In this document: in pieces, positions 1 to 64,000 of the stretch
Layout of the letters: every line of letters begins with the position of its first letter
Position numbering within the stretch: position 1 is the stretch's first letter
From: Naegleria gruberi
Taxonomy: Eukaryota
Length of the DNA stretch: 64,000 nt
Reading direction: 5' to 3' (one strand)
NCBI GenBank assembly: GCA_000004985.1
Contig: GG738877.1
Program-made: the position numbers and the translations under genes
Notes under the pieces: generated by a model
Databases searched by the model: none
What the model was told of the DNA's origin: nothing
Seen by the model: the letters and a program-made list of their open reading frames with translations, nothing else

Positions 1-2
1 AA

Positions 3-236
3 GGTGTAGCTCCAAAAATTTATGAATCTGCCATCAATAAGAGAAACCACTATGAAGATATTTACAGTAGAGTTTGGACTCACTGCCAAAGATGCCAAGG
101 TAGTTTGCACTCTGATGTTCTTTGTACAAATAGAGATTGTCCAGTCTTTTATATGAGAAAGAAAGTACAAAAAGAATTGGCAGACAATCAAGAAATTCTT
201 AACCGATTCGATGAAGAAGTTATTCATGATTTTTAA
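3..236 (+). CDS. DNA polymerase delta catalytic subunit, extreme C-terminus (5'-truncated by window edge)
   Basis: Frame open from the window edge to TAA at 234-236. It translates to ...YSRVWTHCQRCQGSLHSDVLCTNRDCPVFYMRKKVQKELADNQEILNRFDEEVIHDF, matching the CysB zinc-finger tail of Pol delta (…CxxC…CTSRDCPIFYMRKK…). It has no in-window start, so it is absent from the ORF track. Confidence 0.55.
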   Translation, partial: GVAPKIYESAINKRNHYEDIYSRVWTHCQRCQGSLHSDVLCTNRDCPVFYMRKKVQKELADNQEILNRFDEEVIHDF

Positions 237-501
237 TCTCATGGTGTTGATTGTATCTCACCTAAACGAATTCAAAATAATGAATAAGACAACTACTTAG
301 ATAAATTTCCATTTAAATTATTAAACCCATCTTACAATAGATTTCCTCAAATCCATTTCACTAACTTGTAAAATCTGATTGGTGTTGCTTTACTTTCAAT
401 ACCTTTAGATATTTCCAATTTTATTTGGAGATGACTTAATCGTTTCGAATAAACATAATCACCATTCGGAGAGACATGTTGTTCATTATGTATAAATAAT
501 T

Positions 502-1497
502 CTAAAAGACAAAATCATTAAACATGAAAATAAATGTTTCTATAGATGCCTTAATCTCGGCAACGTTTCTCTTATCTTTTGGGTTGTCATGGTACCCGTT
601 AATTCCTCCTACATCCAGATATTTCAAAGACCTAGAAATAGTCTTATTGTTGACTAATGCTCTACATACTTCCAAGTTCGAAGCATGGATTTTTAACTTT
701 TCCAGTTGAAGAGTGCATTTGATATTCAAGACTTTATCCCTATCTTCAATTCTATAACAAGAGAATTCCAATTCTTTCAAATTTACCCAGACAGAATTAG
801 TAAGTATATTTGAAAAATCCTGTTCTTGTATCCAAATTTTAAGGACAAGCTTTCTCAAATTAGAAAAAAGCTGGTTCCTGCACATTAGTTGAATGTCTTC
901 TGTTTTTACATGTTCAAAATCCAATGTTAATTCACTTAAATTACATAAGTTGAATGTCCCTAAACTAGCAATTCCAAAATTATTAAACTCATTATTAGAC
1001 AAAGTAAGGGTTTTGAGTTTTTTCAAAAATGGGCTGTTAAAAATATCTGACAGACCTGCATTGCCCAACTTGTGTGAAGAAATCGCCAAAATTTCCAAAT
1101 TGGAAAATGTTTCACAATTAGCAATCAGCCCAATCTCATCCCCAAGACTCATATCTTCGTAACTATTTTCCTCATCCATAAATCCTTCAAACCTACTCAA
1201 ATTCGTCAAATGCAATTCTTTCAAATTTTTCAAATGAGGATTTTGAATAAATTTTCTAAAGCCTTCTAACTTTATATTTTCCATTACAGCCAACTTGGAA
1301 ACATGCTCCATCAATCTGTTCTCGGTAATTTTACAGAATTTAGGAAAATCTCTGAACAATGATAATTCAATCTGGTGAAAATGTTTACTAGCTTCTAGCC
1401 AAGATTTAGAAATAATTCGTAAACTGAAGGCCTCGTTTCCTCCGATCAATTCCATAACTATTAGGCAAATGTCAGGAATAAAAATCTCTGTTTGCAT
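502..1497 (-). CDS. F-box-like / leucine-rich-repeat protein
   Basis: ATG-initiated 331-aa ORF. The N-terminal segment IPDICLIVMELIGG…LRIISKSWLEASKHF is F-box-like and is followed by repeated LxxLxLxxN LRR units (NLKELHLTNLS, NLEILAISSHKLGNAG, LKTLTLSNNEFNNFG, NLSELTLDFEH). Confidence 0.45.
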   Translation of the reverse strand: MQTEIFIPDICLIVMELIGGNEAFSLRIISKSWLEASKHFHQIELSLFRDFPKFCKITENRLMEHVSKLAVMENIKLEGFRKFIQNPHLKNLKELHLTNLSRFEGFMDEENSYEDMSLGDEIGLIANCETFSNLEILAISSHKLGNAGLSDIFNSPFLKKLKTLTLSNNEFNNFGIASLGTFNLCNLSELTLDFEHVKTEDIQLMCRNQLFSNLRKLVLKIWIQEQDFSNILTNSVWVNLKELEFSCYRIEDRDKVLNIKCTLQLEKLKIHASNLEVCRALVNNKTISRSLKYLDVGGINGYHDNPKDKRNVAEIKASIETFIFMFNDFVF

Positions 1498-1537
1498 TTT
1501 TTTTGTAAAATTAAAAAAACTCTAATGAATTTCCAAG

Positions 1538-2986
1538 TTATTCCAATAATGAGTACTTTCTTTCAACTTCTGAGAGTTGTTGTCGTAATTGATCTATTTT
1601 GAGTTTAAGATTCTGACAAATATAATCATTCATGAACAATTCGTTGTCATCATCGTTAATGTCTATTGTCACTAGAAAATCCTCTTGCAAGTTAGAAGAG
1701 TTTTCTTTGTAGGAAGATATTGAACAGCTTGATTTTTCAAGTCCAAGTTTCGTTTCGATTTCTTCTTCATCAATGAATTGAATTTGCTTGCTTTCGAATG
1801 GTAATTCATCCAGTGATTCTAATGACTGAGTAACTGGCATTTCCGACAAACCTGCAATGGAGGATGTTAAAGGTTTGTTTTCCATACCCTGTTTTGTTAG
1901 CATGTTATCTCTAATTAACATTTGTTCAACAAGGTTTCTTTCTTTCATAAGCTCCTCAACTTTGTTAAATACATCATTTTTTTCATCCCCTATTATTTCA
2001 TAACTATTTGGATTGAGATATGATTCGTGTAGACCTATTGATTGCAAACGTGACAGAACACTCTGTCTAAACATTTCATCAAGATGATCATCGCCTGAAT
2101 CTATCAAAATATTGCTTTTTTCAGTAGAAACTGAGTTTGAGATTATTGAATCCAAATTCTTAACTTCAGTACTTTCTAGAGCCATTCTACTAATTTCTTT
2201 AATATCAAAATCAATTGCATCTATGGAATCGATTGATTCTTTAATAGAATTATCACCCTGTTTGAAATTAGATGCCTTTTTCTTCCTAGATGGTAATATT
2301 TCATCCAAAATAATATTTGTATCCAATTTACCTAAATTGTCAAGATCGTCCAGACCCTTCCGTTCAGTCCTTTTTGTGGGTGGTGCTGTTCTGAACCTCT
2401 TAATATATTCTGCAATTCTTGCTGGTCTGGTTGAACCCTGTTTTTCCACATACCTCGGACTTGACTTTAACGATTCATGTGAGCTATTACCACTCTTTCC
2501 TCCAATCGATTGGTTACTTGAAATTGAATCTCTTAAATCTCTTTCTCTTTGTTTTTTGAGAGGCATCGAATCTCTTGACAAAGTTAATTCATGATTTGAT
2601 TTTGCTGAAGAAAAGCTATTCCTACTACTAGAAGTTGAACCAAGCTCATTTAAAGACTGTGCTTGATCATTTACAGACATTACTTCCATATCCTCATCTT
2701 CATCCAACATGAAAGAAAGAGATTCCTTCTCATCATTCTCTTCATCTTCCTCTCCAATATAATGAAAATTTAATTGTTCATCCTTAGATTGCTTCTGAAC
2801 AGGAAGCTTGCTTGAATCCTCCCTAGATGATAAAGAATTACTTGAACCCCTCATTGCCTTACTAGAATTATTAAACTCGAAATTCCTTTGTTCAAACTCC
2901 ACCGATGATGAAGGGAACTTTTGAATTCTCATCTCTTGCTCCGAAATTACCCTTGAAGAAGTTGTTGGTCTTCCATTTCTAAACAT
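1538..2986 (-). CDS. hypothetical Ser-rich protein with C-terminal coiled coil
   Basis: 482-aa ORF starting at ATG (plus 2984-2986 = cat). The sequence is low-complexity S/E/D-rich with a heptad-like C-terminus (LKLKIDQLRQQLSEVERKYSLLE). No recognisable domain was found. Confidence 0.4.
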   Translation of the reverse strand: MFRNGRPTTSSRVISEQEMRIQKFPSSSVEFEQRNFEFNNSSKAMRGSSNSLSSREDSSKLPVQKQSKDEQLNFHYIGEEDEENDEKESLSFMLDEDEDMEVMSVNDQAQSLNELGSTSSSRNSFSSAKSNHELTLSRDSMPLKKQRERDLRDSISSNQSIGGKSGNSSHESLKSSPRYVEKQGSTRPARIAEYIKRFRTAPPTKRTERKGLDDLDNLGKLDTNIILDEILPSRKKKASNFKQGDNSIKESIDSIDAIDFDIKEISRMALESTEVKNLDSIISNSVSTEKSNILIDSGDDHLDEMFRQSVLSRLQSIGLHESYLNPNSYEIIGDEKNDVFNKVEELMKERNLVEQMLIRDNMLTKQGMENKPLTSSIAGLSEMPVTQSLESLDELPFESKQIQFIDEEEIETKLGLEKSSCSISSYKENSSNLQEDFLVTIDINDDDNELFMNDYICQNLKLKIDQLRQQLSEVERKYSLLE

Positions 2987-3135
2987 TTTTTAATTCTTTT
3001 CAAAATATTGGCGCCAAAACAGAATGTATGTGATGGAACAAGTTATTTTGTTTTTCCATCCAGCATTCGAACTCTATCAACACAAGCTTTTATGCTTCAA
3101 CCAAAAATTATTAAAAAAAATTGTCCCATTCAGTG

Positions 3136-4530
3136 ATGGCCCGTTATTCAACACGTTCTGCTAACGTTGTTGCAAAAAACAAGAAGAAAAACTACAATTC
3201 TGTAGAAATAAGTGATGAGAGTAGCGATTGCTCTTCGGAGTCGTCACTTGATGATAGTATTATTGTATCCGATGAAGAGGAAGAAGCTACAAATGTAAGA
3301 AATGATGAAGAGGAAGAAGAAGAATATGAGAGTGATGAAGAGGAAGTTGACAATGTGGAAACTAATGATGAGGAGGGTGATTCTATGATAAAACCAATTT
3401 TAATTGATGATGATGAAGAAGAAGAAATTGTCCAACTCTCTCCAGCACATCAGTTAGACCTTGATGATGATGATGTTGTGGTTGTGACTGGTTTAAATAC
3501 ACCAAAGACACCTTCCCAAGATGATAATACTATCACACAACATGAAGAAGAAGAATCCAATTCTAATAGAATGCACGATGATATCACGCATGAAATGGGA
3601 GGATTAGATAGACCAGAGCTTGAAGAAGTACTGGCAGAAGCTAATCAATTACCATCTGATCATGAAGATGATCAATTCACAACACTTCCACCAAACATTA
3701 TAATTCCTCAACAAACATTTAACAACTCAAAAACCTCATCATCAAATCAATACCCCTCCAATTCCTCACCATCTTCCTCAAATTCTAGTAAGGAAATCTT
3801 CTCTTCAACCTCATCAACTCCTAATGTAATCAATAATTCCACCACTCCTACTACTAACAGTTTCAACTCATCAGAGAAGAAAACCAACAATGATTGCACA
3901 TTGGATTTACCTCCAAACTCTAAAAAAACATCAATGACACCTCCAAGAGAAATTCTCATGCCAGATGAAACTCAACACTCACAAACTCCACACTCAAATA
4001 TTATTCCACAATCTCCTCATCCATCACCATATACTCCTTCCTGTACAATATTCAATTCACCAATAACTTCACCATCATCATCTCAATATTCCCTTAATAA
4101 TTCCCAATATTCCCCTCAATCCCTTCCAACTCATCTCAATAGTAATAGTCAAACTGAATCATTAATTCAATCCCGAAAGAGTTTACCCTCAATTAGTTTC
4201 GGCCTCTCAGAAATATTCAAGAGTAGAACTATGACTCCAATTCAATATAGAAGAGATAGCCAACAATTAGATTATCAAGATGATGACGAAAAGAAAGAGG
4301 AAGATGATGAATTATGGCCAGAAATTAATAATTCATTTATACACAAGGCCAAAACATCAAGTAGTGAAAGAAGAGTTGTTCGTCATCCTTCCTTGGAAAA
4401 ACAATTTGAAAAGGAACAAAAACAACAAAGAGAACTAAAGAGGAATCTGAAAAAGAGAGTAGAAACCGATGCATGGGATCCAAATATTCATTCGGATTCA
4501 AAAAGAAAAAAGAAAAAGACTAAAAAATAA
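3136..4530 (+). CDS. hypothetical acidic Ser/Pro-rich protein
   Basis: The track ORF 3121-4530 begins at TTG, and the first ATG is at 3136 (MARYSTRSANVV…). It contains long D/E runs and S/T/P/N-rich tracts. No domain was recognised. Confidence 0.4.
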   Translation: MARYSTRSANVVAKNKKKNYNSVEISDESSDCSSESSLDDSIIVSDEEEEATNVRNDEEEEEEYESDEEEVDNVETNDEEGDSMIKPILIDDDEEEEIVQLSPAHQLDLDDDDVVVVTGLNTPKTPSQDDNTITQHEEEESNSNRMHDDITHEMGGLDRPELEEVLAEANQLPSDHEDDQFTTLPPNIIIPQQTFNNSKTSSSNQYPSNSSPSSSNSSKEIFSSTSSTPNVINNSTTPTTNSFNSSEKKTNNDCTLDLPPNSKKTSMTPPREILMPDETQHSQTPHSNIIPQSPHPSPYTPSCTIFNSPITSPSSSQYSLNNSQYSPQSLPTHLNSNSQTESLIQSRKSLPSISFGLSEIFKSRTMTPIQYRRDSQQLDYQDDDEKKEEDDELWPEINNSFIHKAKTSSSERRVVRHPSLEKQFEKEQKQQRELKRNLKKRVETDAWDPNIHSDSKRKKKKTKK

Positions 4531-4686
4531 ACCTTACTCTATTCATTAAATTGATATTTAATATAATAATATTATTCGCCTTATTCTGCTGCAAAACTTT
4601 CTCATGCGACAATGAAAGTTTCAAGTGGGTATGGAACTTGTCTCAACTAATTTATTTTAAAAGATCAATAACATTACAATAAAAAA

Positions 4687-5319
4687 ATGGAACAAGATGA
4701 GGAGAAAACCATCCTAAAACTTGATCATCACATCGGATCTAGAGTTTTAACTAATTTTTATAGGACCACTGCCAAGTTTGCCAAGTTGGAAAGTAAACTA
4801 ATCAACTATTCGCAATATCTTTCACTATTCAAGGGTGAATTAAATATTCACTCAAGTACAAAATTATTATTCAGATCGAGTAGAGATGGATTTTCACTTT
4901 CTGATTTTCATTCTCGATGCGACAATCAACCAAAACTTGTAATTATTGTCAAGGCACAAAGGGGAGAGTTATTTGGAGGATACACAAGTCAGAATATCAA
5001 CGTAGCATTGAATTGTTCATCTGACTCTGTGAGGGATAATGATTCCTTTACTTTTCAATTTGGTGGCGAAAAATTGTACGTTTTCAGATTGTTGCCTTCG
5101 AGATTGGAACATGCATTGCATCGATATTCTTCAAGCTATCTTTTTGCTTTTTCTTTCTCTTTCTGGATTGGTGACAATGCCAACCATCAGACACTATCCA
5201 GTTCACATGGCCAAACAGAAGAAAATATTCTTCCTGAAGGTAGATTACCACCAGGGAAACAGTATTTTGGTGGAATGAATTTTCTTATTGAGGACATGGA
5301 GGTTTTCAAGATTGAGTAA
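4687..5319 (+). CDS. TLDc-domain protein
   Basis: 210-aa ATG ORF. The motif LLFRSSRDGFSLSDFHSRCDNQPKLVIIVKAQRGELFGGYTSQ and the C-terminal …LIEDMEVFKIE are typical of the TLDc (OXR1/NCOA7/TBC1D24-type) domain. Confidence 0.5.
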   Translation: MEQDEEKTILKLDHHIGSRVLTNFYRTTAKFAKLESKLINYSQYLSLFKGELNIHSSTKLLFRSSRDGFSLSDFHSRCDNQPKLVIIVKAQRGELFGGYTSQNINVALNCSSDSVRDNDSFTFQFGGEKLYVFRLLPSRLEHALHRYSSSYLFAFSFSFWIGDNANHQTLSSSHGQTEENILPEGRLPPGKQYFGGMNFLIEDMEVFKIE

Positions 5320-6071
5320 TAAAGAAAAGAGAGTGTTGGCTCAATCAACTGTGTAAAGTTCATAAATTATTTTTTGAATTGTCCCAACAGAAGGGAATTC
5401 AAAAATTTGCAATGTGGATTAGTGTGAAATTAGTGGAATTTTTTGTAGAAGGTGATTAGACGAAACCTGTTCGTTTAAATGTTGGAGAATTTGAGTTAAA
5501 CCGTATTAATAAAGATATTTATTCAGTTTTACTATCAAGAGATAATTACTCAATCCCAATACTTGCCAAACATACTCAGATTCCCTAGTAATTTTGTAGA
5601 AATTGAGAAATTGGAAGAAATTAACTACAAAAGTGATGACTTGTATTTACTTATTTGATAAGAGGAGAATAAAAGTTTCTAACAGTATTATCGGAAAAGC
5701 AAGATGAGAGAATAGAATTAATTTGACAAACTCCTATTACGAATATATTGACACTCATCCTTAGTACACTATTCCCCAAGCCATAAATATTAGAGACTCA
5801 CCATGAACAAGAAGAAAACCTTAAACGACGACATTCACACGTGTGTTTGAAAAATTTAAACAACCTCCATGAATGTTGTTGCCTTTCATTATAATACGTT
5901 CACAATAAGTCTTTGAGTAAAAAAATTCCACGATGATTATTTACTGTTAATTGGATAATTATTTGAGGGTGAACCAATCCCAACCACAATCATCCATTCC
6001 TAAAAGAGAAAGTGAACGAACACAACAAGATAAATTGGGAGGAAAAGACAAAATTCACTACACATAAAAAA

Positions 6072-7578
6072 ATGCACCCACATCATCACCTGCCAGCACA
6101 TTCATCATCAACACACCAACAATTTAATGTTTCATTATCGAGTAGCCTTCGAAGATTATCCGAATCTACTTCATGTTTACTGTTAATTATCATTGCGAGT
6201 ATTGTGCTACTACAATCAATGAATGTTGTTTATGGAGCATTTCCTGCTAATAATATGGAAGTGATTGGAGGTGGAGGAACCTTTGCAGAAGAAGTTCAGT
6301 ACGTATCAGTTTCTTTCTTTTTCTAATATTCGAAACTTTATAGCAAAGGATGTGGTCAATCATTCTTTATTAAACATTTTTCAAATAACATTGAAATGAA
6401 TTACAATGCTACAGGTAAATATTGTCACATTTCAATTTCTAATACTTTCGAATAGGTAGTGGTACTGGTTTATTGAACTTGATCAATTATACATCAACAC
6501 CTTTCGATTATGCAGCTGGTGAATTAATTCCAACCGATGCTCAATATGCTGCTAATCCAGGTTTACAATTACTTCCATTTATTGGTGTAAACGTTTTAGT
6601 TGTTTTCAATTTACCTGGAATTTCTTCTTTAACCTTAAATAGACAAGTAATTGTTGACATTTTTGCTGCTCGTGTGACGTAGGTATTTTTTTACTGTTTT
6701 TGATTTAGTTTACAATTAAAGTAAATGGAATGATGCTTCAATTGCTGCATTAAATCCTTCAATTACTTTGCCAGATGCCAAAATTAAAAGAGTTGTGAGA
6801 TCTGACAGTTCAGGTACTACTGAACTTTTCACATCTGCATTGGCTGCATTTGCTTCAAGTACTGGAGTTTCATGGACACCTGGTGTGCAAAGTATTTTAA
6901 CATGGCCAAGTGAAGCATCAGATAATATCTCAAAACAAAAAGGTACATCTGGTATTTCAAATTACTTGTACCAAACTCCATATACTATTGCATATAATAC
7001 ACCTTCTGCTGTATTTTCATTCACATCAGCAACTATTATTAACAAGTATGGAACTCCAGTTGATGCTTCTGAAACAACTTGTAAGAATGCCATGACAGAT
7101 TTTCAAGATGCATTCGATTCTAAATTCTCTGCAACAATTGTAGATGCTCCAGGTCAAAATTCATATCCAATCTCTGGTTATTCATATCTTATTTATAAGA
7201 GTTCATCAATTGAAGAGTAAGTAGTTGTGAGATGATATTTCATTTATTAACATTTTTAATAGATGTAGCTTGGCTCAAGTCTTGTACAGATATTTCTCTT
7301 ATTTATATAGTGGAAATGTTGATACAATTATTACTGCTGCAAGCTTTGTTCCATTACCAAATAATGTTAAATCTAAAGCACAAGCAACTTTGGATAAATG
7401 GGTTTGTTCCTCGGGCGAAACTGCAGTGACATCTGAAATTGAGATTGTTGCAGTTGTCTTGTTATCTATTGCTGGTGGTTTTGTTTCGGTTGTTTCTCTA
7501 GGTATTGTTTTTGGTGTTTCAGTATATGCTCAATGGAAGAAGAGAAAGGATAGTGAAGAATCTACTGAAACTGACTAA
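6072..7578 (+). CDS. PstS-type (PBP type II / DING-like) phosphate-binding-domain protein with signal/TM start and C-terminal TM anchor; 4 exons
   Basis: Exons are 6072-6298, 6460-6678, 6722-7216 and 7311-7578. The introns (161, 43 and 94 nt) have GTACGT, GTAGGT and GTAAGT donors and AG acceptors. The phases agree with the track ORF frames, and the total is 1209 nt (402 aa). Hydrophobic N-terminus (CLLLIIIASIVLLQS) is followed by VIGGGGTFAEEV (cf. PstS ITGAGATFP and DING DINGGGATLP). Exon 3 ([42 protein letters not shown]) aligns closely with E. coli PstS [42 protein letters not shown]. Ours has [12 protein letters not shown] where PstS has WPITSTTFILIHK. The last exon encodes a TM helix (IVAVVLLSIAGGFVSVVSLGIVFGV) and a short basic tail. 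Confidence 0.6.
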
Positions 7579-7604
7579 GCCCATTTTATTGTACAATATA
7601 AATT

Positions 7605-9977
7605 TTATTGCATGAAATTATTAATTGACCTTAATCCATAGATTATCTCAACTTGCTTTCTTGCTTCGATTGCTAATAAACAAATGTGAATTTTTTCCCT
7701 CGTTCTTAATTTCACACCAGTATTTACAAATTGCTCCTTGGTACATCTTTCTGGATAGCAAACAACAGTCTTGATGTACTTTTTAAGATCAATATTAAGA
7801 AGCTTGTTGACCTTTTCATAATTGAAATCATCATGAGACACACCAAATAGTCTGTGAACATAACACCATATAGCAGCTCTGAATGAAGTCGTATCTACAT
7901 CCTTGATATCATAACATCTATTATCTGTCATGTTATAAATAAACTCAAACTCAGTATCTAATAAATCAGCAGCACCATAGTAAAATCTACTCAATAAAGA
8001 GAATGCATTTTCTTCCCAATTGAAATCATGAATAGAAGTAGTTTCATATTCCTTATTCTTTACATCAAAATCTTTGTAAGTAAAGTCATACTTGTTATGT
8101 TTGTACTTTTTAAGTTTAAGTGAGCGTTCTCTATTGTTAGAGTTTCGTTTGTAAACACCAGATGTGTTAGAGCTTATAAAGGTATGTCCTGCACTTGGTA
8201 TCAGACCCTCACTATCTGATTTCTTTGTGGCTCCTTTCATCATATCCTGTTTTTGAGCTTCCCAGAAAGTAACTGATGCAAAGTTTGGCGTTGAGAAGCA
8301 ATCAAAGTTGTTATAATTACTATATAAATGGTTTGGTACAATTTTAGATGAGTTGTCATTAGTTTCAGTACATTCAAAAGCTTTTTCTCTTTGATGTTTG
8401 TCTATTGGTGTATCGTCATCATCAGCAGTCCTTGTTAATGTTTCAACAAGCCTTTGAGTTTCATTCTTTTGTCTTTGTTTTGATTCCTCACTTTCAGTAA
8501 CAGAGCTGATAATATCTGCAATTGGTGTATCATCATCATCTGGTAAAATACCAATACCATAAATGAATCCCGACAGTGCATGGAAATGAGTCATTATTAT
8601 TACAGCATGAACTAGCTCGGCCATAGTCCATGCATTTTCTCCAACACCATTATTGCTTACTAATTCAGAGATGCTATCTTCATTAAGCATCCATGGCATG
8701 TGGCAAAGTAGTGAATTGAATTTCAATAACTTTTTCAGCTTTTGTGGAATAAACTCGATTCCTTTCAACCACTCCTCATTTCCACCATTTAGTAAAAATT
8801 CTACTTCAAGTCTTCTCACTAAATATTTACAACTATGTCTTGATGCAGCCAAAATAGCAATGTAAGATCTCCAATCTAATGGCAGAGGACCGTTTGATTT
8901 CATCAAAAAATTATATGACTTGTAGTAAATCTCTGCAAAATGGGCGTGTGTGAAAAGAGCTTGAGAAAGATGAGGAATCACACCATTATCAATGAAAATA
9001 GTTTTGAAATGTTCTTGAATGATATGTAAATCATTGAATTGATCACTACCTGATGCCATTTTGTAAATTGGTTTGAAAGAAAGTGGTGAAAAGAATTGAG
9101 AAATTGCTCTCAAATGTCCCGAATTGCAATCTACTTTTTGAATACATTTTACACCATAATTCTTATCTAAATCCTCAATTAATTTTAAAAAGGTTGTTGA
9201 AATATCCTCAAAAGGACTCTCATAAGCAAATCTAGATATAAGAGGAGAATATCTTTGGAAGAAGAGACTTGGCTTCAATGAATCTTCATCATCTCCTGTA
9301 TCCGCTGCATAATTTCGTTCCTTCCAAAGTTTAGCATGGTTTAATATTATTTGTATAACATTATTAATTCCAATCCTTCGTTTCTCAGCTGATTATAAAT
9401 TCATCATTAAATTATTAGCAAATCAAAGAACAAACATACCAATTGGATGTAATATTTGTCTAAAAAAGTGATTTTCTGATAATAAAACACCTTCATCATA
9501 CTCATCAGAGTAAATTTCGTAAATATCAAAGGGATGGTGTGAATCGTGGGTGTGATTAGGTGTTTTAATAGAATGTTGTTGATGTTTAGAATTGTGAACA
9601 GTATTAGTTTGATGTTGATGTTCTTCATCACGTAAACCATTAGGAGAAAAGACAGAATCATCCTCGTGTTGATCGTTAGAGTTACTCAGCCACTGTGGTT
9701 CTTCATCATCATCATGTTTTTGAAACAATTGTTGAGAATTATCCATTAAATGATGACTTTCAGAAGGAGATGTCATTGGTATGGAAGAAGAGAGCCAATC
9801 TGGAGTGCCACCACTGTGATGACTTCCCTGTGTTGGGGATTGTATAAATGATGATGAAGAAATATCAACAGCCAACGATGATAGTGAGAATGGATTGTTG
9901 GGTGATGTGTTGATATTAAGTCGTGAGTTATTATTATTATTCGCTTGATGATTTGATGATGAAGGAAAACCAAACAT
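7605..9977 (-). CDS. Sestrin homolog; 2 exons
   Basis: Exon A is 9440-9977, from the first ATG of track ORF 9423-10067 (itself TTG-initiated) to a GTATGT donor. A 51-nt intron spans 9389-9439, and exon B is 7605-9388. The combined length is 2322 nt (773 aa). The segment LPLDWRSYIAILAASRHSCKYLV…EWLKGIEFIPQKLKKLLKFNSLLCHMPWML…AWTMAELVHAVIIMTHFHALSGFIYGIGILPDDDD aligns with human SESN2 WRHYIAIMAAARHQCSYLV…[30 protein letters not shown]…[33 protein letters not shown]. The C-terminal segment (…RAAIWCYVHRLFGVSHDDFNYEKVNKLL…YIKTVVCYPERCTKEQF) also matches. The N-terminal 180 aa is an N/H/S-rich extension. Confidence 0.75.
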
Positions 9978-10508
9978 TTTGTTGTTGATCCGAAAAGATG
10001 ATTCAAAGTTGAATGTCTTCACAAAGACTCTTTTTATCGGAGGACTTTGTGTGTGATTATTGGACAATTTAATTTAGATAATAATATGAAGTCTGGACTT
10101 TAAACTTTGGTCTGACTTGATAATTATCAACACCTTTTCTCTCTATCTTTTGCTTTTTTCTTGTTGTGTGATGAACAAAAATAGACAATTTTTTTAAAGC
10201 TTAATACTCTATAGAATTGCACCACCACAGTAAATGATAACACTCTTGGGTAGCTTACATACCACAACTATAAACACTTATAAATTTCTCGGGAATAAGA
10301 TAACAATGTAAAAAGATATTTGGAGTTGGAAAATTGAAATTTTACGTCTTCATTTCTTGAAATGATTTCAATGGAATGAGATGAGGAAAATTCCAGCTAT
10401 CGTGTCACATCAAAATTAGTGTGCTTTCATAATTTGGCGCCAAAACAAACTACAATATTGAGATGAATTGCGTTAGAAAACTTCAAGAAAAAAAACAATT
10501 GATTTGAA

Positions 10509-11282
10509 ATGAAGAATAAGATCTTGATTTTAGGTTTAGTTGCCAGTGTATTATTCATTGTTTTCATCTCTTCAGTTAAGGGTGAAGAGCCAAAGATGAA
10601 GAAACTTGCCTATTCTATTGTTGATGAAAGAAATAGGGCTAAAGAAGTTTGTTCAAAGGTTCTTGATGCTGATAAGAATCAAAAACTCTTCAAGAGATGT
10701 GTTAAGGATCTTGTTGTTATTGCAAAGAAGAGAATTAAGAAGGAGGCTCAAAAGAAGAAGAGAAAGCTTGTCAAGAATTATAAGAAGAATATTGCTCTCT
10801 TGTTAAAGTCAATCAAGGCATCAATGGCAGCTCAAACTGAAAAAGTAGATAAGCTTGTTGAATCTTTAAAGCAAAATCTTGAAAAGGAACAAGCCAAGAA
10901 GTGTGAAGTCCCAAAGCCAGCTGAAAACTCTGAAAAGAAAGTTGACGAAAAGAAGGAAGAAAAGAAACCAGAATCTCAACCATCTCCTCAATCTCCATCA
11001 AACAATCAACAACCAGCAAGTAATAACTCTCAAAATAATTCCTCCAATAATCAAAAACCAAAGAATATCAACAAGCCAACTGGAAAATCAAGAAATTCTT
11101 CCAATAAGAAGGTTAATTCTTCTTTCAAGAAAATCAAACAATTTACAAATAATACAAAGCAATCCAATACTAATTCCAATAAGAAACTTGCCAAAATTCC
11201 AAAAGCAAAGGCAGTCCAACAAGCAATTAGCAAGAATAAGCCTCTCCAAGTGAAGAATTCTTCAAAGATTATTAAGAAATAA
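10509..11282 (+). CDS. hypothetical secreted lysine-rich protein
   Basis: 257-aa ATG ORF with an N-terminal signal-like hydrophobic segment (KILILGLVASVLFIVFISSVKG). The rest is K/E-rich followed by an S/N/Q/K low-complexity tail. No domain was recognised. Confidence 0.4.
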   Translation: MKNKILILGLVASVLFIVFISSVKGEEPKMKKLAYSIVDERNRAKEVCSKVLDADKNQKLFKRCVKDLVVIAKKRIKKEAQKKKRKLVKNYKKNIALLLKSIKASMAAQTEKVDKLVESLKQNLEKEQAKKCEVPKPAENSEKKVDEKKEEKKPESQPSPQSPSNNQQPASNNSQNNSSNNQKPKNINKPTGKSRNSSNKKVNSSFKKIKQFTNNTKQSNTNSNKKLAKIPKAKAVQQAISKNKPLQVKNSSKIIKK

Positions 11283-11350
11283 ATTACTCAATGTAAATTT
11301 TAATATTCTGAGTAATTTTTAAAATAATTGGAAAATCAATTACAAAAAAA

Positions 11351-12058
11351 ATGACAACAAAACGTAGTAAGAGGAGTGTTACCGAGAAGAAAAAAATAAT
11401 ACTAGATGAAGATGATGAATTAAATGATCTATCGGAAGAAGAGGAAGAAAAAGTTGATGAAGATTCCGATTATGAAGAATCTAAAAAGAAAAAATCGAAA
11501 AAGGACAATAAAAAGGAAACCAAAAAGGAGACAAAGAAGGATAGTAAGAAGGAAAGTAAAAAGGATACAAAGAAAGATAGTAAAAAAGAGTCTTCTAAAA
11601 AAGAATCAAAAAAGAAGGAAACAAGAGAAGTTAAAAAGAAAGAAACAAAGAAGGAAACAAAATCTTCATCATCATCGGATCAAACAGCAACTTCTACAAC
11701 AAAAGGTTTATTACCTTTCAAATTAAAATTAGGATTTACAAAAGGAAAACGAAAGCGATCATTCAGACAAATTGTTTCAAAACAAGATTTAGCTAGCGAG
11801 GATGTTGATGAAAATGAATTGGAAAATCAAGATAATACAAATGGAAATCAACAACAAAATTTGACCTATTCTTCCATACAGGTTGGAAGTTTTTCACTCT
11901 ATCCTAAACCAAAATATTGTGATATTACTGGACTCTTATGTAAATATACCAATCCACACAACAAATTACAATATCATTCATCATGTATTCATCCATTAAT
12001 TTCCTCACTTTCAGAAGAAAAGATACAGCAATATCTTTCTGTGAGGTCTTTAAAATAA
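11351..12058 (+). CDS. INO80 complex subunit C (Ies6)-like protein with YL1 C-terminal motif
   Basis: 235-aa ATG ORF with a K/E/S-rich basic N-terminus. The C-terminal PKYCDITGLLCKYTNPHNKLQYHSSCIHPLISSL matches the YL1_C / Ies6 motif (human INO80C KKYSDVSGLLANYTDPQSKLRFSTIEEFSYIRRL). Confidence 0.5.
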   Translation: MTTKRSKRSVTEKKKIILDEDDELNDLSEEEEEKVDEDSDYEESKKKKSKKDNKKETKKETKKDSKKESKKDTKKDSKKESSKKESKKKETREVKKKETKKETKSSSSSDQTATSTTKGLLPFKLKLGFTKGKRKRSFRQIVSKQDLASEDVDENELENQDNTNGNQQQNLTYSSIQVGSFSLYPKPKYCDITGLLCKYTNPHNKLQYHSSCIHPLISSLSEEKIQQYLSVRSLK

Positions 12059-12158
12059 ATATTTTGTAAAATTGAAGAAATTTGAAATTGTAAATTGAAA
12101 CTTCAACGATAAATTTGGAACTAGAAAGATCTGATTTTAAGAAAAACAACAATAAAAA

Positions 12159-12968
12159 ATGTCGTCATTTGATTTACTTGCAGATGAAGATTTAATTTAT
12201 CAAAAAAAGCAACCAACAAGAAATAAGAAGAAAACAAAACAGCAACACTATGAAAAATCAATCATTCCAGAGACAGAATTTACAAAAATACACTTGAGCG
12301 AAGTTTGGGTTGTAATTTTGAAATATTTTGATTTTAAATCTCTGTATACTTCCTTTCTGTTTGTTGATAAGAAAGTGTGTGAAATTCTATACTCCCTTGA
12401 ATTCCAGAAATATATTCTTAATAGAGAATTTGAGGATGTTCTTTCTGGAGAATATGAATCAGATCACTCAGCTCTATACTCTCAAAATCAAAGCCTTCAA
12501 AGAAGTCTTATGAGAGTATTGGAAATTAATGATCGATTAAATATATTCGAATTAAGAAAGACTCATTCCAAACCAAAATCTGATCATCCACACAAAGTAT
12601 TTGAAAATTTGTTTTTTGGATTATTGAACAAGAGAACAAATTTCACAAACAGAAATATGATATTGAGGAAACTCATCAAAGTAAAGGTCAGTATTGGAAC
12701 AAGATCTGAGGTGGAATTCGACTCTTACAAAAGAGGGAAAATGAAATTATTCAGATCAGCTAATGAGAATGGTTTTGGAATGGTAGAAACAATTCCAGAT
12801 GTTCACAAAGAGGAAAGAAAACAAATGGAATGTGAACATTTCAACATTCTTGTATCAAGGAATGGAAATGATCCAGATTATCCATTCACTCTCCGTTGTA
12901 AAACATGTGATGCAACTGGACTACCTTGGCGTGATACTGTACAGAAACAAATCCAAAAGTATTTATAA
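12159..12968 (+). CDS. hypothetical protein (F-box-like N-terminal segment)
   Basis: 269-aa ATG ORF. IHLSEVWVVILKYFDFKSLYTSFLFVDKKVCEIL resembles an F-box. The C-terminus is Cys-containing (ECEHFNILVSRNGNDPDYPFTLRCKTCDATG). The 3' end overlaps the convergent dehydrogenase gene by 6 nt. Confidence 0.4.
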   Translation: MSSFDLLADEDLIYQKKQPTRNKKKTKQQHYEKSIIPETEFTKIHLSEVWVVILKYFDFKSLYTSFLFVDKKVCEILYSLEFQKYILNREFEDVLSGEYESDHSALYSQNQSLQRSLMRVLEINDRLNIFELRKTHSKPKSDHPHKVFENLFFGLLNKRTNFTNRNMILRKLIKVKVSIGTRSEVEFDSYKRGKMKLFRSANENGFGMVETIPDVHKEERKQMECEHFNILVSRNGNDPDYPFTLRCKTCDATGLPWRDTVQKQIQKYL

Positions 12969-14543
12969 AACCTTGTGTGGATTCATAATATTGTTTGGAT
13001 CGAGAGTTTTCTTGATTGATTTCATCAAATTGAGTGCAACATTGGTTTGTGAATAGTGGAGATAATTCTTTTTCAAAACTCCAATACCATGCTCTGCTGA
13101 AATACTTCCTCTATGCTTGCTTGTCCATTCATAGACATATGGTTCAATAGTTTCCTTAATTTGTTTTTCAAATTTTGGTGAGACAATGTTCAAGTGGAGA
13201 TTTTCATCACCCAAATGTCCAAAACTGTAAACCTTTGCTTGTGGGAAGACTTTCATTCTCTCCTTCATATCCAATACAATGTCATACATTTTGGCGAGTG
13301 GAATTGAAATGTCATACTTGTACACATAGCCATCCTTTTTCAATGATTCTGAAACCAACTCTCTAAATTTCCAAAGATATTGCGATTGTTTTTCATCAAA
13401 TGCTAAACTTCCATCAGTGGCTACTCCTTCTTCTAAGGCCTTTGCAAAGAAATCATTTAATTTTTCTTCATCGTGCTCTTTAGAACTTCCTTGTGTTTCA
13501 ATGACGAGATAGAATGGATGTTCTCCCTCAACTGGTGGTTGAAGAGTTTCATGATTTAATCTCATTACCAATTTCATACTATCACTATCAACAAACTCAA
13601 CAGCAGATAATATTTCACCCAACTCTCTCTTTGCCATTAAAATTAATTCTTGAACTTTTTCAAATGATTCAACGGAAATAAGAGCTACATTGACAGATTT
13701 TGGTTTGATTGGAACTTGAAGAGCTACTTTTGTAATAATTCCCAAAGTTCCTTCACTTCCAACAAATAAATGTGATAAATGATAACCAGTATTATCCTTT
13801 CTAATTTCCTTAATTGAATCCATAATTGAGCCATCTGGTAAAACACATTCCAAACCAAGTAAATTCGAATGTAATGAACCAAATTTAACATATCTAATAC
13901 CTCCAGCACCTGTTGCAATATTACCACCAATTTGACAACTTCCTTTAGCAGCCAAATCAAGTGGCATTTGATATCCCTTCTCTTCCAAAGTATGATTTAA
14001 ATGTTCTAAAATACAACCAGATTGACAAATCAATTTTCCACTCTTATCATTAAATGAAATAATTTCATTCATTAAATTTGTACTCAAAATGATTTGAGGT
14101 CTATGTTCAATTTGTTCATTTACAGGTATTCCACCACCTACTAAACCAGTATTTCCTCCCTGTGGAATAATAACAATATTATTCTCATTACAATATTTTA
14201 CAATTTTTGAAACTTGTTCAGTTGTTCTAGGTCTCAAAACAAGTTCGGAAGCTCCTTTAAATTGACCTGTCCAATCATGATTAAAAGCCATATCAATTTC
14301 ATTAGGATTATATAAAACTTCACCTCCTTTCTTTGTTGTTGAAGTGTCCTCATCAAAAATCCTTTTAATTTCATCTACATGTTTCCTATCGAGAGTTAGA
14401 GCAATATTATTGGAATGAAACAATCGTTGGAATGTTGTGCTCATTCCCTTGCCACTAGTATTTTTCAATTTGAATAGAAGATGATGATTATTATTATTTG
14501 ATGCTAATAAAACAGCACGACAAAGGCTTTTATGAATAAACAT
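12963..14543 (-). CDS. FAD-linked oxidase: D-2-hydroxyglutarate dehydrogenase / D-lactate dehydrogenase family, mitochondrial
   Basis: 526-aa ATG ORF with an N-terminal presequence-like region. ASELVLRPRTTEQVSKIVKYCNENNIVIIPQGGNTGLVGGGIPV matches the FAD-binding PCMH domain of human D2HGDH ([41 protein letters not shown]). The C-terminal FAD-oxidase domain is present (…EHGIGVLKKNYL…). Confidence 0.75.
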   Translation of the reverse strand: MFIHKSLCRAVLLASNNNNHHLLFKLKNTSGKGMSTTFQRLFHSNNIALTLDRKHVDEIKRIFDEDTSTTKKGGEVLYNPNEIDMAFNHDWTGQFKGASELVLRPRTTEQVSKIVKYCNENNIVIIPQGGNTGLVGGGIPVNEQIEHRPQIILSTNLMNEIISFNDKSGKLICQSGCILEHLNHTLEEKGYQMPLDLAAKGSCQIGGNIATGAGGIRYVKFGSLHSNLLGLECVLPDGSIMDSIKEIRKDNTGYHLSHLFVGSEGTLGIITKVALQVPIKPKSVNVALISVESFEKVQELILMAKRELGEILSAVEFVDSDSMKLVMRLNHETLQPPVEGEHPFYLVIETQGSSKEHDEEKLNDFFAKALEEGVATDGSLAFDEKQSQYLWKFRELVSESLKKDGYVYKYDISIPLAKMYDIVLDMKERMKVFPQAKVYSFGHLGDENLHLNIVSPKFEKQIKETIEPYVYEWTSKHRGSISAEHGIGVLKKNYLHYSQTNVALNLMKSIKKTLDPNNIMNPHKVL

Positions 14544-14724
14544 TTTTTAATAAATTTAAATTTTAGAAATTAAAAATCGATAAATTGGAATTTTAAAAGG
14601 ATTTTTTTATTGCACGAAGAGGTTGTGATGATTTTCTCCGTGTATTGTGTTAGAATAATTTAACTTCTAATTAATTATGTACACACCAATATTATTTTCC
14701 TTAATAATTTAAGTCTCTCTGAGT

Positions 14725-16163
14725 TTAATGATCCGAGTAGTCACCATTCTCATGGTTTTGTTCATTGTCAACATGTTGATGAGGATGATGAAGTGTATCA
14801 TGAGTTGTTGGAATGAGGTTGGTAGTTGAAGGATTAATGCCAGGAACTATTGGGTCATGTTTCATGAGCTTTCTTTGTCTACGTTCTTCTGAATGTTCAT
14901 GGTCAGAATCTTCATCACTTGACGACCAATCATTCTTTCTTCGTTTCTTATCATTTTCAGTCATATCTGTGAAAGGTTTATGATGAGCTCCCAGCGTCGA
15001 TGTTGGTTCTTTTTTCTTGGTTGATTTGGTCTTAGAGGAATATTGTGGTTGACTATAATATGGATCAGTAATTTGTGCAACTGGAGGGAATTTAGAACTT
15101 TGAGCTAAATGGTTTACAGCATATTGACCTGTACCAGTTGCTGGATTGATTGAGGGAGCTGTTGACGCGTAAGCTTTACCTCCTCCCAAAATTGGAGTCC
15201 TAGATGGATTAATACGAATATTTCTATTTCCAAGAAGTGTACCAGAACATTCTAAAGCTTTGTTTCTAGATTCCATATGTAAAAATTCCACAAATGCAAA
15301 TCGTGCACTATGTACTGCATCTCCAGCCAAAACAACTTTAGTAACAGGACCACAATTAGCATCAAAAAATTCTTTAAGATCATCTTCTGTCAATGAAATA
15401 TCAGCATTTCCTACATAAACAGTTCTATTAATTTGATCATGATGGGCAGGAGTAAATGAATAAACAGCACCATTTCCAACAGCACCTGGTGTAGGCTGAA
15501 TTGGTGTCCTCGATCCTAAAATGCGTAGGGCATATCTTCCAAGAAATTGACCAGACAAGGAAACAGCTGCTTGTGCACTTTCCTTCTGTTCAAATTCAAA
15601 AAAGGCAAATCTTGTTGGATGTTGAGTGTCTCCACATACTCTGTAATTTACAATTCTGCCACAGTATGAGAAGAACTCACATACTTGAGCTTCCAATATT
15701 TGTGTATCAATACTTGTTACATAAATTGTTCTCTTGATTTTATCATCTTCCTCAGCCTTCCTCTTTAATTCCGATTCTGAAAGAAATTGATATTTTGTTG
15801 CATTATCATCTGTAGGTGAAATTTGAGTTGGATTTGATTGTACAGGTGTTGGATTAGAGATTGGACTACGACTTAGGGATATTTTCAAATGTTTACCAAG
15901 AATTTCTGTTCCGCTAAGTTCGATAGCTACTTTTGCCTCCTCACTTGATGAGAATTCTACAAATGCGTATTTATTTGTTGGCTCTCTAATCATGGTTGTA
16001 TTTTGTTGTTGTTGTTGATATTTCCCCATAATACAATTTTTTCATGTACTTACCCAGCTATCTTTACGTTGCAAATAGTCCCGCAGTCGTCAAAGAAAGT
16101 TTTGATTAACTCTTCGTTAAATTCTGCTGGAAGATTGGAAACGTAGATTGTGCGTCCAGACAT
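14725..16163 (-). CDS. RNA-binding protein with three RRM domains; 2 exons
   Basis: Exon 1 (16054-16163) encodes MSGRTIYVSNLPAEFNEELIKTFFDDCGTICNVKIAG (RNP2 plus beta2). A GTAAGT donor opens a 68-nt intron (15986-16053) with a TAG acceptor. Exon 2 (14725-15985) continues EPTNKYAFVEF… (RNP1). Two further RRMs follow (RFAFFEFEQKESAQAAV and RFAFVEFLHMESRNKALEC). The total is 1371 nt. Alternatively translation could start at the in-frame ATG at 16029 inside the proposed intron. Confidence 0.55.
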
Positions 16164-16563
16164 TTTTTTTGCAGTTGTTTATTGTTGGAATGATTTTTTA
16201 CTTTCCGTCGCTGTTGTAACCTCTTTAATAAATTATTCTGTATTCACTCTATATTGTAATAATATTAATATTGAATTGATCGTCATCATAGTTCTTGCTT
16301 CTTGTTCCGATAACTTATCACATTATTTAAAAATCTCTCATCAAATAGATGAATTGACCAACAATGAACTGGATATGAAAGAGGCTCATTCAGTTTCTGA
16401 ATAAAGACCACATGACGAAAGTATCAATAGATATTATATTATTACAATTTTATTCTCTATAGAAATTTACAGGTAGATTATAAATTAATCTTGATCTAAA
16501 ATAATTTTGTTCAATTAATTTAGCAAATAATTATGTGATTTGTTATTGATGATCAAGATCGTC

Positions 16564-16995
16564 CTAGTAGAATCTTCTGAAAAGATTAAATCCTCCTTCC
16601 ATTGGTCTAGCAGGAGTACTTGTTTCTTCCTCTTCCGATTTTGTATTATTATCAACAACAGTGACAGTGGTGCTATTATTTGATGATGTTATTACTGGTG
16701 TTGTAGTATTACTATTAGATGATTCTGATTTTTGAACAACATTTGGTGTGGCTTGTTTAGTAATGACGATCGTCTTTTCCAACTCATCTTCATTTGTCTT
16801 ATCGGATGCTGACTGTTTTTCTTCCTCTCCTTCTGTTGTAGATTCCTTGAAAGAAAGAGCCTCTTCAGCCTCCTTTTTCTTTGCTTCAATAGCAGCAGCA
16901 TCAAAGTACAAGTGAAATTCTCTGCCTGCATATCCACCTATTCCTAATCCTAAAGCTGAACCCAACAGCACTGCTCGCATACCAAAATTATTCAT
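16564..16995 (-). CDS. hypothetical small protein with N-terminal Gly-zipper TM segment
   Basis: 143-aa ATG ORF. It starts MNNFGMRAVLLGSALGLGIGGYAG and continues with an acidic/Ser-Thr-rich tail. No recognised domain was found. Confidence 0.35.
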   Translation of the reverse strand: MNNFGMRAVLLGSALGLGIGGYAGREFHLYFDAAAIEAKKKEAEEALSFKESTTEGEEEKQSASDKTNEDELEKTIVITKQATPNVVQKSESSNSNTTTPVITSSNNSTTVTVVDNNTKSEEEETSTPARPMEGGFNLFRRFY

Positions 16996-17122
16996 TTTTT
17001 AAAGTTTATTATTCACAACTTGACGAGGACAAAAATATTGTGTGGATCTATTTTCTAATCAGATTCTTGCATGTAGCCAAAATGTTTTCCAAATAGTCTG
17101 GAATAGTCTTATTGGAGGAGTA

Positions 17123-18225
17123 TTATTCTTGATTATTTTCAGTAGAGTTTTTAACAATTTGCATTTCTTGTTTTCTTTTAAAAACTACTTGTTTCAATTC
17201 ATCTGAGAGAGGATTATTTGAGAGAGATGATCTTTGAGTTCGAATGGGTATTGAATATGTCGTTGGTTTTGATTCTGTTTCAGTTGTTGAATTATTCACA
17301 GAAGAGGAAGTTTCAGTAAGCTTTGATTTGTGCATAATTGGTGGCATTCTAAATCTTGACCCAAGGCTGAGAGGTTTTTCAGGTTCTGGCATTTGATTTT
17401 CGCATTCATACACATTAACAACTTTCTTCTCAATATTAAGGAATGGTTTTTGGCTGGAAGCACGAGGTGAAAGAGATTCTTCATGATAAAATCTTCTATC
17501 GAGAGTTTCTCTTTCTTCAGAATTAAAGGGGATTGTTGAAAATTCCTCAAAATAGCTATCAATACCTTTATCAGTGCTATCCAAAGACTCTAGTTTAGGA
17601 TAATAAAAGTTCTCAACCTCTTTACATAAAAGCTCAATCTTGTACTTTAAATTGCCAACACTTTCCATTAATGATGACTCAGTTCTTTTTAATTGATCTT
17701 CTGGTTGTTTTTCTGTCATCAAATATACGTATGATTTGAGAGTATCCATACAACTTTCAATTTCTTTTTTATATTGCGAGAAATACTCAAAATCGCTCTC
17801 TTCACTAACCTCATTCAATTTTTCAATTTTTTCTAATATTTTGAAACTGATTGATCCAATTTTACCCTTTTCAGAAAACTCATGCAATACTATTGATTGA
17901 TTAATTAAATATTGATTAAATATTACGTACGCTTCTCCTTTAACTGAATTGTTATCTCAGTATTTTTAGAAAAGTGAATTATAGTTGTAAGCAAAAATTC
18001 ATCCAAATCATAATTTACAGTAATTAAATCACTAATTGATGCAATACTGTTGGTATTTAAACTATCCAAAAATGTATGAATGTCCAAAATTTGTGGAATA
18101 GGTTCTTCAGTTAAGCTCTCAAAAAACGAAAGAACACTTGTTTTTGTGTGAATGGTAGACTTTAAAGAATCTACCAAACTTTTCCTCATGTATTTACATT
18201 TCATCATACTTTCAGGAGTTTTCAT
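17123..18225 (-). CDS. hypothetical coiled-coil protein; 2 exons
   Basis: Exon A is 17931-18225 (ATG at 18225). A GTACGT donor opens a 41-nt intron (17890-17930) with a TAG acceptor. Exon B (17123-17889) continues in phase (…IQLKEK-L-LHEFSEKGKIGS…). The total is 1062 nt. No domain was recognised. Confidence 0.4.
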
Positions 18226-18301
18226 CTCAATTCGAGAAATAGGTGCATTATGGAGATTGTCACTATTTATATTTAATAAATTGAAAAATTAAAACTTTAA
18301 C

Positions 18302-19039
18302 CTACATGAAATATCCTCTTGAAGTCAACTCTATCTCTTTAATAGTTTTTAAAATACCATTACATTTCTTGTGGTATAATCTCATTGATCTAATGATTCG
18401 TTTCAAATTTGTACATGTATTTTCATTCAAAATTTTTAATTTATACAATGAGTTCTTTTCTTGTTTTAGTATTTTAATTTTCATTAAGTAACCTACCTCA
18501 AATTCTCTATACTTTACAATTAATAAAAACAAGCCAGCTACAAGCATCATTGTAATAAGGGATGGCAGATAATCTGCTGTAAAATGAAATAAAACTAATA
18601 TACAAAATAATAAAATTATCAAATATGAATTAGGCTCTGTAATATTTGGAAATACTTCATTATCTGAAGATAAATATTCAATTGTATTTTCAATACTTTC
18701 AGATTTCTCCTTTGCTAAAACATAACAATATTGTTCTAAATAGGATGTAATAGCATTATCCAAATAGTATTGATCATAATCAAATAAAACAAATGATATC
18801 TTTTTCCAATAATATCGAGACATCTTTAAAGATAACGAAATTAGTTGGTTCATCAAAAGGTAGAAATGGTTTGTTGATTTTGAAATATTATCAATGGATG
18901 ATTTTGTTTGTTCTCCCTTTAATGATGAAGTAGGATCGGATAGACTCGACATGGCTTGCTCACCATTTTGCTCCTGATCCTTTAATCGACTTTGCAGCAA
19001 ATCATGCATTGGTGTTCCCGGCCTTATGACTTTGTACAT
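18302..19039 (-). CDS. hypothetical multi-pass membrane protein
   Basis: The track ORF starts at TTG (19060), and the first ATG is at 19039. Hydrophobic helices are present (SYLIILLFCILVLFHF, LITMMLVAGLFLLIV). No domain was recognised. Confidence 0.35.
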   Translation of the reverse strand: MYKVIRPGTPMHDLLQSRLKDQEQNGEQAMSSLSDPTSSLKGEQTKSSIDNISKSTNHFYLLMNQLISLSLKMSRYYWKKISFVLFDYDQYYLDNAITSYLEQYCYVLAKEKSESIENTIEYLSSDNEVFPNITEPNSYLIILLFCILVLFHFTADYLPSLITMMLVAGLFLLIVKYREFEVGYLMKIKILKQEKNSLYKLKILNENTCTNLKRIIRSMRLYHKKCNGILKTIKEIELTSRGYFM

Positions 19040-19210
19040 TTTTTGTGATTGTTCATGCAAATCTTGTATTCGTTGTAGACAATCTTGATTGTGTTAATTC
19101 TAATTGCGTTTCTAAATCATTATTATTATTAATAGAGAATACATTGTTTTAGAAGTTTAAATAAGATGGTAAATATGATGATTATTTGAAGAAGAATATT
19201 AATGATGAAT

Positions 19211-19833
19211 TTAATGTTCTTGTTCTTCACAATACTTTTGATAAGCATCCTTGGACATTAATTCTTCAGCTTCTTGTTCGAATTCCAACTTGATCATCCA
19301 ACCATCAGCTTCAGCACTTTCGTTGACGACACCTGGGTTATCATTCAAAACAGCATTGACTGCAGTAATCTTACCAGAGACTGGTGAGTAAACTTCAGAA
19401 ACAGACTTGACAGATTCAACTTCACCAATAACACTGCTGGCTTGAATAACATCACCAACCTTTTATCATCATGCACATTCCGAAATTATTTTGTAAGCAT
19501 GATACCAGATTAATTTTCATCATCGCCGTTAGCAATTTAACATTTTCAATAATAATAAATTTAAATAATATTTAAACAGAAAATTAAGTGAGTACTGATG
19601 AAGAGAAAATCACATACCTTGACGGACAAAGCAACGTGAACAATTTCACCAAGCTTTGATTGGGCTTCTTCAGAAATACCAACAACAGCTTGCTTTCCAC
19701 TTTCAAATCTAACCCATTCGTGATCCTTTGAATATTTAACAGTGGCATATGATTGTCTTTGAACAAAATTCAAAGATTGCAATTGTCTGAAATTTCTAGA
19801 GGTATTCTTGGTGATTCTAGCGAGAGAGAACAT
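19211..19833 (-). CDS. GCSH: glycine cleavage system H protein (lipoyl carrier), mitochondrial; 2 exons
   Basis: Exon 1 is 19618-19833 (72 codons: [15 protein letters not shown]…[37 protein letters not shown]). A GTATGT donor opens a 158-nt intron with an AAG acceptor. Exon 2 is 19211-19459 ([60 protein letters not shown]…), with the lipoyl-lysine in ESVKS. It ends at TAA 19211-19213. Confidence 0.8.
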
Positions 19834-20377
19834 TTTTTTTTCTTCAAGGTTGCCTGCTGGAACGTTTTGCCGATTATTAGCTGGGCTTTGATGTTAAAAT
19901 AGGCACAAATTAATACAAGGCAATCCCAAAGCTTCTGAAATATTACTCTATAATTTATTATAAAACATTGCAAATTTGCTTGAAAGTGGTGGATGATGTG
20001 ATATGGTTGTCGGTGGTAATTAGTATCAACTTGAAGTAATAAATTCAACCCAGTGAATGAAACTGGAATTTCAAATTGATTGACTCCCTGCTGTTTCACA
20101 AGAAGTGATAATGAGGTAGATGATGACTATTCGCAACAATAATGACGTTATTCTTGATTCCTTTGTTACATTGATTAAAGATGTTGTTCAGTTTTTTTGC
20201 AAGGTTGTATCATTATGAGAGATTGTGTAAACTTTTTTTTCTGATAAAAACTGGAAAACCGCTTTCCACCAAACACAAGAAGAAAAAATGCCTACACCGC
20301 TGTTGATATTCTATTCATAGCAAACGCTGCTTGTCAATGCTCAAGAAAAAAAGAACACAACACTGCTAATCATCAAC

Positions 20378-22198
20378 ATGCCATCAACACAACCACGTAA
20401 ATCAGTGTCATTTACATTGGAAGATGAATTTACCTTTGAGGATGATGAACCTAAAACATCCGTTAATAATAATTTTTCATCATTTTATGATGATGATTTA
20501 TCGGATGGAAATCGTTCACCTGTATTGACAAACAACAGTACAATTGCACCACCTTCTCCAGAACTTGATTTTGATGAGGATCTAGATAATATGTCTGATT
20601 ATAACTATGAAAACAAACAGTATGAGGAAAACTTGTCACAATCACTCTCTGATATTTTGGAAAATGATGAAAAACAAGTTAAAACTGAAATAGACGAGTT
20701 ATTTGATGAATATGAAAAAGAGCAGGAAGAAGAAGAAGAAGTATCAGTTAAATCACCAATTCTTTCAATTAGATTTACTGCTCAACCAACTCAATATACT
20801 GTTTCTTCACCTACTGTTTCTAGCCCTGGCTTAAGTCAATATCAAAAAGAACAAAGAAATATTTATCAATACGATGATATTAATCAATTGTCAGTACCTA
20901 GTCAACAATCACCAAAAATCAGTCAACCAGTTGTTGAAATTGTACAAAATTCAACAATGCAAGATGATAACGAGGAAGAAAGTGCCTTTCACAAACTAGA
21001 TCCTTCTGTAAAATGTAACCCAGAAAATATTCCTACTACCAATTGTACAGAGAATAATTCACCTAAGTCACCTATTATTGTTGGTGAACAAAAGACAGTT
21101 CCCCAACCATCACAACAACAACAACTCCCTCAATCAAACCAACAACAAACAGTAATTCCAGATTCTCAAGAAATAGATATTGATTTTTCTCAATTAGAAG
21201 AAGCTTTAAATCAACCAGAAACTCCTAATGTAAATAATTCTACAATTGAAGAGGAAGTTCCAAAATCATCTCCTATTGAAATTCTAAGATCTAAAATTCC
21301 ATCATCTCCTCAAAAAAAGAAACCACTCAAGCTAGTTCAATCATACAAAGATGAAATTGTATGCACTCCAGAATTTTTACCAAATCCATCCAATATGGAC
21401 GAAATTGAGAATTCTGAAAATTCTCAAATGGAACTTGTAAAATTGGATCCAAGACCTTCTAGTCCTTCAAAACCATTATCATGGAGAGAAGCTATTTATA
21501 AGAATAGACATGCAATTTCTCCTCAAAAAGTTACACAACCAGAAAAAGAATTAGTTGCAATCAAAGATTATTTTGGTCTCACAACTTTCCAAAGAGGTAA
21601 TAATTATTCTGGTGAAGAAAGAATTTTTGAAATGACAGCAGAATTATTGGAAGTACAAGAAGGTGATGAATTAACATTTCTCTCGTCTAAATGTTGGGGA
21701 ACAGTGGAAGTTCCATATCAACAAAGTATTGTTTTTGAAGAACAAACCATGTCAATTAGAAAATGTGTTTGTTCATGTCCAGTTGAAACAAATTGTAAAC
21801 ATTCATGTGCAGCATTAATTACTTGGTTTAATTGTAAAAAGAAATCAATTCCATATCCAACATTAGATTCTGTTGGAAAGAGATTAGAGGAAACAATGAG
21901 TGAAATGAATAGATTAAGACAAGAATTGGAATCTTTAAAGAAGGAAAATGAAATTTTGAAAAGTTCAGCAAATTCTGATTACAGTTCAGGAAGTGAGGAT
22001 TTCGACATGAAAGACGCTTCAACTCCAACCAAAAATCATTCTGGATTTATTTCTTCAAATAACTTTGTGACACCAACAAGAGACCCTTCGCTTTTACCAT
22101 CTTTTATCAGTCCTTCACCTGCATCTGTTGATAATTCATCCCTGAAAAGAAAGAGAACAGATTTTTCCTTAGATCCAAATAATAAAAAGATCAAATAA
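20378..22198 (+). CDS. hypothetical S/P/Q-rich protein with SWIM-like CxC…CxH motif and C-terminal coiled coil
   Basis: 606-aa ATG ORF. The N-terminal two thirds are long and disordered. Then comes IRKCVCSCPVETNCKHSCAALITWF (CxCx7CxH, SWIM-type zinc-finger pattern), followed by RLEETMSEMNRLRQELESLKKENEILK. Confidence 0.4.
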   Translation: MPSTQPRKSVSFTLEDEFTFEDDEPKTSVNNNFSSFYDDDLSDGNRSPVLTNNSTIAPPSPELDFDEDLDNMSDYNYENKQYEENLSQSLSDILENDEKQVKTEIDELFDEYEKEQEEEEEVSVKSPILSIRFTAQPTQYTVSSPTVSSPGLSQYQKEQRNIYQYDDINQLSVPSQQSPKISQPVVEIVQNSTMQDDNEEESAFHKLDPSVKCNPENIPTTNCTENNSPKSPIIVGEQKTVPQPSQQQQLPQSNQQQTVIPDSQEIDIDFSQLEEALNQPETPNVNNSTIEEEVPKSSPIEILRSKIPSSPQKKKPLKLVQSYKDEIVCTPEFLPNPSNMDEIENSENSQMELVKLDPRPSSPSKPLSWREAIYKNRHAISPQKVTQPEKELVAIKDYFGLTTFQRGNNYSGEERIFEMTAELLEVQEGDELTFLSSKCWGTVEVPYQQSIVFEEQTMSIRKCVCSCPVETNCKHSCAALITWFNCKKKSIPYPTLDSVGKRLEETMSEMNRLRQELESLKKENEILKSSANSDYSSGSEDFDMKDASTPTKNHSGFISSNNFVTPTRDPSLLPSFISPSPASVDNSSLKRKRTDFSLDPNNKKIK

Positions 22199-22409
22199 CA
22201 ATTTTAATCCATAATTGCTGCATTATCTTGTAATCTTTATTAAGAAATTCATATTGTAATGCCAAACATCACATTATCTGCTTCATATCTCCTCTTGTAA
22301 TCTTTATTAAGCAATTCAAATTGTTCCAATCTTTTGTTGGTGTTTATCTTGAAGATAATATTGCAAACTGAATAGTGTCTGGATTTGATAAAAAATTAAT
22401 CCAGCAAAA

Positions 22410-22490
22410 CGTTGAGGATGGGATTCGAACCCACGCGGATTACTCCACCAACTTAGCAGGCTGGCGCCTTAACCACTCGGCCACCTCAAC
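22410..22490 (-). tRNA. tRNA-Ser (anticodon GCU)
   Basis: The minus-strand sequence is GTTGAGGTGGCCGAGTGGTTAAGGCGCCAGCCTGCTAAGTTGGTGGAGTAATCCGCGTGGGTTCGAATCCCATCCTCAACG. It has a 7-bp acceptor stem, a D-arm GCCGAGTGGTTAAGGC, anticodon loop CTGCTAA, a long variable arm, a TΨC arm GGGTTCGAATCCC and discriminator G. It is near-identical in architecture to metazoan tRNA-Ser(GCT). Confidence 0.85.
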
Positions 22491-22662
22491 TTCTTGTTTG
22501 TAATCATTCAAAATTTAACGGCCTTACAACCAATTGCAAAGTTGTAAACAGATGAATGTTCATACAATTATTAACCATGCAAGGAAGGACTGAAAACAGG
22601 AGATTTCTCTCGGGTCTGTTATTGATGCTTTGCAATTAATTGGTATTAATTTATATAAAAAA

Positions 22663-24904
22663 ATGATCGGACACAACCAACTCAGACGTTTATCAATTCT
22701 TGCCAATCATTTGTGCAGTGGTTTTGATGTAAATAATCAAAGTAACATCATAGAAGAAAATAGTACAAGTGGTGGAGGAAGAATTTATGATCCAACACTT
22801 AAAACACCTCCTACCATCAAAACAAGTTTTTCCCTCACTCAACAAGATGTACATTCAATTGCCAATAATTTATTAAAACCTGATTATGTAGAATTGAGAC
22901 AAAAATTATTGGATTACTTTACAAAGAATCAAGACTATTTTAAAATGTATTCTGGTTATGATGCTAAATTGGAAGAATGTAGACAAAAATCACATGATAG
23001 AGCATTGAAAATTCTCTCTCAAGAATTTGTTTCTCCAATTGATATTTTGAAAGATCCATTGAAAATTTCTCTCTTTTTGAATTCAATTCCAACTGATGTT
23101 AGTAGCTTGGTTAAATTGTCAGTCCATTTCAATTTATTTGGTGCTTGTATTGCTCACTTGGGTACAACTGAACAATTAGATAAATGGTTGGGTCCAAACA
23201 GTACATTCTCAAAGGAACTTGGTTGTTTCCTCATGTCTGAATTGGCTCATGCAAGTAGGTGATCTTTCAATTTAATATTTTTACACTAATCATCTTTTAA
23301 CAGGTAATGTTAGACAATTGGCAGTTACTGCTACCTATGATTCTTCAAGAAATGAATTTATTATTAATACTCCTGATGAAGGAGCCCAAAAGTATTGGAT
23401 TGGTAATGCATTCAAGAGTGCAACAAGTGGTGTTTTATTTGCACAATGTATTGTTGATGGTGTTAATCATGGTATTCACTCATTTGTTGTTCCATTAAGA
23501 GATCCAAAGACTATGAAGGTTTATGATAACATTTTAATTCGTGATGTTGGTATCAAGATGGCTTTGAATGGTATTGACAATGGTATGGTTGCATTCAATA
23601 ATTATAGAATTCCTGCATCCAATTTACTTGCCAGATATGCCAAGATTAATAATGGAAAATATGAAACAACCATTAAGAATGAAAATGTCAGATTTGCCAA
23701 GCATATTGGAGCTCTTCTTCAAGCTCGTTTAGGTGTTGGTAGTGGATCTATTAATGCTTTACAAATGGCTTTAATTGTTGCAATCAGATATGCACATAGA
23801 AGAGAACAATTTGGTCCACCAAAATCAAATGAATGGAAGTTAATTGAATACAAGACTCACCAAATGAGATTACTTCCACTTTTGGCTGAATCATATGCTT
23901 ACAATTTCTTCTCTTCATATTGTATGAAGAAATATGAAGAATATATGAAGAGTGGATTTAAGGAAGAATTATTGAAGAATTTGCACTTGCTTGCTTCTGT
24001 TTCTAAGGTTGTTATATCTTCAAGAAATTTGGATATTATTCAAGAATGTAGAGAATCATGTGGTGGTCAAGGTGTTTTAACTAGAAACCTTCTTCCAATT
24101 CTTAGAGTTGACTCTGAAGCCAACGTTACTTTGGATGGTGATAACCACTTGTTGTTATATCAAATCTCTGGTGTATTGTTGACTGAATATGCCAAACAAT
24201 TCAAAACATTACCAAATGTCAAGAATAATGTATTTATGTCAGCTTTGACAAATATTGTTGGTCCAAGTGTTGATGCTATTAACTCAATTTATATCATTGG
24301 AAAGGAAGGTGTTAATGATTTCTGGAGAAATGGATTACTTACTCATTATGCTAACACTTCAAAGGATCATATCCTTTCCAAAGAATTCTTGATGGGTGCT
24401 TTGCAATACAGAGAAAATAGACTTGTTCACACTCTTGCTTCCAAGATGTACAAATTGACTGAAAAATATAAGAGTTTAAATAATAACACTCACACAGCTC
24501 AATACCTTGCCCATAATGAAGCATCAACTCACAGTCTCAATTGTGCTAAGGCTTATTGTGATAAGATTATTGGTCAAATTTTCTTTGAACAACTTGATTC
24601 TATCAAATCATCCATGGGTGTCTATAGCAATGTTTACAAAATCATGCAAACAATGTGTCAACTCTTTGTCTTATCCATTATTGCTAAGGATCCATTCTTC
24701 TTAGCCAAGAAGGTTGTTGGAGCATCCAAATTCAAAGCAATTAAAAAGTTGAGAGAAGAATTGGCCACAAGTTTAGCTGGAAACTCTTTACAATTGATTG
24801 ATGCCTTTGCTATTCCAGATTTTGTTTTGGATGGCTCAATTGGTGCCAGAAATTTCCATTACATTACTTTGAATGGTTACAATCATGAAATTCAAGATAT
24901 GTAA
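22663..24904 (+). CDS. peroxisomal acyl-CoA oxidase; 2 exons
   Basis: Exon 1 is 22663-23254 (first ATG; the track ORF starts at TTG 22630). A GTAGGT donor opens a 49-nt intron (23255-23303) with a CAG acceptor. Exon 2 is 23304-24904. The junction gives …CFLMSELAHAS|NVRQLAVTATYD…EFIINTPDEGAQKYWIGNA…, matching ACOX [24 protein letters not shown]…EFVINTP…KWWIGN. The total is 2193 nt (730 aa). Confidence 0.8.
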
Positions 24905-25047
24905 AATAGAGTATTTATTCCCTCACAAAATCATCCAATTAAAATGCAATCTTGCATGATACTATTATCTCTGAAATTTACAGCAGCTGATACTAATAGC
25001 GCTTTAAATATTCGTTAAAAGCACTTTTAATTTCCTCTTAAAATAAA

Positions 25048-26283
25048 ATGCCCTCATCAGTTAAAAGCGTTTCCTCAACAAAGACGCCAAGGACGACAAC
25101 AAAATCGCCCGTTCAGAAGGATCCAATGGAGGAAATCTATAAGGATCCAAAGAAATATCAAGAATTTTATAACGAATTATTCGATAAATTAGATACAGAG
25201 AAGAGAGGATTTGATGAGTGTTCGTTCGTGTTCCTTAATACAAAGAGACCTCTCGAACCTATCATTTCTCTGCAAACATCAACAGAGGAATTATTCTATG
25301 GATCCTATGATGGTCCAATTAGATGTTTTAGTACAACTAACGGGAAAAGAACACAAACTCTAAGAGGACACAATTCTCTGATATCATCTCTTGAATTGGT
25401 TCCTAGGGCAACAGTATCAACTATCTTGGGATTGGAAGAAGATGATATCGAAGAAGAACAAACTGAAGATGAGAAGGAATTAAAGTCAAGGAATGAATTA
25501 GTTTTATTTAGTGGATCAAGGGATGGAGATATCAGATGTTGGGATTTGAAATCATCAAAATGTGCCAAGAAAATGTCATCACCAAATGGAGCTCCCATAA
25601 CAAGTATGAAGGTTTGTTTAAGGAATAATGATAGACCATTCTGTGCTAGTGGAGCTCTTAATGGAGATGTTTCGTTGTGGGATTTGGAAAAGGGTGTTAT
25701 TAGTACAGTTTATACTGGACATGCATCGAATGTTTCCTCAATTGATTATGCAGATACGAAATTGTTCAGCTCAAGTTTTGATTCTTTTGTAAAAATTGTG
25801 GATGTGGAAAAAGAAGAAATTGTATCAGTATTAAGACCAAACCAACAACCTATTAGATCAATATCAGTGAGTGGTAACGATCTATTTGTTGGTACTTCAA
25901 CAGGTGTAATTTATCAATATGATTTAAGAAATGGACAAGTGACTGGTTCGTTTAAGGGGCATGCGGATAGTGTTCTGTGCACTAGAATTTATGATGCAAA
26001 CTATCTCTTATCTGGTTCTGAAGATTCATTTGTTGTTTTGTGGGATATTAAAACAAAGGAAATGGTTCACGTATATGGAGGACACAAAGATTGTGTTACT
26101 GCCATCTCAATAACTGACCAAGATAAAAGTGTCTACTCAGGTTCATTAGATAAAACCATTAGAAGATGGGGCGCAAATAGTGCTATTCAACTTGTGCAAA
26201 AAGAAAGAGAATTAATTGAACACAAGAAACGCTTAGAAGAATTACTTGCAAAATCACGAAAGCCTGCTGCCAACACCAGATAA
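25048..26283 (+). CDS. WD40-repeat protein
   Basis: 411-aa ATG ORF with about 7 WD repeats (LRGHNSLISS, SGSRDGDIRCWDL, GALNGDVSLWDL, YTGHASNVSSIDY, FKGHADSVLC…SGSEDSFVVLWDI, YGGHKDCVTAI…SGSLDKTIRRW). A coiled-coil tail follows. No specific orthology was assigned. Confidence 0.55.
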   Translation: MPSSVKSVSSTKTPRTTTKSPVQKDPMEEIYKDPKKYQEFYNELFDKLDTEKRGFDECSFVFLNTKRPLEPIISLQTSTEELFYGSYDGPIRCFSTTNGKRTQTLRGHNSLISSLELVPRATVSTILGLEEDDIEEEQTEDEKELKSRNELVLFSGSRDGDIRCWDLKSSKCAKKMSSPNGAPITSMKVCLRNNDRPFCASGALNGDVSLWDLEKGVISTVYTGHASNVSSIDYADTKLFSSSFDSFVKIVDVEKEEIVSVLRPNQQPIRSISVSGNDLFVGTSTGVIYQYDLRNGQVTGSFKGHADSVLCTRIYDANYLLSGSEDSFVVLWDIKTKEMVHVYGGHKDCVTAISITDQDKSVYSGSLDKTIRRWGANSAIQLVQKERELIEHKKRLEELLAKSRKPAANTR

Positions 26284-26298
26284 AAAAGTTATTTGGTT

Positions 26299-27884
26299 TT
26301 ATTTAGCCAATTTGAAAAAGTTGGATGGAATGAGGCCTTGAGCTCCCGAAGAATTTTCACCAATAAACCAACCATCTGTGTTAACTTCTACTACTGTTAC
26401 AATTTCTCCTGCTTTGAAACTAATTTCTTGATCATCTTGAGCCTCATAGTCATATTGAGCTACAACCTTTGATCCCTTATTAATAGTAAGTAAATCCTCT
26501 GGTATTATTGAACCTTGAGTTTCTTCCACAAAGTTTGAAGGGAACAAACCAGTCATTCCACTATTATTAATACCTAACCACCATCCGTCGTCATTCATGG
26601 CAAGTACATTAATATAATCACCTTCCTTGATTGTAAGTTCACCTTCATCAGCCGCATCATAACCATATATACAGGTAACAGTCTTGATAACCTTTGTTGG
26701 AATTTCTTCTTCAATAGGTTTAGCAGTTGTTGTGGTTTTTTTAGGTTCAGTTGATGCATTGGTTGAAATACTGCTAACTGGAGGAGGTTGATTAATAGTT
26801 GTTGTTGGTGGTGGTGTTATTTTAACACTTGAAACAGAAGTAGTGCTACTGGTACCAACAGGGCTAACAGGAGATGAAACAGATCCATTCATTGTGGAGA
26901 ATCTCTTCTTATTAAGTTCATCTGGAATCTTAATAACATAAGGTTCAAATTGATCAGGAGCAGGTGGTCTACTGCCTGATCTAATACCACCAATAAATGT
27001 TTGAATTTCTCTTTCCTCATTCATTGATTCAAAGCTTTGTTCCATGTAATCTGATTGAGCTGTAGTACTCTTTCCGATAGCAAAGTTCATTTTAGCAAAA
27101 CGAACAAGCAAATCTTTCATTTCATTACATCTCTTTCTATCCAAAGCTTCCAAGCTTGCCATAAGAGCACCTAACTTTGCATAGTATTGTTGATCCATAT
27201 CATGTAATTTCCTAATAGCCAAATCATAATCTTCTTCAGCTTTTTTAGATCTCTTTTCATAAGTATTAACTTCCTTATTTAATTTTTCCAACTTTTTTGG
27301 TGGCATTGCATTGTCACTATAAAGAGTGAGTTGCAATTCTTCCAAGTGTTTCTTTTCTTCTTGGTCTTTTTGTTTGGCTTGTTGAGCATCATGTCTAGTA
27401 TTGTTTAGGTCCGATCTCAACTTTTTCTCCTCCTTGATTGCAGCTTTAATTGATTTAGAAAGTTCCTTTCTTAAAGCTGTAATTTCCTTGAATAAATTTT
27501 CAGATAAATCTCTTGATGAATCAAGATATTGATTACCAATAGTTTGCAAACCGGTTGCCATTCTATCAAAAGGTTCCCCAGTTTCACTGTTGTTTATGTG
27601 ATTATTGTGATGGTTAAAATTCAAAATCAAATTGAATTTTAGAGAATTACATACAATGAATTCTTTTCGGTAGTGAGTTTTGTTTTAGACAACTTTTTAC
27701 CGATTGTTTCATAGAGACTAGCTGTCTCTTTAATTAAACTTTGGAATTGTTTTACATCAGCTTTGCTCACCACCAATTTCTCTGCCAATTCTGTGAATTT
27801 ATCCCACAAATCGACTTTGTACGAATATGAAGTTGTGATCGCAACTGCAGATGGAGGCAGACCAGATAGATCGGTTGTGCTCAT
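26299..27884 (-). CDS. F-BAR/FCH-like coiled-coil protein with two C-terminal SH3 domains; 2 exons
   Basis: Exon 1 is 27655-27884 (ATG at 27884; …VDLWDKFTELAEKLVVSKADVKQFQSL…). A GTATGT donor opens a 68-nt intron (27587-27654) with a CAG acceptor. Exon 2 is 26299-27586, and the total is 1518 nt. It has long helical/coiled regions (RKELSKSIKAAIKEEKKLRSDLNNTRHDAQQAKQ…) and a Pro/Thr/Ser-rich linker. Two SH3 domains follow (YGYDAADEGELTIKEGDYINVLAMNDDGWWLGINNSGMTGLFPSNFVEE and AQYDYEAQDDQEISFKAGEIVTVVEVNTDGWFIGENSSGAQGLIPSNFFK). Confidence 0.55.
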
Positions 27885-28142
27885 TTTTTTGTTGTGATGA
27901 TTTACTTGTTGATTTTAGACGAGGAAAGATTGATGATTTGTTGTTGTCGTGAAAGAAATTGCTGCTGCTGTTATTGGGTTGGTTTGTTATCCTCAGTGGT
28001 ATGAAATGGATGGTTGTTTGGGGCAAAAAAAGGATTGAGGTGGATGTGTTTTTTTTTGAATTGTCATATCTCGTTTGACTGTAATTTTGGCGGCAGCAGA
28101 GAGAATCAGGTTCATTTGACGATAAAATAATAAGTAAAAGGA

Positions 28143-28231
28143 AGGGTGGTACGTGGATCGAACACGTGACCATCGGATGTCTGCTGCAAATAACATTGCA
28201 ATCCGGTGCTCTACCGCTGAGCTAACCACCC
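28143..28231 (-). tRNA. tRNA-Cys (anticodon GCA) with ~17-nt intron
   Basis: The minus-strand sequence is GGGTGGTTAGCTCAGCGGTAGAGCACCGGATTGCAA[tgttatttgcagcagac]ATCCGATGGTCACGTGTTCGATCCACGTACCACCC followed by T. The acceptor stem is GGGTGGT/ACCACCC. The D-arm TAGCTCAGCGGTAGAGCA is identical in pattern to eukaryotic tRNA-Cys. The anticodon loop is TTGCAA with the intron 1 nt 3' of the anticodon. The TΨC arm is ACGTGTTCGATCCACGT and the discriminator is U, as expected for Cys. Confidence 0.7.
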
Positions 28232-28492
28232 TGTTGATGAATGCAAAATATACCTACACGCTGTCTACTCTAAATCATTGAGTTGTTTGATTGTTATTGA
28301 GATTATTGAGATATTATGATGTCTACTAACAGTAACACTTTCAAGTTCAAAATAATACAATTTGGTTGATAAGTAAAATACTTGTTGTATTTATTATTCA
28401 AAATTGTGGCGGTTTACTCAGATTGGGAAGGAATTTAAAAGATATATTATTTACAATTGGTTGGGGATTGGAAGAATGATAATGTTAGAAGA

Positions 28493-29596
28493 CTAGTGTT
28501 GGTGCATTTGAAGTGCTTGCTTTTCAATGAAAGAGTTAACCAAATAGTTAAAATCAACGTTAATTCTATAAAATCTAAGTAATGATTTTGCTTTCTGTTC
28601 TCTCTTCATTACTTTTCCATTTCTAGAGTTTCTCTTCTCGGCAAAAATTGTTATTGTACTCTTTTTCATTGCACAACATTTCAGTCTATTTTCCTTAATC
28701 AATAAATCTCTATCATATTTACCAACAACAATATGATGATGTTGATTAAAACACAATGATCCATTCTTAATAGGTTCAGAGTTTTGAATTTGTCTAGAAA
28801 TCTCTTCTGATTTTTGAATCTCAAATGTTGATGGTTGGTGAGTTGGATTTGAACTAGTTTGGGGAGAGTTATCAATTTTAAGAGTGACGTTTGGTTGATT
28901 GTTTTCAAATATTTGGAGAGAGTGGTTGGAATGAGAATTTTGTAGGATGGAATGGAAATCTTCTTCTAGAGAGAGTGATTGATTAGTTTCTTCATCATCT
29001 GACATGTCAGAAACCGAGTCATCATCATCTTCTTCTTCATCTTCTGGTATTTCTTGAAAGTGTTGTGGTTCAATAACTTCATATGGATTAAAGCTAGTTG
29101 TTTCTTCAGTTGTTTGAGGAGCTAAACATTGAGAAATCTTCATATGTGACTTGATCATTTGAATTCTCCCAAGAGTTGTATAGTAATTATTGTCACCATT
29201 TTCATTGGCAAGATATTCTTCACTATTCATATCTTCAATTAATTTTTCAGTTTCCTTTACAATATCTGAAACATGAGAGCAAAATACCTCATTATCTTGT
29301 CTTTTAAGATCTTGCAATGGGTCACTTGAAACAGTTCTTAATAAATGTTGGACATATCTGGATCTCAATTCAACAATGAATTGATAAAGATGAGGTTTAT
29401 GAACCAATGACTGTAATGGAATTGAAAAGAGTCTATCCATTGGTACTCGGAATAAGCGTTGTTGTTCTTGTTGATGTGAATGGAGGTGGGAATGTTGAGT
29501 TGTTGGTTGATGATTAACTACTCTACAGTGAGGAGTTGTTGTTGTATTGTTAGGAGTTGCTGTTTGAATAGAAGGTTGGGCTGATGATTGATTCAT
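28493..29596 (-). CDS. hypothetical protein (His/Gln/Thr-rich N-terminus, acidic middle, basic C-terminal region)
   Basis: The track ORF 28493-29611 starts at TTG, and the first ATG is at 29596 (MNQSSAQPS…). The C-terminus NGSLCFNQHHHIVVGKYDRDLLIKENRLKCCAMKKSTITIFAEKRNSRNGKVMKREQKAKSLLRFYRINV has no confidently recognised domain. Confidence 0.35.
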   Translation of the reverse strand: MNQSSAQPSIQTATPNNTTTTPHCRVVNHQPTTQHSHLHSHQQEQQRLFRVPMDRLFSIPLQSLVHKPHLYQFIVELRSRYVQHLLRTVSSDPLQDLKRQDNEVFCSHVSDIVKETEKLIEDMNSEEYLANENGDNNYYTTLGRIQMIKSHMKISQCLAPQTTEETTSFNPYEVIEPQHFQEIPEDEEEDDDDSVSDMSDDEETNQSLSLEEDFHSILQNSHSNHSLQIFENNQPNVTLKIDNSPQTSSNPTHQPSTFEIQKSEEISRQIQNSEPIKNGSLCFNQHHHIVVGKYDRDLLIKENRLKCCAMKKSTITIFAEKRNSRNGKVMKREQKAKSLLRFYRINVDFNYLVNSFIEKQALQMHQH

Positions 29597-30929
29597 CTTT
29601 ATGTACAACAAGTTAGGATTTGAAAATGTATGAGGAGGACTATTAGAAATGCAATAAAAATAGCAGTATAAATTGTCGTCTTGTATATTCGCTTATTATT
29701 TGTAGCAGCGTTAGATGTTGTGCTATTTCTTTTATATTGGATGATGATGGAGATTTGATTGAGAGAAGAAATAGCCAACAAAAAAACCCAGAGAATCGAA
29801 CATTTTGACAAAATGGGAGAATATGAGCACAAAAAGCATCACCATCATCTGTGATACCGTTGGCAAGGTGCGAAAAATACTTTCAAGAATTTGTGACTGC
29901 TATTTTTAAGAGAGGATCAACCTGAAAGGAGACAAAAAGCGTTTGAATGAAAAATTGCCCCAGAATCATCTCTAGCAATAAAAAGAGCACGAGCTTGATA
30001 AATTTGATCTTTTTTCTTACACTACAAAAAAGTACATATTTTGTTCCTCAGTTAAAGTTTCTGTTGAATAATTGAACCTCTTCACTACTGTTCTCTTAAT
30101 AAATTGTTTGTTGTATTAAATCCTCAAGAACTCATTCATTTTAAAGAATCACAGGTTAATATTAAGAATCGTTGCTTTATTACACAACCTCTCTCTTTAT
30201 TTAGTACCACGGAATGAGAGAGGAAGGTTGACCTCAAAAAAGCTATTCGGGTGCTTTGAAAAAATTATCCTACCGGAAGTTAATAGTCCTCAACACCATT
30301 GCCGAAACTGTCGCAATTATTCGTTAAATTGAAAAAGAAGCGTAAGGGTTACCCAATAATGAAAGAAAGTTGCGATTTACAATAAAAGTTGAATGGGTTG
30401 TATAAAATATTCAGTTTCAATTACAAATATTCAAATTCAATAATTCTGAAATGAAGATTTCAATTAGAACGTAACCTATTTACTTGAACAGAGAGAAGCA
30501 TCAACAGATGTTTTAAACTGAGGAATGATGGATTAGAATCTGGATTGGGATTTAAATGAATTTAGAGAATTAAATTCCTCAACTCTGGTCGGTTGATTTA
30601 CCAATATTGTTTGCTGAATTGAGGTTACTTTTTTGGCTTTTTCGGTACATAATAATGTTTTGGTAATTTGCTAAAAACACCATATCTAGAACTTGTTTTT
30701 GGAACTTAAACAACCCAAAATAAAAGTTTACAAAATATTCAAACCAACAAATTATACAAAAGGAATACTGTTTGTAATTGTTATAGTTGATCTTATTGGA
30801 AGTTAACAGTAGATGGATTACAATAATTACATTAGCTTTATTTTCTTTATAAATTTGAGAATTTGAAAAGAATTGGGATTCATTTGTATTTATTTACATT
30901 ACAAGTTGGCTATTATTTACATTGATATT

Positions 30930-32504
30930 TTAATCAGTATTATTTCCATTGTTTGAAGGAGTGTCCTCAAAATCAGCTTCTGTGTGATAGTAGTAACATT
31001 CATGACCGAATGGGCAATTAACTCCAAATCTGCATCTAATACTCTTCAATTTCTTACGACTTTGTTCATCAATTTTCGACTTGTTTTTCAAGTGAATGTT
31101 TCTGCACTTGTCACCAAACTTACATTCACCTTTTTTGAAAAATTGGCATACTTGTTGAACCGTTTGATTGGAATTGTTACTGTTTGGAGTGTTTGTGGCA
31201 CATGAATTATCACTGGCCATAGGAAGTGCACCATTTGAGGAAGGGTTTTGTTGTGGTAGGGAAGGAGAATGTGGAATACTGCTTCCAAAATTAATAACAG
31301 TAAAGGAAGATTTGGATTTAACCTGTGGCTGTTGTTGTTGTTGAACTCTTGTGTGAGAATTGTGTGTTTGTGGAACAATTAAAGTAGTATTCGAATGAAC
31401 AAACGGACAATTTTCAACTTGACAACCTTCAGGTGAGTAATAAAATCTGCAAAGTTGTGCAGAATCATCCTGTTGAGTAGTGTTAGGAGATAAAGTTTGT
31501 TGTTGTTGAAATAATTGGTAACCAACACCATTCATTTGAGCCATTCCAGTAGGACATGATTGTGAAAGAGTTCTTCTATTAACTGGTGTTGCAGTATTTT
31601 TGAAAGCTTGTTGAGGATGAAGATAACGATCCACACTGGTAGCTCTTTGATGAAATTGGTTTGTTGGTCTTGGTTTGAATGTGGTAAGGCTATTGGAATG
31701 GAATTGATCATCCTGATTATTCTCATCAGATAAAACTTTATCAACAACAGAACGAACAAACATGTTATCAATAGGATTGGATGAGGTCATATTGTCAATC
31801 TTTGATTCATTAAATGAATTTGCGTAGGAAGAAGTCGAAAGTGAAGAACCAAATTGGCTACCTCCAAATAAACCAGGTGAAGAAGCAAGTGTTAAATCAT
31901 CCATGGATGAGGATAACTCATTCACAAATAATCCTCCACTGTTACAACTTGTTGAATAAGATTGTCTTGCATATTCACCAACATCATCCCAACTCATTGG
32001 TCTAGAATGAACTATTGGTCTGGTTTGAGTTGCACCACTTTTAGGAGTGCTAAAGGTATTAATGGTTTGGTTATTATCATTATTAGTATTAGAACTAGTA
32101 ATGGTAGGAGTAAAAATGTTAGGTTTTGTGTGGGAAGTATTTAAACTGCCATTAATAGGATGTGGATTAGGAGAAGAACCATAGTAAAAGTTAGGAGGGC
32201 TTCCCATTGTACTTGTAGAGTGAGCAGAACTGAATGATGAACCGAGATTGCTCAATGCCAATGAGGATGCAGATGAAAAACTGCTAGAAGTATTACTAGA
32301 GTAACTGGAAGCAAAATTTGAACCACTGTCCGATACAGGGGTGCCATATTGTTGTTCATTCTTGAATTGTTTAAATGAATTATTAAAATTCATAGGATGA
32401 ACGCTTGTTGTTTGATAACTCATACCGAGTAAATTTTCATCCTGTTGTTGGGGATGATGATAAGAATTGTTGAAATGCTTCTTGTTTGAGTAGGGAATAT
32501 TCAT
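30930..32504 (-). CDS. tandem CCCH (C-x8-C-x5-C-x3-H) zinc-finger protein
   Basis: 524-aa ATG ORF with a long S/N/Q/T-rich N-terminus. The C-terminus has three CCCH fingers: CRFYYSPEGCQVENCPFVH, CQFFKKGECKFGDKCRNIH and CRFGVNCPFGHECYYYH. Confidence 0.6.
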   Translation of the reverse strand: MNIPYSNKKHFNNSYHHPQQQDENLLGMSYQTTSVHPMNFNNSFKQFKNEQQYGTPVSDSGSNFASSYSSNTSSSFSSASSLALSNLGSSFSSAHSTSTMGSPPNFYYGSSPNPHPINGSLNTSHTKPNIFTPTITSSNTNNDNNQTINTFSTPKSGATQTRPIVHSRPMSWDDVGEYARQSYSTSCNSGGLFVNELSSSMDDLTLASSPGLFGGSQFGSSLSTSSYANSFNESKIDNMTSSNPIDNMFVRSVVDKVLSDENNQDDQFHSNSLTTFKPRPTNQFHQRATSVDRYLHPQQAFKNTATPVNRRTLSQSCPTGMAQMNGVGYQLFQQQQTLSPNTTQQDDSAQLCRFYYSPEGCQVENCPFVHSNTTLIVPQTHNSHTRVQQQQQPQVKSKSSFTVINFGSSIPHSPSLPQQNPSSNGALPMASDNSCATNTPNSNNSNQTVQQVCQFFKKGECKFGDKCRNIHLKNKSKIDEQSRKKLKSIRCRFGVNCPFGHECYYYHTEADFEDTPSNNGNNTD

Positions 32505-33142
32505 GATGATGTGTGATAAATAATAAAATTAAAAAAAAGATGATGCTACTCTCTCCTTTCGTTCGAAACTGTTAACTATATTAAAGAGAAACTATTGTTT
32601 CGAAAGGTTGCTCCACAAGAGAACAGAGAGATCAAACCAAGAATTGCAAAGTCGAGTTTTATGAGAGAGAATTTTTTTCTTCTATTCTTTTTGTTTTGTT
32701 GTGTTGTGAGTGCGCTCTTCTTTAAAGAAAAAGAAGCGCTAAACAACTTAACCCGCCAAAAAAGAGAAACACACGTTGAATGCAGTGAAAAGATATCAAA
32801 CGTTCTCCCTTAAGGTTTGTGATTGATGAAACATTATTAATAATAAATTTTGTCACATATGTCAGGAAAGGGAGATGTATTTCCATTTGATTAATGTTAT
32901 TTTTAGTTAATTAATGATTGGGTCTGTTTTTCTCTTTATTGCAATTTAAAATATGTTGTTGATCAATAAATTGGTAGTGTATTTTCCATTGGTCAATAAC
33001 GAGTAAACAAACTGGAAAGGCTGCTAATAAACAAACCTTTCAGCTCTTTAAAATATTGATGATCTCTTGCTTGTTGTATTAGCAATTTGATCGCAAAAAT
33101 ATTGTCATTCTTAGAAATTAAAATTTAAAAAAAATATTTTAA

Positions 33143-35005
33143 ATGGCGAACAGAAAGCTTATGGCTGAGGTCGATAGGACCGTAAAAAAAGTGAATGAAG
33201 GTATTGAAAACTTTGATGAATTGGAAGAAAAAGTATATAGTGCCCAAAGTTCTTCGCAAAGGGATAAATTTGAAGGAGAATTGAAAAAGGAAATTAAAAA
33301 ACTACAACGTCTGAGAGAAACAATACGTGGCTGGATATCTGGTAATGAAATTAAAGACAAGGAATTACTGGTGGAAAAGAGGCAACAGATTGAAACAAGA
33401 ATGGAAAGGTTCAAGAAATGCGAGCAGAAAACCAAGATGAAGGCCTATTCTAAAGAAGCCCTGAGTAAAAGTCAAGTCGAAAAACGAAGTAGGAACAAAC
33501 AAAATATTATTCCTGACTCGAAAGAGAAGAAGCAAGCTAAGAAATGGCTGAAGGATATGATAGAAACACTGACGAACGCTGTTGATTCAATTGAAGAAAA
33601 AATTGAAGAAGAAGAAGAAAAGGAAAAGAAGAAGGATGGAGATATGATTGAATCGCATCGATCACGTCAAAGAAAACATGAGGAATATATTGATAAGTTA
33701 AACCAAGTTTACGAGTTTTTGGATAATGATGAAGGTATTACACCTCAAGATTTGGAAGAACTTAAGGAATATGTAGAATACTATGTAGATGAAAATGAAG
33801 AAGCTGAATTTGTGGAAGATGATGATTCATTTGAAACAATATTCAAAAAACATAAGGAATGGGAAGAATCAGCACCAAAGGAGGAACTCGTGGATGTTGA
33901 TGAAGTCAAGGATAGTATTAAAAATTCTGATGAATATGATGATGAAGATTCTGATGAAGGGTTTGATGAAGACTTGGATTCGGATGATGATGATGGTTCA
34001 AGTAATGTTGACGATGATGAAGATTTAAGTTCTCCAATATCAACATCTTCAAAAGATGATGATAAGAAGAAGAAATCTCCTCCTAATACAACACCTGTTG
34101 TTAATGTGAATCCATCGATAACGAAACCTTCAGGAAGTAATCTCACAGTTACAGCTGTTGTATCAAAAGACAAGAAAATTACCAAACAAGCACCTCCAGC
34201 TATTTCTACCTCTCCTAACCAACCATCCACCACCCAACAACCAAGTGGTCAAGTTACTCCAAACACTACCACTCCAACAACAACTAAACCATCTTATAGT
34301 GATTTAGTTAAGTCTCCAAAAACTCCTCTTCAACCACAACAACCAACTCCAACCAATACTTCCACAACAGCAACAACAACAAAACAAGCTGCTACTACTA
34401 CTACAACAGCAACAACAGCATCAGGTTCTACGACTCCAACATCTACCACTATCAAAAAGCCTGCTGTTTCATATATTGATATTGCTCAACAAAATAAGAA
34501 TGCTCCACAAGGTCACAATTTAACAGTTTCTATTAGTGATTCAAATAAGCAACAAGTAACAACACCAACAGTTGCAGCTACAACACCAACAACAACAAGT
34601 AATAAGAATGCTAAACAACAAGCTACAACAACAACAACAGCAACAGCAACTACAACAGCTACAAAGCAGCAACCAACCACAAAGGGTCAACCTGCTCAAC
34701 CAACCAAAAAAGCTCAAACTAATGCCAACCAAAGTACCACCCCAACTAGNNNNNNNNNNNNNNNNNNNNNNNNNNNNNNNNNNNNNNNNNNNNNNNNNNC
34801 AAACCAACTCTCACAACTAATGATTATGAACAATGAACCTATGTTTACTTTGATTTTGAAACACTTTGGTGTCAAAGAATTAAGGATGGTTTCAGTTTTG
34901 AATATGCTTTCCTTGAAGATGAATTGTAAATCCTGTGCAAACTCTTTCCCAACTCCTCATTCCCCCCTTAGTTACCTTTTTATTGACAAAACCTTTCTGA
35001 GATGA
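33143..35005 (+). CDS. CCR4-NOT complex subunit 3/5 (NOT3/NOT5)-like; interrupted by 50-N gap at 34750-34799
   Basis: The N-terminus [108 protein letters not shown] matches the Not3/Not5 N-terminal domain (human CNOT3 [29 protein letters not shown]…[27 protein letters not shown]…[25 protein letters not shown]). An acidic region and a T/P/Q/A-rich low-complexity region follow. The sequence after the gap (to stop 35005) has no NOT-box, so the C-terminal end is uncertain. Confidence 0.55.
   Translation: [620 protein letters not shown]
34750..34799. other. assembly gap (50 N) inside CNOT3-like coding region
   Basis: The N run is seen directly, and it is flanked by T/P/Q-rich low-complexity coding sequence. 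Confidence 0.95.
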
Positions 35006-35039
35006 AAGGTTTTAAAATAAATTGAAGTTTAAAAAAAAA

Positions 35040-35519
35040 ATGAGTAAAACAAAGTCAATAGTTGATGGATGGATTTCATCAAGTGATGATGAAGCATCCA
35101 ATGAGAGACAAAAACAGTCATCTCAAGCAGTAATGAATAAGTTCTTTTCACAACAACAAGGAAGTGGAAAACAACAAAACAAAAGATTGGGAATTCAAGG
35201 CGATAAACTTTCCGAACAAAACCTAAAACAACAACAAAAAAACAAAATTGACAAAGTGAATAGTGATTTAAAATTCTTAATTTTAAAGAAACATGATGCT
35301 CGTAAAAGAATGAAAAGGAAAGGACAACTTATTTCTTATGGAGATGAATCTGATGAAGAAGTAAAACAAGAGGAACAAAAACCAACAACAGATTCTACAA
35401 CAGCAACAACAGAACAAAATTCTCTTAAAAGAAAAAAGGAGGAAAGTGATGACGAAGATGAAAGTAAAATTAAAGTATTAGCTAAAAAGAAAAAGAAGAA
35501 AAAGAAAAGTAACAAATAA
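35040..35519 (+). CDS. hypothetical lysine-rich protein
   Basis: The track ORF starts at TTG 35022, and the first ATG is at 35040 (MSKTKSIVDGWISSSDDE…). The protein is K/Q/E-rich with a poly-K tail. No domain was recognised. Confidence 0.35.
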   Translation: MSKTKSIVDGWISSSDDEASNERQKQSSQAVMNKFFSQQQGSGKQQNKRLGIQGDKLSEQNLKQQQKNKIDKVNSDLKFLILKKHDARKRMKRKGQLISYGDESDEEVKQEEQKPTTDSTTATTEQNSLKRKKEESDDEDESKIKVLAKKKKKKKKSNK

Positions 35520-35520
35520 T

Positions 35521-36513
35521 TTAATTACTATCTGATAGATTCGCAGTTTCTTTGATAATTCTTTCAATAGTTTGTTTTCCAGCATCATCAACATTTTGTT
35601 CCAATTGTTTCAAAAATTCAAAACCTTGATTTTGTCTGTCAACTCTTCTGAATAGAGTTAATGCTAAACTTATGAAGGAATCAAATGATGGTAACCCTAT
35701 TTCTTCCAAATATGATTTATCAGTAAACCTAGCTCGCTTATAGGCTAATTTTAATCTATTCAATTGATTAAATGCTTCATTATAATGTCCACCATTCGTT
35801 AAAGCAATTGTGAAATAGTATAATTGTATCCAAAATGATGGTTTTAGTTGAAAATTCGAATTCTTTTGCAATTCCTCAATTTGTGAAAATGCATAATTTG
35901 CTAATCTAATTAGTGAGCTTTCCTTATTATCTACTTGTGCAGCAGTATTTGCTAAATTAAACCAATCTTGTACTGATTTTGAGTCTAAAGCAGCTTTCCT
36001 AAACCAAGGTAATGACTCTTTTAGTTCATTATTCTTGTAGTAACTTAATCCTATCAATCTGTATACTCTTCTTGATGGATTTGAATTTTCATTTTGAATA
36101 TCTTCGTCGTCACTAGATGGAATATAAGGAAGAACAGCAAATATAAATTGTCTTGCTTGGTCAAATTGTAAATTGTCAATTAATATATTAGCCAAATCCA
36201 AAGCTTGATTAGGTGTTAATTTATCCATTTCCAAATCATTGATTACTTGTTGATGATCAATGGAAAGGGATTTATCCATTTTCTCGTTCATATTAATTTC
36301 CTTGTCATTTGCTTCGTGTTCATCCGACGATCCATTCATAACTTTTTTCTTCTCACTTTCATTAATATTTAATTCCGAATCATTATGATTATTATTTTGT
36401 TGTTGATTTAATAAATTTGATGCCATTGTGATAGAATATTGGAGAGGCTTGGACATGAATAGGTGTTTCATGATGGAGTCAAGCCTTCTCTTCCTTGTTT
36501 CATCATTTTGCAT
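35521..36513 (-). CDS. hypothetical helical-repeat (TPR-like) protein
   Basis: The track ORF 35521-36555 starts at TTG, and the first ATG is at 36513. Predicted helical repeats (…ALDLANILIDNLQFDQARQFIFAVLPYIP…YRLIGLSYYKNNELKESLPWFRKAAL…WFNLANTAAQ…). It is divergently arranged with the next gene, with about 50 nt between the ATGs. Confidence 0.35.
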   Translation of the reverse strand: MQNDETRKRRLDSIMKHLFMSKPLQYSITMASNLLNQQQNNNHNDSELNINESEKKKVMNGSSDEHEANDKEINMNEKMDKSLSIDHQQVINDLEMDKLTPNQALDLANILIDNLQFDQARQFIFAVLPYIPSSDDEDIQNENSNPSRRVYRLIGLSYYKNNELKESLPWFRKAALDSKSVQDWFNLANTAAQVDNKESSLIRLANYAFSQIEELQKNSNFQLKPSFWIQLYYFTIALTNGGHYNEAFNQLNRLKLAYKRARFTDKSYLEEIGLPSFDSFISLALTLFRRVDRQNQGFEFLKQLEQNVDDAGKQTIERIIKETANLSDSN

Positions 36514-36560
36514 TTTTATTAATAATTGAAAAAAACAACTCAACTTACCTAACAACTTTC

Positions 36561-38204
36561 ATGAAGAAGAATATTATTGAGAATATTGATGAAAAGGTTT
36601 TAAAAGAGGTTGAAAAGAGGAAACATTGTAAAAATCCTTTTGAGGATAGGTTTTTGAATCTTACACTTTCTTCCTTCGTAATGAATGAAACTACTAGCCT
36701 TGATGATGACGAATTAGTTGAAATTGAAAGCTCCATCATGAATGCATCAGTAAATGTTTCAATCAGATCAGAGCTGATTAAGGAGATGATTAAACAGACA
36801 GTCAAAAGTGTTGATCATATTGTTGCAAGAAAAACATTATCAAATTCATCGAAGGCTGAAAAGAAGGATGAAGGATTAGGTGACGAATTGTTATCAGCAA
36901 ACTTCGAATTCATTTTCAATGAAGAAAGATACAAGGCTTTTAAAGAAAATGATCAAGAGAAGATTGAAAAGTATTTGTCTTTAACTTCAGAAATTGAACA
37001 CATCTCAACTAATCAAAAGTTGGAAGAGTTGCCGATTCCTCAATCATCTAATAATCACAATTATTATGTTTTAAATTATCATCAATCTGATTTCTTCAAA
37101 ACATCTCACCAGACTGGAAATGAGGTATTGGATCATCATACGTTAATTGAAATATTCCAAGGATTTGAATCAGTGCTGGAAATGGAAGAAGAGAAAGTTG
37201 AAGAATTATTTGCTTTGGAGGGCATTAATATATATGATGAAATTGAAATGCATTATGATGATCCAATGATAATTGACAACCAAGAGGAATCAACTGCTGT
37301 TGAGGAAAACACAATCGAGATTGGTGGGATTGATATGGTTGTTGAGGAAAATGAGGAAGAGTATGAACAGAATGAAGATGTTGGAGAAATAGAATGTGAA
37401 AATAAGGAACCTGAACATGTAACTGAGGCTCCTAAGCCAAAGGAAAAAGCTGAGTTGAAATACTATAGAATTATTGACATGGATACCACTATTGAAAGAA
37501 AAAAGAGCTCAAAACAAAACACCTTAAGAACGAAGCAACGAGTTGAAGACAACTTGATAGAAGTAAAACCAAGATCAGATAATGTTGATAATGGATTTTT
37601 TAAAAAACCAAGTGAAGCTTTTAATCAACCATTTCTAGATCCAGATTTTACTGGTTCCTTATTATTTCCTAACATTGACATTATCCAACTGTCAAGTATT
37701 TTATCACGATCAATTGAGGGAGAACTGCCTGAAAGAGCAATGTATGAACTAGGAGGTTATCATGATTGTGAATATGGTGGGATTGATGATTATCTTTTCG
37801 GAAATGAAATTAGTTTATTGGAAGATCAGCAAGATAATAATACAGAGCTGGGTGGTGTTGAAATGCAAGAAGAAACAGTTGAAGTGACAGTTCCAAGAAC
37901 AAAGACCATTATTGACAATCTCATTGAGAATGCTGAAAAGAAAAAAATTGTACCAATTGTAAAGATATCCTCAATTATCAATGATAATCTCTCCAATAAT
38001 CAAACAACAACCTTAACAGAGCAGTATCAATATAGTCATCTTGGCAATCAGAATGTATCCAAGGCAAGGTTCTTGATGGCCCTTCTCCATTCAGTCCATC
38101 AAACAAATATCAAAGGAAATGCTCAGATTACTCTGTCAAACGTTGGAGAAGATAAGAAAGAGGTAAAAATCGTTACAAGAAATATTCCCGCCAAAACTCA
38201 ATAA
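36561..38204 (+). CDS. hypothetical acidic protein
   Basis: The track ORF begins at TTG 36495, and the first ATG is at 36561 (MKKNIIENIDEKVLKEV…). The protein is E/D-rich, and no confident domain was found. Confidence 0.35.
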   Translation: MKKNIIENIDEKVLKEVEKRKHCKNPFEDRFLNLTLSSFVMNETTSLDDDELVEIESSIMNASVNVSIRSELIKEMIKQTVKSVDHIVARKTLSNSSKAEKKDEGLGDELLSANFEFIFNEERYKAFKENDQEKIEKYLSLTSEIEHISTNQKLEELPIPQSSNNHNYYVLNYHQSDFFKTSHQTGNEVLDHHTLIEIFQGFESVLEMEEEKVEELFALEGINIYDEIEMHYDDPMIIDNQEESTAVEENTIEIGGIDMVVEENEEEYEQNEDVGEIECENKEPEHVTEAPKPKEKAELKYYRIIDMDTTIERKKSSKQNTLRTKQRVEDNLIEVKPRSDNVDNGFFKKPSEAFNQPFLDPDFTGSLLFPNIDIIQLSSILSRSIEGELPERAMYELGGYHDCEYGGIDDYLFGNEISLLEDQQDNNTELGGVEMQEETVEVTVPRTKTIIDNLIENAEKKKIVPIVKISSIINDNLSNNQTTTLTEQYQYSHLGNQNVSKARFLMALLHSVHQTNIKGNAQITLSNVGEDKKEVKIVTRNIPAKTQ

Positions 38205-38237
38205 AACGCACCGTTTCAAAAATTCAAAATAAAAAAA

Positions 38238-39284
38238 ATGGAACTTCTTGATGCTACCATTCTGACGCCAACCAAGCCACGCTTTGAATATCATACACCA
38301 TCCAAGACAGTAAGAGTAGGATCGGATGAAAATATTGGATCTACCTGTAAAGTTAGATTTAAAACACCAACAGGAAAATCAACAACACCTCTCCAACCAC
38401 TTGACCCAAATACTCTTTCCACTACTTTTGCTTCACCGATACCAGTTAAAAGTAGGCTTACAAAGAGAAGAAATATAAAAAACAAACTCAATTCACCAAC
38501 ATCTTCATCAACAACTGCCACCACAACAAATGAAAAAGATCCTTCTCCTTGTACACCAAGCCAAAAACGTTTTGCTTCACCAAAATCACCTGTAAATGAT
38601 AGTATATTTGATACAACTAAGACTCCTAAGAGATTCAGTGTACTTAAAACTCCAGTCAATAAGAAATCCCTCTCTAAATTATTTTCACCAATTTTCTCTC
38701 CTTTGAATAAGGTTAAAATCTCAAAGAAGGAAACAACAAAACATACCAAGCCAAAGATTAGATATGGAATTACCGAGCAAGAATTAGTCAAACATTACAC
38801 TGTATCAGAATTAAGAGATTACTGTTACTCCCACTCTGATAAGAAATTTTCACAACTCACAAAACAACAATTAGTGACAAAAGTTTTGGATATTTTACAA
38901 CCTGTCATTGATGTTGTGTTGACAAGCCCATTGGCAGCTGCTGTTAAGAGTAAGAGATTATCGAACACCTCAGAAATGCTTTCTTCACGTGAACACATGT
39001 TATCAGAACTTATTGAAACTAAGGAAAACAAGGAAGAAAGTGATGATGAGTTTATTGAGGAACCAATTCAAAAACGATCCACAATTTCGAAACCATCTTC
39101 CAATCCTGTAACTTCGTGGAGTGTTGATACAGATAATGTTTACTCTCTTTTCTATAATCTTAAATTGACAAATCTATCGAGTATGAAATCATATTGTGAG
39201 GATAATGATATTAATCCATATGGAGGTAGAGAGGTGTTAAAACGTAGAATTATTGCATATTTGTCTAATAAAATTAGAGGTTAG
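38238..39284 (+). CDS. hypothetical S/T-P-rich protein with two SAP-like helix-extended-helix motifs
   Basis: 348-aa ATG ORF. The N-terminal half is packed with S/T-P-x-K/R sites (TPTKPR, TPSK, TPTGK, SPIPVK, SPTSS, TPSQKR, SPKSP, TPKR, TPVNKK). Two SAP-like segments follow ([43 protein letters not shown] and [41 protein letters not shown]). Confidence 0.4.
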
Positions 39285-39657
39285 CCAATTTCTTCAATTT
39301 TTCTAATTCTTCCTTCTTCTTTTCCAAATCCAATTTTTTCTGTAATCTATCTGCCTGGTGATAATAGGCACTAATGTATCTTCCTCCTACGTTAAATCCA
39401 GACAGACCTTCACAGGCATCTCTGGCATCGAAAATATCCTCATACACAACATAGGCTGTTCCTTTTGTTTTTGTAGTATTTCCGAGTCTAATTTGTCTGA
39501 TCGCACCAAACTTTCCCAAAAGATCATACATTTCATCCGATGTTATTTTGTGAGGAAGGTTCTTTAGGCAAAGAATACGATTTACTTTTGGTGGAAGTCG
39601 TTTCAAGGCTTGTTGCCTGCTAGTAGCTGATGGCGTGCCAAGAGGTGTTGATGACAT
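39274..39657 (-). CDS. SF3B6: splicing factor 3B subunit 6 (SF3b14a/p14)
   Basis: 127-aa [81 protein letters not shown] matches human SF3B6 [75 protein letters not shown]. The 3' end overlaps the convergent gene 38238-39284 by 11 nt. Confidence 0.8.
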
Positions 39658-39689
39658 TTTTTAAATTTAAAAAAAACAAAATAATTGAA

Positions 39690-40184
39690 ATGATGGAAAT
39701 CAGCAACACTCCCTCTTCAACATTTACAACTTTCGATCAAAACAAGGCTTGTTTGAAAACTCATGAAGAAGCAACTCACTCAAATCATGGTTGTTTAAAC
39801 AAGAAACATAAATTTGTATGTTTTTCTCAATTATGAAACTATTAACTCAATCAGAATCCACCCCTAATTTCAAATCATCATTCCAATGAGTATGAAACTG
39901 AATTAGATTATACAACTGAACAAGTCAATAGGAGAGATGTGGAAATTGAAAGGTTGAAAAAGTCTATTGAAACATTAAACAAGGCTTGTTTTGATGAGGA
40001 TGAAGAAGATGAATTGGATGACTTAATAGACAAATGGAGAGTAGCATGTCAGGAAATGATTTACACACTTGTTGATAAACTACAACCAACATCAGAGAGA
40101 ATGAGTTTGGGCAATTTACTCAATCATCTCGGAATTGATTATGATATTATTCATTACGATAAAGAAGAGGAGTCTTTCTACTGA
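39690..40184 (+). CDS. Swi5/Sae3-like small recombination-mediator protein; 2 exons
   Basis: Exon 1 is 39690-39815 (MMEISNTPSS…CLNKKHKF, 42 codons). A GTATGT donor opens a 39-nt intron (39816-39854) with a CAG acceptor. Exon 2 is 39855-40184 (110 codons including the stop). Both junctions are phase 0. The C-terminal part RRDVEIERLKKSIETLNK…DDLIDKWRVACQEMIYTLVDKLQPTSERMSLGNLLNHLGIDYD resembles Swi5 (coiled coil, then …YNEIRDIALGMIGKVAE…VELFDRFGV). The track only shows a GTG-initiated 81-aa ORF at 39939. Confidence 0.35.
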
Positions 40185-40257
40185 TTATTGATATGATGAT
40201 AATGGACCCATCATCGTGCAATAACAAACAAATAAAAAATTCCTTTATCACAACAGG

Positions 40258-41839
40258 ATGTTGGAGGAGAGCCACACCATTAGTAACCCTAACGAAATTG
40301 ATGAGACAGTAACTGTTTCATCATCGTCCTCTTTGCCATCATCTCACACTAATTCACAACCTTCAACACCAACTATTGAAGATGTTAAAGAGGATTCCGA
40401 TAAGAAAACTCTCTTGGAAATACAAGATTCATCACCACTAGTAGAAGTAAACCAACAATCATCAACACCAACAACATTCACAGCATCACCAGTAAAAGAA
40501 AATATCAATTCACCAAATTCACCATCATCATCTATAATTAATTTGGAAGATAAAGAAGTGATTGTTGATGCAGAAAGCAACAAACATAGAAAAGCAACAA
40601 TAGCAATAGAGGAAGAAGAGGATGAGGATTCTAATGTACCAAATGAAAAGTGGGCAGGTATGGAAAATTGTGGATTTCCTGCCTGTTTTGATTTCGAAAA
40701 AGAGGAAAAGGCATTATTTGATAAATACATGTCAAGTCCTTTGAGAAAAAAGTACATGACAGATTGTAAAGAAGCTTGGCTTGAATATTTCATGACTACT
40801 AATAATGGATGTATGTAAATGTGGAATAATTTTATTGTAAATATAATAGTTTATAATAAGGTTGTGTATAATAGTACTGTAAAATCATTAATAAGAAAAC
40901 ATGGAATATTTCCAGCTTACAGAAAAAAGCTTTGGTTAGAAATTAATAATGTGGATAAGAAAATGATTGAAAATCAAGGATATTATCAAAAAATGTTACA
41001 AGTTCATCAAGATGTATTTAATGAAGCTGAACATCAAATTGATTTGGATCTTTCACGTACATTTCCATCACATCCATTCTTTGCAAAAAAGAATTCAAAA
41101 GGAAGACAACAATTGAAGAGAATTCTCATTGCATTTTCTTGGAGAAATCCATATGTGGCCTATGCTCAAAGTTTAAATTACATTGTTGCAATGCTTTTAT
41201 TACATTGTGATGAAGAAACAGCCTTTTGGTTGTTTGTAGAGTTGGTTGAGGAAATTTTACCTAGAAATTATTATAATCCACAATTGACAGGAATTAGAAT
41301 TGATTCTAAAGTATTGGACGAATTAATAAGGAATAGACTTCCAAAAATTCATTCACATTTTCAAAATTTAGAATTAGATTGTACAGCATTTTGCTCTGGA
41401 TGGTTTATGAGAGTTTTCCTTGATATTTTCCCAGTTGGTAAGTCAATTTAATTGTCATTTGTTTTTTAAAATACTATTTGAATAATATTATTGAATATTA
41501 TTGTACAATTGAATATTAAATACTATAGAATGCAGTTTGAGGATTTTAGATTTGGTTTTTGCTGAGGGAAGTAAAATTCTTTTCAGAACTGTATTGAGCT
41601 ATCTGAAAATATATGAAAATCAAATATTAGCAATGAAATCTATGGGTGATATACTTCATTTCATTAATCAAGAACCTCAAAAGTTTTATGATCATCCAAG
41701 ATTAACAAAATCAATGTTTAACTTTTATTTATTAACACGTAAAGAAGTTGATTCACTTCGGACAAAATACAAGACAATAGTAGAGAAGGAAGATGAAATA
41801 TTGGAACAAAGAAGAAAGATTATTAAACAAAAAAAGTAA
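40258..41839 (+). CDS. TBC-domain Rab GTPase-activating protein; at least 3 exons
   Basis: ATG at 40258. Exon segments lie at about 40258-40810, 40830-41448 and 41540-41839, with introns flanked by GTATGT and GTAAGT. The exact junctions of the first intron are unresolved. The TBC signature motifs are present: IDLDLSRTFP (IxxDxxR arginine finger) and YAQSLNYIVAMLL (YxQ glutamine finger). Also present are …KHGIFPAYRKKLW… and …RILDLVFAEGSKILFRTVLSYLKI…. Confidence 0.65.
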
Positions 41840-41986
41840 ACAATGTATAGTATATGATTTTTGTGATCCTCTCTCTATCTCAACCTCATATCTGAGTTCA
41901 TCTATCACTTATTTGTCTTTGGCTATCATATTGTTCGTTATGATATTTTCCCGCCATCTGGCTTTACACTTTTTATTTTAAAAAAA

Positions 41987-43869
41987 ATGAAAAACTTTAA
42001 AAAGCAATATATTGCTGGCTGTAGAGATCAAGGCATTGAGCCTCTATCGATGGTCGTTAATCTTAACGATGATGATGAATGCGTTCAGATTTTAAATTTA
42101 GGAGAACTAACACTCGGAACAAAGAATGGTATTGCTATCGGTCAAGCTTTACATTCAAATCAAACTTTTACTCATATTAATCTAGCTGAAAGTTATATGG
42201 GAGATTCGGGTGTTGATGCCGTATGTCAAGGGTTGATGCAATCAAAGGTTATTGAATCCCTCGATTTTAGAGGAGCCAATTTATATAGGTCCAATGGGTT
42301 GGCACAACTACTTGCCAAAACATTCACTTTGAGAGAACTCAAATGTGAATGGAACAGTTTGGGAGTCTATGAAACTGGTATTTCTGAAATATCTGAGGCT
42401 CTTAAGTCTAACAAGTCCCTTATGACACTGGATTTGAGGAATAACAAAATTACACCTGAAGGAGCAAACTCTCTTTCTAATGCTTTGAGAGCAAATAGTG
42501 TTTTGCAAAATTTGGATTTGAGATGGAACTATTTGGGAGTTAGAGGTGGTAAATATATCATGGAAGCATTACATGACAATTACACAATTATTGATTTGAA
42601 GTTGGCAGGTAATGAGATCGATTACAAAACTTTACAAGAAATTGATAGAATGATTAGAAGAAATTACGATGTGATGGTAACCAAACAAAAAGAATCAGAA
42701 ATGTCAACAAAATTGAAAACTGAAATAAGTGAACTGAGTTCAATGCAAAACGTAAGTATCAAAACAGAAATTATGTAATCAAATTGGAATAGAAACGAAT
42801 TGAAACTCTTCAACACCAAGTGGTATCCCAACAAAGTGTCTATTCCAATCAAATCAAAAGTGCCCATGAACAACTATTAGATCTCGAAAAACACAACACT
42901 AGATTGATCTCTGATTTGACAGAAACTAAGAATAATGAAAATAGATATTATTCAAAGCTGAAAGACGTTGAGGAAAAATTGGCAATTGTTGAACAAAATC
43001 TGTTGAATGAAACAAAGGCTCATAATGAAGCAAGAAAGCAATTGAAAGATTCATCTGATGAAGTGTTAAGACTCAGAGAACTCTCAGACGATCTTCAAAG
43101 AGAAAAAATCAGAAATGAAGCAACCATCAAAAAATTGAATGAACAATTAACAACTAAGGAAGAAATGTTGGCTAATACCAACCATAAATTGTACAGTGCC
43201 CAAAATGATAAAAGTGACCTCAATGCTCAATTGAATGATGCTCACAGACAATTAGAAGTTTTACAAGGAAGTGTTCGTTCACTAACACTGATCGAACAAG
43301 AATATAGTAAGATGAGACAACGTATTTCTGAGATGGAGGTGGAAAAAGAGAGAGCATTAATTGACTTGAAGGCAAAGTGTGATGAAGATAAAATTCACGC
43401 TGACAAGATGACTAATGAAAAGTTACAACACGAAAGAGACAAATATATTCAATTAGGAGAAGAGCATGAAAGATTGAAAAATAAGAATAAGCAAATGGAA
43501 TCAAATTTATTGAAACTTAACGAGAAAGTTCAACAATTAGATAGACAACTAATTGACCTAGGAAATGAATCAGACCAAAAGAGTATTCTTATTAATCAAC
43601 TCCAATTAAAGCTTAGAGAAGCAGATGAAAATGCTCTTAAGGCAGTAGAAAAGATGAACACACAGGCCCTTAATCACAAGAAAGAACTTGATGGTTACGT
43701 TTTCAAGCTTGACTCGAAAGAAACTCAGGTTAACCAACTAGAGAAAGAGGTACGACAACTTCAAATGGAATCAGTAAAACTTAAGGAACAACAAGATAAG
43801 AATCTGTATACAATTGAATCTAGGATAACACAAGAGCTTAAATCTATCATAAATGAATTAAAACGATAA
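41987..43869 (+). CDS. LRRC45-like protein (N-terminal RNI-type LRRs + long C-terminal coiled coil); 2 exons
   Basis: Exon 1 is 41987-42751 (255 codons). A GTAAGT donor opens a 41-nt intron (42752-42792) with a TAG acceptor. Exon 2 is 42793-43869. The N-terminus MKNFKKQYIAGCRDQGIEPLSMVVNL…LDLRNNKITPEGANSLSNALRANSVLQNLDLRWNYLGVRGGKYIMEAL…LKLAGNEI aligns with human LRRC45 [27 protein letters not shown]…[48 protein letters not shown]…LDLAGNNI. The C-terminal 350 aa is continuous coiled coil. Confidence 0.65.
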
Positions 43870-43874
43870 ATTCT

Positions 43875-45698
43875 TTAATTTAATTGCATAGATACTTTTG
43901 TGAAAAAGTAATGTACCATTATTGGGATGTTATAAGTCTTGTTCAAAAGTTCAGACATGGCAGTATTTAAATTTTGATTAACATAAACTTGTGGTTGTTC
44001 TTTTTCTTGATCATATTCAACTCTTATTTCAACAAAGTCATTATCTGTAGTTGTCTTGATATAAATAATATCGCTTGGAGTTGAGTACTCTACTTCAACT
44101 CTTCTTTGATTACTATTGTCTGTATGATGTCTTGATGTTCCTGATGTATTATGTGTACAAATATTATCAAGAAGACCCTTAGAAGAATCTTGAACTTGGC
44201 TAAAACATGAAAGAAGAATATCATTAAGTAACATGTGCTTTTTCATGACAGCTAAAGTAAATCTCATTTGATCAAAATTCAAGAATGGAACTCTTCTAAT
44301 AAAAACACCAGAATTTGTTGCCAATTTTTCAGAAATATTTGAAGTAGTTGAAACAAAGTTATATACACTTGATTGTACTTTCTTTGTTGAACTTGTTGAA
44401 TAACCTGATAATAAACAATTTTGAAAAGTTTCCAATACTCTAATATCTCTATTATACTGCTCATTTACACTCATATCCCTAGTAAAGTCAGGTGGTAAAA
44501 TATTTTCAGGTTCTTGTTGTTTTTCTAAACTTGATTTTTTAAGTGATGAAATAATGGATTGAAGGAAATTCAAATTTTTAGCTGTATAAAGAGGTATTAA
44601 AGTTTGTTCAGTAAATACCATAACAGGACATGTTTGTTGTAATGCATTTCCAGCACATCCTTCAAGTGTTACAATAACTTTTCTATCTCTAAAATAATTA
44701 ATAGAAACACCTTCACATATTATTGAAACCTTGTCAGATGGAAAATTTCCTTCTCTTGTAATATAATGTTCAAATTCTCTCATTACACTTGTACTTTTTA
44801 AGAATGAACTTGTATCATTAATTTGTGTAGATCTTAAACTTGCTTTATCTGTAACAATACAATTAGGTCTACTTGCTACGAGATGATATAATTTACAAAC
44901 ATCTAATAATTTCTTTTCAAATAATTCAGGATTCCTATCTTTAACTAGAGTACTCATTAAATCTTCTGAAATTGGTTTAATTTCTTTGTGTTGTGATTCT
45001 GGATTATTTCCTTGTTTTGTTTTTTGAAATTTAATTGATTTTAATTCTTTTGTTTCAGTAAATTCAACATCCAAATTTAAAATATCACAACCCATTGAAT
45101 AACCAGTAACAAGATCTGAAGAACTAATTAAATCTGTTATTGGTAAGGCAGCATAATCTTCCTTTCCAATAAATTCATTCATTTCTTTAGCAACAGAATT
45201 TAAAATTCTTTCAATTATTTGTTGATGTTGATATTGTGTTAATACTTTTTCTGTACATTTTTGAATGGCATCCAAAAGTTCTCTTTCTTGTAATTGAATT
45301 CTATTAAATTCTTTAACTGATTTTGATTGTTGTTGAGTTTTTTCAAGAAATGCTCTTGGTTTTATAGTTAATTGTTCTTCAACTCTTTGTTTTATAATTG
45401 AAATTGCATGTTTAAGAGATTCTCTTCTTTCCAAAATATTATCACTCATATGTAATGGATGAACTAATCCATTATCATTAACTTGTTGTACTTCATTTTC
45501 CATCTTTTTAAGAATTTTTTGTATCTTGTCCCAATAATTAACATCTGCTAATTGTGAATGTTGTTGTTGTTGTGTTGGATTATTTACATCAATATTTGAT
45601 TGATCATTAATTGGTGTTGAAGTTAAAGGTGTACCAACATTACTTGTTGGTGTTGTATTTACTTCCGATAATAAATTAATTGGTGTTGAAGATGACAT
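43875..45698 (-). CDS. hypothetical conserved-looking 607-aa protein
   Basis: ATG ORF (plus 45696-45698 = cat). The N-terminal 60 aa is T/S/N-rich. The remainder is mixed-composition globular-looking sequence with no domain I can name. The stop lies 5 nt from the convergent LRRC45-like stop. Confidence 0.45.
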   Translation of the reverse strand: MSSSTPINLLSEVNTTPTSNVGTPLTSTPINDQSNIDVNNPTQQQQHSQLADVNYWDKIQKILKKMENEVQQVNDNGLVHPLHMSDNILERRESLKHAISIIKQRVEEQLTIKPRAFLEKTQQQSKSVKEFNRIQLQERELLDAIQKCTEKVLTQYQHQQIIERILNSVAKEMNEFIGKEDYAALPITDLISSSDLVTGYSMGCDILNLDVEFTETKELKSIKFQKTKQGNNPESQHKEIKPISEDLMSTLVKDRNPELFEKKLLDVCKLYHLVASRPNCIVTDKASLRSTQINDTSSFLKSTSVMREFEHYITREGNFPSDKVSIICEGVSINYFRDRKVIVTLEGCAGNALQQTCPVMVFTEQTLIPLYTAKNLNFLQSIISSLKKSSLEKQQEPENILPPDFTRDMSVNEQYNRDIRVLETFQNCLLSGYSTSSTKKVQSSVYNFVSTTSNISEKLATNSGVFIRRVPFLNFDQMRFTLAVMKKHMLLNDILLSCFSQVQDSSKGLLDNICTHNTSGTSRHHTDNSNQRRVEVEYSTPSDIIYIKTTTDNDFVEIRVEYDQEKEQPQVYVNQNLNTAMSELLNKTYNIPIMVHYFFTKVSMQLN

Positions 45699-45905
45699 GA
45701 TGATCTTTTAAACACAACTCTAAGTTCTCTGTCTCTCTGATGATTGTATTTTTTTTAAAAATTAAAAATTCGGAACAAGGCTTGAAAAAATTCTCTCAAC
45801 ATTAATTCTTTTGATTCAGCCTCATTCTGCAGCATAGAGAAGGCTATTTTCTCTGAGATCCGATTATAATTTATTATATCATCATTTGTAAATTTTATAT
45901 TAACA

Positions 45906-48138
45906 ATGCCATCAAGAAAAGTAGTATTTACTTCACCTCCTAAAATACTTCAATCACCAACATCATCTTTATCTTCATTAAAACATTCATCTCCATCAAT
46001 GGATTATCATCAATTATCAATGGAACATTTTAATAATAAAGAATATGAACAATCATTGGAAAATTTAAATAAACTCTTAAAAGAAACAACCAATACAACA
46101 GAAATATTTAAAATTAAACATAATATTGCAATAGTAAAATATTTACATGAAAATCATTCGGAAGAAAAATTACTTTTAGAATTGGAAGAAATTAAACAAT
46201 CAACTAGAAAACATTCTAATCATCAATTTCCAATTTTAATTTACAATCAATCTGTATTATATTATAAAAAGGAAAAATATAACAAAGTATTAGAATTATT
46301 GGAGCCTTTATTTGAATCATTAGATTCTAATAATGAAAATTCTATTAATAATCAATTATTAAAATATGATGAATTTCTAGTTTTAAAAATATGTTTTTTA
46401 TTATTAGATATATTTATTGATAATATGAAATCAATTGAAAAATCACAAAATGTAATTAAATATATTGATAATAATTTTCAATCTATTATTCAAAGTACAA
46501 TACCATCTCTTCCACAATTAAATATAACAGAACTTTCTATAACTGAATCAAAATTTAACATTTTATTTTATAAGACAAAATTAGCAATTTTACAAAAAGA
46601 TGAAATTTCAATCATTTTAGATTTTATTCAATCTGCTAATCATGTTATTAAAAATGCAAATATTTCAAAAGAGGAAAATAATTATATTAATAGTATCATG
46701 ACAAGTAAAATTTGTCTACTCGAATGTTTTTTAACTTTAACTAGAAATAATTCTAATAATAATGAAATTTATCATAAAAATATTAAAGAATGTATTCAAT
46801 TATTAACTCATCATAAAGAATCACTATCTCCAATTGTTTATTTTAATAATTTAGGATGTATTTATTTAAAAAAAGAAAATGGAAATTCTACAATGTCACA
46901 ATTTTACTTTTCCAAAGCATCAAAATCAAATAATTCTTTTGCTTGTTATAATTTAGCTTATCAATATTTATTAAGAGAATCTGAGAAAATTAAAGAAATT
47001 ACAAATTGCCTTTGTAAAAATAATCCATTTCTTGATTGTTATGAATTATTTCATAAAGCTTCATTAACAATGTATGATAATCCTTATTTATGGATTAGAA
47101 TGGGAGAATGTATTTTATGTGAAAATCAAAGATTATTGAAAAAGGAAATTTTTGAATCATTTCAACAAATGTCAAATAATTGTTCTGGAAATCAAACAAT
47201 TCATTTACCAGTATTAACAAATTGTGGAATTAAGAAATATTCTTTACAGAAAGATATTTTAGATGTGTAAGTTTATTCTTTTATTTAATATGTGAAACCA
47301 TTTCAATATATATTCATATTAATATTATTAATATTTAATATTATTAATATTTAATATTATTATTAAATGTATTATTTCATTAAATATATAAATTACTAGA
47401 TGTGAAGAAGAATTAACTAAACAAAACAAGTATAATATTGAATTATTAAATGATAGATTTACAAGAAAGAATTTAGAAGAAATGTCATTAGAAATGGCAG
47501 AAAAATGTTTTCATAATTCTTTAATAATTTTATCTAATATTTTATCAGAATATAAAATGAAATATAATTTAAATGATAATTTTCAAACATTACAAAGTAA
47601 TAATGAAATGATTAATCAATCATTTATTAGATTACAACAAGCACTTATTAATGTAACATTAAAATTAGCATATGTTTCATTATGTTTAGATAATCCATTA
47701 ATTTCAATTACACATTGTAAAACTATACTTTCACTTTCAATTTCATATTCAAATTTAAATATATGTCCTGTACAATATACTATAATTGCACTTTCATATG
47801 CATTTGAAGCATTAACAATGACAGATCAATCAGAAAAAGTATTTCAAATAGTTACACCTCAACAATTACAAATTCTAGTTACACATTTACAACAATCATA
47901 TTCAGAAAGTGAGGGTTTATTATATCAACAAATATTACTTTTAAATTTATCAATTGTTCATTTAATTCAAGGAAATTATGAAAAATCACAACAAACTCTT
48001 CATCACATTACTCAAAATATTCATCAATTACCAAATCAAATCAAACCTTACTTTTTATGTGTACAATTATATCTTTTATTAATTGAAGGTAAATCACAAC
48101 AAGCCATTCAATTAATTTCTTCAATAAAAATTCAATAA
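45906..48138 (+). CDS. CCR4-NOT complex subunit 10 (CNOT10)-like TPR protein; 2 exons
   Basis: Exon 1 is 45906-47266. A GTAAGT donor opens a 133-nt AT-microsatellite intron (47267-47399) with a TAG acceptor. Exon 2 is 47400-48138, and the total is 2100 nt (699 aa). YEQSLENLNKLL…FKIKHNIAIVKY…ILIYNQSVLYYKKEKYNKVLELLEPLF…FLVLKICFLLLDIFIDNMKSIEKS parallels human CNOT10 YDACLQHLACLQ…YKIILNTAVAEF…[28 protein letters not shown]…[22 protein letters not shown]. Confidence 0.55.
47311..47367. repeat. AT microsatellite (attaatatttaat-type) inside CNOT10-like intron
   Basis: The sequence tattaatattattaatatttaatattattaatatttaatattattattaaat is a tandem imperfect 13-16-nt unit within the 47267-47399 intron. 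Confidence 0.6.
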
Positions 48139-48354
48139 TTAACATCATAATGACCTTTCAATTCACTCTCTCAACACTTCAAATTTGAATAACGAAAAAC
48201 TTTGTTTATATTATGAAATGATTGGAATTCTAATCACTTTCTATCCCATATATTGTCCACTTACCCATTAACTTCCAATCACGTTCAATCTAAAAATACA
48301 AAACAAAATATTGAAAAAAACATCACCAAACATCATCAAAAGGCTTTGAAAAGG

Positions 48355-49440
48355 ATGATGAATAATCAAAACCAACAACAACAAGGAACATTTCCATTTG
48401 ATAGTGCCATTCTATCTGATAATTCACAATATACCTATGGAGGAGAACAATCGTGTACATATATTTGTTTAACTGCTATTGAATACTTTTTAAATAATTA
48501 TTCCAAGTTTAGAATTCCGATTTCATCATCAACATCAAAAGATCTTAAAATTACAAAGAATGATATTGATTATGTATTACAATTAGGTGTTTCAAGAGAT
48601 AGAAAAGTTGGACTAACATCATGTGATGATGTTTATTCTAATAACGAATATTTTCAAAAAACACTTGAATTGAAATCAATGCACATTTCAAAATTAAGTG
48701 ATAGTCTTTCTTTTAAACAATTACTTAAAGAAATGGAATCAAAATCAATTGATACAAAATCATCAAGTGATGTAACTGCTCTAGTTTTAACTAAACCACC
48801 TGAAACTATTGCTATATTTTATGATTGTTATGGTTATTTAAATGGAAAAGAGAATGAATATTATCCATGGTTTATATTTGATTCACATCCAAGAAAATAT
48901 AGTAGAGGTGGTGGTTTTTATTTATTTAAGGATTTATCTAAAATTGAACAATATTTGAAAAAATTATTTATTGATGATTTTGATTATTATAGAAATATGT
49001 TTGATTCTTATCAAGCTAAATCTCATGTCATGTTTGAAGGTACTATTGTAACATTAAAACCTCTTTCAAATTTGAAAACTATTCAACCACCACAAACTGT
49101 AAATCAACCACAAATTGTAAATAGTCCAAGTCAACCAGTCAAACAAGAATCAAACATTCCAAATAATACTAATAATAATAGCACTCCAAAAGAATCTCAA
49201 AAACAAGTAATAGTTCAACAACAACCAGTAGATCAAAATCAATTGATTGAACAATTAATGAAAAAGATTGATCAATTAACACAAGTTAACAAACAACAAT
49301 TTGAAGAAATTCAAACACTTACCTACTTGTTAAAAGAAGAACAAGAAAATCATCAAAGAACTGCATTAGAAAATCAAAAGCTTAAAAAATCAACCAAACA
49401 ACAAGAAAATGTAATTGATAAGATTTTCTCTTCCTTTTAA
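48355..49440 (+). CDS. hypothetical protein with C-terminal coiled coil
   Basis: The track ORF starts at TTG 48253, and the first ATG is at 48355 (MMNNQNQQQQGTFPFD…). A Cys-containing middle region is followed by a Q/N-rich region and a coiled-coil tail. No domain was recognised. Confidence 0.35.
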   Translation: MMNNQNQQQQGTFPFDSAILSDNSQYTYGGEQSCTYICLTAIEYFLNNYSKFRIPISSSTSKDLKITKNDIDYVLQLGVSRDRKVGLTSCDDVYSNNEYFQKTLELKSMHISKLSDSLSFKQLLKEMESKSIDTKSSSDVTALVLTKPPETIAIFYDCYGYLNGKENEYYPWFIFDSHPRKYSRGGGFYLFKDLSKIEQYLKKLFIDDFDYYRNMFDSYQAKSHVMFEGTIVTLKPLSNLKTIQPPQTVNQPQIVNSPSQPVKQESNIPNNTNNNSTPKESQKQVIVQQQPVDQNQLIEQLMKKIDQLTQVNKQQFEEIQTLTYLLKEEQENHQRTALENQKLKKSTKQQENVIDKIFSSF

Positions 49441-49697
49441 TGACATTCTAATTTAAAATGTACATTTCCTTGGTGATGGTGTAAATAAACAAAATAACTT
49501 CAATCCATTAATGTAGTTTGCTTGGTTACTTCAAGAGTTATTTCTCCTCCTACTCCGATTAAAGGCTTGTTCGTTCTCCTCAATTTCAAATCTAAAAAAA
49601 TAACAACAACAAAATATCATTTTGCAATCATCTATTTTACTAGGAGAGATTGCTGATTTTTGGATTAAATTATTATAAAACCTCGAATCGGATCAAT

Positions 49698-50913
49698 ATG
49701 AAAAGATTATCAACAATCATATTTATAATTTCTTGTATTTTGTTATTCTTTACTTTAATAACATCAACAAAGGCTGATGATGATGGATTATGTTTAATGA
49801 CTAGTAATGGATTTGAGAATGGAACAAATAATTTCCCAACAGTTAAGAATAGTGTACCTTTTTATTTGGATCCACAAGCTTCATCATCTCTTGGAACAAT
49901 TTGTCCACATTTAGTTGGTCAAAAAGTTTGTTGTAATTCTACTCAAGTTTCTACAATGGTTTCTCGTTTTACACTTTTAGATGCAACGTATGTTGTTTTA
50001 ATATTATGTAATAGTTTTAATTGTTATATGAAATTGTGTTACAATGATTGTACAATCACATTTGGAATTTCATTGAACATTTGGATTAATCTATTGATTA
50101 ATATTTATCAAATATATTTTAATGATAATTGTTTTAATATTGATATGAAAAATTAGATTTTGGCGTTGTATTGCTTGTGTTTTAAATTTAAAGAAAATGT
50201 GGTGTGATTTTACATGCAGTAATCAACAAGGACATTTTCTTACCATTGAATCAATGTATGAAACACCAAAATATGCTCAATATATTAAGGAAGTTAATTT
50301 TTATGTTTCATTAGATTTCCAAAATCAAATTTGGGAAAGTTGTAAAGATGTTAAATTAGGTCAATTACCAGTTAAAGATACATATGCAAATGTTAGAGCT
50401 TATTTACAAGGAATGGTAAATTTAGCAGTTCCAAATCCAAATATTCAATACATTTTCCAAACAAGTGAATCACATCTTGAAAAACTTACAATTACAAAAA
50501 ATATTACAAAAACACCACTCAGATATGATCAATCACCAAATTATGAAGATATTTCAGTTCCATCAGTAGAACATTACAAAACTAGAAAAATTCAAGATTT
50601 CAATAATTCAACAACTCAATTTTATAATGGAACAATGTTAGCATGTGAATTATCATGTGATTGTACATATTGTGAAAAGGCTTGTGGAACAATTACACCT
50701 GATTATTCATGTAAAATCTTTGGATCACCATGTTTTGTTGTTGCATCAATTGGTGGAAGTGTTATTTTAGGTTTATTTATTATTGCAATCATTTCTGCTC
50801 TATTCGAAAGAGGTTTTAATTGGTTTAGAAATAGAAATAACAAAACGAATGAAAATATTGAAGTTAATCAAGAAAATTCTTTAAATTCAGATAGAAGATA
50901 TAGAACATTTTAA
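49698..50913 (+). CDS. stand-alone NPC1 N-terminal (sterol-binding) domain protein with single C-terminal TM; 2 exons
   Basis: ATG at 49698 with a signal peptide (MKRLSTIIFIISCILLFFTLITSTKA). Exon 1 ends at about 49985, and an AT-rich intron of about 200 nt precedes exon 2 (about 50190-50913). DGLCLMTSNGFENG…ICPHLVGQKVCCNSTQ…MWCDFTCSNQQGHFL…KEVNFYVSLDFQNQIWESCKDV…CELSCDCTYCEKAC parallels the human NPC1 NTD CVWYGECG…LCPGFFFGNVSLCCDVRQ…LFCELTCSPRQSQFL…[22 protein letters not shown]…CSCQDCSIVC. A TM helix follows (VVASIGGSVILGLFIIAIISALF), then a short tail and the stop. Confidence 0.55.
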
Positions 50914-50978
50914 TTTATTACCTTTTTGATATAAAAGTCACATTACCATTAAATAATAATAATAATCATAATATTACT

Positions 50979-52061
50979 ATGAATACTACCACAACAACAG
51001 CTCCTCAACAACTACTACAACAACCACAATTTATGAATAGTCCATCACTTCATTATAATAATTTACCTCCGGACCATATTCTCAATAAACAAAGATCTAA
51101 TATTAGTATTAAACAAATTAATAAGAATATTCAAACTATTACAAATAATACTAATACTAATAATAATACTAATACTACTAGTAATAATAATATAACATCA
51201 CCATCAATAATGAATATTCCACCTAATAATAATAATAATCCGATAACATCAATATTAAATAATAATAACAATTCAATAATGATGTTAAATAATGGTCAAC
51301 CAATAATAATGACAACATCAAATCAACAAATTAATGTTGGAGGAGGAGGTGATTTAATGTTACCTCCTAATAATAATAATAATATTATGAATAATAATAG
51401 CTCTAATTTAAATGTTAATAATAATTTAAATTCATCATTAAATTCAATCAATAATAATAATATCAATAATACTACTACTGAAAATAGTAATAATAATAAC
51501 AATTTAATATTAACAAATCGTACACAATTTTTACTTGATTCATCATCAATAATAAATAATGTAGAAATGTTATTTAATATTCGAATTGGAAATTCTAAAC
51601 AAATAGATATGGAAATTACTAAAAGTGGAAATGAAATTAAACATTATTCTAAATCATGTATTCATGATTTAGATTCACTTCAAAGATATTGGTCAGAATG
51701 TTATAGAATTGAAAGTGAACATTTAAATGATAAACCATTAATGTATATTCCAATTACAGGTTTAATTAATATTAAAGTATTTAAATTATTTAATAATATT
51801 CCAATAATGGAACATAATTTAGAAAAGAAATATGATTTTAGACAATCTGATTCTTTAATAGCTCCAATTAAATTTGATAATAATATTGTAATTGTTTTAA
51901 AATTAATGAAAATGGATTATGTTGAATTTATTGGTTTACAATCATTTGATTTTTATTTAATTAAATCATCACAATCTTCCACTTCTTCATCAACAATAAC
52001 ATTACAATCATCTTCCACTTCTTCCTCTTCAACTGGTCCAATTATTTTAAATAATCAATAA
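50979..52061 (+). CDS. hypothetical Asn-rich protein
   Basis: 360-aa ATG ORF. About 200 aa is N/T/S homopolymer-rich low complexity, encoded as (aat)n. The C-terminal 150 aa is globular-looking (…YWSECYRIESEHLNDKPLMYIPITGLINIKVFKLF…) with no recognised domain. Confidence 0.35.
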   Translation: MNTTTTTAPQQLLQQPQFMNSPSLHYNNLPPDHILNKQRSNISIKQINKNIQTITNNTNTNNNTNTTSNNNITSPSIMNIPPNNNNNPITSILNNNNNSIMMLNNGQPIIMTTSNQQINVGGGGDLMLPPNNNNNIMNNNSSNLNVNNNLNSSLNSINNNNINNTTTENSNNNNNLILTNRTQFLLDSSSIINNVEMLFNIRIGNSKQIDMEITKSGNEIKHYSKSCIHDLDSLQRYWSECYRIESEHLNDKPLMYIPITGLINIKVFKLFNNIPIMEHNLEKKYDFRQSDSLIAPIKFDNNIVIVLKLMKMDYVEFIGLQSFDFYLIKSSQSSTSSSTITLQSSSTSSSSTGPIILNNQ

Positions 52062-52230
52062 AATTCAAAAAATAAAATATTCAAACCCTTTCCATTCATA
52101 TTTTAAAAAGCTTTTAGCCTTTGATTTTGTTTTATTTTAATAATAAATTTTTGAAAGCCTTTAAAAAAAATTCATCAACATATCATATTTTAAACCAATA
52201 GCCTAAAACAATTCATCATCATCTTTAAAA

Positions 52231-52994
52231 ATGTCATCATCAAATGAAATTGAACAATCCAATGAATTGGAAGCACTCCAATCAATTTATCCAACAGAAT
52301 TAACTATTAATTCATCAACAAATTTTAAAATTGAAATTTATCCCTATACAGTCGAATCGGAAACAGAAACTAATAGTGTTGGTATTACATTGGAAGTTAA
52401 TTATACTCCTGATTATCCAGAATCAGTTATACCTTCATTTGAAATTTATAATACAAGAGGTTCTATTACAAAACGTGAAATGAGTGAATTAAAAGACATG
52501 TTAATAGAAACAGCTAATCAATTTTTAGGTACATCATGTGTATTTACTATTGCTAGTACAATTCAAGAATATTTAGTTCAATATCAACAACGTGAATCTG
52601 CTCTAAATGAACAAGATAATTCATCATCTTAACAACAAAGAATGATGAAACATCATCAAAGGATAGATTTACAATGGATTCTGAAGTATTAGCATCAAAT
52701 ATTGGACGAGGAACACCTGTTACTATTGAAAACTTTAGAGAGTGGCGTGATAAATTTGTTGTTGAACAAAAGAAAATTATGGAAAAACAAAGAATTGAAA
52801 AGGCTAAGAAATTACCAGGTCCTAAAAGTGGTAGAGAAATATTTGAAGAACGTCAACAACTTTTGATCAGTAAAATTGGTGAAGCAGCTGCTGCTAATCA
52901 ATACGTTGAAGAGGATGATATTGATGAAGATTTATTCTTGGAAGATGAAGATGAAGAAGAAGTCAATAATGAAGATGAACAAGATGAAGAATAA
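52231..52994 (+). CDS. RWD-domain protein (RWDD1/Gir2-like), copy A; reading frame broken by 1-nt deletion near 52630
   Basis: ATG at 52231. The N-terminal RWD domain is NELEALQSIYPTELTINSSTNFKIEIYPYTV…LEVNYTPDYPESVIPSFEIY. Track ORFs 52231-52632 and 52674-52994 are the two halves in frames differing by -1. Copy B (61946-62470) reads through as …NEQDNSSSLTTKNDETSSKDRF… with one extra base. The downstream part GTPVTIENFREWRDKF…AKKLPGPKSGREIFEE matches human RWDD1 GTPVTIENFLNWKAKF. Confidence 0.55.
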
Positions 52995-54354
52995 ACTATT
53001 TATACAGTTTATTTTGTTTATTATTATTGAAATATTTGTTGTTGGATTGTGAACTTTTGGTAATTCTTTCATCATTACAATTTTATTTAAAATTTAAAGA
53101 AAAATTCATCACAATCGATCAGCCTAAACAATTCACACAACAATAAGAAGTGCACTAAAATAATCGGAAGATGACATCTAATCAAATTAATCATAATGAA
53201 AATATCATAAATAATAACAACATGTTATTAGAAGAATTACCTAATGAAATACTTTGTTTAATATTAGATCATTTTGAATTTAAATTTCTATTTCACAATT
53301 ATAGATTAATATGTAAAAAATTTAATTTTATTATTTGTAATGAATTGAGATGTTCATGTTCAATTGTTAAAACTATGAATATAATTAATAGTGATGAAAA
53401 TATTAAATCTTTTATTTCATGTTGTGAAAATAATTGTTTAAATTCAATTACAAGTTTAAAAAATATTAAACCTCATAGTATGTTAATTATTTAATTATTT
53501 AATTANNNNNNNNNNNNNNNNNNNNNNNNNNNNNNNNNNNNNNNNNNNNNNNNNNNNNNNNNNNNNNNNNNNNNNNNNNNNNNNNNNNNNNNNNNNNNNN
53601 NNNNNNNNNNNNNNNNNNNNNNNNNNNNNNNNNNNNNNNNNNNNNNNNNNNNNNNNNNNNNNNNNNNNNNNNNNNNNNNNNNNNNNNNNNNNNNNNNNNN
53701 NNNNNNNNNNNNNNNNNNNNNNNNNNNNNNNNNNNNNNNNNNNNNNNNNNNNNNNNNNNNNNNNNNNNNNNNNNNNNNNNNNNNNNNNNNNNNNNNNNNN
53801 NNNNNNNNNNNNNNNNNNNNNNNNNNNNNNNNNNNNNNNNNNNNNNNNNNNNNNNNNNNNNNNNNNNNNNNNNNNNNNNNNNNNNNNNNNNNNNNNNNNN
53901 NNNNNNNNNNNNNNNNNNNNNNNNNNNNNNNNNNNNNNNNNNNNNNNNNNNNNNNNNNNNNNNNNNNNNNNNNNNNNNNNNNNNNNNNNNNNNNNNNNNN
54001 NNNNNNNNNNNNNNNNNNNNNNNNNNNNNNNNNNNNNNNNNNNNNNNNNNNNNNNNNNNNNNNNNNNNNNNNNNNNNNNNNNNNNNNNNNNNNNNNNNNN
54101 NNNNNNNNNNNNNNNNNNNNNNNNNNNNNNNNNNNNNNNNNNNNNNNNNNNNNNNGAATGATGAATTTCATCCATTTTTGAAAATTTAACAAATTTAGAA
54201 TCTTTAATTTTATCAAAAAATAATTTTAAGAAACTTGATTTTTCAAACTTAACAAAATTAGATTTAAATGGAAACAAAAATTTAGAATTTGTTGATTTAT
54301 CTAATTGTAAATTAACATATTTAGATTTATCATTTACTAAAATTGGAAGCGAAA
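52471..54354. repeat. duplicated block, copy A (continues to at least 54719 on this side)
   Basis: 52471-53505 matches 61946-62981, and 54156-54354 matches 63801-64000. The only differences are a 1-nt indel near 52630, a G/A substitution near 52663, and a 1-nt indel near 54170. The sequence corresponding to B 62982-63800 lies in A's N gap. Confidence 0.85.
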
Positions 54355-54719
54355 CAATTAAAACATTTAAAAATAATCCAATTAAATTTTTAAATTTACA
54401 AAAAATTGAAAAAATTGGAATTGAAAATTGTTTTTCAATTATTAATGAAATTACAACAATAACAGAATTAAATGTTTCAAATTGTAAAATTAATTTATTA
54501 CCAAAAAAGTGTCAATTAATTAATTTAAACAATTTTAATATTAGTAATAATTCATTAAATGACACGACTTTGGAATATTTTAAACAATTAACAAGAATTA
54601 GAAAATTAAATATTTATAGTAATAAGTTTAGTGATAATGGAAGAGATGAATTAAATAATAATTTTAAAAATATTGAAGAATTTATTTATTATTATAAAGA
54701 TTTTAAATATATTTTTTAA
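53171..54719 (+). CDS. F-box / leucine-rich-repeat protein, copy A (exon 2 mostly inside the 53506-54155 gap; 1-nt deletion at about 54170)
   Basis: Exon 1 is 53171-53477 (MTSNQINHNEN…LPNEILCLILDHFEFKFLF…, F-box-like) with a GTATGT donor. Exon 2 resumes after the gap at 54156 and runs to TAA at 54717-54719 (…LDLSFTKIGSETIKTFKNNPIKFLNLQKIEKIGIENC…KLNIYSNKFSDNGRDEL…). Relative to copy B it lacks one T in the gaattt(t)catcc run. Confidence 0.5.
53506..54155. other. assembly gap (650 N) inside F-box/LRR gene copy A
   Basis: The N run is seen directly. Copy B shows the missing sequence is about 819 nt of intron and LRR exon. Confidence 0.95.
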
Positions 54720-55402
54720 ATTATCTCCACAAGAACATTTTCCACACAATTCTCATAAGAGATTGATTATTATTGAATAAAAAGACATGGTGGCTAAATT
54801 TTTTCAGAATGATATTTTCTTCTCAGTTGCATCTGTATGAACTTGGTGAGACTCATTCTTAAATCTGATCCATAGCCAGCATTACTAATTTCAGGCTGAT
54901 TTTTCAATCATCTCCCTTTCTTTTCGTTAATTTTTGGGAGGTTGTTCCAATAATCATTCTATTGTAGTAATTGATATTATAGTTTCAAGAGTCTTTACTT
55001 GCTGTTGGATTTAGCCGTAACTTGGCAAAGAATCACATACTTGATTTTTACTTCCGGAATTTCACACTCTCTTTTTATTGAGGAGGAATTGAGTTTACAA
55101 AACACGCAAACTAGGCATTGAGCGTTCGTTGGTTCAAAATCCTCACTCTGAATTTTCTCAACAAGGCTTGAGACAAAATGCGCTGAAAGAACTTGGCAAA
55201 AAAAATTTCAACAACATCAACACTCAACCACCACTACCACGAAGATGCTCAAGAGAATCCTGACTCCAAGAAATTTGAAGGCTTGTTCTTCAACAACAAC
55301 AACACACAGACATAACACTTCAACTATTATAACAGCAACAACAACAATTAGCAAACGTTTCTTGAATACTGAATTAATAACCTGTAGTGAAAGGGCTTTC
55401 AA

Positions 55403-56572
55403 TTGAATGAAGAACAATTACAATATCAACAATTAGCTAAAGATTTTTGTAACAAACATTTTCCATCACATGAAGTATCGGAATGGGATCGTAATAAAAC
55501 ATTCCCAGTTGATACATTACGTCAAGCAGCAGAATTAGGATTTGGTGGTATTTATGTATCAAGTGAATTTGGTGGTACAGGTTTAAGTAGACTTGATGCA
55601 TCAATTATATTTGAACAATTAGCAATGGGTGATGTTTCAACAACAGCCTATTTAACTATTCATAATATGTGTTGTTGGATGATTGATCAATATGGTTCAA
55701 TTAATCAAAAAGAGAAATATTTACCATCATTATGTAGTATGGAAACAATGTCAAGTTATTGTTTAACTGAACCTAATAGTGGTAGTGATGCTGGTTCATT
55801 GAGAACTATTGCACGTACATTGGATGGTGGTAAAACTTTTACATTGAGTGGTGAAAAGGCTTTCATTTCAGGTGGTGGAAATTCTGATGTTTATTTAATT
55901 ATGGCAAGAGTTATGGATAATGATAAGGATTTGGGTATTACTTGTTTTATTGTTGAAAAGAATAGTGAAGGTTTATCATTTGGTAAGAATGAAATTAAGA
56001 TGGGTTGGAATACTCAACCAACACGTGCTGTTATTATGGATTCAGTTAAAGTTACATCTGATAATATTTTAGGTAGTGTTGGTGAAGGTTTTAAAATTGC
56101 AATGCAAGGTCTTGATGGTGGTAGAATTAATATTGCAACTTGTAGTGTTGGTGGTGCTCAACAATGTTTAAATATGGCAGGTGAATATCTTCATACAAGA
56201 AAACAATTTGGAAAAACACTTTCAAATTTCCAATATTTACAATTTAAATTAGCTGATATGGCAACTAGAGTTCATGCTTCAAGATTAATGGTTAGATCTG
56301 CTGCAACTCAATTAGGTATTGAAAAATCTTCACATTCAACTGCTTTTTGTGCAATGGCTAAACGTTTTGCAACTGATGAATGTTTTGATGTTGTAAATGA
56401 TTCTTTACAAATGTTTGGTGGATATGGTTATCTTAATGAATATGGTGTTGAAAGATATTTGCGTGATTTACGTGTTCATTGTATTTTAGAAGGTACAAAT
56501 GAAGTTATGAGATTAATTACTTCACGTTATTATTTAAATTTATATAAGGATGGTGGTGTGAGTAATAATTAA
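55403..56572 (+). CDS. acyl-CoA dehydrogenase, isobutyryl-CoA dehydrogenase (ACAD8)-type, mature-region ORF
   Basis: The track ORF starts at TTG 55403. NEEQLQYQQLAKDFCNKHFPSHEVSEWDRNKTFPVDTLRQAAELGFGGIYVSSEFGGTGLSRLDASIIFEQLAMGDVSTTAYLTIHNMCCWMIDQYG…YCLTEPNSGSDAGSL…GYGYLNEYGVERYLRDLRVHCILEGTNEVMRLITSRYY aligns along its length with human ACAD8 ([22 protein letters not shown]…[55 protein letters not shown]…). A presequence-like ATG ORF (55245-55403) lies upstream in a different frame (see findings). Confidence 0.75.
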   Translation: MNEEQLQYQQLAKDFCNKHFPSHEVSEWDRNKTFPVDTLRQAAELGFGGIYVSSEFGGTGLSRLDASIIFEQLAMGDVSTTAYLTIHNMCCWMIDQYGSINQKEKYLPSLCSMETMSSYCLTEPNSGSDAGSLRTIARTLDGGKTFTLSGEKAFISGGGNSDVYLIMARVMDNDKDLGITCFIVEKNSEGLSFGKNEIKMGWNTQPTRAVIMDSVKVTSDNILGSVGEGFKIAMQGLDGGRINIATCSVGGAQQCLNMAGEYLHTRKQFGKTLSNFQYLQFKLADMATRVHASRLMVRSAATQLGIEKSSHSTAFCAMAKRFATDECFDVVNDSLQMFGGYGYLNEYGVERYLRDLRVHCILEGTNEVMRLITSRYYLNLYKDGGVSNN

Positions 56573-56756
56573 TTTATTGAAAATCAAAAGGTTGGTTCCT
56601 TTTCAACAAAACCTCAATAAAATTACATTTTTGATTTTAGATTACTGAATTCCAAAACACACAATTTCATAGCTTCCTTCTAGATTTCAAAGAAGGATTT
56701 AATCTCTGTATCTTAATTCTTTAATTGTTCCAATTTTAAATGGAATTTGAAAAAAA

Positions 56757-58895
56757 ATGTTTAGCCTTCCAGATGGAGACGATGATGAATCATCCATTGG
56801 CTCACCTTCATCACCTCCAATATCTACATTGGCATGCTTAGACTCTCCAATTAATTCACCATCACCTCCAATGTCTCCAATTATTACCTTTAAATCTTCA
56901 TCATCACTAAATAATAATACAAAAAACAAAAAGGCTTTGAATTCTCCACCCTCTCGGAAAACTAGTAAATCGAATATTATTAATAATCAACACCAATATA
57001 ACAACAGCATACAAGAGGCTAACAAGAAGAATAGTAATGATAAAAATGATAATGTACATTATAATGTAAATCTGACACAAAATAAGTGGAGTAAATTATT
57101 ACAAAGTAATATTGATATTCAACAAACACAACAAGATATGAAAAGATCTTTTATTAGAGGAGGAGGTGGTAAAACAAATTCATTCAATCATAATAGTAAT
57201 AATAGTAATAATAATAATAATAATATGAAAAGAAAGAAGGAATATTCAAAGAATGATGATGAAGATGATTTAATTAGTCCATTGAAATATTTAGAAGATA
57301 TTCAATTTTCTCAAATTCCTTCTTCTTTAATGACTTCAAATCAATCATCAAATAACAATGAATTAAAATTAGATTTAAATGATCAAGATATGAATGATTC
57401 ATTTCTAAATGATGATTTTTCATTAGATGATATTAGTAATGAAGAAATTGCAAAACTTCAAACAAAATCAAATGAAAATACTAAAAATAGTAATAATATT
57501 TTTTTATCAAAATTTAAAATTACACCAGATAAGAAAAAATCACCAAATTTAAATTCAACAAAATCATCCTCATCTACTACACCTACATCTAATAATTCAA
57601 CAACACCTGAACAATCATCAATTGAAAAGAAACCTAAACAAGTTTTTAAAATTAAAAATAATGCTGATAGAAAATCAATGGAAAGATCAAAAAACAAATT
57701 TGAAAATTGGTTAAAAACAAGTAATTCAACTAGTCCTGATAAAACTCATCAAATTTTGGATGAAAATAGTGAACATTTAAATCAAGAATCAAATCATTGT
57801 AATGATAATAATAGTAATGATAATGTGTTGGAACAGAACGATGGAGAGAAAATTACTGATAAAAATGTAAATAATAATGAAAATGTTAATATGGAAATTA
57901 GTAATGATAATGAAAATAATCAAAAAAAAAGAAAATTAATTACAAAAGGAACTTTAACAATTAAGAAAAAGAAGACTAGTAGTAGTAATAATGAAAATAT
58001 TACAACAACAAATCAACAAGATAATACTACATTATCTAATATACCAATGACTACATCCACTACAAATAGTCATCAAGATGATGAATCAATAACAACAAGT
58101 ACAATTGTAACGGAAGATAAATCAGAAAAGATAATTAAAAAGAAATCAAATCATGATAAAACCAAATCTAAAAAATCTAAAATTGAAAAAATTAAAATAT
58201 ATGAAAAATATAATGATAATGCAGATGGATTATGTTTTTCAATGGGAGAAGAATGTATACAATGTAATTATTGGAATGATAAAGAAATGATTGAAAATGG
58301 AATTAATTCATTAAATGAATATAAATGTACAAAATGTAATTCTATATTTATACCTTGTTTATTAATACAATATGATAATGATAATATTAAAGATAATTTA
58401 ATAATAGAAAATGAATATAAAATTAAATTCATGTCTAGAGATTTTATTTTAACAGAAATGAAATTATTTAAAAAATTAACATCAAAATTAATTTATGAAA
58501 AGAATTTAAATTTATTTTATAATTTACTTTATCATTTTGGAAGTATTAATGAAGGTATTAATTTCTATCAATCTAATAAGAAGAAACAAAGTAAAAAACA
58601 ATCATCAACAAATACTAAACAAGTAGTTAATAGTAGTAGTATCAGTAGTACTGGTAGTAGTAATACTATTTCTGAACCATTATCTAATAGTACTAACACT
58701 GGTAAACAATCATCATCATCAACAAGTAAATCATCTGAACAATCACCTTCTTCTTCATCAAAAAGTAAACAATCTAATAAGGAATCAAAAAAGAAAAGTG
58801 AATCTACATCTCCAAGTAATGAAAAAACATCTAAAAAGAAAAAAACAACAAGTATTGTAAAAGGACAAAAGAGTTTATTTGATTTTATCAAGTAA
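56757..58895 (+). CDS. hypothetical Asn/Ser/Lys-rich protein with Cys-rich module
   Basis: 712-aa ATG ORF, mostly low complexity. A Cys-containing segment GLCFSMGEECIQCNYWNDKEMIENGINSLNEYKCTKCNSIFIPC (CxxC…CxxC) precedes a globular-looking stretch (…FYNLLYHFGSINEGINFYQ…). Confidence 0.4.
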   Translation: MFSLPDGDDDESSIGSPSSPPISTLACLDSPINSPSPPMSPIITFKSSSSLNNNTKNKKALNSPPSRKTSKSNIINNQHQYNNSIQEANKKNSNDKNDNVHYNVNLTQNKWSKLLQSNIDIQQTQQDMKRSFIRGGGGKTNSFNHNSNNSNNNNNNMKRKKEYSKNDDEDDLISPLKYLEDIQFSQIPSSLMTSNQSSNNNELKLDLNDQDMNDSFLNDDFSLDDISNEEIAKLQTKSNENTKNSNNIFLSKFKITPDKKKSPNLNSTKSSSSTTPTSNNSTTPEQSSIEKKPKQVFKIKNNADRKSMERSKNKFENWLKTSNSTSPDKTHQILDENSEHLNQESNHCNDNNSNDNVLEQNDGEKITDKNVNNNENVNMEISNDNENNQKKRKLITKGTLTIKKKKTSSSNNENITTTNQQDNTTLSNIPMTTSTTNSHQDDESITTSTIVTEDKSEKIIKKKSNHDKTKSKKSKIEKIKIYEKYNDNADGLCFSMGEECIQCNYWNDKEMIENGINSLNEYKCTKCNSIFIPCLLIQYDNDNIKDNLIIENEYKIKFMSRDFILTEMKLFKKLTSKLIYEKNLNLFYNLLYHFGSINEGINFYQSNKKKQSKKQSSTNTKQVVNSSSISSTGSSNTISEPLSNSTNTGKQSSSSTSKSSEQSPSSSSKSKQSNKESKKKSESTSPSNEKTSKKKKTTSIVKGQKSLFDFIK

Positions 58896-59187
58896 TTTTT
58901 GAATGATCAGTTTTAACCAAACATTTAACATGTGATTTGCAGGTAGGAGAATTGAGAACTGTTTCAAGGCAGGTTATACCAGATTGAATTGGTGGTAGCT
59001 TATCAATATAAGGTTACGCAATACTTTAAAGATGTAAAATGTAATTTCAAGAATTTAGAAATAAAAGTTGCGACCTTGTTTGTCTATATTCCAAAAAGGA
59101 TTCATCTTTCTTCAATCACAACTTTTAGCCAATCAAAGAATCTTATCCTCAATAATAATTAGTCCAAACCAGTTTATTTGAATTTAT

Positions 59188-60384
59188 NNNNNNNNNNNNN
59201 NNNNNNNNNNNNNNNNNNNNNNNNNNNNNNNNNNNNNNNNNNNNNNNNNNNNNNNNNNNNNNNNNNNNNNNNNNNNNNNNNNNNNNNNNNNNNNNNNNNN
59301 NNNNNNNNNNNNNNNNNNNNNNNNNNNNNNNNNNNNNNNNNNNNNNNNNNNNNNNNNNNNNNNNNNNNNNNNNNNNNNNNNNNNNNNNNNNNNNNNNNNN
59401 NNNNNNNNNNNNNNNNNNNNNNNNNNNNNNNNNNNNNNNNNNNNNNNNNNNNNNNNNNNNNNNNNNNNNNNNNNNNNNNNNNNNNNNNNNNNNNNNNNNN
59501 NNNNNNNNNNNNNNNNNNNNNNNNNNNNNNNNNNNNNNNNNNNNNNNNNNNNNNNNNNNNNNNNNNNNNNNNNNNNNNNNNNNNNNNNNNNNNNNNNNNN
59601 NNNNNNNNNNNNNNNNNNNNNNNNNNNNNNNNNNNNNNNNNNNNNNNNNNNNNNNNNNNNNNNNNNNNNNNNNNNNNNNNNNNNNNNNNNNNNNNNNNNN
59701 NNNNNNNNNNNNNNNNNNNNNNNNNNNNNNNNNNNNNNNNNNNNNNNNNNNNNNNNNNNNNNNNNNNNNNNNNNNNNNNNNNNNNNNNNNNNNNNNNNNN
59801 NNNNNNNNNNNNNNNNNNNNNNNNNNNNNNNNNNNNNNNNNNNNNNNNNNNNNNNNNNNNNNNNNNNNNNNNNNNNNNNNNNNNNNNNNNNNNNNNNNNN
59901 NNNNNNNNNNNNNNNNNNNNNNNNNNNNNNNNNNNNNNNNNNNNNNNNNNNNNNNNNNNNNNNNNNNNNNNNNNNNNNNNNNNNNNNNNNNNNNNNNNNN
60001 NNNNNNNNNNNNNNNNNNNNNNNNNNNNNNNNNNNNNNNNNNNNNNNNNNNNNNNNNNNNNNNNNNNNNNNNNNNNNNNNNNNNNNNNNNNNNNNNNNNN
60101 NNNNNNNNNNNNNNNNNNNNNNNNNNNNNNNNNNNNNNNNNNNNNNNNNNNNNNNNNNNNNNNNNNNNNNNNNNNNNNNNNNNNNNNNNNNNNNNNNNNN
60201 NNNNNNNNNNNNNNNNNNNNNNNNNNNNNNNNNNNNNNNNNNNNNNNNNNNNNNNNNNNNNNNNNNNNNNNNNNNNNNNNNNNNNNNNNNNNNNNNNNNN
60301 NNNNNNNNNNNNNNNNNNNNNNNNNNNNNNNNNNNNNNNNNNNNNNNNNNNNNNNNNNNNNNNNNNNNNNNNNNNNNNNNNNNN
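59188..60384. other. assembly gap (1197 N)
   Basis: The N run is seen directly. It lies between the 56757-58895 gene and tRNA-Gln. Confidence 0.95.
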
Positions 60385-60575
60385 TGATATTATTAATTTG
60401 GAAAATGAAAGAAATAATTTAAATATGAATAATAGTGATTATATTAAATATTGTAATTTAGTTCCTTTTAGATTGGTACCTTTTATTTATTAGAAATAAA
60501 ATTGTATTTGTAATTATGTATGTAGATTTAATGATTAGTTTATCAAATATGGTTTATCAACTAATTTTATGTGCT

Positions 60576-60646
60576 CGTCTCGTGGTGTAATGGTAGCATA
60601 GTGGACTTTGAATCCATTGACGGAGGTTCGATTCCTCCCGAGACGG
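60576..60646 (+). tRNA. tRNA-Gln (anticodon UUG)
   Basis: The sequence is CGTCTCGTGGTGTAATGGTAGCATAGTGGACTTTGAATCCATTGACGGAGGTTCGATTCCTCCCGAGACGG. The acceptor stem is CGTCTCG/CGAGACG. The D-arm GGTGTAATGGTAGCA and the anticodon arm GTGGA-CTTTGAA-TCCAT match eukaryotic tRNA-Gln(TTG). The T-arm is GGAGGTTCGATTCCTCC. Confidence 0.8.
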
Positions 60647-60991
60647 TAACGTGGCGAGCCATGAAATTTTTCTTTGCATTTGTTTAAGGAATGAACTTTG
60701 GCATATTACTACTAATGGCCCTATCATGACTAAGCACCAAAAGAGTTCATCACAAGAGAGTGTTGTAAATATTTTCAAATGTTGTATGATGGATAAAAAG
60801 CCGAAATATAGAAACTTTTCATACTTCTTCTCTTGAAGGAGAGAACACTTCCAATTTTGAAACTACATATTTGATAGGTGGAAAACAATGGAGATGCATT
60901 TTCTTCTCAAAAAAACAACTCTACACCTACTGCATCTATTAGAGTGCATTCTGATTTTTTCAAAACATTTCATTAGAGGATAATAGAGACA

Positions 60992-61895
60992 ATGTCTGCA
61001 CAAAAAACATGGTTCCTTCATCATTCTCCCGAAGAGAATAATAGTAGTGGTAGTGATATTTGTAGTCCAAGTATTCCTTCTTCTACTACTACTATTACAA
61101 GTAATCATCATCATGATAATGGTAATGATAATAATAGTGATATTCATGCAACTAAATGTACAAGATATACCAATACTATTTTAATATATGTTAATGGTAT
61201 TAGATATTTAATTGATCATCCAAATCCTGAACAAACACTTGGTGATTATTTAAGAGTAAATTTACAATTAACTGGTACTAAAATTGGTTGTTCTGAAGGT
61301 GGTTGTGGTGCTTGTGTTGGTATGTTTTTAATATTTAATTTAATATTCAATATATTTAATATTTAATATTTAATATTTATTTAATATATTTAAAATATAA
61401 TAGTAATGATATCACATTATGATCATCAATTGAATAGAATAATTAATAGAAGTGTTAATGCATGTTTATATCCATTAATTGCAGCTGATGGATATCATAT
61501 TGTTACTGTTGAAGGTGTTGGTACTACAAGAGATGATATGTTACATTTAATACAACAAAGAGTTAGATTATTTCATGCTAGTCAATGTGGTTTTTGTACT
61601 CCTGGTATGTTATTATTTTAATTTTATTTTAATTTTATTATTTTATTTTATTATAATATTAATAATTTAATATTAAATTTACTAAATATAGGATTTATAA
61701 TGTCTTTATATGTTTTATTAAGAAATAATCCACATCCTACTTTAGAAGATGTTGAAAGATCACTTGATGGTAATTTATGTAGATGTACTGGTTATAGACC
61801 GTATGTAATTTAATTATTATTAATATTTAATTAATATTTATTTAATATTTACAATTTAATAGTATTTTGGATGCAGCAAGATCAATTATTGAAGA
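60992..61895 (+). CDS. xanthine dehydrogenase / aldehyde oxidase family, N-terminal 2Fe-2S region; 4 exon segments, truncated by the 61896-61945 gap
   Basis: Exons are 60992-61319, 61404-61604, 61692-61800 and 61863-61895+. The introns (84, 87 and 62 nt) all have GTATGT donors and TAG or AAG acceptors, and the phases are consistent with the track ORFs 60992 and 61406. The encoded protein is …[47 protein letters not shown]|[68 protein letters not shown]|[36 protein letters not shown]|[10 protein letters not shown]. These are the ferredoxin-type and [2Fe-2S]-binding domains of XDH. Confidence 0.7.
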
Positions 61896-61945
61896 NNNNN
61901 NNNNNNNNNNNNNNNNNNNNNNNNNNNNNNNNNNNNNNNNNNNNN
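61896..61945. other. assembly gap (50 N) truncating the xanthine dehydrogenase gene and abutting duplicated block copy B
   Basis: The N run is seen directly. The sequence on the two sides belongs to unrelated genes (XDH exon 4 versus the RWD-protein C-terminus). Confidence 0.95.
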
Positions 61946-62470
61946 AAACGTGAAATGAGTGAATTAAAAGACATGTTAATAGAAACAGCTAATCAATTTT
62001 TAGGTACATCATGTGTATTTACTATTGCTAGTACAATTCAAGAATATTTAGTTCAATATCAACAACGTGAATCTGCTCTAAATGAACAAGATAATTCATC
62101 ATCATTAACAACAAAGAATGATGAAACATCATCAAAAGATAGATTTACAATGGATTCTGAAGTATTAGCATCAAATATTGGACGAGGAACACCTGTTACT
62201 ATTGAAAACTTTAGAGAGTGGCGTGATAAATTTGTTGTTGAACAAAAGAAAATTATGGAAAAACAAAGAATTGAAAAGGCTAAGAAATTACCAGGTCCTA
62301 AAAGTGGTAGAGAAATATTTGAAGAACGTCAACAACTTTTGATCAGTAAAATTGGTGAAGCAGCTGCTGCTAATCAATACGTTGAAGAGGATGATATTGA
62401 TGAAGATTTATTCTTGGAAGATGAAGATGAAGAAGAAGTCAATAATGAAGATGAACAAGATGAAGAATAA
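61946..62470 (+). CDS. RWD-domain protein (RWDD1-like), copy B, 5'-truncated by gap, intact frame
   Basis: Continuous frame …KREMSELKDMLIETANQFLGTSCVFTIASTIQEYLVQYQQRESALNEQDNSSSLTTKNDETSSKDRFTMDSEVLASNIGRGTPVTIENFREWRDKF…EDEQDEE* ending at 62468-62470. The track ORF 61871-62470 is extended through the N gap in a frame unrelated to the XDH exon upstream. Confidence 0.5.
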   Translation, partial: KREMSELKDMLIETANQFLGTSCVFTIASTIQEYLVQYQQRESALNEQDNSSSLTTKNDETSSKDRFTMDSEVLASNIGRGTPVTIENFREWRDKFVVEQKKIMEKQRIEKAKKLPGPKSGREIFEERQQLLISKIGEAAAANQYVEEDDIDEDLFLEDEDEEEVNNEDEQDEE

Positions 62471-62646
62471 ACTATTTATACAGTTTATTTTGTTTATTAT
62501 TATTGAAATATTTGTTGTTGGATTGTGAACTTTTGGTAATTCTTTCATCATTACAATTTTATTTAAAATTTAAAGAAAAATTCATCACAATCGATCAGCC
62601 TAAACAATTCACACAACAATAAGAAGTGCACTAAAATAATCGGAAG

Positions 62647-64000
62647 ATGACATCTAATCAAATTAATCATAATGAAAATATCATAAATAATAACAACATG
62701 TTATTAGAAGAATTACCTAATGAAATACTTTGTTTAATATTAGATCATTTTGAATTTAAATTTCTATTTCACAATTATAGATTAATATGTAAAAAATTTA
62801 ATTTTATTATTTGTAATGAATTGAGATGTTCATGTTCAATTGTTAAAACTATGAATATAATTAATAGTGATGAAAATATTAAATCTTTTATTTCATGTTG
62901 TGAAAATAATTGTTTAAATTCAATTACAAGTTTAAAAAATATTAAACCTCATAGTATGTTAATTATTTAATTATTTAATTAATTTTTGTAATTTTTAAAA
63001 GGCTTGTTAAAGAAAATTCATTTATTAAAAAATTTAACAAATTTAGAAATTTCAAATTGTAATTTAAAATTAATTCAAATAGAAAATTTACAACATTTAC
63101 AAAATTTAACTTGTCATTTTGGAGATGATTATAAAAATACTTCAAATTTAGTACTTAATTTTAAAAATTTAAAATCATTAAATATTAATTATTTTACAAA
63201 AGATACTTTATCTAAAATGGCAAATTTAAATTTAGAAAAATTAATTCTTTCTTATAATGTTATGGAAGATGATTTAGAAAATTTAACTTTAAATAGCAAT
63301 TTAAAATATTTACACATTTCAAATATTTATAATTTAAATGGAAAACAAATTTATAAATTTAAAAATTTAAATTTTTTAAAATTAACTAATTATACTAAAT
63401 TGGATGAAAAAGAATTAAATCAATTTTATAAATCTTTATTAGAATTAAAATATTTAAAAAATATTGAATTTTATCTTACATTAACTGATGAATTTTTTAA
63501 TTATTGTAATCAATTACCATCTTTAGCAAGTTTAATATTACATAATGGTATTAATAATGGTATTAATAGTATTAATATTAATAATAATAATTTAAAAAAT
63601 TTAGAAATTTATTGCGATTCTTTAAAAAATTTAAAAATTTCAAATAATTTACAAAATTTAAATTTAAATTGTAAAAATATTGAAAATGTTGAATTTAATT
63701 CAATTAAAAATTTACAAATTTCAAATTCTAATTTTAATTGTATTAAAAATGTTGATAATTTAACAAAAACAACAAATTTAAGTTTAACTAACATGTCAAT
63801 GAATGATGAATTTTCATCCATTTTTGAAAATTTAACAAATTTAGAATCTTTAATTTTATCAAAAAATAATTTTAAGAAACTTGATTTTTCAAACTTAACA
63901 AAATTAGATTTAAATGGAAACAAAAATTTAGAATTTGTTGATTTATCTAATTGTAAATTAACATATTTAGATTTATCATTTACTAAAATTGGAAGCGAAA
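62647..64000 (+). CDS. F-box / leucine-rich-repeat protein, copy B (runs off window end)
   Basis: Exon 1 is 62647-62953. A GTATGT donor opens a 48-nt intron (62954-63001) with an AAG acceptor. Exon 2 runs from 63002 to beyond 64000. It is stop-free, which is why it is absent from the ORF track, and it encodes about 330 aa of LRRs (…NLTNLEISNCNLKLIQIENLQHLQNL…LKSLNINYFTKDTL…NLKYLHISNIYNL…NLKNLEIYCDSLKNLKISNNLQNLNLNC…LTNLESLILSKNNFKKLDFSNLTKLDLNGNKNLEFVDLSNCKLTYLDLSFTKIGSE). Confidence 0.5.

What the first reader, a model, noticed from the sequence alone, without database searches (positions are those of the whole stretch)
6072..7578. Genuine eukaryotic, intron-containing PstS/DING-family phosphate-binding protein with a membrane anchor
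The four-exon model is internally consistent (phases agree with three independent track ORFs, and the total is 1209 nt). It encodes a periplasmic-phosphate-binding-protein (PBP type II) fold with striking identity to bacterial PstS in the phosphate-binding segment ([15 protein letters not shown] versus [27 protein letters not shown] versus WPITSTTFILIHK) and a DING-like GGGGTF N-terminal motif. Unlike bacterial PstS it has spliceosomal introns, host-like codon usage, a hydrophobic leader and a C-terminal TM helix plus cytoplasmic tail. That makes it a cell-surface, type-I-anchored phosphate-binding ectodomain. Eukaryotic DING/PstS-like proteins have been purified repeatedly, but their genes have largely been elusive and are often attributed to bacterial contamination. 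A bona fide spliced eukaryotic gene is therefore notable. It could act as a phosphate sensor or receptor, or as a scavenger.
Basis: partly seen in the sequence, partly recalled or inferred. Interest (0 to 1): 0.6.

Follow-up and report, generated by a model that had tools for sequence, protein, structure and literature searches.

The report
Membrane-anchored PstS-like phosphate binder, Naegleria
This is a real, intron-containing Naegleria gruberi gene for a cell-surface protein whose outer part is a bacterial-type phosphate-binding domain; it belongs to a large, little-studied eukaryotic family, so it is a new member of a known kind and not the missing "DING" gene.

Summary
The gene at 6072-7578 (+) is real, but the exon model needs correcting. 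It has five exons and four 41-46 nt GT-AG introns (CDS 1332 nt, 443 aa), not four exons and 1209 nt.

The window is Naegleria gruberi nuclear DNA: both flanking ORFs match annotated N. gruberi proteins exactly.

The protein has a signal peptide, a complete PstS-type phosphate-binding domain, one TM helix and a 13-residue tail (KKRKDSEESTETD). All phosphate-ligand positions are kept; the only change is Asp56 to Glu.

Evidence that the gene is genuine and eukaryotic:
- Three introns share position and phase with the N. fowleri and N. lovaniensis orthologues, and one also with Willaertia.
- Codon usage matches the neighbouring genes (r = 0.95).
- dN/dS is 0.165.
- All 7 exonic differences from an environmental N. 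gruberi contig are synonymous.

It is PstS-like, not DING. It is not unique either. N. gruberi already has an annotated "periplasmic phosphate binding protein-like" paralogue and a PstS-TM-cyclase. PstS ectodomains also occur on receptor cyclases, class C GPCR-like proteins and mollusc receptor guanylate cyclases.

No pstCAB genes lie nearby. The most likely role is surface phosphate binding that feeds sensing, as a tail-less relative of the receptor forms. That role is inferred, not shown.

The parts
6072..6298 (+). Exon 1 (227 nt, ends in phase 2). Contains ATG 6072, a 34-residue polar N-region, the signal-peptide hydrophobic core C35-L47 (6174-6212), the predicted cleavage site VYG|A after G55 (ends 6236), and the GGGGTF ligand loop with T70/F71 (6279-6284), equivalent to E. 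coli Thr10/Phe11.
   Evidence: Sequence and ORF; gene model; hydropathy; ligand mapping from the HMMER alignment to PDB PstS. The cleavage site is inferred from the -3/-1 rule, not computed.
6299..6343 (+). Intron 1 (45 nt, GTACGT...ATAG, GC 27%, phase 2).
   Evidence: Same position and phase as the annotated introns of N. fowleri and N. lovaniensis (alignment column 77); boundaries.
6344..6414 (+). Encodes KGCGQSFFIKHFSNNIEMNYNAT.
   Evidence: It is needed to keep the frame and it aligns to all orthologues and to bacterial PstS.
6415..6455 (+). Intron 2 (41 nt, GTAAAT...ATAG, phase 1). Specific to N. gruberi.
   Evidence: Reading through gives a stop codon. Two of the nine differences from the 99.3%-identical environmental contig L086 fall in these 41 nt. 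The intron is absent from the N. fowleri, N. lovaniensis and Willaertia models.
6456..6678 (+). Exon 3 (223 nt). Contains the G-S-G-T-G loop with S101 (6458-6460, equivalent to Ser38) and E122 (6521-6523, at the Asp56 position).
6679..6721 (+). Intron 3 (43 nt, GTAGGT...AAAG, phase 2).
   Evidence: Position and phase shared with N. fowleri and N. lovaniensis (column 180). The ORF fragment P0183, from another Naegleria-like source, ends exactly here.
6722..7216 (+). Exon 4 (495 nt). Contains RSDSSGT (6798-6818), equivalent to Arg135, Asp137, Ser139, Gly140 and Thr141, and the [12 protein letters not shown] strand.
   Evidence: The three differences from L086 in this exon are all synonymous.
7217..7262 (+). 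Intron 4 (46 nt, GTAAGT...ATAG, phase 2).
   Evidence: Position and phase shared with N. fowleri, N. lovaniensis and Willaertia magna (column 355). Acceptor 7262 restores the conserved EEC motif; the alternative acceptors 7268 and 7310 delete Cys340.
7263..7578 (+). Exon 5 (316 nt including the TAA stop). Contains the end of the PstS domain with Cys340 and Cys387, the TM helix I400-A428 (7444-7530), the cytosolic tail KKRKDSEESTETD (7537-7575) and the stop codon 7576-7578.
   Evidence: Hydropathy. The TM helix and the basic-then-acidic tail are conserved in N. fowleri and Willaertia. The AF2 model of the orthologue has a helix at 389-426. The four differences from L086 in this exon are all synonymous.

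Best explanation
Positions 6072-7578 (+) are a functional nuclear gene of Naegleria gruberi. No matching N. gruberi gene model was found in the protein collections searched.

Shown or strongly supported:
- The gene has five exons and four very short GT-AG introns.
- It encodes a 443-aa type I membrane protein: a signal peptide, one complete PstS-type (class II periplasmic-binding-protein, Venus-flytrap) domain, a single TM helix and a 13-residue basic-then-acidic cytosolic tail.
- The phosphate pocket is intact. The residues are T70, F71 (backbone), S101, R200, D202, S204, G205 and T206, with Glu122 in place of Asp56.
- The gene is under purifying selection.
- There is no PstC/PstA/PstB partner nearby.

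Family context: it is one paralogue of a large eukaryotic family in which PstS ectodomains sit on single-pass or 7TM proteins. Many of these are receptors: class III cyclases (including N. gruberi NAEGRDRAFT_63671), kinase-homology plus guanylate-cyclase receptors, and class C GPCR-type 7TM proteins.

Inferred mechanism: the ectodomain closes on orthophosphate at the cell surface, or in the topologically equivalent phagosome or vacuole lumen. Because the protein has no catalytic cytosolic domain, it would act through a partner, as a ligand-binding, modulatory or decoy subunit of the PstS-cyclase phosphate-sensing receptors. This is analogous to the tail-less natriuretic-peptide clearance receptor NPR-C relative to NPR-A/B. 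I put this sensing-accessory reading at about 0.45 and a nutritional Pi-capture role at about 0.3. The identity and architecture of the gene I put at about 0.9.
For: Organism and context:
- The flanking ORFs are exact matches to N. gruberi XP_002675560.1 and to sestrin XP_002675647.1, on a 394.7-kb scaffold.

Gene model:
- The only stop-free model that keeps all conserved segments has five exons.
- Three of the four introns share position and phase with the N. fowleri and N. lovaniensis orthologues, and one also with Willaertia.
- These orthologues lie on 0.13-0.98 Mb eukaryotic contigs among eukaryotic genes.

Host-like composition:
- GC3 is 0.18.
- Relative synonymous codon usage (RSCU) correlates at r = 0.947 with neighbouring genes and at -0.16 with a Chloroflexota pstS.

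Selection:
- dN/dS is 0.165 between N. fowleri and N. lovaniensis at dS 0.66.
- A 99.3%-identical environmental contig differs at 9 sites: 2 in intron 2 and 7 in exons, all 7 synonymous.

Family and fold:
- PF12849 scores above its cut-off; TIGR00975 gives E = 1.5e-50.
- PDB PstS chains match at 3e-26.
- The AF2 model of the N. fowleri orthologue has pLDDT 87.5. It superposes on PstS structures at TMt 0.87-0.90, and has N- and C-terminal helices.

Ligand set: intact in the window protein and its orthologues.

No transporter partner: there are no tblastn hits to PstC, PstA or PstB in the 64-kb window. The closest bacterial homologue sits in a pstSCAB operon.

Family context:
- PstS+TM+cyclase occurs in Willaertia, Andalucia and N. 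gruberi.
- PstS+kinase-homology domain+guanylate cyclase occurs in molluscs, nemerteans and an annelid.
- PstS+7tm_3 occurs in fungi and protists.
- All of these keep the ligand set.
- In a neighbour-joining (NJ) tree of 267 domains, the heterolobosean orthologue clade has 98% bootstrap support. Its sister is never Chloroflexota (0 of 100 replicates). In 70 of 100 replicates the sister is drawn only from a defined set of TM-anchored proteins; those traced to a source are eukaryotic.
Against: - No transcript evidence was available, so splicing rests on comparative evidence only.
- The exact 443-aa product is not in the protein collection, so no independent annotation supports it.
- TIGR00975 scores 172 bits, below its 205-bit equivalog cut-off.
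- Position 56 is Glu, not Asp, so phosphate affinity and specificity are untested.
- Nothing here shows localisation, a partner protein, or any response to phosphate. The sensing-accessory role is argued only from the architectures of paralogues.
- Some close paralogues (P0139, P0213, P0235, P0148) have lost ligand residues, so the family is not uniformly phosphate-binding.
- The NJ tree is crude at this level of divergence.
Confidence: 0.75

Rival explanations
1. Nutritional role. The tethered PstS domain captures scarce orthophosphate at the surface or in the phagosome lumen and hands it to a eukaryotic secondary Pi transporter. This would resemble the membrane-tethered substrate-binding proteins of Gram-positive bacteria and archaea, or the binding proteins used by TRAP and tripartite tricarboxylate (TTT) secondary transporters.
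For: The ligand set is intact and typical of high-affinity PstS. The short tail has no signalling domain. The bacterial relatives are transporter components.
Against: No PstCAB genes lie in the window. From general knowledge, no eukaryotic secondary Pi transporter is known to use a binding protein. Most eukaryotic relatives carry signalling modules rather than transporter modules.
Confidence: 0.3
2. A recent, lineage-specific horizontal transfer of pstS from a Chloroflexota (Anaerolineae-like) bacterium into Heterolobosea.
For: The seven best prokaryotic genome hits are all Chloroflexota, at 30-35% identity and E = 6e-54 to 2e-46. An insertion with a Cys340/Cys387 pair is shared with these bacteria and is absent from the proteobacterial and cyanobacterial PstS in the set.
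Against: The same Cys pair is present in most eukaryote-type family members, including mollusc receptor guanylate cyclases. In the NJ bootstrap analysis the sister of the Naegleria/Willaertia clade is never Chloroflexota (0 of 100 replicates); it is other TM-anchored proteins, those traced being eukaryotic. Introns are shared between Naegleria and Willaertia. A Chloroflexota-type origin therefore fits better for the eukaryotic family as a whole, and it would be old.
Confidence: 0.1
3. It is a DING protein, that is, the elusive eukaryotic DING gene.
For: A glycine-rich N-terminal loop (IGGGGTF) recalls DINGGGATL. DING structures are detectable homologues.
Against: DING structures match at about 1e-10 over only about 110 residues, against 3e-26 over the full length for PstS. 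The fold match is poorer: TMt 0.62-0.70 and rmsd 5-6 A, against 0.87-0.90 and 2.5-2.9 A. There is no DINGGG N-terminus. The Gly-rich loop is the common PstS ligand loop.
Confidence: 0.03
4. Bacterial contamination, or a decaying pseudogene wrongly stitched into an ORF.
For: The domain is of bacterial type. No matching gene model or transcript was found in the collections searched.
Against: Both flanking genes are exact N. gruberi genes. The introns interrupt the frame. Codon usage is host-like. Orthologues in three other heterolobosean assemblies share intron positions. dN/dS is 0.165. All 7 exonic polymorphisms are synonymous.
Confidence: 0.02
5. The pocket binds a different ligand, such as arsenate, phosphite, sulfate or a phospho-compound, because of the Asp56-to-Glu change.
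For: Glu replaces Asp56 in the three Naegleria species, whereas Willaertia keeps Asp. From established structural work on E. coli PstS, Asp56 is the residue that discriminates protonated phosphate from sulfate.
Against: The carboxylate is retained. All other ligand positions are identical. Glu occurs at this position in 26 of 267 family members with otherwise intact sites.
Confidence: 0.1

Closest known systems
Bacterial PstS, the phosphate ABC-transporter substrate-binding protein (TIGR00975; E. coli PBP, 1IXH; Chloroflexota PstS such as L004)
   Same: Same fold: the orthologue model superposes at TMt 0.87-0.90. The match covers the full domain. The phosphate-ligand set is the same. The Cys340/Cys387 pair is shared with the Chloroflexota-type subfamily.
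   Different: It is encoded by a spliced eukaryotic gene. It is anchored by a C-terminal TM helix with a cytosolic tail, not soluble or lipid-anchored. There is no pstCAB operon (compared). It scores below the TIGR00975 equivalog cut-off (172 against 205 bits). Position 56 is Glu instead of Asp.
N. gruberi paralogues: XP_002672891.1 'periplasmic phosphate binding protein-like protein' (P0184) and NAEGRDRAFT_63671 (P0306, PstS+TM+class III cyclase)
   Same: Same organism, with the same PstS ectodomain plus TM design. P0184 also has only a very short tail.
   Different: Only 29% identical to P0184. P0306 carries a cyclase domain that the window protein lacks.
Orthologues: N. fowleri FDP41_010842 (P0001), N. 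lovaniensis C9374_010256 (P0002) and Willaertia magna ABK040_009442 (P0003)
   Same: 46-56% identity with the same architecture: a signal peptide, a PstS domain, a TM helix and a KKR(K/M) plus acidic tail. Intron positions are shared.
   Different: Their introns are longer (43-204 nt). N. gruberi has one extra intron. There is no conserved microsynteny within +/-8 kb. The N. lovaniensis model is truncated before the TM helix.
Eukaryotic receptors with PstS (PBP_like_2) ectodomains: PstS+7tm_3 class C GPCR-like proteins (Spizellomyces SPPG_06488, PMC3251606; Plasmodiophora, PMC4815078; Calcarisporiella P0163) and PstS+kinase-homology+guanylate-cyclase receptors of molluscs, nemerteans and an annelid (P0152 and others)
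   Same: A homologous ectodomain with the same ligand set and Cys pair, exposed on the extracytosolic side of a membrane protein.
   Different: Those proteins carry a signalling module (7TM, kinase-homology plus cyclase). The window protein has only a 13-residue tail.
DING proteins (PfluDING 2Q9T, HPBP 2V3Q)
   Same: Same superfamily and the same phosphate-binding principle.
   Different: A distant match only: E about 1e-10 over about 110 residues, TMt 0.62-0.70. There is no DINGGG N-terminus. DING proteins are soluble, without a TM anchor.
NPR-C, the natriuretic-peptide clearance receptor (from general knowledge, as a functional analogy only)
   Same: A tail-less single-pass paralogue of receptor cyclases that shares their Venus-flytrap-type ectodomain.
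   Different: Its ectodomain is a type I PBP (ANF_receptor), not PstS, and its ligand is a peptide. There is no homology beyond the superfold. The analogy was not tested here.

Membership tests
PstS / PBP_like_2 phosphate-binding domain family | Significant full-length match to the family profile | tested here: met
   PF12849 scores 65.1 bits against a cut-off of 27. TIGR00975 gives E = 1.5e-50 over profile positions 3-310 of 315. PDB PstS chains match at 3e-26.
PstS / PBP_like_2 phosphate-binding domain family | Two-lobed class II PBP fold that superposes on solved PstS structures | tested here: met
   Tested on the N. fowleri orthologue (54% identity). The AF2 model has pLDDT 87.5. Best PDB matches are PstS at TMt 0.87-0.90 and rmsd 2.5-2.9 A. 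The window protein itself could not be submitted.
PstS / PBP_like_2 phosphate-binding domain family | Phosphate-ligating residues (E. coli Thr10, Phe11 backbone NH, Ser38, Asp56, Arg135, Ser139, Gly140, Thr141, plus Asp137) | tested here: met
   The window protein has T70, F71, S101, E122, R200, D202, S204, G205 and T206. Eight are identical, and Asp56 is replaced by Glu, which is conservative. Binding itself was not measured.
PstS as a component of the PstSCAB ABC importer (TIGR00975 equivalog) | Score above the curated equivalog cut-off | tested here: not met
   172.1 bits against a cut-off of 205. The Chloroflexota homologue L004 scores 360 bits.
PstS as a component of the PstSCAB ABC importer (TIGR00975 equivalog) | Genomic association with pstC, pstA and pstB | tested here: not met
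   tblastn with L004 PstC, PstA and PstB finds nothing in the 64-kb window (best E = 0.2). L004 itself is a pstS-pstC-pstA-pstB operon. The rest of the N. gruberi genome could not be searched.
DING proteins | DINGGG(A/T)L N-terminus of the mature protein | tested here: not met
   The predicted mature N-terminus is AFPANNMEVIGGGGTF. Only the generic Gly-rich PstS loop is shared.
DING proteins | Close sequence and structure similarity to known DING proteins (PfluDING, HPBP) | tested here: not met
   E about 1e-10 over about 110 residues. TMt 0.62-0.70 and rmsd 5-6 A, worse than for every canonical PstS.
Spliced eukaryotic nuclear gene | GT-AG introns that interrupt the frame, conserved in orthologues, within a eukaryotic genomic context | tested here: met
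   There are four GT-AG introns. Three are shared in position and phase with other Naegleria species, and one also with Willaertia. The flanking genes are exact N. gruberi genes. Transcript evidence could not be obtained.
Type I single-pass membrane protein | N-terminal signal sequence, one C-terminal TM helix, positive-inside cytosolic tail | tested here: met
   Hydropathy peaks at residues 35-53 and 400-418, followed by KKRK. The same layout is found in N. fowleri and Willaertia. The orthologue model has helices at 9-32 and 389-426. This is a prediction only: no SignalP-type tool or experiment was available. The charged tail argues against a GPI anchor.
Eukaryotic PstS-ectodomain receptor family (cyclase, guanylate cyclase or 7tm_3 fusions) | The PstS ectodomain groups with those of the eukaryotic receptors rather than with bacterial PstS | tested here: inconclusive
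   NJ bootstrap: the sister of the heterolobosean clade is Chloroflexota in 0 of 100 replicates, and is drawn only from a defined set of TM-anchored proteins in 70 of 100. 108 of 113 eukaryote-type domains fall into one clade, which also holds 20 sequences classed as prokaryotic. Distance methods are weak at this divergence.
Eukaryotic PstS-ectodomain receptor family (cyclase, guanylate cyclase or 7tm_3 fusions) | A cytosolic or 7TM signalling module | tested here: not met
   Only a 13-residue tail follows the TM helix, and the stop codon is at 7576. Sestrin begins 27 bp downstream on the other strand.

The most novel reading that the evidence does not exclude
The window gene is the tail-less, ligand-binding or decoy partner of a PstS-ectodomain receptor-cyclase system (NAEGRDRAFT_63671 in N. 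gruberi). If so, Naegleria would read extracellular orthophosphate directly into cAMP. More broadly, PstS ectodomains on cyclases, guanylate-cyclase receptors (including those of molluscs, nemerteans and an annelid) and class C GPCR-like proteins would then be a widespread, uncharacterised class of eukaryotic extracellular phosphate sensors.
Probability: 0.3. Interest if true: 0.75.

Novelty: new member of a known kind. Interest (0 to 1): 0.42.

Why it matters
Taken alone, the gene is a probably unannotated member of a family already present in Naegleria and in many other eukaryotes.

What does matter is the context the gene opens up. How eukaryotic cells sense extracellular phosphate is still poorly understood (from general knowledge).

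Here, a domain whose bacterial form binds phosphate with very high specificity sits, with its ligand set intact, on the outside of several kinds of eukaryotic membrane protein:
- receptor cyclases in Discoba;
- kinase-homology plus guanylate-cyclase receptors in molluscs, nemerteans and an annelid, auto-named 'ANP receptor-like';
- class C GPCR-type 7TM proteins in fungi and protists.

In the literature I could search, these fusions are mentioned only in passing (PMC3251606, PMC4815078), and no functional study turned up.

The Naegleria short-tail form is a small, tractable protein for testing whether the eukaryotic domain still binds phosphate.

Tried and rejected
The N. fowleri orthologue was used as a proxy there and for structure prediction.
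- The look-up of encoding contigs for the two flanking N. gruberi proteins returned nothing. I therefore could not see whether the reference annotation calls a gene here. 'Unannotated' rests on the exact-sequence look-up and on the absence of any N. gruberi hit. The word-indexed search also failed to list P0135, the exon-4 ORF, so its recall is imperfect.
- No microsynteny was found between the N. gruberi window and the N. fowleri, N. lovaniensis or Willaertia loci.
- A search with the Willaertia PstS-cyclase ectodomain found no Naegleria relatives. The N. gruberi cyclase paralogue emerged only from the exhaustive search and the cluster look-up.
- Literature searches found nothing relevant for Naegleria+PstS, the N. 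fowleri locus tag, Naegleria+'phosphate binding protein', PstS+guanylyl cyclase, or PstS+cyclase+protist.
- I considered that the AT-rich 44-64 kb part of the window might be an integrated giant-virus element, and rejected the idea. The ORFs look like ordinary low-complexity Naegleria genes, plus an acyl-CoA dehydrogenase, and the region contains assembly gaps and a duplicated kilobase.
- The alternative intron-4 acceptor at 7268 was rejected because it deletes the conserved Cys340.
- A GPI anchor was rejected because a charged tail follows the hydrophobic segment.
Full report
**What is at the coordinates**

The region reads from ATG 6072 to TAA 7576-7578 on the + strand. Four ORF segments lie there in different frames.

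I tested GT-AG combinations. Two models keep one open frame and all the segments that align to homologues, and they differ only in the intron-4 acceptor (7262 or 7268). The orthologue alignment favours 7262, because it keeps the conserved EEC motif.

The resulting model has five exons: 6072-6298, 6344-6414, 6456-6678, 6722-7216 and 7263-7578. The four introns are 45, 41, 43 and 46 nt long. The CDS is 1332 nt including the stop, or 443 aa.

All four introns begin GTA(C/A/G)(G/A)T, end (A/T)AG, and are 21-27% GC.

An exhaustive dynamic-programming search shows that stop-free three-intron models also exist. Its introns are 6299-6459, 6679-6721 and 7217-7310.

It is internally consistent, but it deletes 41 residues: KGCGQSFFIKHFSNNIEMNYNATGS and ECSLAQVLYRYFSYLYS. 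These are conserved in every orthologue and in bacterial PstS. They include the Ser38-equivalent phosphate ligand and Cys340.

**Whose DNA it is**

The ORF at 4687-5319 is an exact match to N. gruberi XP_002675560.1 (NAEGRDRAFT_69302). The ORF on the minus strand, which ends 27 bp after the stop codon, is an exact match to N. gruberi sestrin XP_002675647.1. Both are recorded on a 394.7-kb scaffold.

So the window is Naegleria gruberi nuclear DNA. The 443-aa product itself is not in the 15-billion-protein collection, and no N. gruberi protein appeared among the close hits.

The gene therefore seems to lack a model in the reference annotation. I could not inspect that annotation directly.

**Is it a real, expressed-type gene?**

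No transcript data were available, so the case is comparative.

*Orthologues*
- They exist in N. fowleri (55% identity), N. lovaniensis (56%) and Willaertia magna (46%).
- They lie on contigs of 0.98 Mb, 0.39 Mb and 0.13 Mb, among plainly eukaryotic genes such as Vps52, ZIP, RNA cyclase, Zn2Cys6 and peptidase M1.

*Introns*
- I mapped the annotated introns of these orthologues onto a protein alignment.
- Three of my four introns coincide in position and phase with those of N. fowleri and N. lovaniensis (columns 77, 180 and 355, all phase 2).
- The last one also coincides with a Willaertia intron.
- Intron 2 is specific to N. gruberi, but it is needed for the frame.

*Composition*
- Codon usage matches the neighbouring genes (RSCU r = 0.947, GC3 0.18).
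- It is unlike a Chloroflexota pstS (r = -0.16, GC3 0.60).

*Selection*
- dN/dS between N. fowleri and N. lovaniensis is 0.165 at an unsaturated dS of 0.66.
- A 1,346-bp contig from an ENA metagenome is 99.3% identical to window 6406-7751.
- Its nine differences are two in the 41-nt intron 2 and seven in exons 4 and 5. All seven exonic differences are synonymous in my frame.

Together these results exclude contamination, a dead pseudogene, and a chance ORF.

**What the protein is**

*Family*
- Pfam gives PBP_like_2 (PF12849; E = 1e-17, above the gathering score).
- NCBIfam gives PstS TIGR00975 at E = 1.5e-50 over nearly the whole profile. The score of 172 bits is below the 205-bit equivalog cut-off.
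- Solved PstS proteins match at up to 3e-26 over residues 59-380. DING proteins match only about 110 residues at about 1e-10.

*Fold*
- The model has mean pLDDT 87.5, an N-terminal helix and a C-terminal helix at 389-426.
- Its best PDB matches are all PstS (TMt 0.87-0.90, rmsd 2.5-2.9 A). DING structures come later (TMt 0.62-0.70, rmsd 5-6 A).

*Phosphate ligands*
I used the HMMER alignment to mature-numbered PstS to locate them.

| E. coli residue | Window residue |
|---|---|
| Thr10 | T70 |
| Phe11 | F71 |
| Ser38 | S101 |
| Asp56 | E122 |
| Arg135 | R200 |
| Asp137 | D202 |
| Ser139 | S204 |
| Gly140 | G205 |
| Thr141 | T206 |

The only change is Asp to Glu at position 56. It is shared by the three Naegleria species, while Willaertia keeps Asp. 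It occurs in 26 of 267 family members.

*Topology*
- Hydropathy gives two strong segments: residues 35-53 (the leader, with a VYG|A site that fits the -3/-1 rule) and residues 400-418. The second is followed by KKRKDSEESTETD.
- The TM helix and a basic-then-acidic tail are conserved in N. fowleri (KKRKALGEPISEE) and Willaertia (KKRMAEEEDN).
- The N. lovaniensis model stops early, but the TM helix and tail are encoded just downstream in another frame.
- A charged tail after the hydrophobic stretch argues for a type I TM anchor rather than a GPI signal.

**Context: not a lone oddity**

An exhaustive HMMER search with the N. fowleri orthologue found 5,892 relatives. The top 150 are dominated by long membrane proteins with one to four PstS-like domains.

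*Architectures* (Pfam scans and source look-ups):
- PstS+TM+class III cyclase: Willaertia KAL9656567, Andalucia godoyi ANDGO_00956 and ANDGO_06328, and N. gruberi NAEGRDRAFT_63671.
- PstS+TM+kinase-homology+guanylate cyclase: Haliotis, Patella, Pecten, Argopecten, Saccostrea, Biomphalaria, the nemerteans Lineus and Tubulanus, and the annelid Paralvinella. These are auto-named 'atrial natriuretic peptide receptor-like' or 'retinal guanylyl cyclase-like'.
- PstS+7tm_3 (class C GPCR type): for example the fungus Calcarisporiella.
- Multi-PstS proteins in Chromosphaera, Entosiphon, Fabomonas, Palpitomonas, Endostelium and Thecamonas.

*Naegleria itself*
- N. gruberi has an annotated short-tail paralogue, XP_002672891.1, named 'periplasmic phosphate binding protein-like protein'. 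It is 29% identical to the window protein.
- The receptor forms keep the full ligand set.

*Literature*
- PBP_like_2+7tm_3 fusions are mentioned in passing for Spizellomyces (PMC3251606) and Plasmodiophora (PMC4815078).
- I found no functional study.

**Origin**

*Evidence pointing to Chloroflexota*
- The best prokaryotic genome matches are all Chloroflexota (Anaerolineae, Chloroflexia; 30-35% identity).
- One of them sits in a canonical pstS-pstC-pstA-pstB operon.
- These bacteria share with the Naegleria proteins an insertion carrying Cys340, together with Cys387.

*Evidence against a Naegleria-specific transfer*
- The same Cys pair is present in most eukaryote-type members, including the mollusc receptors.
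- In an NJ tree of 267 domains, the Naegleria/Willaertia clade has 98% bootstrap support.
- That clade never has Chloroflexota as its sister (0 of 100 replicates). In 70 of 100 replicates the sister consists only of TM-anchored proteins from a defined set.
- Two of those proteins lie on 57-kb contigs full of eukaryotic genes.
- 108 of 113 eukaryote-type domains fall into one clade. That clade also contains 20 sequences classed as prokaryotic.

I read this as an old acquisition of a Chloroflexota-type PstS by eukaryotes, followed by diversification. I do not read it as a recent Naegleria-specific transfer. The method is crude and the deep branching is unresolved.

**How it most likely works**

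Shown: there is an intact PstS pocket on a predicted extracytosolic domain, tethered by one helix. There is no signalling domain, and no pstCAB genes lie within 64 kb.

Inferred: the domain closes on orthophosphate outside the cell, or in a phagosome or vacuole lumen.

The eukaryotic relatives are mostly receptors, and Naegleria itself has a PstS-cyclase. For these reasons I favour a role as a ligand-binding, modulatory or decoy partner in phosphate sensing (about 0.45). The analogy is NPR-C, which is tail-less relative to the receptor guanylate cyclases; this analogy comes from general knowledge.

A nutritional capture role, feeding a secondary transporter, is the main rival (about 0.3).

The acidic Ser/Thr-rich tail could be a sorting signal. 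That is speculation.

**Verdict**

It is wrong about DING and about rarity. The gene is a new, seemingly unannotated member of a known but uncharacterised kind.

Noticed in passing
window 44000-64000: GC falls from about 32% to 19-27% even when N is excluded. The ORFs there are long, rich in Asn and Ser, and mostly without a Pfam family. An acyl-CoA dehydrogenase lies at 55403-56572 (+). I considered an integrated giant-virus element, but the genes look like ordinary Naegleria low-complexity genes.
   Followed up: partly
window 34750-34799, 53506-54155, 59188-60384, 61896-61945; 52471-53500 and 61946-62976: There are four runs of N (assembly gaps). A 1,031-bp segment is repeated at 99.8% identity, and both copies abut gaps. 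This is probably assembly redundancy rather than a biological duplication.
   Followed up: yes
P0152, P0308-P0340: Animal receptor guanylate cyclases with a PstS-like (PF12849) ectodomain in place of the usual ANF_receptor domain. They occur in many molluscs, in nemerteans (Lineus, Tubulanus) and in the annelid Paralvinella. They are auto-annotated as 'atrial natriuretic peptide receptor 2-like', 'retinal guanylyl cyclase-like' or 'speract receptor'. The three examined (P0152, P0172, P0180) keep the full phosphate-ligand set.
   Followed up: partly
P0200, P0163, P0146, P0247, P0267; P0124: PstS-like ectodomains fused to class C GPCR-type 7TM domains (7tm_3), for example in the fungus Calcarisporiella thermophila. 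There is also a 2,386-aa Chromosphaera perkinsii protein with four PstS domains, Ephrin_rec_like repeats and a TRP-like channel region.
   Followed up: partly
P0067, P0107: Prokaryote-style proteins with an N-terminal Ser/Thr protein kinase, a TM segment and a C-terminal PstS domain. One lies on a 606-kb ENA contig. They may be phosphate-sensing receptor kinases in bacteria.
   Followed up: no
L003 9619-9708 (N. lovaniensis): The annotated N. lovaniensis orthologue (393 aa) ends just inside the TM segment. The rest of the TM helix and the tail are encoded immediately downstream in another frame. The model is truncated by an annotation or frameshift problem.
   Followed up: partly
L085 11428-13935: On an unidentified protist contig (JGI 3300062347), a short-tail PstS-like gene (P0235) lies next to a gene for a NIT+guanylate cyclase+RGS protein. 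This is a possible functional neighbourhood of anion-sensing cyclases.
   Followed up: no
window 7579-7604: The PstS-like gene and the sestrin gene converge, with only 26 bp between their stop codons. This implies overlapping or extremely short 3' UTRs.
   Followed up: no

Follow-up and report, generated by a model that had tools for sequence, protein, structure and literature searches.

The gene at positions 49698..50913 of the plus strand analysed here most likely encodes one subunit, the free-standing N-terminal domain (NTD), of an NPC1 sterol exporter that is split between two genes in Naegleria gruberi. Its product is a type-I membrane protein, made of a signal peptide, a disulfide-rich lumenal NTD of about 260 residues, a single transmembrane (TM) helix and a tail of 35 residues. 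As judged from alignment with a profile of full-length NPC1, this is the module formed by the signal peptide, the NTD and TM1 of full-length NPC1. In what follows the window is the whole 64-kb stretch of DNA that was analysed.

A split NPC1 in the literature

The two-gene layout is already known, as it was described in 2016, N. gruberi included. Adebali et al. (2016; Genet Med, PMC4990510) found that the NPC1 of N. gruberi and of most chromalveolates lacks the NTD and has 12 TM segments, and that all such organisms encode a separate NTD homologue of about 300 residues with a predicted signal peptide and a C-terminal TM segment. This separate protein is restricted to organisms with the short NPC1, and the two, once concatenated, resemble human NPC1, which suggested an interaction. 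For the NTD-less body of N. gruberi this one paper is the source: a word-indexed protein search with a profile of 15 NPC1 sequences returned four proteins, none of them from Naegleria, and a search of this kind also missed the N. fowleri orthologue, which is 48% identical. In the Phytophthora papers the NPC1s are fused.

The present gene falls in the ~300-residue class and combines a signal peptide, NTD homology and a single C-terminal TM segment, and it is almost certainly the very protein that Adebali et al. had in mind. Since the separate NTD protein occurs only together with the short NPC1, we can therefore understand the gene as the missing piece of the sole NPC1 system of this organism. 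An earlier note on this DNA, written from the letters alone, must be amended here in two respects. It knew of no described family with such an architecture, when exactly this class of protein, with N. gruberi named, appears in PMC4990510; and it envisaged an extra paralogue beside a full-length NPC1, when the NPC1 of N. gruberi is given there as NTD-less, so that a split subunit is what we most likely have.

For such a split there is a precedent from an experiment in human cells: as shown by Trinh et al. (2018; eLife, PMC6062155), a human fragment made of the NTD, TM1 and a lysosomal signal, together with ΔNTD-NPC1, reconstitutes lysosomal cholesterol export in trans. By analogy with this reconstitution, the Naegleria NTD protein would interact with the short NPC1.

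Gene structure and translation start

The gene is made of two exons, separated by an intron of 169 nt, and its product has 348 residues. The open frame begins with ATG 49698, the earliest ATG, and is closed by a TAA at 50911-50913:

49698..49987 (+): exon 1, residues 1-96 plus 2 nt of codon 97, with the donor GTATGT at 49988
49988..50156 (+): single intron, 169 nt, GT..AG, ending in TTAG
50157..50913 (+): exon 2, residues 97-348 plus TAA

The intron has a GC content of 18%, against 27-29% in the exons. A splice scan of the locus gave 13 GT..AG pairs that leave the frame open; the 12 others were rejected, as 49988/50156 is alone in combining a good donor with an intact conserved block FWRCxAC. 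The exon junction reads LLDAT/FWRCIACVLN and is free of gaps in alignment with the orthologues of N. fowleri, Willaertia, Acrasis and Pharyngomonas. The NCBI model (P0001, 315 residues, annotated 'predicted protein' of N. gruberi) is identical to our translation over all 315 residues (100% identity), with the same junction and the same stop, which places the window in N. gruberi. The coordinates of the earlier note were exact.

The 5′ end of the public model is another matter. The NCBI/UniRef sequence begins at M34 and leaves out the signal peptide and the invariant C32 (49698..49796, residues 1-33). In the orthologues of N. fowleri, Willaertia magna, Acrasis kona and Pharyngomonas kirbyi, and in an MMETSP transcript, a hydrophobic leader is followed by an invariant cysteine; this first cysteine is C32 (human C25), two residues ahead of M34. 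Because all of them have the leader and the cysteine upstream of the position of M34, ATG 49698 is the better start. It is therefore worth emphasizing that the start of the public N. gruberi model should be moved 33 codons upstream, which gives back to the protein its signal peptide and a conserved disulfide cysteine. At the other end the stop codon is supported by the conservation of the C-terminus with N. fowleri (RRYRTF-stop against HRYSTFN-stop).

Homology to the NPC1 N-terminal domain

The NPC1_N homology claimed in the earlier note, for which it had proposed a profile search and a structure prediction, came out clearly. Pfam NPC1_N (PF16414) matches with 101.2 bits (gathering cutoff 27; E=9.9e-29) and is the sole Pfam family reported, while matches among the sequences of the PDB are to NPC1, NCR1 and NPC1L1 only, the human NPC1 NTD (3gkh) having E=1.3e-10. 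The C-terminal part of the domain was recovered with the full-length NPC1 profile. The relevant features are as follows:

49791..50364 (+): core NPC1_N match, residues 32-166, across the intron; profile positions 4-142 of 244
50464..50616 (+): lineage-specific insertion seen in the alignment, residues about 200-250, bearing N-glycosylation sequons
50656..50685 (+): CDCTYCEKAC block at the end of the NTD; C264, C266, C269 and C273 correspond to human C238/C240/C243/C247

The core match includes C32, C69, C78-C79, Q83, C101, C104, C113, C117, Q121 and C159. Identity to the human NTD is about 23% (the human NPC1 reference used in the alignment is 100% identical to 3jd8), and 13 of the 18 human NTD cysteines have a counterpart here that is invariant among the orthologues and human. 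More widely, the scaffold cysteines are shared by 42-49 of 49 homologues. The human domain reportedly contains nine disulfides, as Kwon and colleagues are said to have found in 2009; two of these nine, the pairs C31/C42 and C177/C184, are absent here, and C260 is shifted with respect to human C227. Among the motif blocks that the earlier note had read as those of NPC1, ICP..CCNSTQ, WCDFTCS..HFL and CDCTYCEKAC are indeed there; the CxxxGxC block had to be given up, as only C32 is kept and its second cysteine (human C31) is absent.

The pocket of the human domain includes Q79, P202/F203 and N41, the last of which contacts the 3β-OH of the sterol. In the Naegleria protein Q83 (human Q79; glutamine in 43/49 homologues) and P191 (human P202, invariant in the alignment of the orthologues with human) are retained, and Q121 is also invariant in that alignment, where human N41 is not conserved. 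As N41 is not conserved and two of the human disulfides are missing, ligand specificity could differ from that of the human protein. The insertion at residues about 200-250 is found in Naegleria and Willaertia, not in Acrasis, Pharyngomonas or human.

Predicted fold and the nature of the ligand

An AlphaFold2 (AF2) model computed from an alignment of 49 sequences (mean pLDDT 84.3, pTM 0.70) predicts the three-dimensional fold of an NPC1 NTD. A Foldseek comparison with the PDB gave 12 significant matches, all from the NPC1 family, with TM-scores, normalised to the NTD crystals, of 0.72 for human 3gkh (E=3e-12), 0.75 for yeast 9f40 and 0.70 for NPC1L1 3qnt. The best matches are those of yeast Ncr1, 9f40 and 8qec (E=1.5e-13 and 8.7e-13). 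In the model the insertion forms a beta-hairpin of low confidence (pLDDT 53-61).

The missing N41, the two absent disulfide loops and the 50-residue insertion invite one to ask whether this cysteine-rich, folate-receptor-like fold of NPC1 NTDs was reused for another ligand, a vitamin or some other lipid. Among structures outside the NPC1 family folate receptor alpha is indeed the nearest, but the match is weak (4lrh, E=0.25, TM-score about 0.3) when set against the E=1e-12 to 1e-13 of the NPC1-family NTDs. Membership in the folate receptor/riboflavin-binding family was rejected on the same values, and no match to Pfam Folate_rec was found at E≤1. Conservation of Q83 together with the whole cysteine scaffold, and the co-occurrence of the protein with an NTD-less NPC1 (PMC4990510), argue in the same direction, and we hold a non-sterol ligand to be very improbable. 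Sterol hand-off in the manner of the NPC1 NTD, which the earlier note had put forward, is still the best functional reading.

Membrane anchor and C-terminal tail

Kyte-Doolittle hydropathy shows two hydrophobic segments only, at residues 1-27 and about 283-318, and around these the protein is organized as follows:

49698..49775 (+): signal peptide, residues 1-26 (MKR, 19 hydrophobic residues and STKA, then DDD)
50710..50733 (+): cysteine pair CKIFGSPC (C282, C289) adjoining the membrane, where human NPC1 has a poly-proline linker
50734..50805 (+): the one TM helix (residues 290-313), counterpart of TM1 in full-length NPC1
50806..50910 (+): cytosolic tail, residues 314-348 (35 residues); a basic stop-transfer stretch RGFNWFRNRNNK comes first, then a disordered segment
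50899..50910 (+): C-terminal YRTF, a tyrosine-based sorting motif of the YxxΦ type and a putative endolysosomal targeting signal

Cleavage of the signal peptide was read by eye, T at -3 and A at -1 fitting the -3/-1 rule. AF2 places a helix at residues 289-333, and against the full-length NPC1 profile the TM segment falls on the TM1 region (positions about 265-290). Hydropathy, AF2 and the NPC1 profile thus agree with what the earlier note had seen as a signal peptide, an NTD, one TM helix and a short tail, the length of the latter being 35 residues instead of 40. Just ahead of the TM segment the membrane-adjacent cysteine pair is present in 16 of 49 homologues, with the consensus PDYxCxIFGxxC, and it may form a rigid, disulfide-stapled stalk.

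The very end of the tail deserves attention. Close homologues terminate in YSTF-N, YEKI-VN, YTPM-H, YSTI-QE, YTPV-Q or YNTV-NE, or else in acidic dileucines, EMSSLL-H, ERSRLL-Q or ETSSLL-VRQ. A C-terminal YxxΦ or acidic-dileucine motif was counted in 10 of 34 stand-alone homologues, against 1.4±1.2 in shuffled tails, and none of 2000 shuffles reached 10; this count takes related sequences as if they were independent, and 0/2000 is not to be read as a true probability. Such tails are consistent with a need for a separate endolysosomal address on each subunit, as in the construct of Trinh et al.

The search for a transporter body in the window

A hidden Markov model of full-length NPC1 was built from 15 proteins and has 1273 nodes. 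The protein is colinear with nodes 10-299 (E=6.6e-43), from the leader through the NTD and the CxCxxCxxxC block to TM1 and the basic stop-transfer residues, where it stops. A full-length NPC1, Ncr1 or NPC1L1 has the sterol-sensing domain (SSD) and a Patched-type 12-TM body in the same polypeptide; this one ends after TM1. When the six-frame ORFs of the 64-kb window were scanned with the model, no SSD/Patched body was found: these two exons alone matched, the rest having E>0.01, and no match beyond position 300 of the model appeared anywhere in the window. A weak match at 16147-16401 (E=0.03), in a short hydrophobic intergenic ORF, was discarded as noise.

The next ORF downstream starts with ATG 50979, 66 nt past the stop; it is rich in asparagine, unrelated, and has no Pfam match. 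Further downstream come ORFs for an RWD/DFRP_C protein, an F-box protein, an acyl-CoA dehydrogenase, one without Pfam match, and a 2Fe-2S protein (Fer2). The earlier note was thus right that the protein ends without SSD or transporter domains and that the gene downstream is unrelated.

One might nevertheless suspect that the gene model is an artefact: an ordinary full-length NPC1 gene would begin with these two exons and have its body exons further downstream or hidden in the assembly gaps at 53506-54155 and 59188-60384. These gaps, of 650 and 1197 nt, could not however hold a body of about 1000 residues, and unrelated genes of the same strand lie between. The TAA directly follows a tail whose C-terminus is conserved in N. 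fowleri, an unrelated ORF begins only 66 nt later, the full-length profile found nothing else in the 64 kb at E<0.01, and short transcripts with a complete ORF exist in Pharyngomonas, in the MMETSP organism and in Anaeramoeba. Taken with these points, the artefact is so improbable as to be close to refuted.

The surroundings of the gene call for a few further remarks. Upstream, an ORF of 395 residues without Pfam match (48253..49440, +) shows a Cys...His arrangement (CTYICLTAIEYF ... FIFDSHPR) reminiscent of cysteine peptidases of the papain-like or deubiquitinase type, and then a glutamine-rich coiled-coil tail. The window has four assembly gaps (runs of N at 34750..34799, 53506..54155, 59188..60384 and 61896..61945), and ORFs that run across them are artefacts. 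Two pairs of blocks, 52471..53505 with 61946..62981 and 54156..54354 with 63801..64000, are near-identical (99.5-99.8%) and about 9.5 kb apart; each abuts a run of N, and they contain the 3′ part of the RWD/DFRP_C gene and the F-box gene. The likely cause is redundancy in the assembly, although a segmental duplication of very recent date is possible.

Relatives of the stand-alone domain

A HMMER scan of 1.84 billion representative sequences gave 523 matches at E≤1e-3. Ranks 1-24 are all short proteins or fragments, the earliest full-length NPC1 coming at rank 25, and dozens of matches, 260-370 residues long, begin with a hydrophobic leader and have a single TM segment at the C-terminal end. 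The layout of signal peptide, NTD and TM segment recurs in N. fowleri, Willaertia, Acrasis, Pharyngomonas, an MMETSP transcript, Perkinsela and Anaeramoeba; the named members belong to Heterolobosea, Perkinsela and Anaeramoeba, to which one aphelid transcript should be added. Transcripts with a complete ORF of this short layout come from Pharyngomonas, the MMETSP organism and Anaeramoeba ignava.

A short protein of the same layout also appears in the sea louse Caligus rogercresseyi (ACO10372.1, P0062, 306 residues), under the name 'Niemann-Pick C1 protein precursor' and derived from cDNA. A fused NPC1 is expected in an animal, and this entry may stem from a truncated cDNA, from an alternative transcript or from contamination.

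The orthologue of N. fowleri, UniProt A0A6A5BFF9 (FDP41_009014, P0151; 401 residues, 48% identical), has been seen by mass spectrometry. It is up-regulated in amoebae isolated from brain, and it figures among host-induced proteins with the label 'NPC1-like transporter'. The label suggests a full transporter, but with 401 residues the protein is the NTD subunit only; among the entries listed in the supplements of PMC11964265, NPC1-type names cover the NTD protein only.

Proposed mechanism and a possible independent receptor

A possible course of events in the cell can be sketched as follows. The signal peptide would be cut after A26 and the NTD glycosylated. The C-terminal YRTF would then route the NTD protein, independently of any partner, to endolysosomes or phagolysosomes, where the pocket, with Q83 and P191 kept, would take up a sterol, presumably from an NPC2/ML-domain protein. 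Finally the NTD would hand this sterol over to the separately encoded body that contains the SSD, the TM helix sitting beside the body as TM1 does in fused NPC1. Sterol binding, localisation and interaction with the body are here predictions.

The protein might instead be, as the earlier note had it, an autonomous receptor or shuttle for sterols or other lipids, acting alone or with NPC2-like proteins and with no hand-off to an NPC1 body; in one variant, it might sit at the plasma membrane or in phagosomes and capture sterol of prey or host. The protein has a sorting signal of its own, and no linked Patched-family gene was found in the window. Nor does any Patched-family gene adjoin the stand-alone NTD gene of an unrelated eukaryotic metagenome contig (L001). 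The restriction of the separate NTD protein to organisms with an NTD-less NPC1 (PMC4990510) nevertheless speaks for two proteins that work as a pair, the TM segment lines up with TM1 of fused NPC1, and in human cells an NTD fragment co-expressed with a ΔNTD body restored export (PMC6062155). We consider such an autonomous receptor unlikely. On contig L001 a product of 1263 residues (10378..14169, -) is encoded about 1 kb downstream of the NTD gene; its size is NPC1-like, and no Pfam, Patched or SSD match is recorded for it.

One may go one step further and imagine that the NTD is not just a fragment of NPC1 but is deployed apart from its body, for example in phagosomes or food-cups, where it would catch sterol of prey or host; up-regulation of the N. 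fowleri orthologue would then point to a host-cholesterol scavenging factor. Such separate deployment is conceivable because the protein carries its own sorting signal, but we give it only a slim chance. If it were true, an exposed lumenal or extracellular NTD that is only about 23% identical to that of human NPC1 and bears a lineage-specific insertion could be a target.

Comparison with known systems

With regard to the split of NPC1, there is no new discovery here. The protein of Adebali et al. (2016) comes from the same organism, belongs to the same size class (about 300 residues, against 348 here), and has a signal peptide, homology to the human NPC1 NTD and a C-terminal TM segment. Nothing substantive differs, that paper being without gene model, motif or structural detail for the NTD protein. 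The practical gains are modest: a corrected start, the tail signals of the family, and an 'NPC1-like transporter' of N. fowleri recast as an NTD subunit.

Among the relatives, that N. fowleri protein is alike in its architecture and in its C-terminal RY-TF ending; it differs by a longer N-terminal leader and a larger insertion. The comparison with human NPC1 (NTD and TM1, 3gkh/3gki; cryo-EM structure 3jd8) extends to the fold, to 13 of 18 cysteines, to Q79 and P202, and to the following TM segment, which is aligned to TM1. The Naegleria protein, by contrast, is without the C31-C42 and C177-C184 loops and without N41, has an insertion of 50 residues and a cysteine pair in place of the poly-proline linker, and no covalent link connects its NTD to TM2-13, the MLD, the CTD or the SSD. 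At its C-terminus it has a YxxΦ motif of its own, where NPC1 has a dileucine. The NTD of yeast Ncr1 (9f40, bound to ergosterol; 8qec) is the best structural match, although Ncr1 itself is fused and full-length. Since Naegleria makes ergosterol-type sterols, yeast Ncr1 is probably the more relevant ligand model.

The closest parallel to the two-gene arrangement remains an artificial one. The construct of Trinh et al. (2018) is of identical design, an NTD, one TM segment and a lysosomal signal expressed apart from the body. That construct is man-made and human, whereas the Naegleria protein is the product of a natural gene whose function would be assigned by analogy. We can therefore see in this gene the natural counterpart of that split, with the sterol-accepting head made as a separate polypeptide, which supports the view that hand-off from the NTD to the body may proceed without a covalent link. 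The gene also bears on whether the NPC1 of ancestral eukaryotes was fused or split.

What the first reader, a model, noticed from the sequence alone, without database searches (positions are those of the whole stretch)
52471..64000. Near-identical two-gene block present twice 9.5 kb apart, with the first copy frameshifted twice
52471-53505 plus 54156-54354 (copy A) and 61946-64000 (copy B) carry the same RWD-protein C-terminus and the same F-box/LRR gene, with more than 99.7% identity across about 1.2 kb of alignable sequence. The only differences are a 1-nt indel near 52630 that splits the RWD ORF in copy A, a G/A substitution near 52663, and a 1-nt indel in a T-run near 54170 that breaks the LRR exon in copy A. 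Copy B starts directly after a 50-N gap and supplies exactly the sequence missing in copy A's 650-N gap. There are three possible readings: redundant placement of an alternative contig or haplotype (assembly artefact, with homopolymer sequencing errors in A), a very recent tandem segmental duplication in which copy A is decaying into pseudogenes, or allelic haplotigs. Either way the gene models in copy A should not be trusted as pseudogenes without checking.
Basis: seen in the sequence. Interest (0 to 1): 0.6.

Follow-up and report, generated by a model that had tools for sequence, protein, structure and literature searches.

The report
Redundant contig mimicking a gene duplication
The apparent 9.5-kb duplication in this Naegleria gruberi draft scaffold is most likely one locus assembled twice, and the "frameshifts" in the first copy are most likely base-calling errors or allelic differences that have already corrupted three public protein records.

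Summary
52471-53505 and 54156-54354 (copy A) match 61946-64000 (copy B) with 3 differences in 1236 aligned columns. B's 819 nt at 62982-63800 bridge A's 650-N gap.

The window is the Naegleria gruberi NEG-M draft scaffold of 394.7 kb.

Copy B is a contig that starts right after a 50-N placeholder. Everything visible in it either duplicates A or fills A's gap. It sits in the middle of a xanthine-dehydrogenase gene.

Splicing B into A restores a 254-aa RWD/DFRP protein, the same length as its N. fowleri and N. lovaniensis orthologues, and an intact 556-aa F-box/LRR-like ORF. Both relatives carry this RWD gene once at the syntenic locus, next to ACAD8.

The broken copy is the ancestral, full-length one. 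One indel lies 8-10 nt from a contig edge. The only substitution is synonymous. The neighbouring single-copy ACAD8 also carries a 1-nt frameshift.

Verdict: a false (assembly) duplication, about 0.8. Base-call errors and an allelic haplotig cannot be told apart here. A real tandem duplication (about 0.17) cannot be excluded without reads.

Consequence: XP_002675571.1 lacks 29 aa, XP_002675574.1 is an XDH::RWD chimera, and XP_002675572.1 is N-terminally truncated. Interest is low.

The parts
52471..53505 (+). Copy A, part 1. This is the last 1035 nt of contig X (34800-53505). It holds RWD codons 81-254, the spacer, and F-box exon 1 plus 28 nt of its intron. The contig ends inside a perfect (TTAATTAT)x2.9 repeat.
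53506..54155 (.). 650-N scaffold gap inside the F-box/LRR gene of copy A. The true fill, judged from copy B, is 819 nt at 13% GC.
54156..54354 (+). Copy A, part 2. This is the first 199 nt of contig Y (54156-59187). The T-run indel lies at 54163-54165, 8-10 nt from the contig edge. The LRR ORF continues to its stop at 54717-54719.
61896..61945 (.). 50-N placeholder gap between the XDH N-terminal fragment (contig Z) and copy B. The supposed duplication junction would lie here and is unsequenced.
61946..64000 (+). Copy B, the visible part of contig W. 61946-62981 equals A part 1. 62982-63800 is the 819-nt filler for A's gap. 63801-64000 equals A part 2. No base here is unique to a second locus.
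52231..52994 (+). RWD/DFRP-type gene (RWD + DFRP_C domains) at the ancestral locus. It reads as 133-aa and 106-aa ORFs because one A is missing at 52628/52629. With B's base it is a single 254-aa ORF.
61946..62470 (+). Copy-B version of RWD codons 81-254, in one open frame to the stop. It has no N-terminal RWD domain and no start of its own.
62647..64000 (+). F-box-like/LRR-like gene in copy B. Exon 1 is 62647-62953, the intron is 62954-63001, and exon 2 starts at 63002 and runs off the window. Joined to A 54355-54716 it gives an intact 556-aa ORF.
53171..53477 (+). F-box exon 1 in copy A, identical to B 62647-62953.
60992..61895 (+). N-terminal exons of a xanthine dehydrogenase-type gene (Fer2 + Fer2_2 domains), cut mid-exon by the 50-N gap. 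The FAD and molybdopterin parts are not in the window.
55245..56572 (+). Isobutyryl-CoA dehydrogenase (ACAD8), single copy in the window. It has its own 1-nt frameshift at about 55392-55399, between the mitochondrial presequence and the enzyme body.

Best explanation
This is a false (assembly) duplication. One genomic locus of Naegleria gruberi NEG-M, RWD gene then F-box/LRR gene then ACAD8, is represented twice in the draft scaffold.

Inferred sequence of events:
1. The assembler could not carry contig X through the extremely AT-rich F-box intron and LRR coding sequence. The fill is 13% GC, and X stops inside a TTAATTAT repeat. This left a gap estimated at 650 N.
2. A separate contig, W, assembled from other reads of the same stretch, was never merged with X and Y.
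3. The scaffolder parked W 9.5 kb downstream behind a minimum-size 50-N gap, where it interrupts a xanthine-dehydrogenase gene.

The three A/B differences are therefore not divergence between paralogues. The T-run indel at the edge of contig Y is almost certainly a base-call error. The missing A and the synonymous G/A, 33 nt apart, are either a low-quality read tail (favoured, roughly 5:3) or a difference between the two haplotypes of this heterozygous strain.

Neither gene in copy A is a decaying pseudogene. The biologically correct sequence is A with B spliced in.

Shown: the identity, the coordinates, the gap-bridging, the restored ORFs, single copy of RWD at the syntenic locus in relatives, and the mis-annotated public proteins. 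Inferred: the cause of the non-merge and the misplacement.
For: 1. The window is the N. gruberi scaffold of 394,700 bp. ACAD8 is 100% identical to XP_002675572.1.

2. Copy B begins on the first base after a 50-N run. All of its visible 2055 nt either match A or fill A's gap, so it has no unique flank and no sequenced junction.

3. B is colinear with both edges of A's gap. Its 819-nt fill joins X's F-box exon 1 and intron start to Y's LRR exon as one intact 556-aa ORF. The 650-N estimate is of the same order as 819.

4. [quoted passage not shown] The linker that B keeps open (VQYQQ...) aligns with theirs.

5. In both relatives this RWD gene occurs once within the roughly 20-kb syntenic locus, directly upstream of ACAD8.

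6. The broken copy is the ancestral full-length one, and B lacks the RWD domain. If A's frameshift were real, this conserved gene would be left without an intact full-length copy in either block.

7. Two of the 3 differences are 1-nt indels. One is 8-10 nt from a contig edge. The other two differences lie 842-877 nt from the end of contig X, about one Sanger read length. The single substitution is synonymous.

8. Single-copy ACAD8 in contig Y has its own 1-nt frameshift, shown by alignment to the N. lovaniensis protein. Local base-call quality is therefore poor.

9. The region is unusually fragmented: three gaps in 10 kb and contigs of 5.0 and 1.5 kb, against a contig N50 of 159.7 kb. It is also AT-rich.

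10. Gaps between duplicated pairs on one scaffold are a recognised signature of false duplications, which were highest in Sanger-based assemblies among those compared (PMC9516828). N. gruberi is reported as heterozygous (PMC9928731).
Against: - The scaffolder put W after contigs Y and Z rather than in the X-Y gap. A real tandem duplication of 52471-61895 would predict exactly this order. It would also predict contig breaks at the end of Z and the start of W, because those would be repeat boundaries.
- A 1035-nt overlap at 99.8% identity would normally be merged by an overlap assembler. Failure to merge could mean the reads were flagged as repeat because of double depth.
- The synonymous G/A could be a true paralogous difference.
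- No reads, depth, or mate-pair data were available, and the sequence beyond 64000 could not be retrieved.
Confidence: 0.8

Rival explanations
1. Real, very recent tandem segmental duplication of about 9.5 kb (52471-61895). Its left breakpoint is inside the RWD gene and its right breakpoint is inside XDH. The junction XDH-N|RWD-C would lie in the 50-N gap. The assembler collapsed most of the two copies and broke contigs at the repeat boundaries. The indels in A would still be base-call errors.
For: - The scaffold order X, Y, Z, W and the coincidence of Z's end and W's start with the would-be junction.
- The minimum-size 50-N gap fits contigs that really abut.
- Failure to merge a 99.8% overlap is what a repeat-aware assembler does with double-depth sequence (inference).
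- Placement of contigs Y and Z is independently supported by synteny. The 3' end of ERG4/ERG24 lies at 60386-60490, as downstream of the 805/817-aa gene in the relatives. W was therefore not simply dropped among misplaced scraps.
Against: - No base of junction sequence exists, and W has no unique flank in the window.
- A direct Z|W abutment would not be in frame (reading).
- Both relatives show RWD once at the syntenic locus.
- Only one N. gruberi ACAD8 protein was found. This is weak evidence, because the search tool misses known hits.
- False duplications next to gaps are frequent in Sanger drafts.
Confidence: 0.14
2. Real duplication in which copy A is genuinely decaying. The two frameshifts in A are true mutations, and the RWD and F-box/LRR genes of A are young pseudogenes.
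For: Both frame-breaking indels are in A, and B is open throughout.
Against: - A is the only copy with the RWD domain, the start codon, and the ancestral upstream synteny. B is a 5'-truncated fragment placed behind XDH. Decay of A would leave no intact full-length copy, in either block, of a gene conserved in all Naegleria sampled.
- There is no excess of substitutions. The single substitution is synonymous.
- One indel is 8-10 nt from a contig edge.
- ACAD8, single copy and 81% identical to its orthologue, has the same kind of lesion.
Confidence: 0.03
3. This is a sub-case of the best explanation. W is the other haplotype of the same locus (a heterotype false duplication), and the missing A at 52628/9 is a real heterozygous null allele of the RWD gene carried by the clonally propagated lab strain.
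For: - N. gruberi is reported as heterozygous.
- The missing A and the synonymous G/A lie 33 nt apart, in the interior of contig X and outside any homopolymer. That is compatible with a haplotype block.
- Heterotype duplications were the main class of false duplication in the Sanger-era assemblies analysed.
Against: - Only 0.24% divergence is usually too little to stop contigs merging.
- An indel-dominated spectrum (2 of 3) is unusual for alleles in coding sequence.
- The third difference is at a contig edge.
- The nearby ACAD8 frameshift points to local base-call error.
Confidence: 0.3

Closest known systems
False duplications in draft assemblies (heterotype = uncollapsed haplotypes; homotype = under-collapsed because of read errors), as characterised by Ko et al. 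2022, PMC9516828. Earlier described by Kelley and Salzberg 2010 (cited in that paper; otherwise from my own knowledge).
   Same: - Near-identical copies on one scaffold, separated and bounded by N gaps.
- One copy is a small contig with no unique sequence.
- The assembly appears to be Sanger-era and the strain is reported as heterozygous.
- The artefact produces false gene gain and a chimeric gene model.
   Different: The redundant contig is not adjacent to its twin. It lies two contigs (about 9.5 kb) downstream. The depth, k-mer and mate-pair criteria that define the class could not be tested here.
Recent tandem segmental duplication with a chimeric junction gene
   Same: - Direct orientation and a 9.5-kb period.
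- Breakpoints inside two genes.
- Very high identity.
   Different: - The junction is not sequenced.
- The second copy has no independent flank.
- The lesions sit in the parental copy rather than the derived one.
- Relatives show one copy at the syntenic locus.
Young pseudogenes (duplicated, disabled copies)
   Same: Frame-breaking 1-nt indels occur in otherwise intact ORFs.
   Different: - There is no sign of relaxed constraint: the single substitution is synonymous.
- The disabled copy would be the only full-length one.
- Lesions of the same type occur at a contig edge and in a neighbouring single-copy conserved gene.

Membership tests
False (assembly) duplication | Near-identical copies on the same scaffold with N gaps between or around them | tested here: met
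   99.76% identity over 1236 columns. Copy B starts at a 50-N gap, and copy A is interrupted by a 650-N gap. The criterion is from PMC9516828.
False (assembly) duplication | The redundant copy has no unique sequence or flank of its own and is colinear with its twin, including across the twin's gap | tested here: met
   All 2055 visible nt of W match A or bridge A's gap, restoring one 556-aa ORF. Sequence beyond 64000 was not visible.
False (assembly) duplication | Haploid or sub-haploid read depth on each copy; discordant mate pairs; haplotype-specific k-mers | not testable with these tools
   No reads are available. N. gruberi contigs are not on record in the look-up of encoding contigs.
Real tandem/segmental duplication | A sequenced junction joining the end of copy 1 to the start of copy 2 | tested here: not met
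   The would-be junction (XDH exon 4 | RWD codon 81) is the 50-N run 61896-61945.
Real tandem/segmental duplication | Each copy embedded in its own distinct flanking sequence within contiguous sequence | tested here: inconclusive
   A has its upstream flank within contig X. B has no upstream flank, and its downstream end is outside the window.
Real tandem/segmental duplication | Doubled read depth relative to flanks | not testable with these tools
   No reads available.
Pseudogene (copy A) | The disabling lesion is real, i.e. reproduced in independent reads | not testable with these tools
   Exact look-ups of intact or broken forms found no independent N. gruberi sequence.
Pseudogene (copy A) | Relaxed constraint (accumulated substitutions, non-synonymous changes) and a functional copy elsewhere | tested here: not met
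   One substitution in 1236 nt, and it is synonymous. Copy B lacks the RWD domain and a start codon.
RWD/DFRP-type protein (the gene's identity) | N-terminal RWD domain plus C-terminal DFRP_C region | tested here: met
   Pfam RWD, E = 6.8e-21. DFRP_C scores 25.9 bits, just under its 27.5 cut-off, in the reconstructed 254-aa protein, and 30.0 bits in P0254. Orthologues carry both domains.
Xanthine dehydrogenase/oxidase (upstream neighbour of B) | Fer2 + Fer2_2, followed by FAD-binding and molybdopterin domains | tested here: inconclusive
   Only Fer2 and Fer2_2 are present. The gene is cut by the gap, and the rest is not in the window.

The most novel reading that the evidence does not exclude
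A real, extremely young 9.5-kb tandem duplication in N. gruberi NEG-M, possibly heterozygous or arisen during laboratory propagation. Its junction would place the 2Fe-2S N-terminus of xanthine dehydrogenase upstream of the C-terminal DFRP-binding half of the RWD protein, creating a new chimeric transcription unit. Under this reading the public model XP_002675574.1 would be approximately right rather than an artefact.
Probability: 0.1. Interest if true: 0.35.

Novelty: not a real feature. Interest (0 to 1): 0.1.

Why it matters
The value is for curation, not new biology. The redundancy and the local base-call errors have propagated into public databases in four ways:
- XP_002675571.1 / D2VKA4 is an RWD protein missing 29 internal residues.
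- XP_002675574.1 / D2VKA7 has an unnatural Fer2-Fer2_2-DFRP_C architecture. Domain-fusion ("Rosetta stone") or gene-family analyses could read it as a novel fusion.
- XP_002675572.1 / D2VKA5 is an ACAD8 without its targeting peptide or the start of its N-terminal domain.
- I found no model for the F-box/LRR gene. The accession numbering leaves no room for one at copy A, and exact look-ups of my reconstructions failed.

The presence and integrity of xanthine dehydrogenase in N. gruberi cannot be judged from this scaffold. This is a clean worked example of why near-identical duplicates next to N gaps should not be scored as gene gains or as pseudogenes.

Tried and rejected
**Seeing past 64000 or finding independent N. 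gruberi DNA.**
- The look-up of encoding contigs with window ORFs and with the N. gruberi proteins P0002, P0241 and P0254 gave "not on record".
- Exact look-ups were tried for the intact 254-aa RWD, two guesses of an intact ACAD8, the 556-aa F-box/LRR protein with alternative starts, and several window ORFs. None is in the collection.
- As a result, no independent N. gruberi sequence could be found to test whether the A-type bases are real, and the extent of contig W stays unknown.

**Homology searches.**
- The search with the full RWD protein timed out twice. A shortened query worked.
- The XDH N-terminus search returned no Naegleria protein and only short proteins.
- The same tool failed to list P0254, although P0254 contains long identical stretches. 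Negatives from that tool, for example "only one N. gruberi ACAD8", are therefore treated as weak.

**Window-wide frameshift count.** I tried a heuristic for frame changes without a GTATG or GTAAG donor, to estimate the base-error rate. I rejected it as unreliable. The flagged acyl-CoA oxidase junction at about 23259 is an ordinary intron with a GTAGGT donor.

**Other checks.**
- Rfam found only the tRNA.
- There is no tRNA in the syntenic loci of the relatives.
- Flanks of the four gaps do not overlap each other, so the meaning of "50 N" as a floor value remains an inference.
- The original genome paper and a review were not held in the library.
- The affected accession numbers appear in no held paper.


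Full report
**1. What is in the sequence.**
Reading the two stretches, blastn, exact repeat search and a base-by-base alignment confirm the finding.
- Window 52471-53505 matches 61946-62981 over 1036 columns, with one substitution and one 1-nt gap.
- Window 54156-54354 matches 63801-64000 over 200 columns, with one 1-nt gap.
- Overall identity is 99.76%.

The three differences are:
- An 'A' present in B (62104) and absent in A between 52628 and 52629.
- G in A (52661) against A in B (62137).
- TTT in A (54163-54165) against TTTT in B (63808-63811).

The window has four N runs: 34750-34799 (50), 53506-54155 (650), 59188-60384 (1197) and 61896-61945 (50). These define contigs I call X (34800-53505), Y (54156-59187), Z (60385-61895) and W (61946 to at least 64000).

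W starts exactly where the similarity starts. W's 819 nt at 62982-63800 bridge the X-Y gap. No other repeat of 60 nt or more exists in the window.

**2. Where the window comes from.**
The acyl-CoA dehydrogenase ORF at 55406-56572 is 100% identical to a Naegleria gruberi protein carried on a 394,700-bp contig. Exact look-up gives EFC42828.1 / XP_002675572.1, strain NEG-M. N. gruberi has 1977 contigs in 784 scaffolds with a contig N50 of 159.7 kb (PMC6125883). I take it to be the 2010 JGI Sanger draft. That rests on my own knowledge, because the genome paper was not held.

The last 20 kb of the window is therefore unusually fragmented. It is also more AT-rich than the first 44 kb: 24-26% GC in the tail of X, in Y and in Z, 19% in W, and 13% in the gap-filling piece, against 32-33% upstream. 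Contig X ends inside a perfect (TTAATTAT)x2.9 repeat in an intron.

**3. The genes.**
- *RWD gene.* 52231-52994 encodes an RWD + DFRP_C protein. In A it reads as two ORFs of 133 and 106 aa. With B's extra A it is one ORF of 254 aa.
- *F-box/LRR gene.* Downstream lies an F-box-like gene with leucine-rich-repeat-looking sequence. The F-box hit is marginal and the LRRs are seen by eye only. Exon 1 is 62647-62953, a 48-nt GTATGT...AG intron follows at 62954-63001, and exon 2 starts at 63002. B's sequence continued by A's 54355-54716 gives an intact 556-aa ORF. In A the T-run indel shifts the frame 8-10 nt after the contig edge.
- *Neighbours.* Next come ACAD8 (55245-56572), a 712-aa ORF, the 1197-N gap, the last 35 codons of an ERG4/ERG24 sterol reductase (60386-60490), tRNA-Gln (60575-60647), and the first four exons of a xanthine-dehydrogenase-type gene (60992-61895; Fer2 and Fer2_2 domains). 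That last gene is cut mid-exon by the 50-N run.

**4. Comparison with relatives.**
The syntenic loci of N. lovaniensis (L001) and N. fowleri (L002) read: NPC1_N, SNF2 helicase, three further genes, RWD (254 aa), ACAD8, an 805/817-aa gene, ERG4/ERG24, CRT-like.
- RWD occurs once within each fetched locus, immediately upstream of ACAD8.
- The order Y, gap, Z in the window is syntenic, because the ERG4/24 3' end is at the start of Z.
- The F-box/LRR gene has no counterpart in either fetched locus.
- In a protein alignment, the A-plus-B reconstruction and the orthologues share a continuous linker (…EYLVQYQQ… / …EFLIKYQQ…) followed by the invariant DRFTMD motif.

The frame that B keeps open is therefore the ancestral one.

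**5. What the public annotation did with this.**
- P0241 (XP_002675571.1, NAEGRDRAFT_69324, 225 aa) is the copy-A RWD model. It lacks exactly the 29 residues around the indel, meaning an intron was invented to restore the frame.
- P0254 (XP_002675574.1, NAEGRDRAFT_69327, 358 aa) is a chimera. The XDH N-terminus is spliced across the last XDH mini-exon and the 50-N gap onto copy-B RWD residues from TIQEYL to the stop. Pfam finds Fer2, Fer2_2 and DFRP_C in it.
- P0002 (XP_002675572.1, 315 aa) is ACAD8 starting at an internal Met.
- GenBank numbers run consecutively along the scaffold: 42827 RWD-A, 42828 ACAD8, 42830 the chimera. This leaves no F-box/LRR model at copy A.

**6. A further frameshift outside the duplication.**
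ACAD8's presequence ORF (55245-55406, …KRFLNTELITCSERAFN*) is homologous to N. lovaniensis …QRFLSSANQELITHSEQFNLTPEQ…. The enzyme body (…FQLNEEQLQYQQLAKDF…) follows in another frame with no room for an intron. A 1-nt deletion at about 55392-55399 is therefore present in a single-copy gene that is 81% identical to its orthologue.

That makes three frame-breaking 1-nt lesions within 3 kb, spread over the tail of X and the start of Y. This argues for poor local base-calling rather than gene decay.

**7. Interpretation.**
The simplest account is that W is a redundant contig of the same locus as the X tail, the gap, and the Y head. The supporting points are:
- W has no unique sequence and no sequenced junction.
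- It is colinear with both edges of A's gap.
- Splicing it in yields two intact genes, one of them exactly the length of its orthologues.
- It interrupts another gene behind a placeholder gap.
- The "damaged" copy is the ancestral, only full-length one.
- The difference spectrum is two indels plus one synonymous change, with one indel at a contig edge and the other two differences 842-877 nt (about one Sanger read) from the end of X. This is what read-end errors look like and not what paralogue divergence looks like.

Gaps between duplicated pairs on one scaffold are a recognised signature of false duplications, which were highest in the Sanger-based assemblies compared (PMC9516828).

I cannot separate base-call error from an allelic haplotig. 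N. gruberi is reported to be heterozygous (PMC9928731). I lean towards error for all three sites, about 5:3.

**8. What speaks for a real duplication.**
A tandem duplication of 52471-61895 would give exactly the order X, Y, Z, W, contig breaks at the end of Z and the start of W, and a near-zero gap. An assembler that sees double depth would refuse to merge 99.8%-identical overlaps. Placement of Y and Z is confirmed by synteny, so W was not simply dropped among misplaced scraps. I therefore keep about 0.17 for a real duplication. Nearly all of that is with A's indels still being errors. Only about 0.03 goes to true pseudogenisation of A.

**9. Limits.**
I could not retrieve the scaffold beyond 64000, any read data, or any independent N. 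gruberi assembly. The homology tool missed a protein it should have found (P0254), so its negatives carry little weight. Public Nanopore reads of NEG-M exist and would settle the question in minutes.

**10. Verdict.**
The most likely explanation is an assembly false duplication with local sequence errors (0.8). It has little biological interest (0.1) but clear curation value, because at least three public protein records are wrong as a result.

Noticed in passing
window 55245-55410 (lesion at about 55392-55399): Single-copy isobutyryl-CoA dehydrogenase (ACAD8) has a 1-nt frameshift between its mitochondrial presequence and the enzyme body. This is shown by alignment to the N. lovaniensis orthologue. 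The public model XP_002675572.1 starts at an internal Met and lacks about 125 N-terminal residues.
   Followed up: yes
window 60992-62470, spanning the 50-N gap: Public protein XP_002675574.1 / D2VKA7 / NAEGRDRAFT_69327 (358 aa) is a computational chimera. The XDH 2Fe-2S N-terminus is spliced across the gap onto the copy-B RWD C-terminus, giving the architecture Fer2 + Fer2_2 + DFRP_C.
   Followed up: yes
window 59188-60493: The start of contig Z (60386-60490) encodes the last 35 residues of an ERG4/ERG24 sterol reductase (…YCNLVPFRLVPFIY*). The 1197-N gap therefore hides most of that gene, which is about 1.7-1.8 kb in N. lovaniensis and N. fowleri.
   Followed up: partly
window 60575-60647 (+) and 22410-22490 (-): tRNA-Gln(UUG) lies between ERG4/24 and XDH, and tRNA-Ser(GCU) lies upstream. 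Neither relative has a tRNA in the syntenic 20 kb.
   Followed up: partly
window 53171-55230 versus L001 9871-10001 and L002 10765-10829: The F-box/LRR gene, plus an ORF-free stretch that looked somewhat more GC-rich by eye (54720-55230), sits between RWD and ACAD8 in N. gruberi only. In N. lovaniensis and N. fowleri the two genes are 130 and 64 nt apart. This looks like a lineage-specific insertion whose origin was not examined.
   Followed up: no
window 49650-52231 versus L001 1-9100: Between the NPC1_N gene and RWD, the relatives carry an SNF2-family helicase, a 354-363-aa gene, and a minus-strand gene of 515-529 aa. All three are absent here. Only the counterpart of the 510-524-aa gene remains, as the 360-aa ORF at 50979-52061. 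Local gene order therefore differs between N. gruberi and the N. fowleri/N. lovaniensis pair.
   Followed up: no
window 60992-61895; No Naegleria xanthine dehydrogenase other than the chimeric fragment turned up in either protein search. The relatives have a CRT-like gene where N. gruberi has tRNA-Gln and XDH. It is unclear whether N. gruberi has a complete XDH and whether the relatives lack one.
   Followed up: no
window 44000-64000 versus 1-44000: GC drops from about 33% to 19-26% (13% in the LRR coding fill) over the last 20 kb. This coincides with the cluster of gaps, small contigs and frameshifts.
   Followed up: partly
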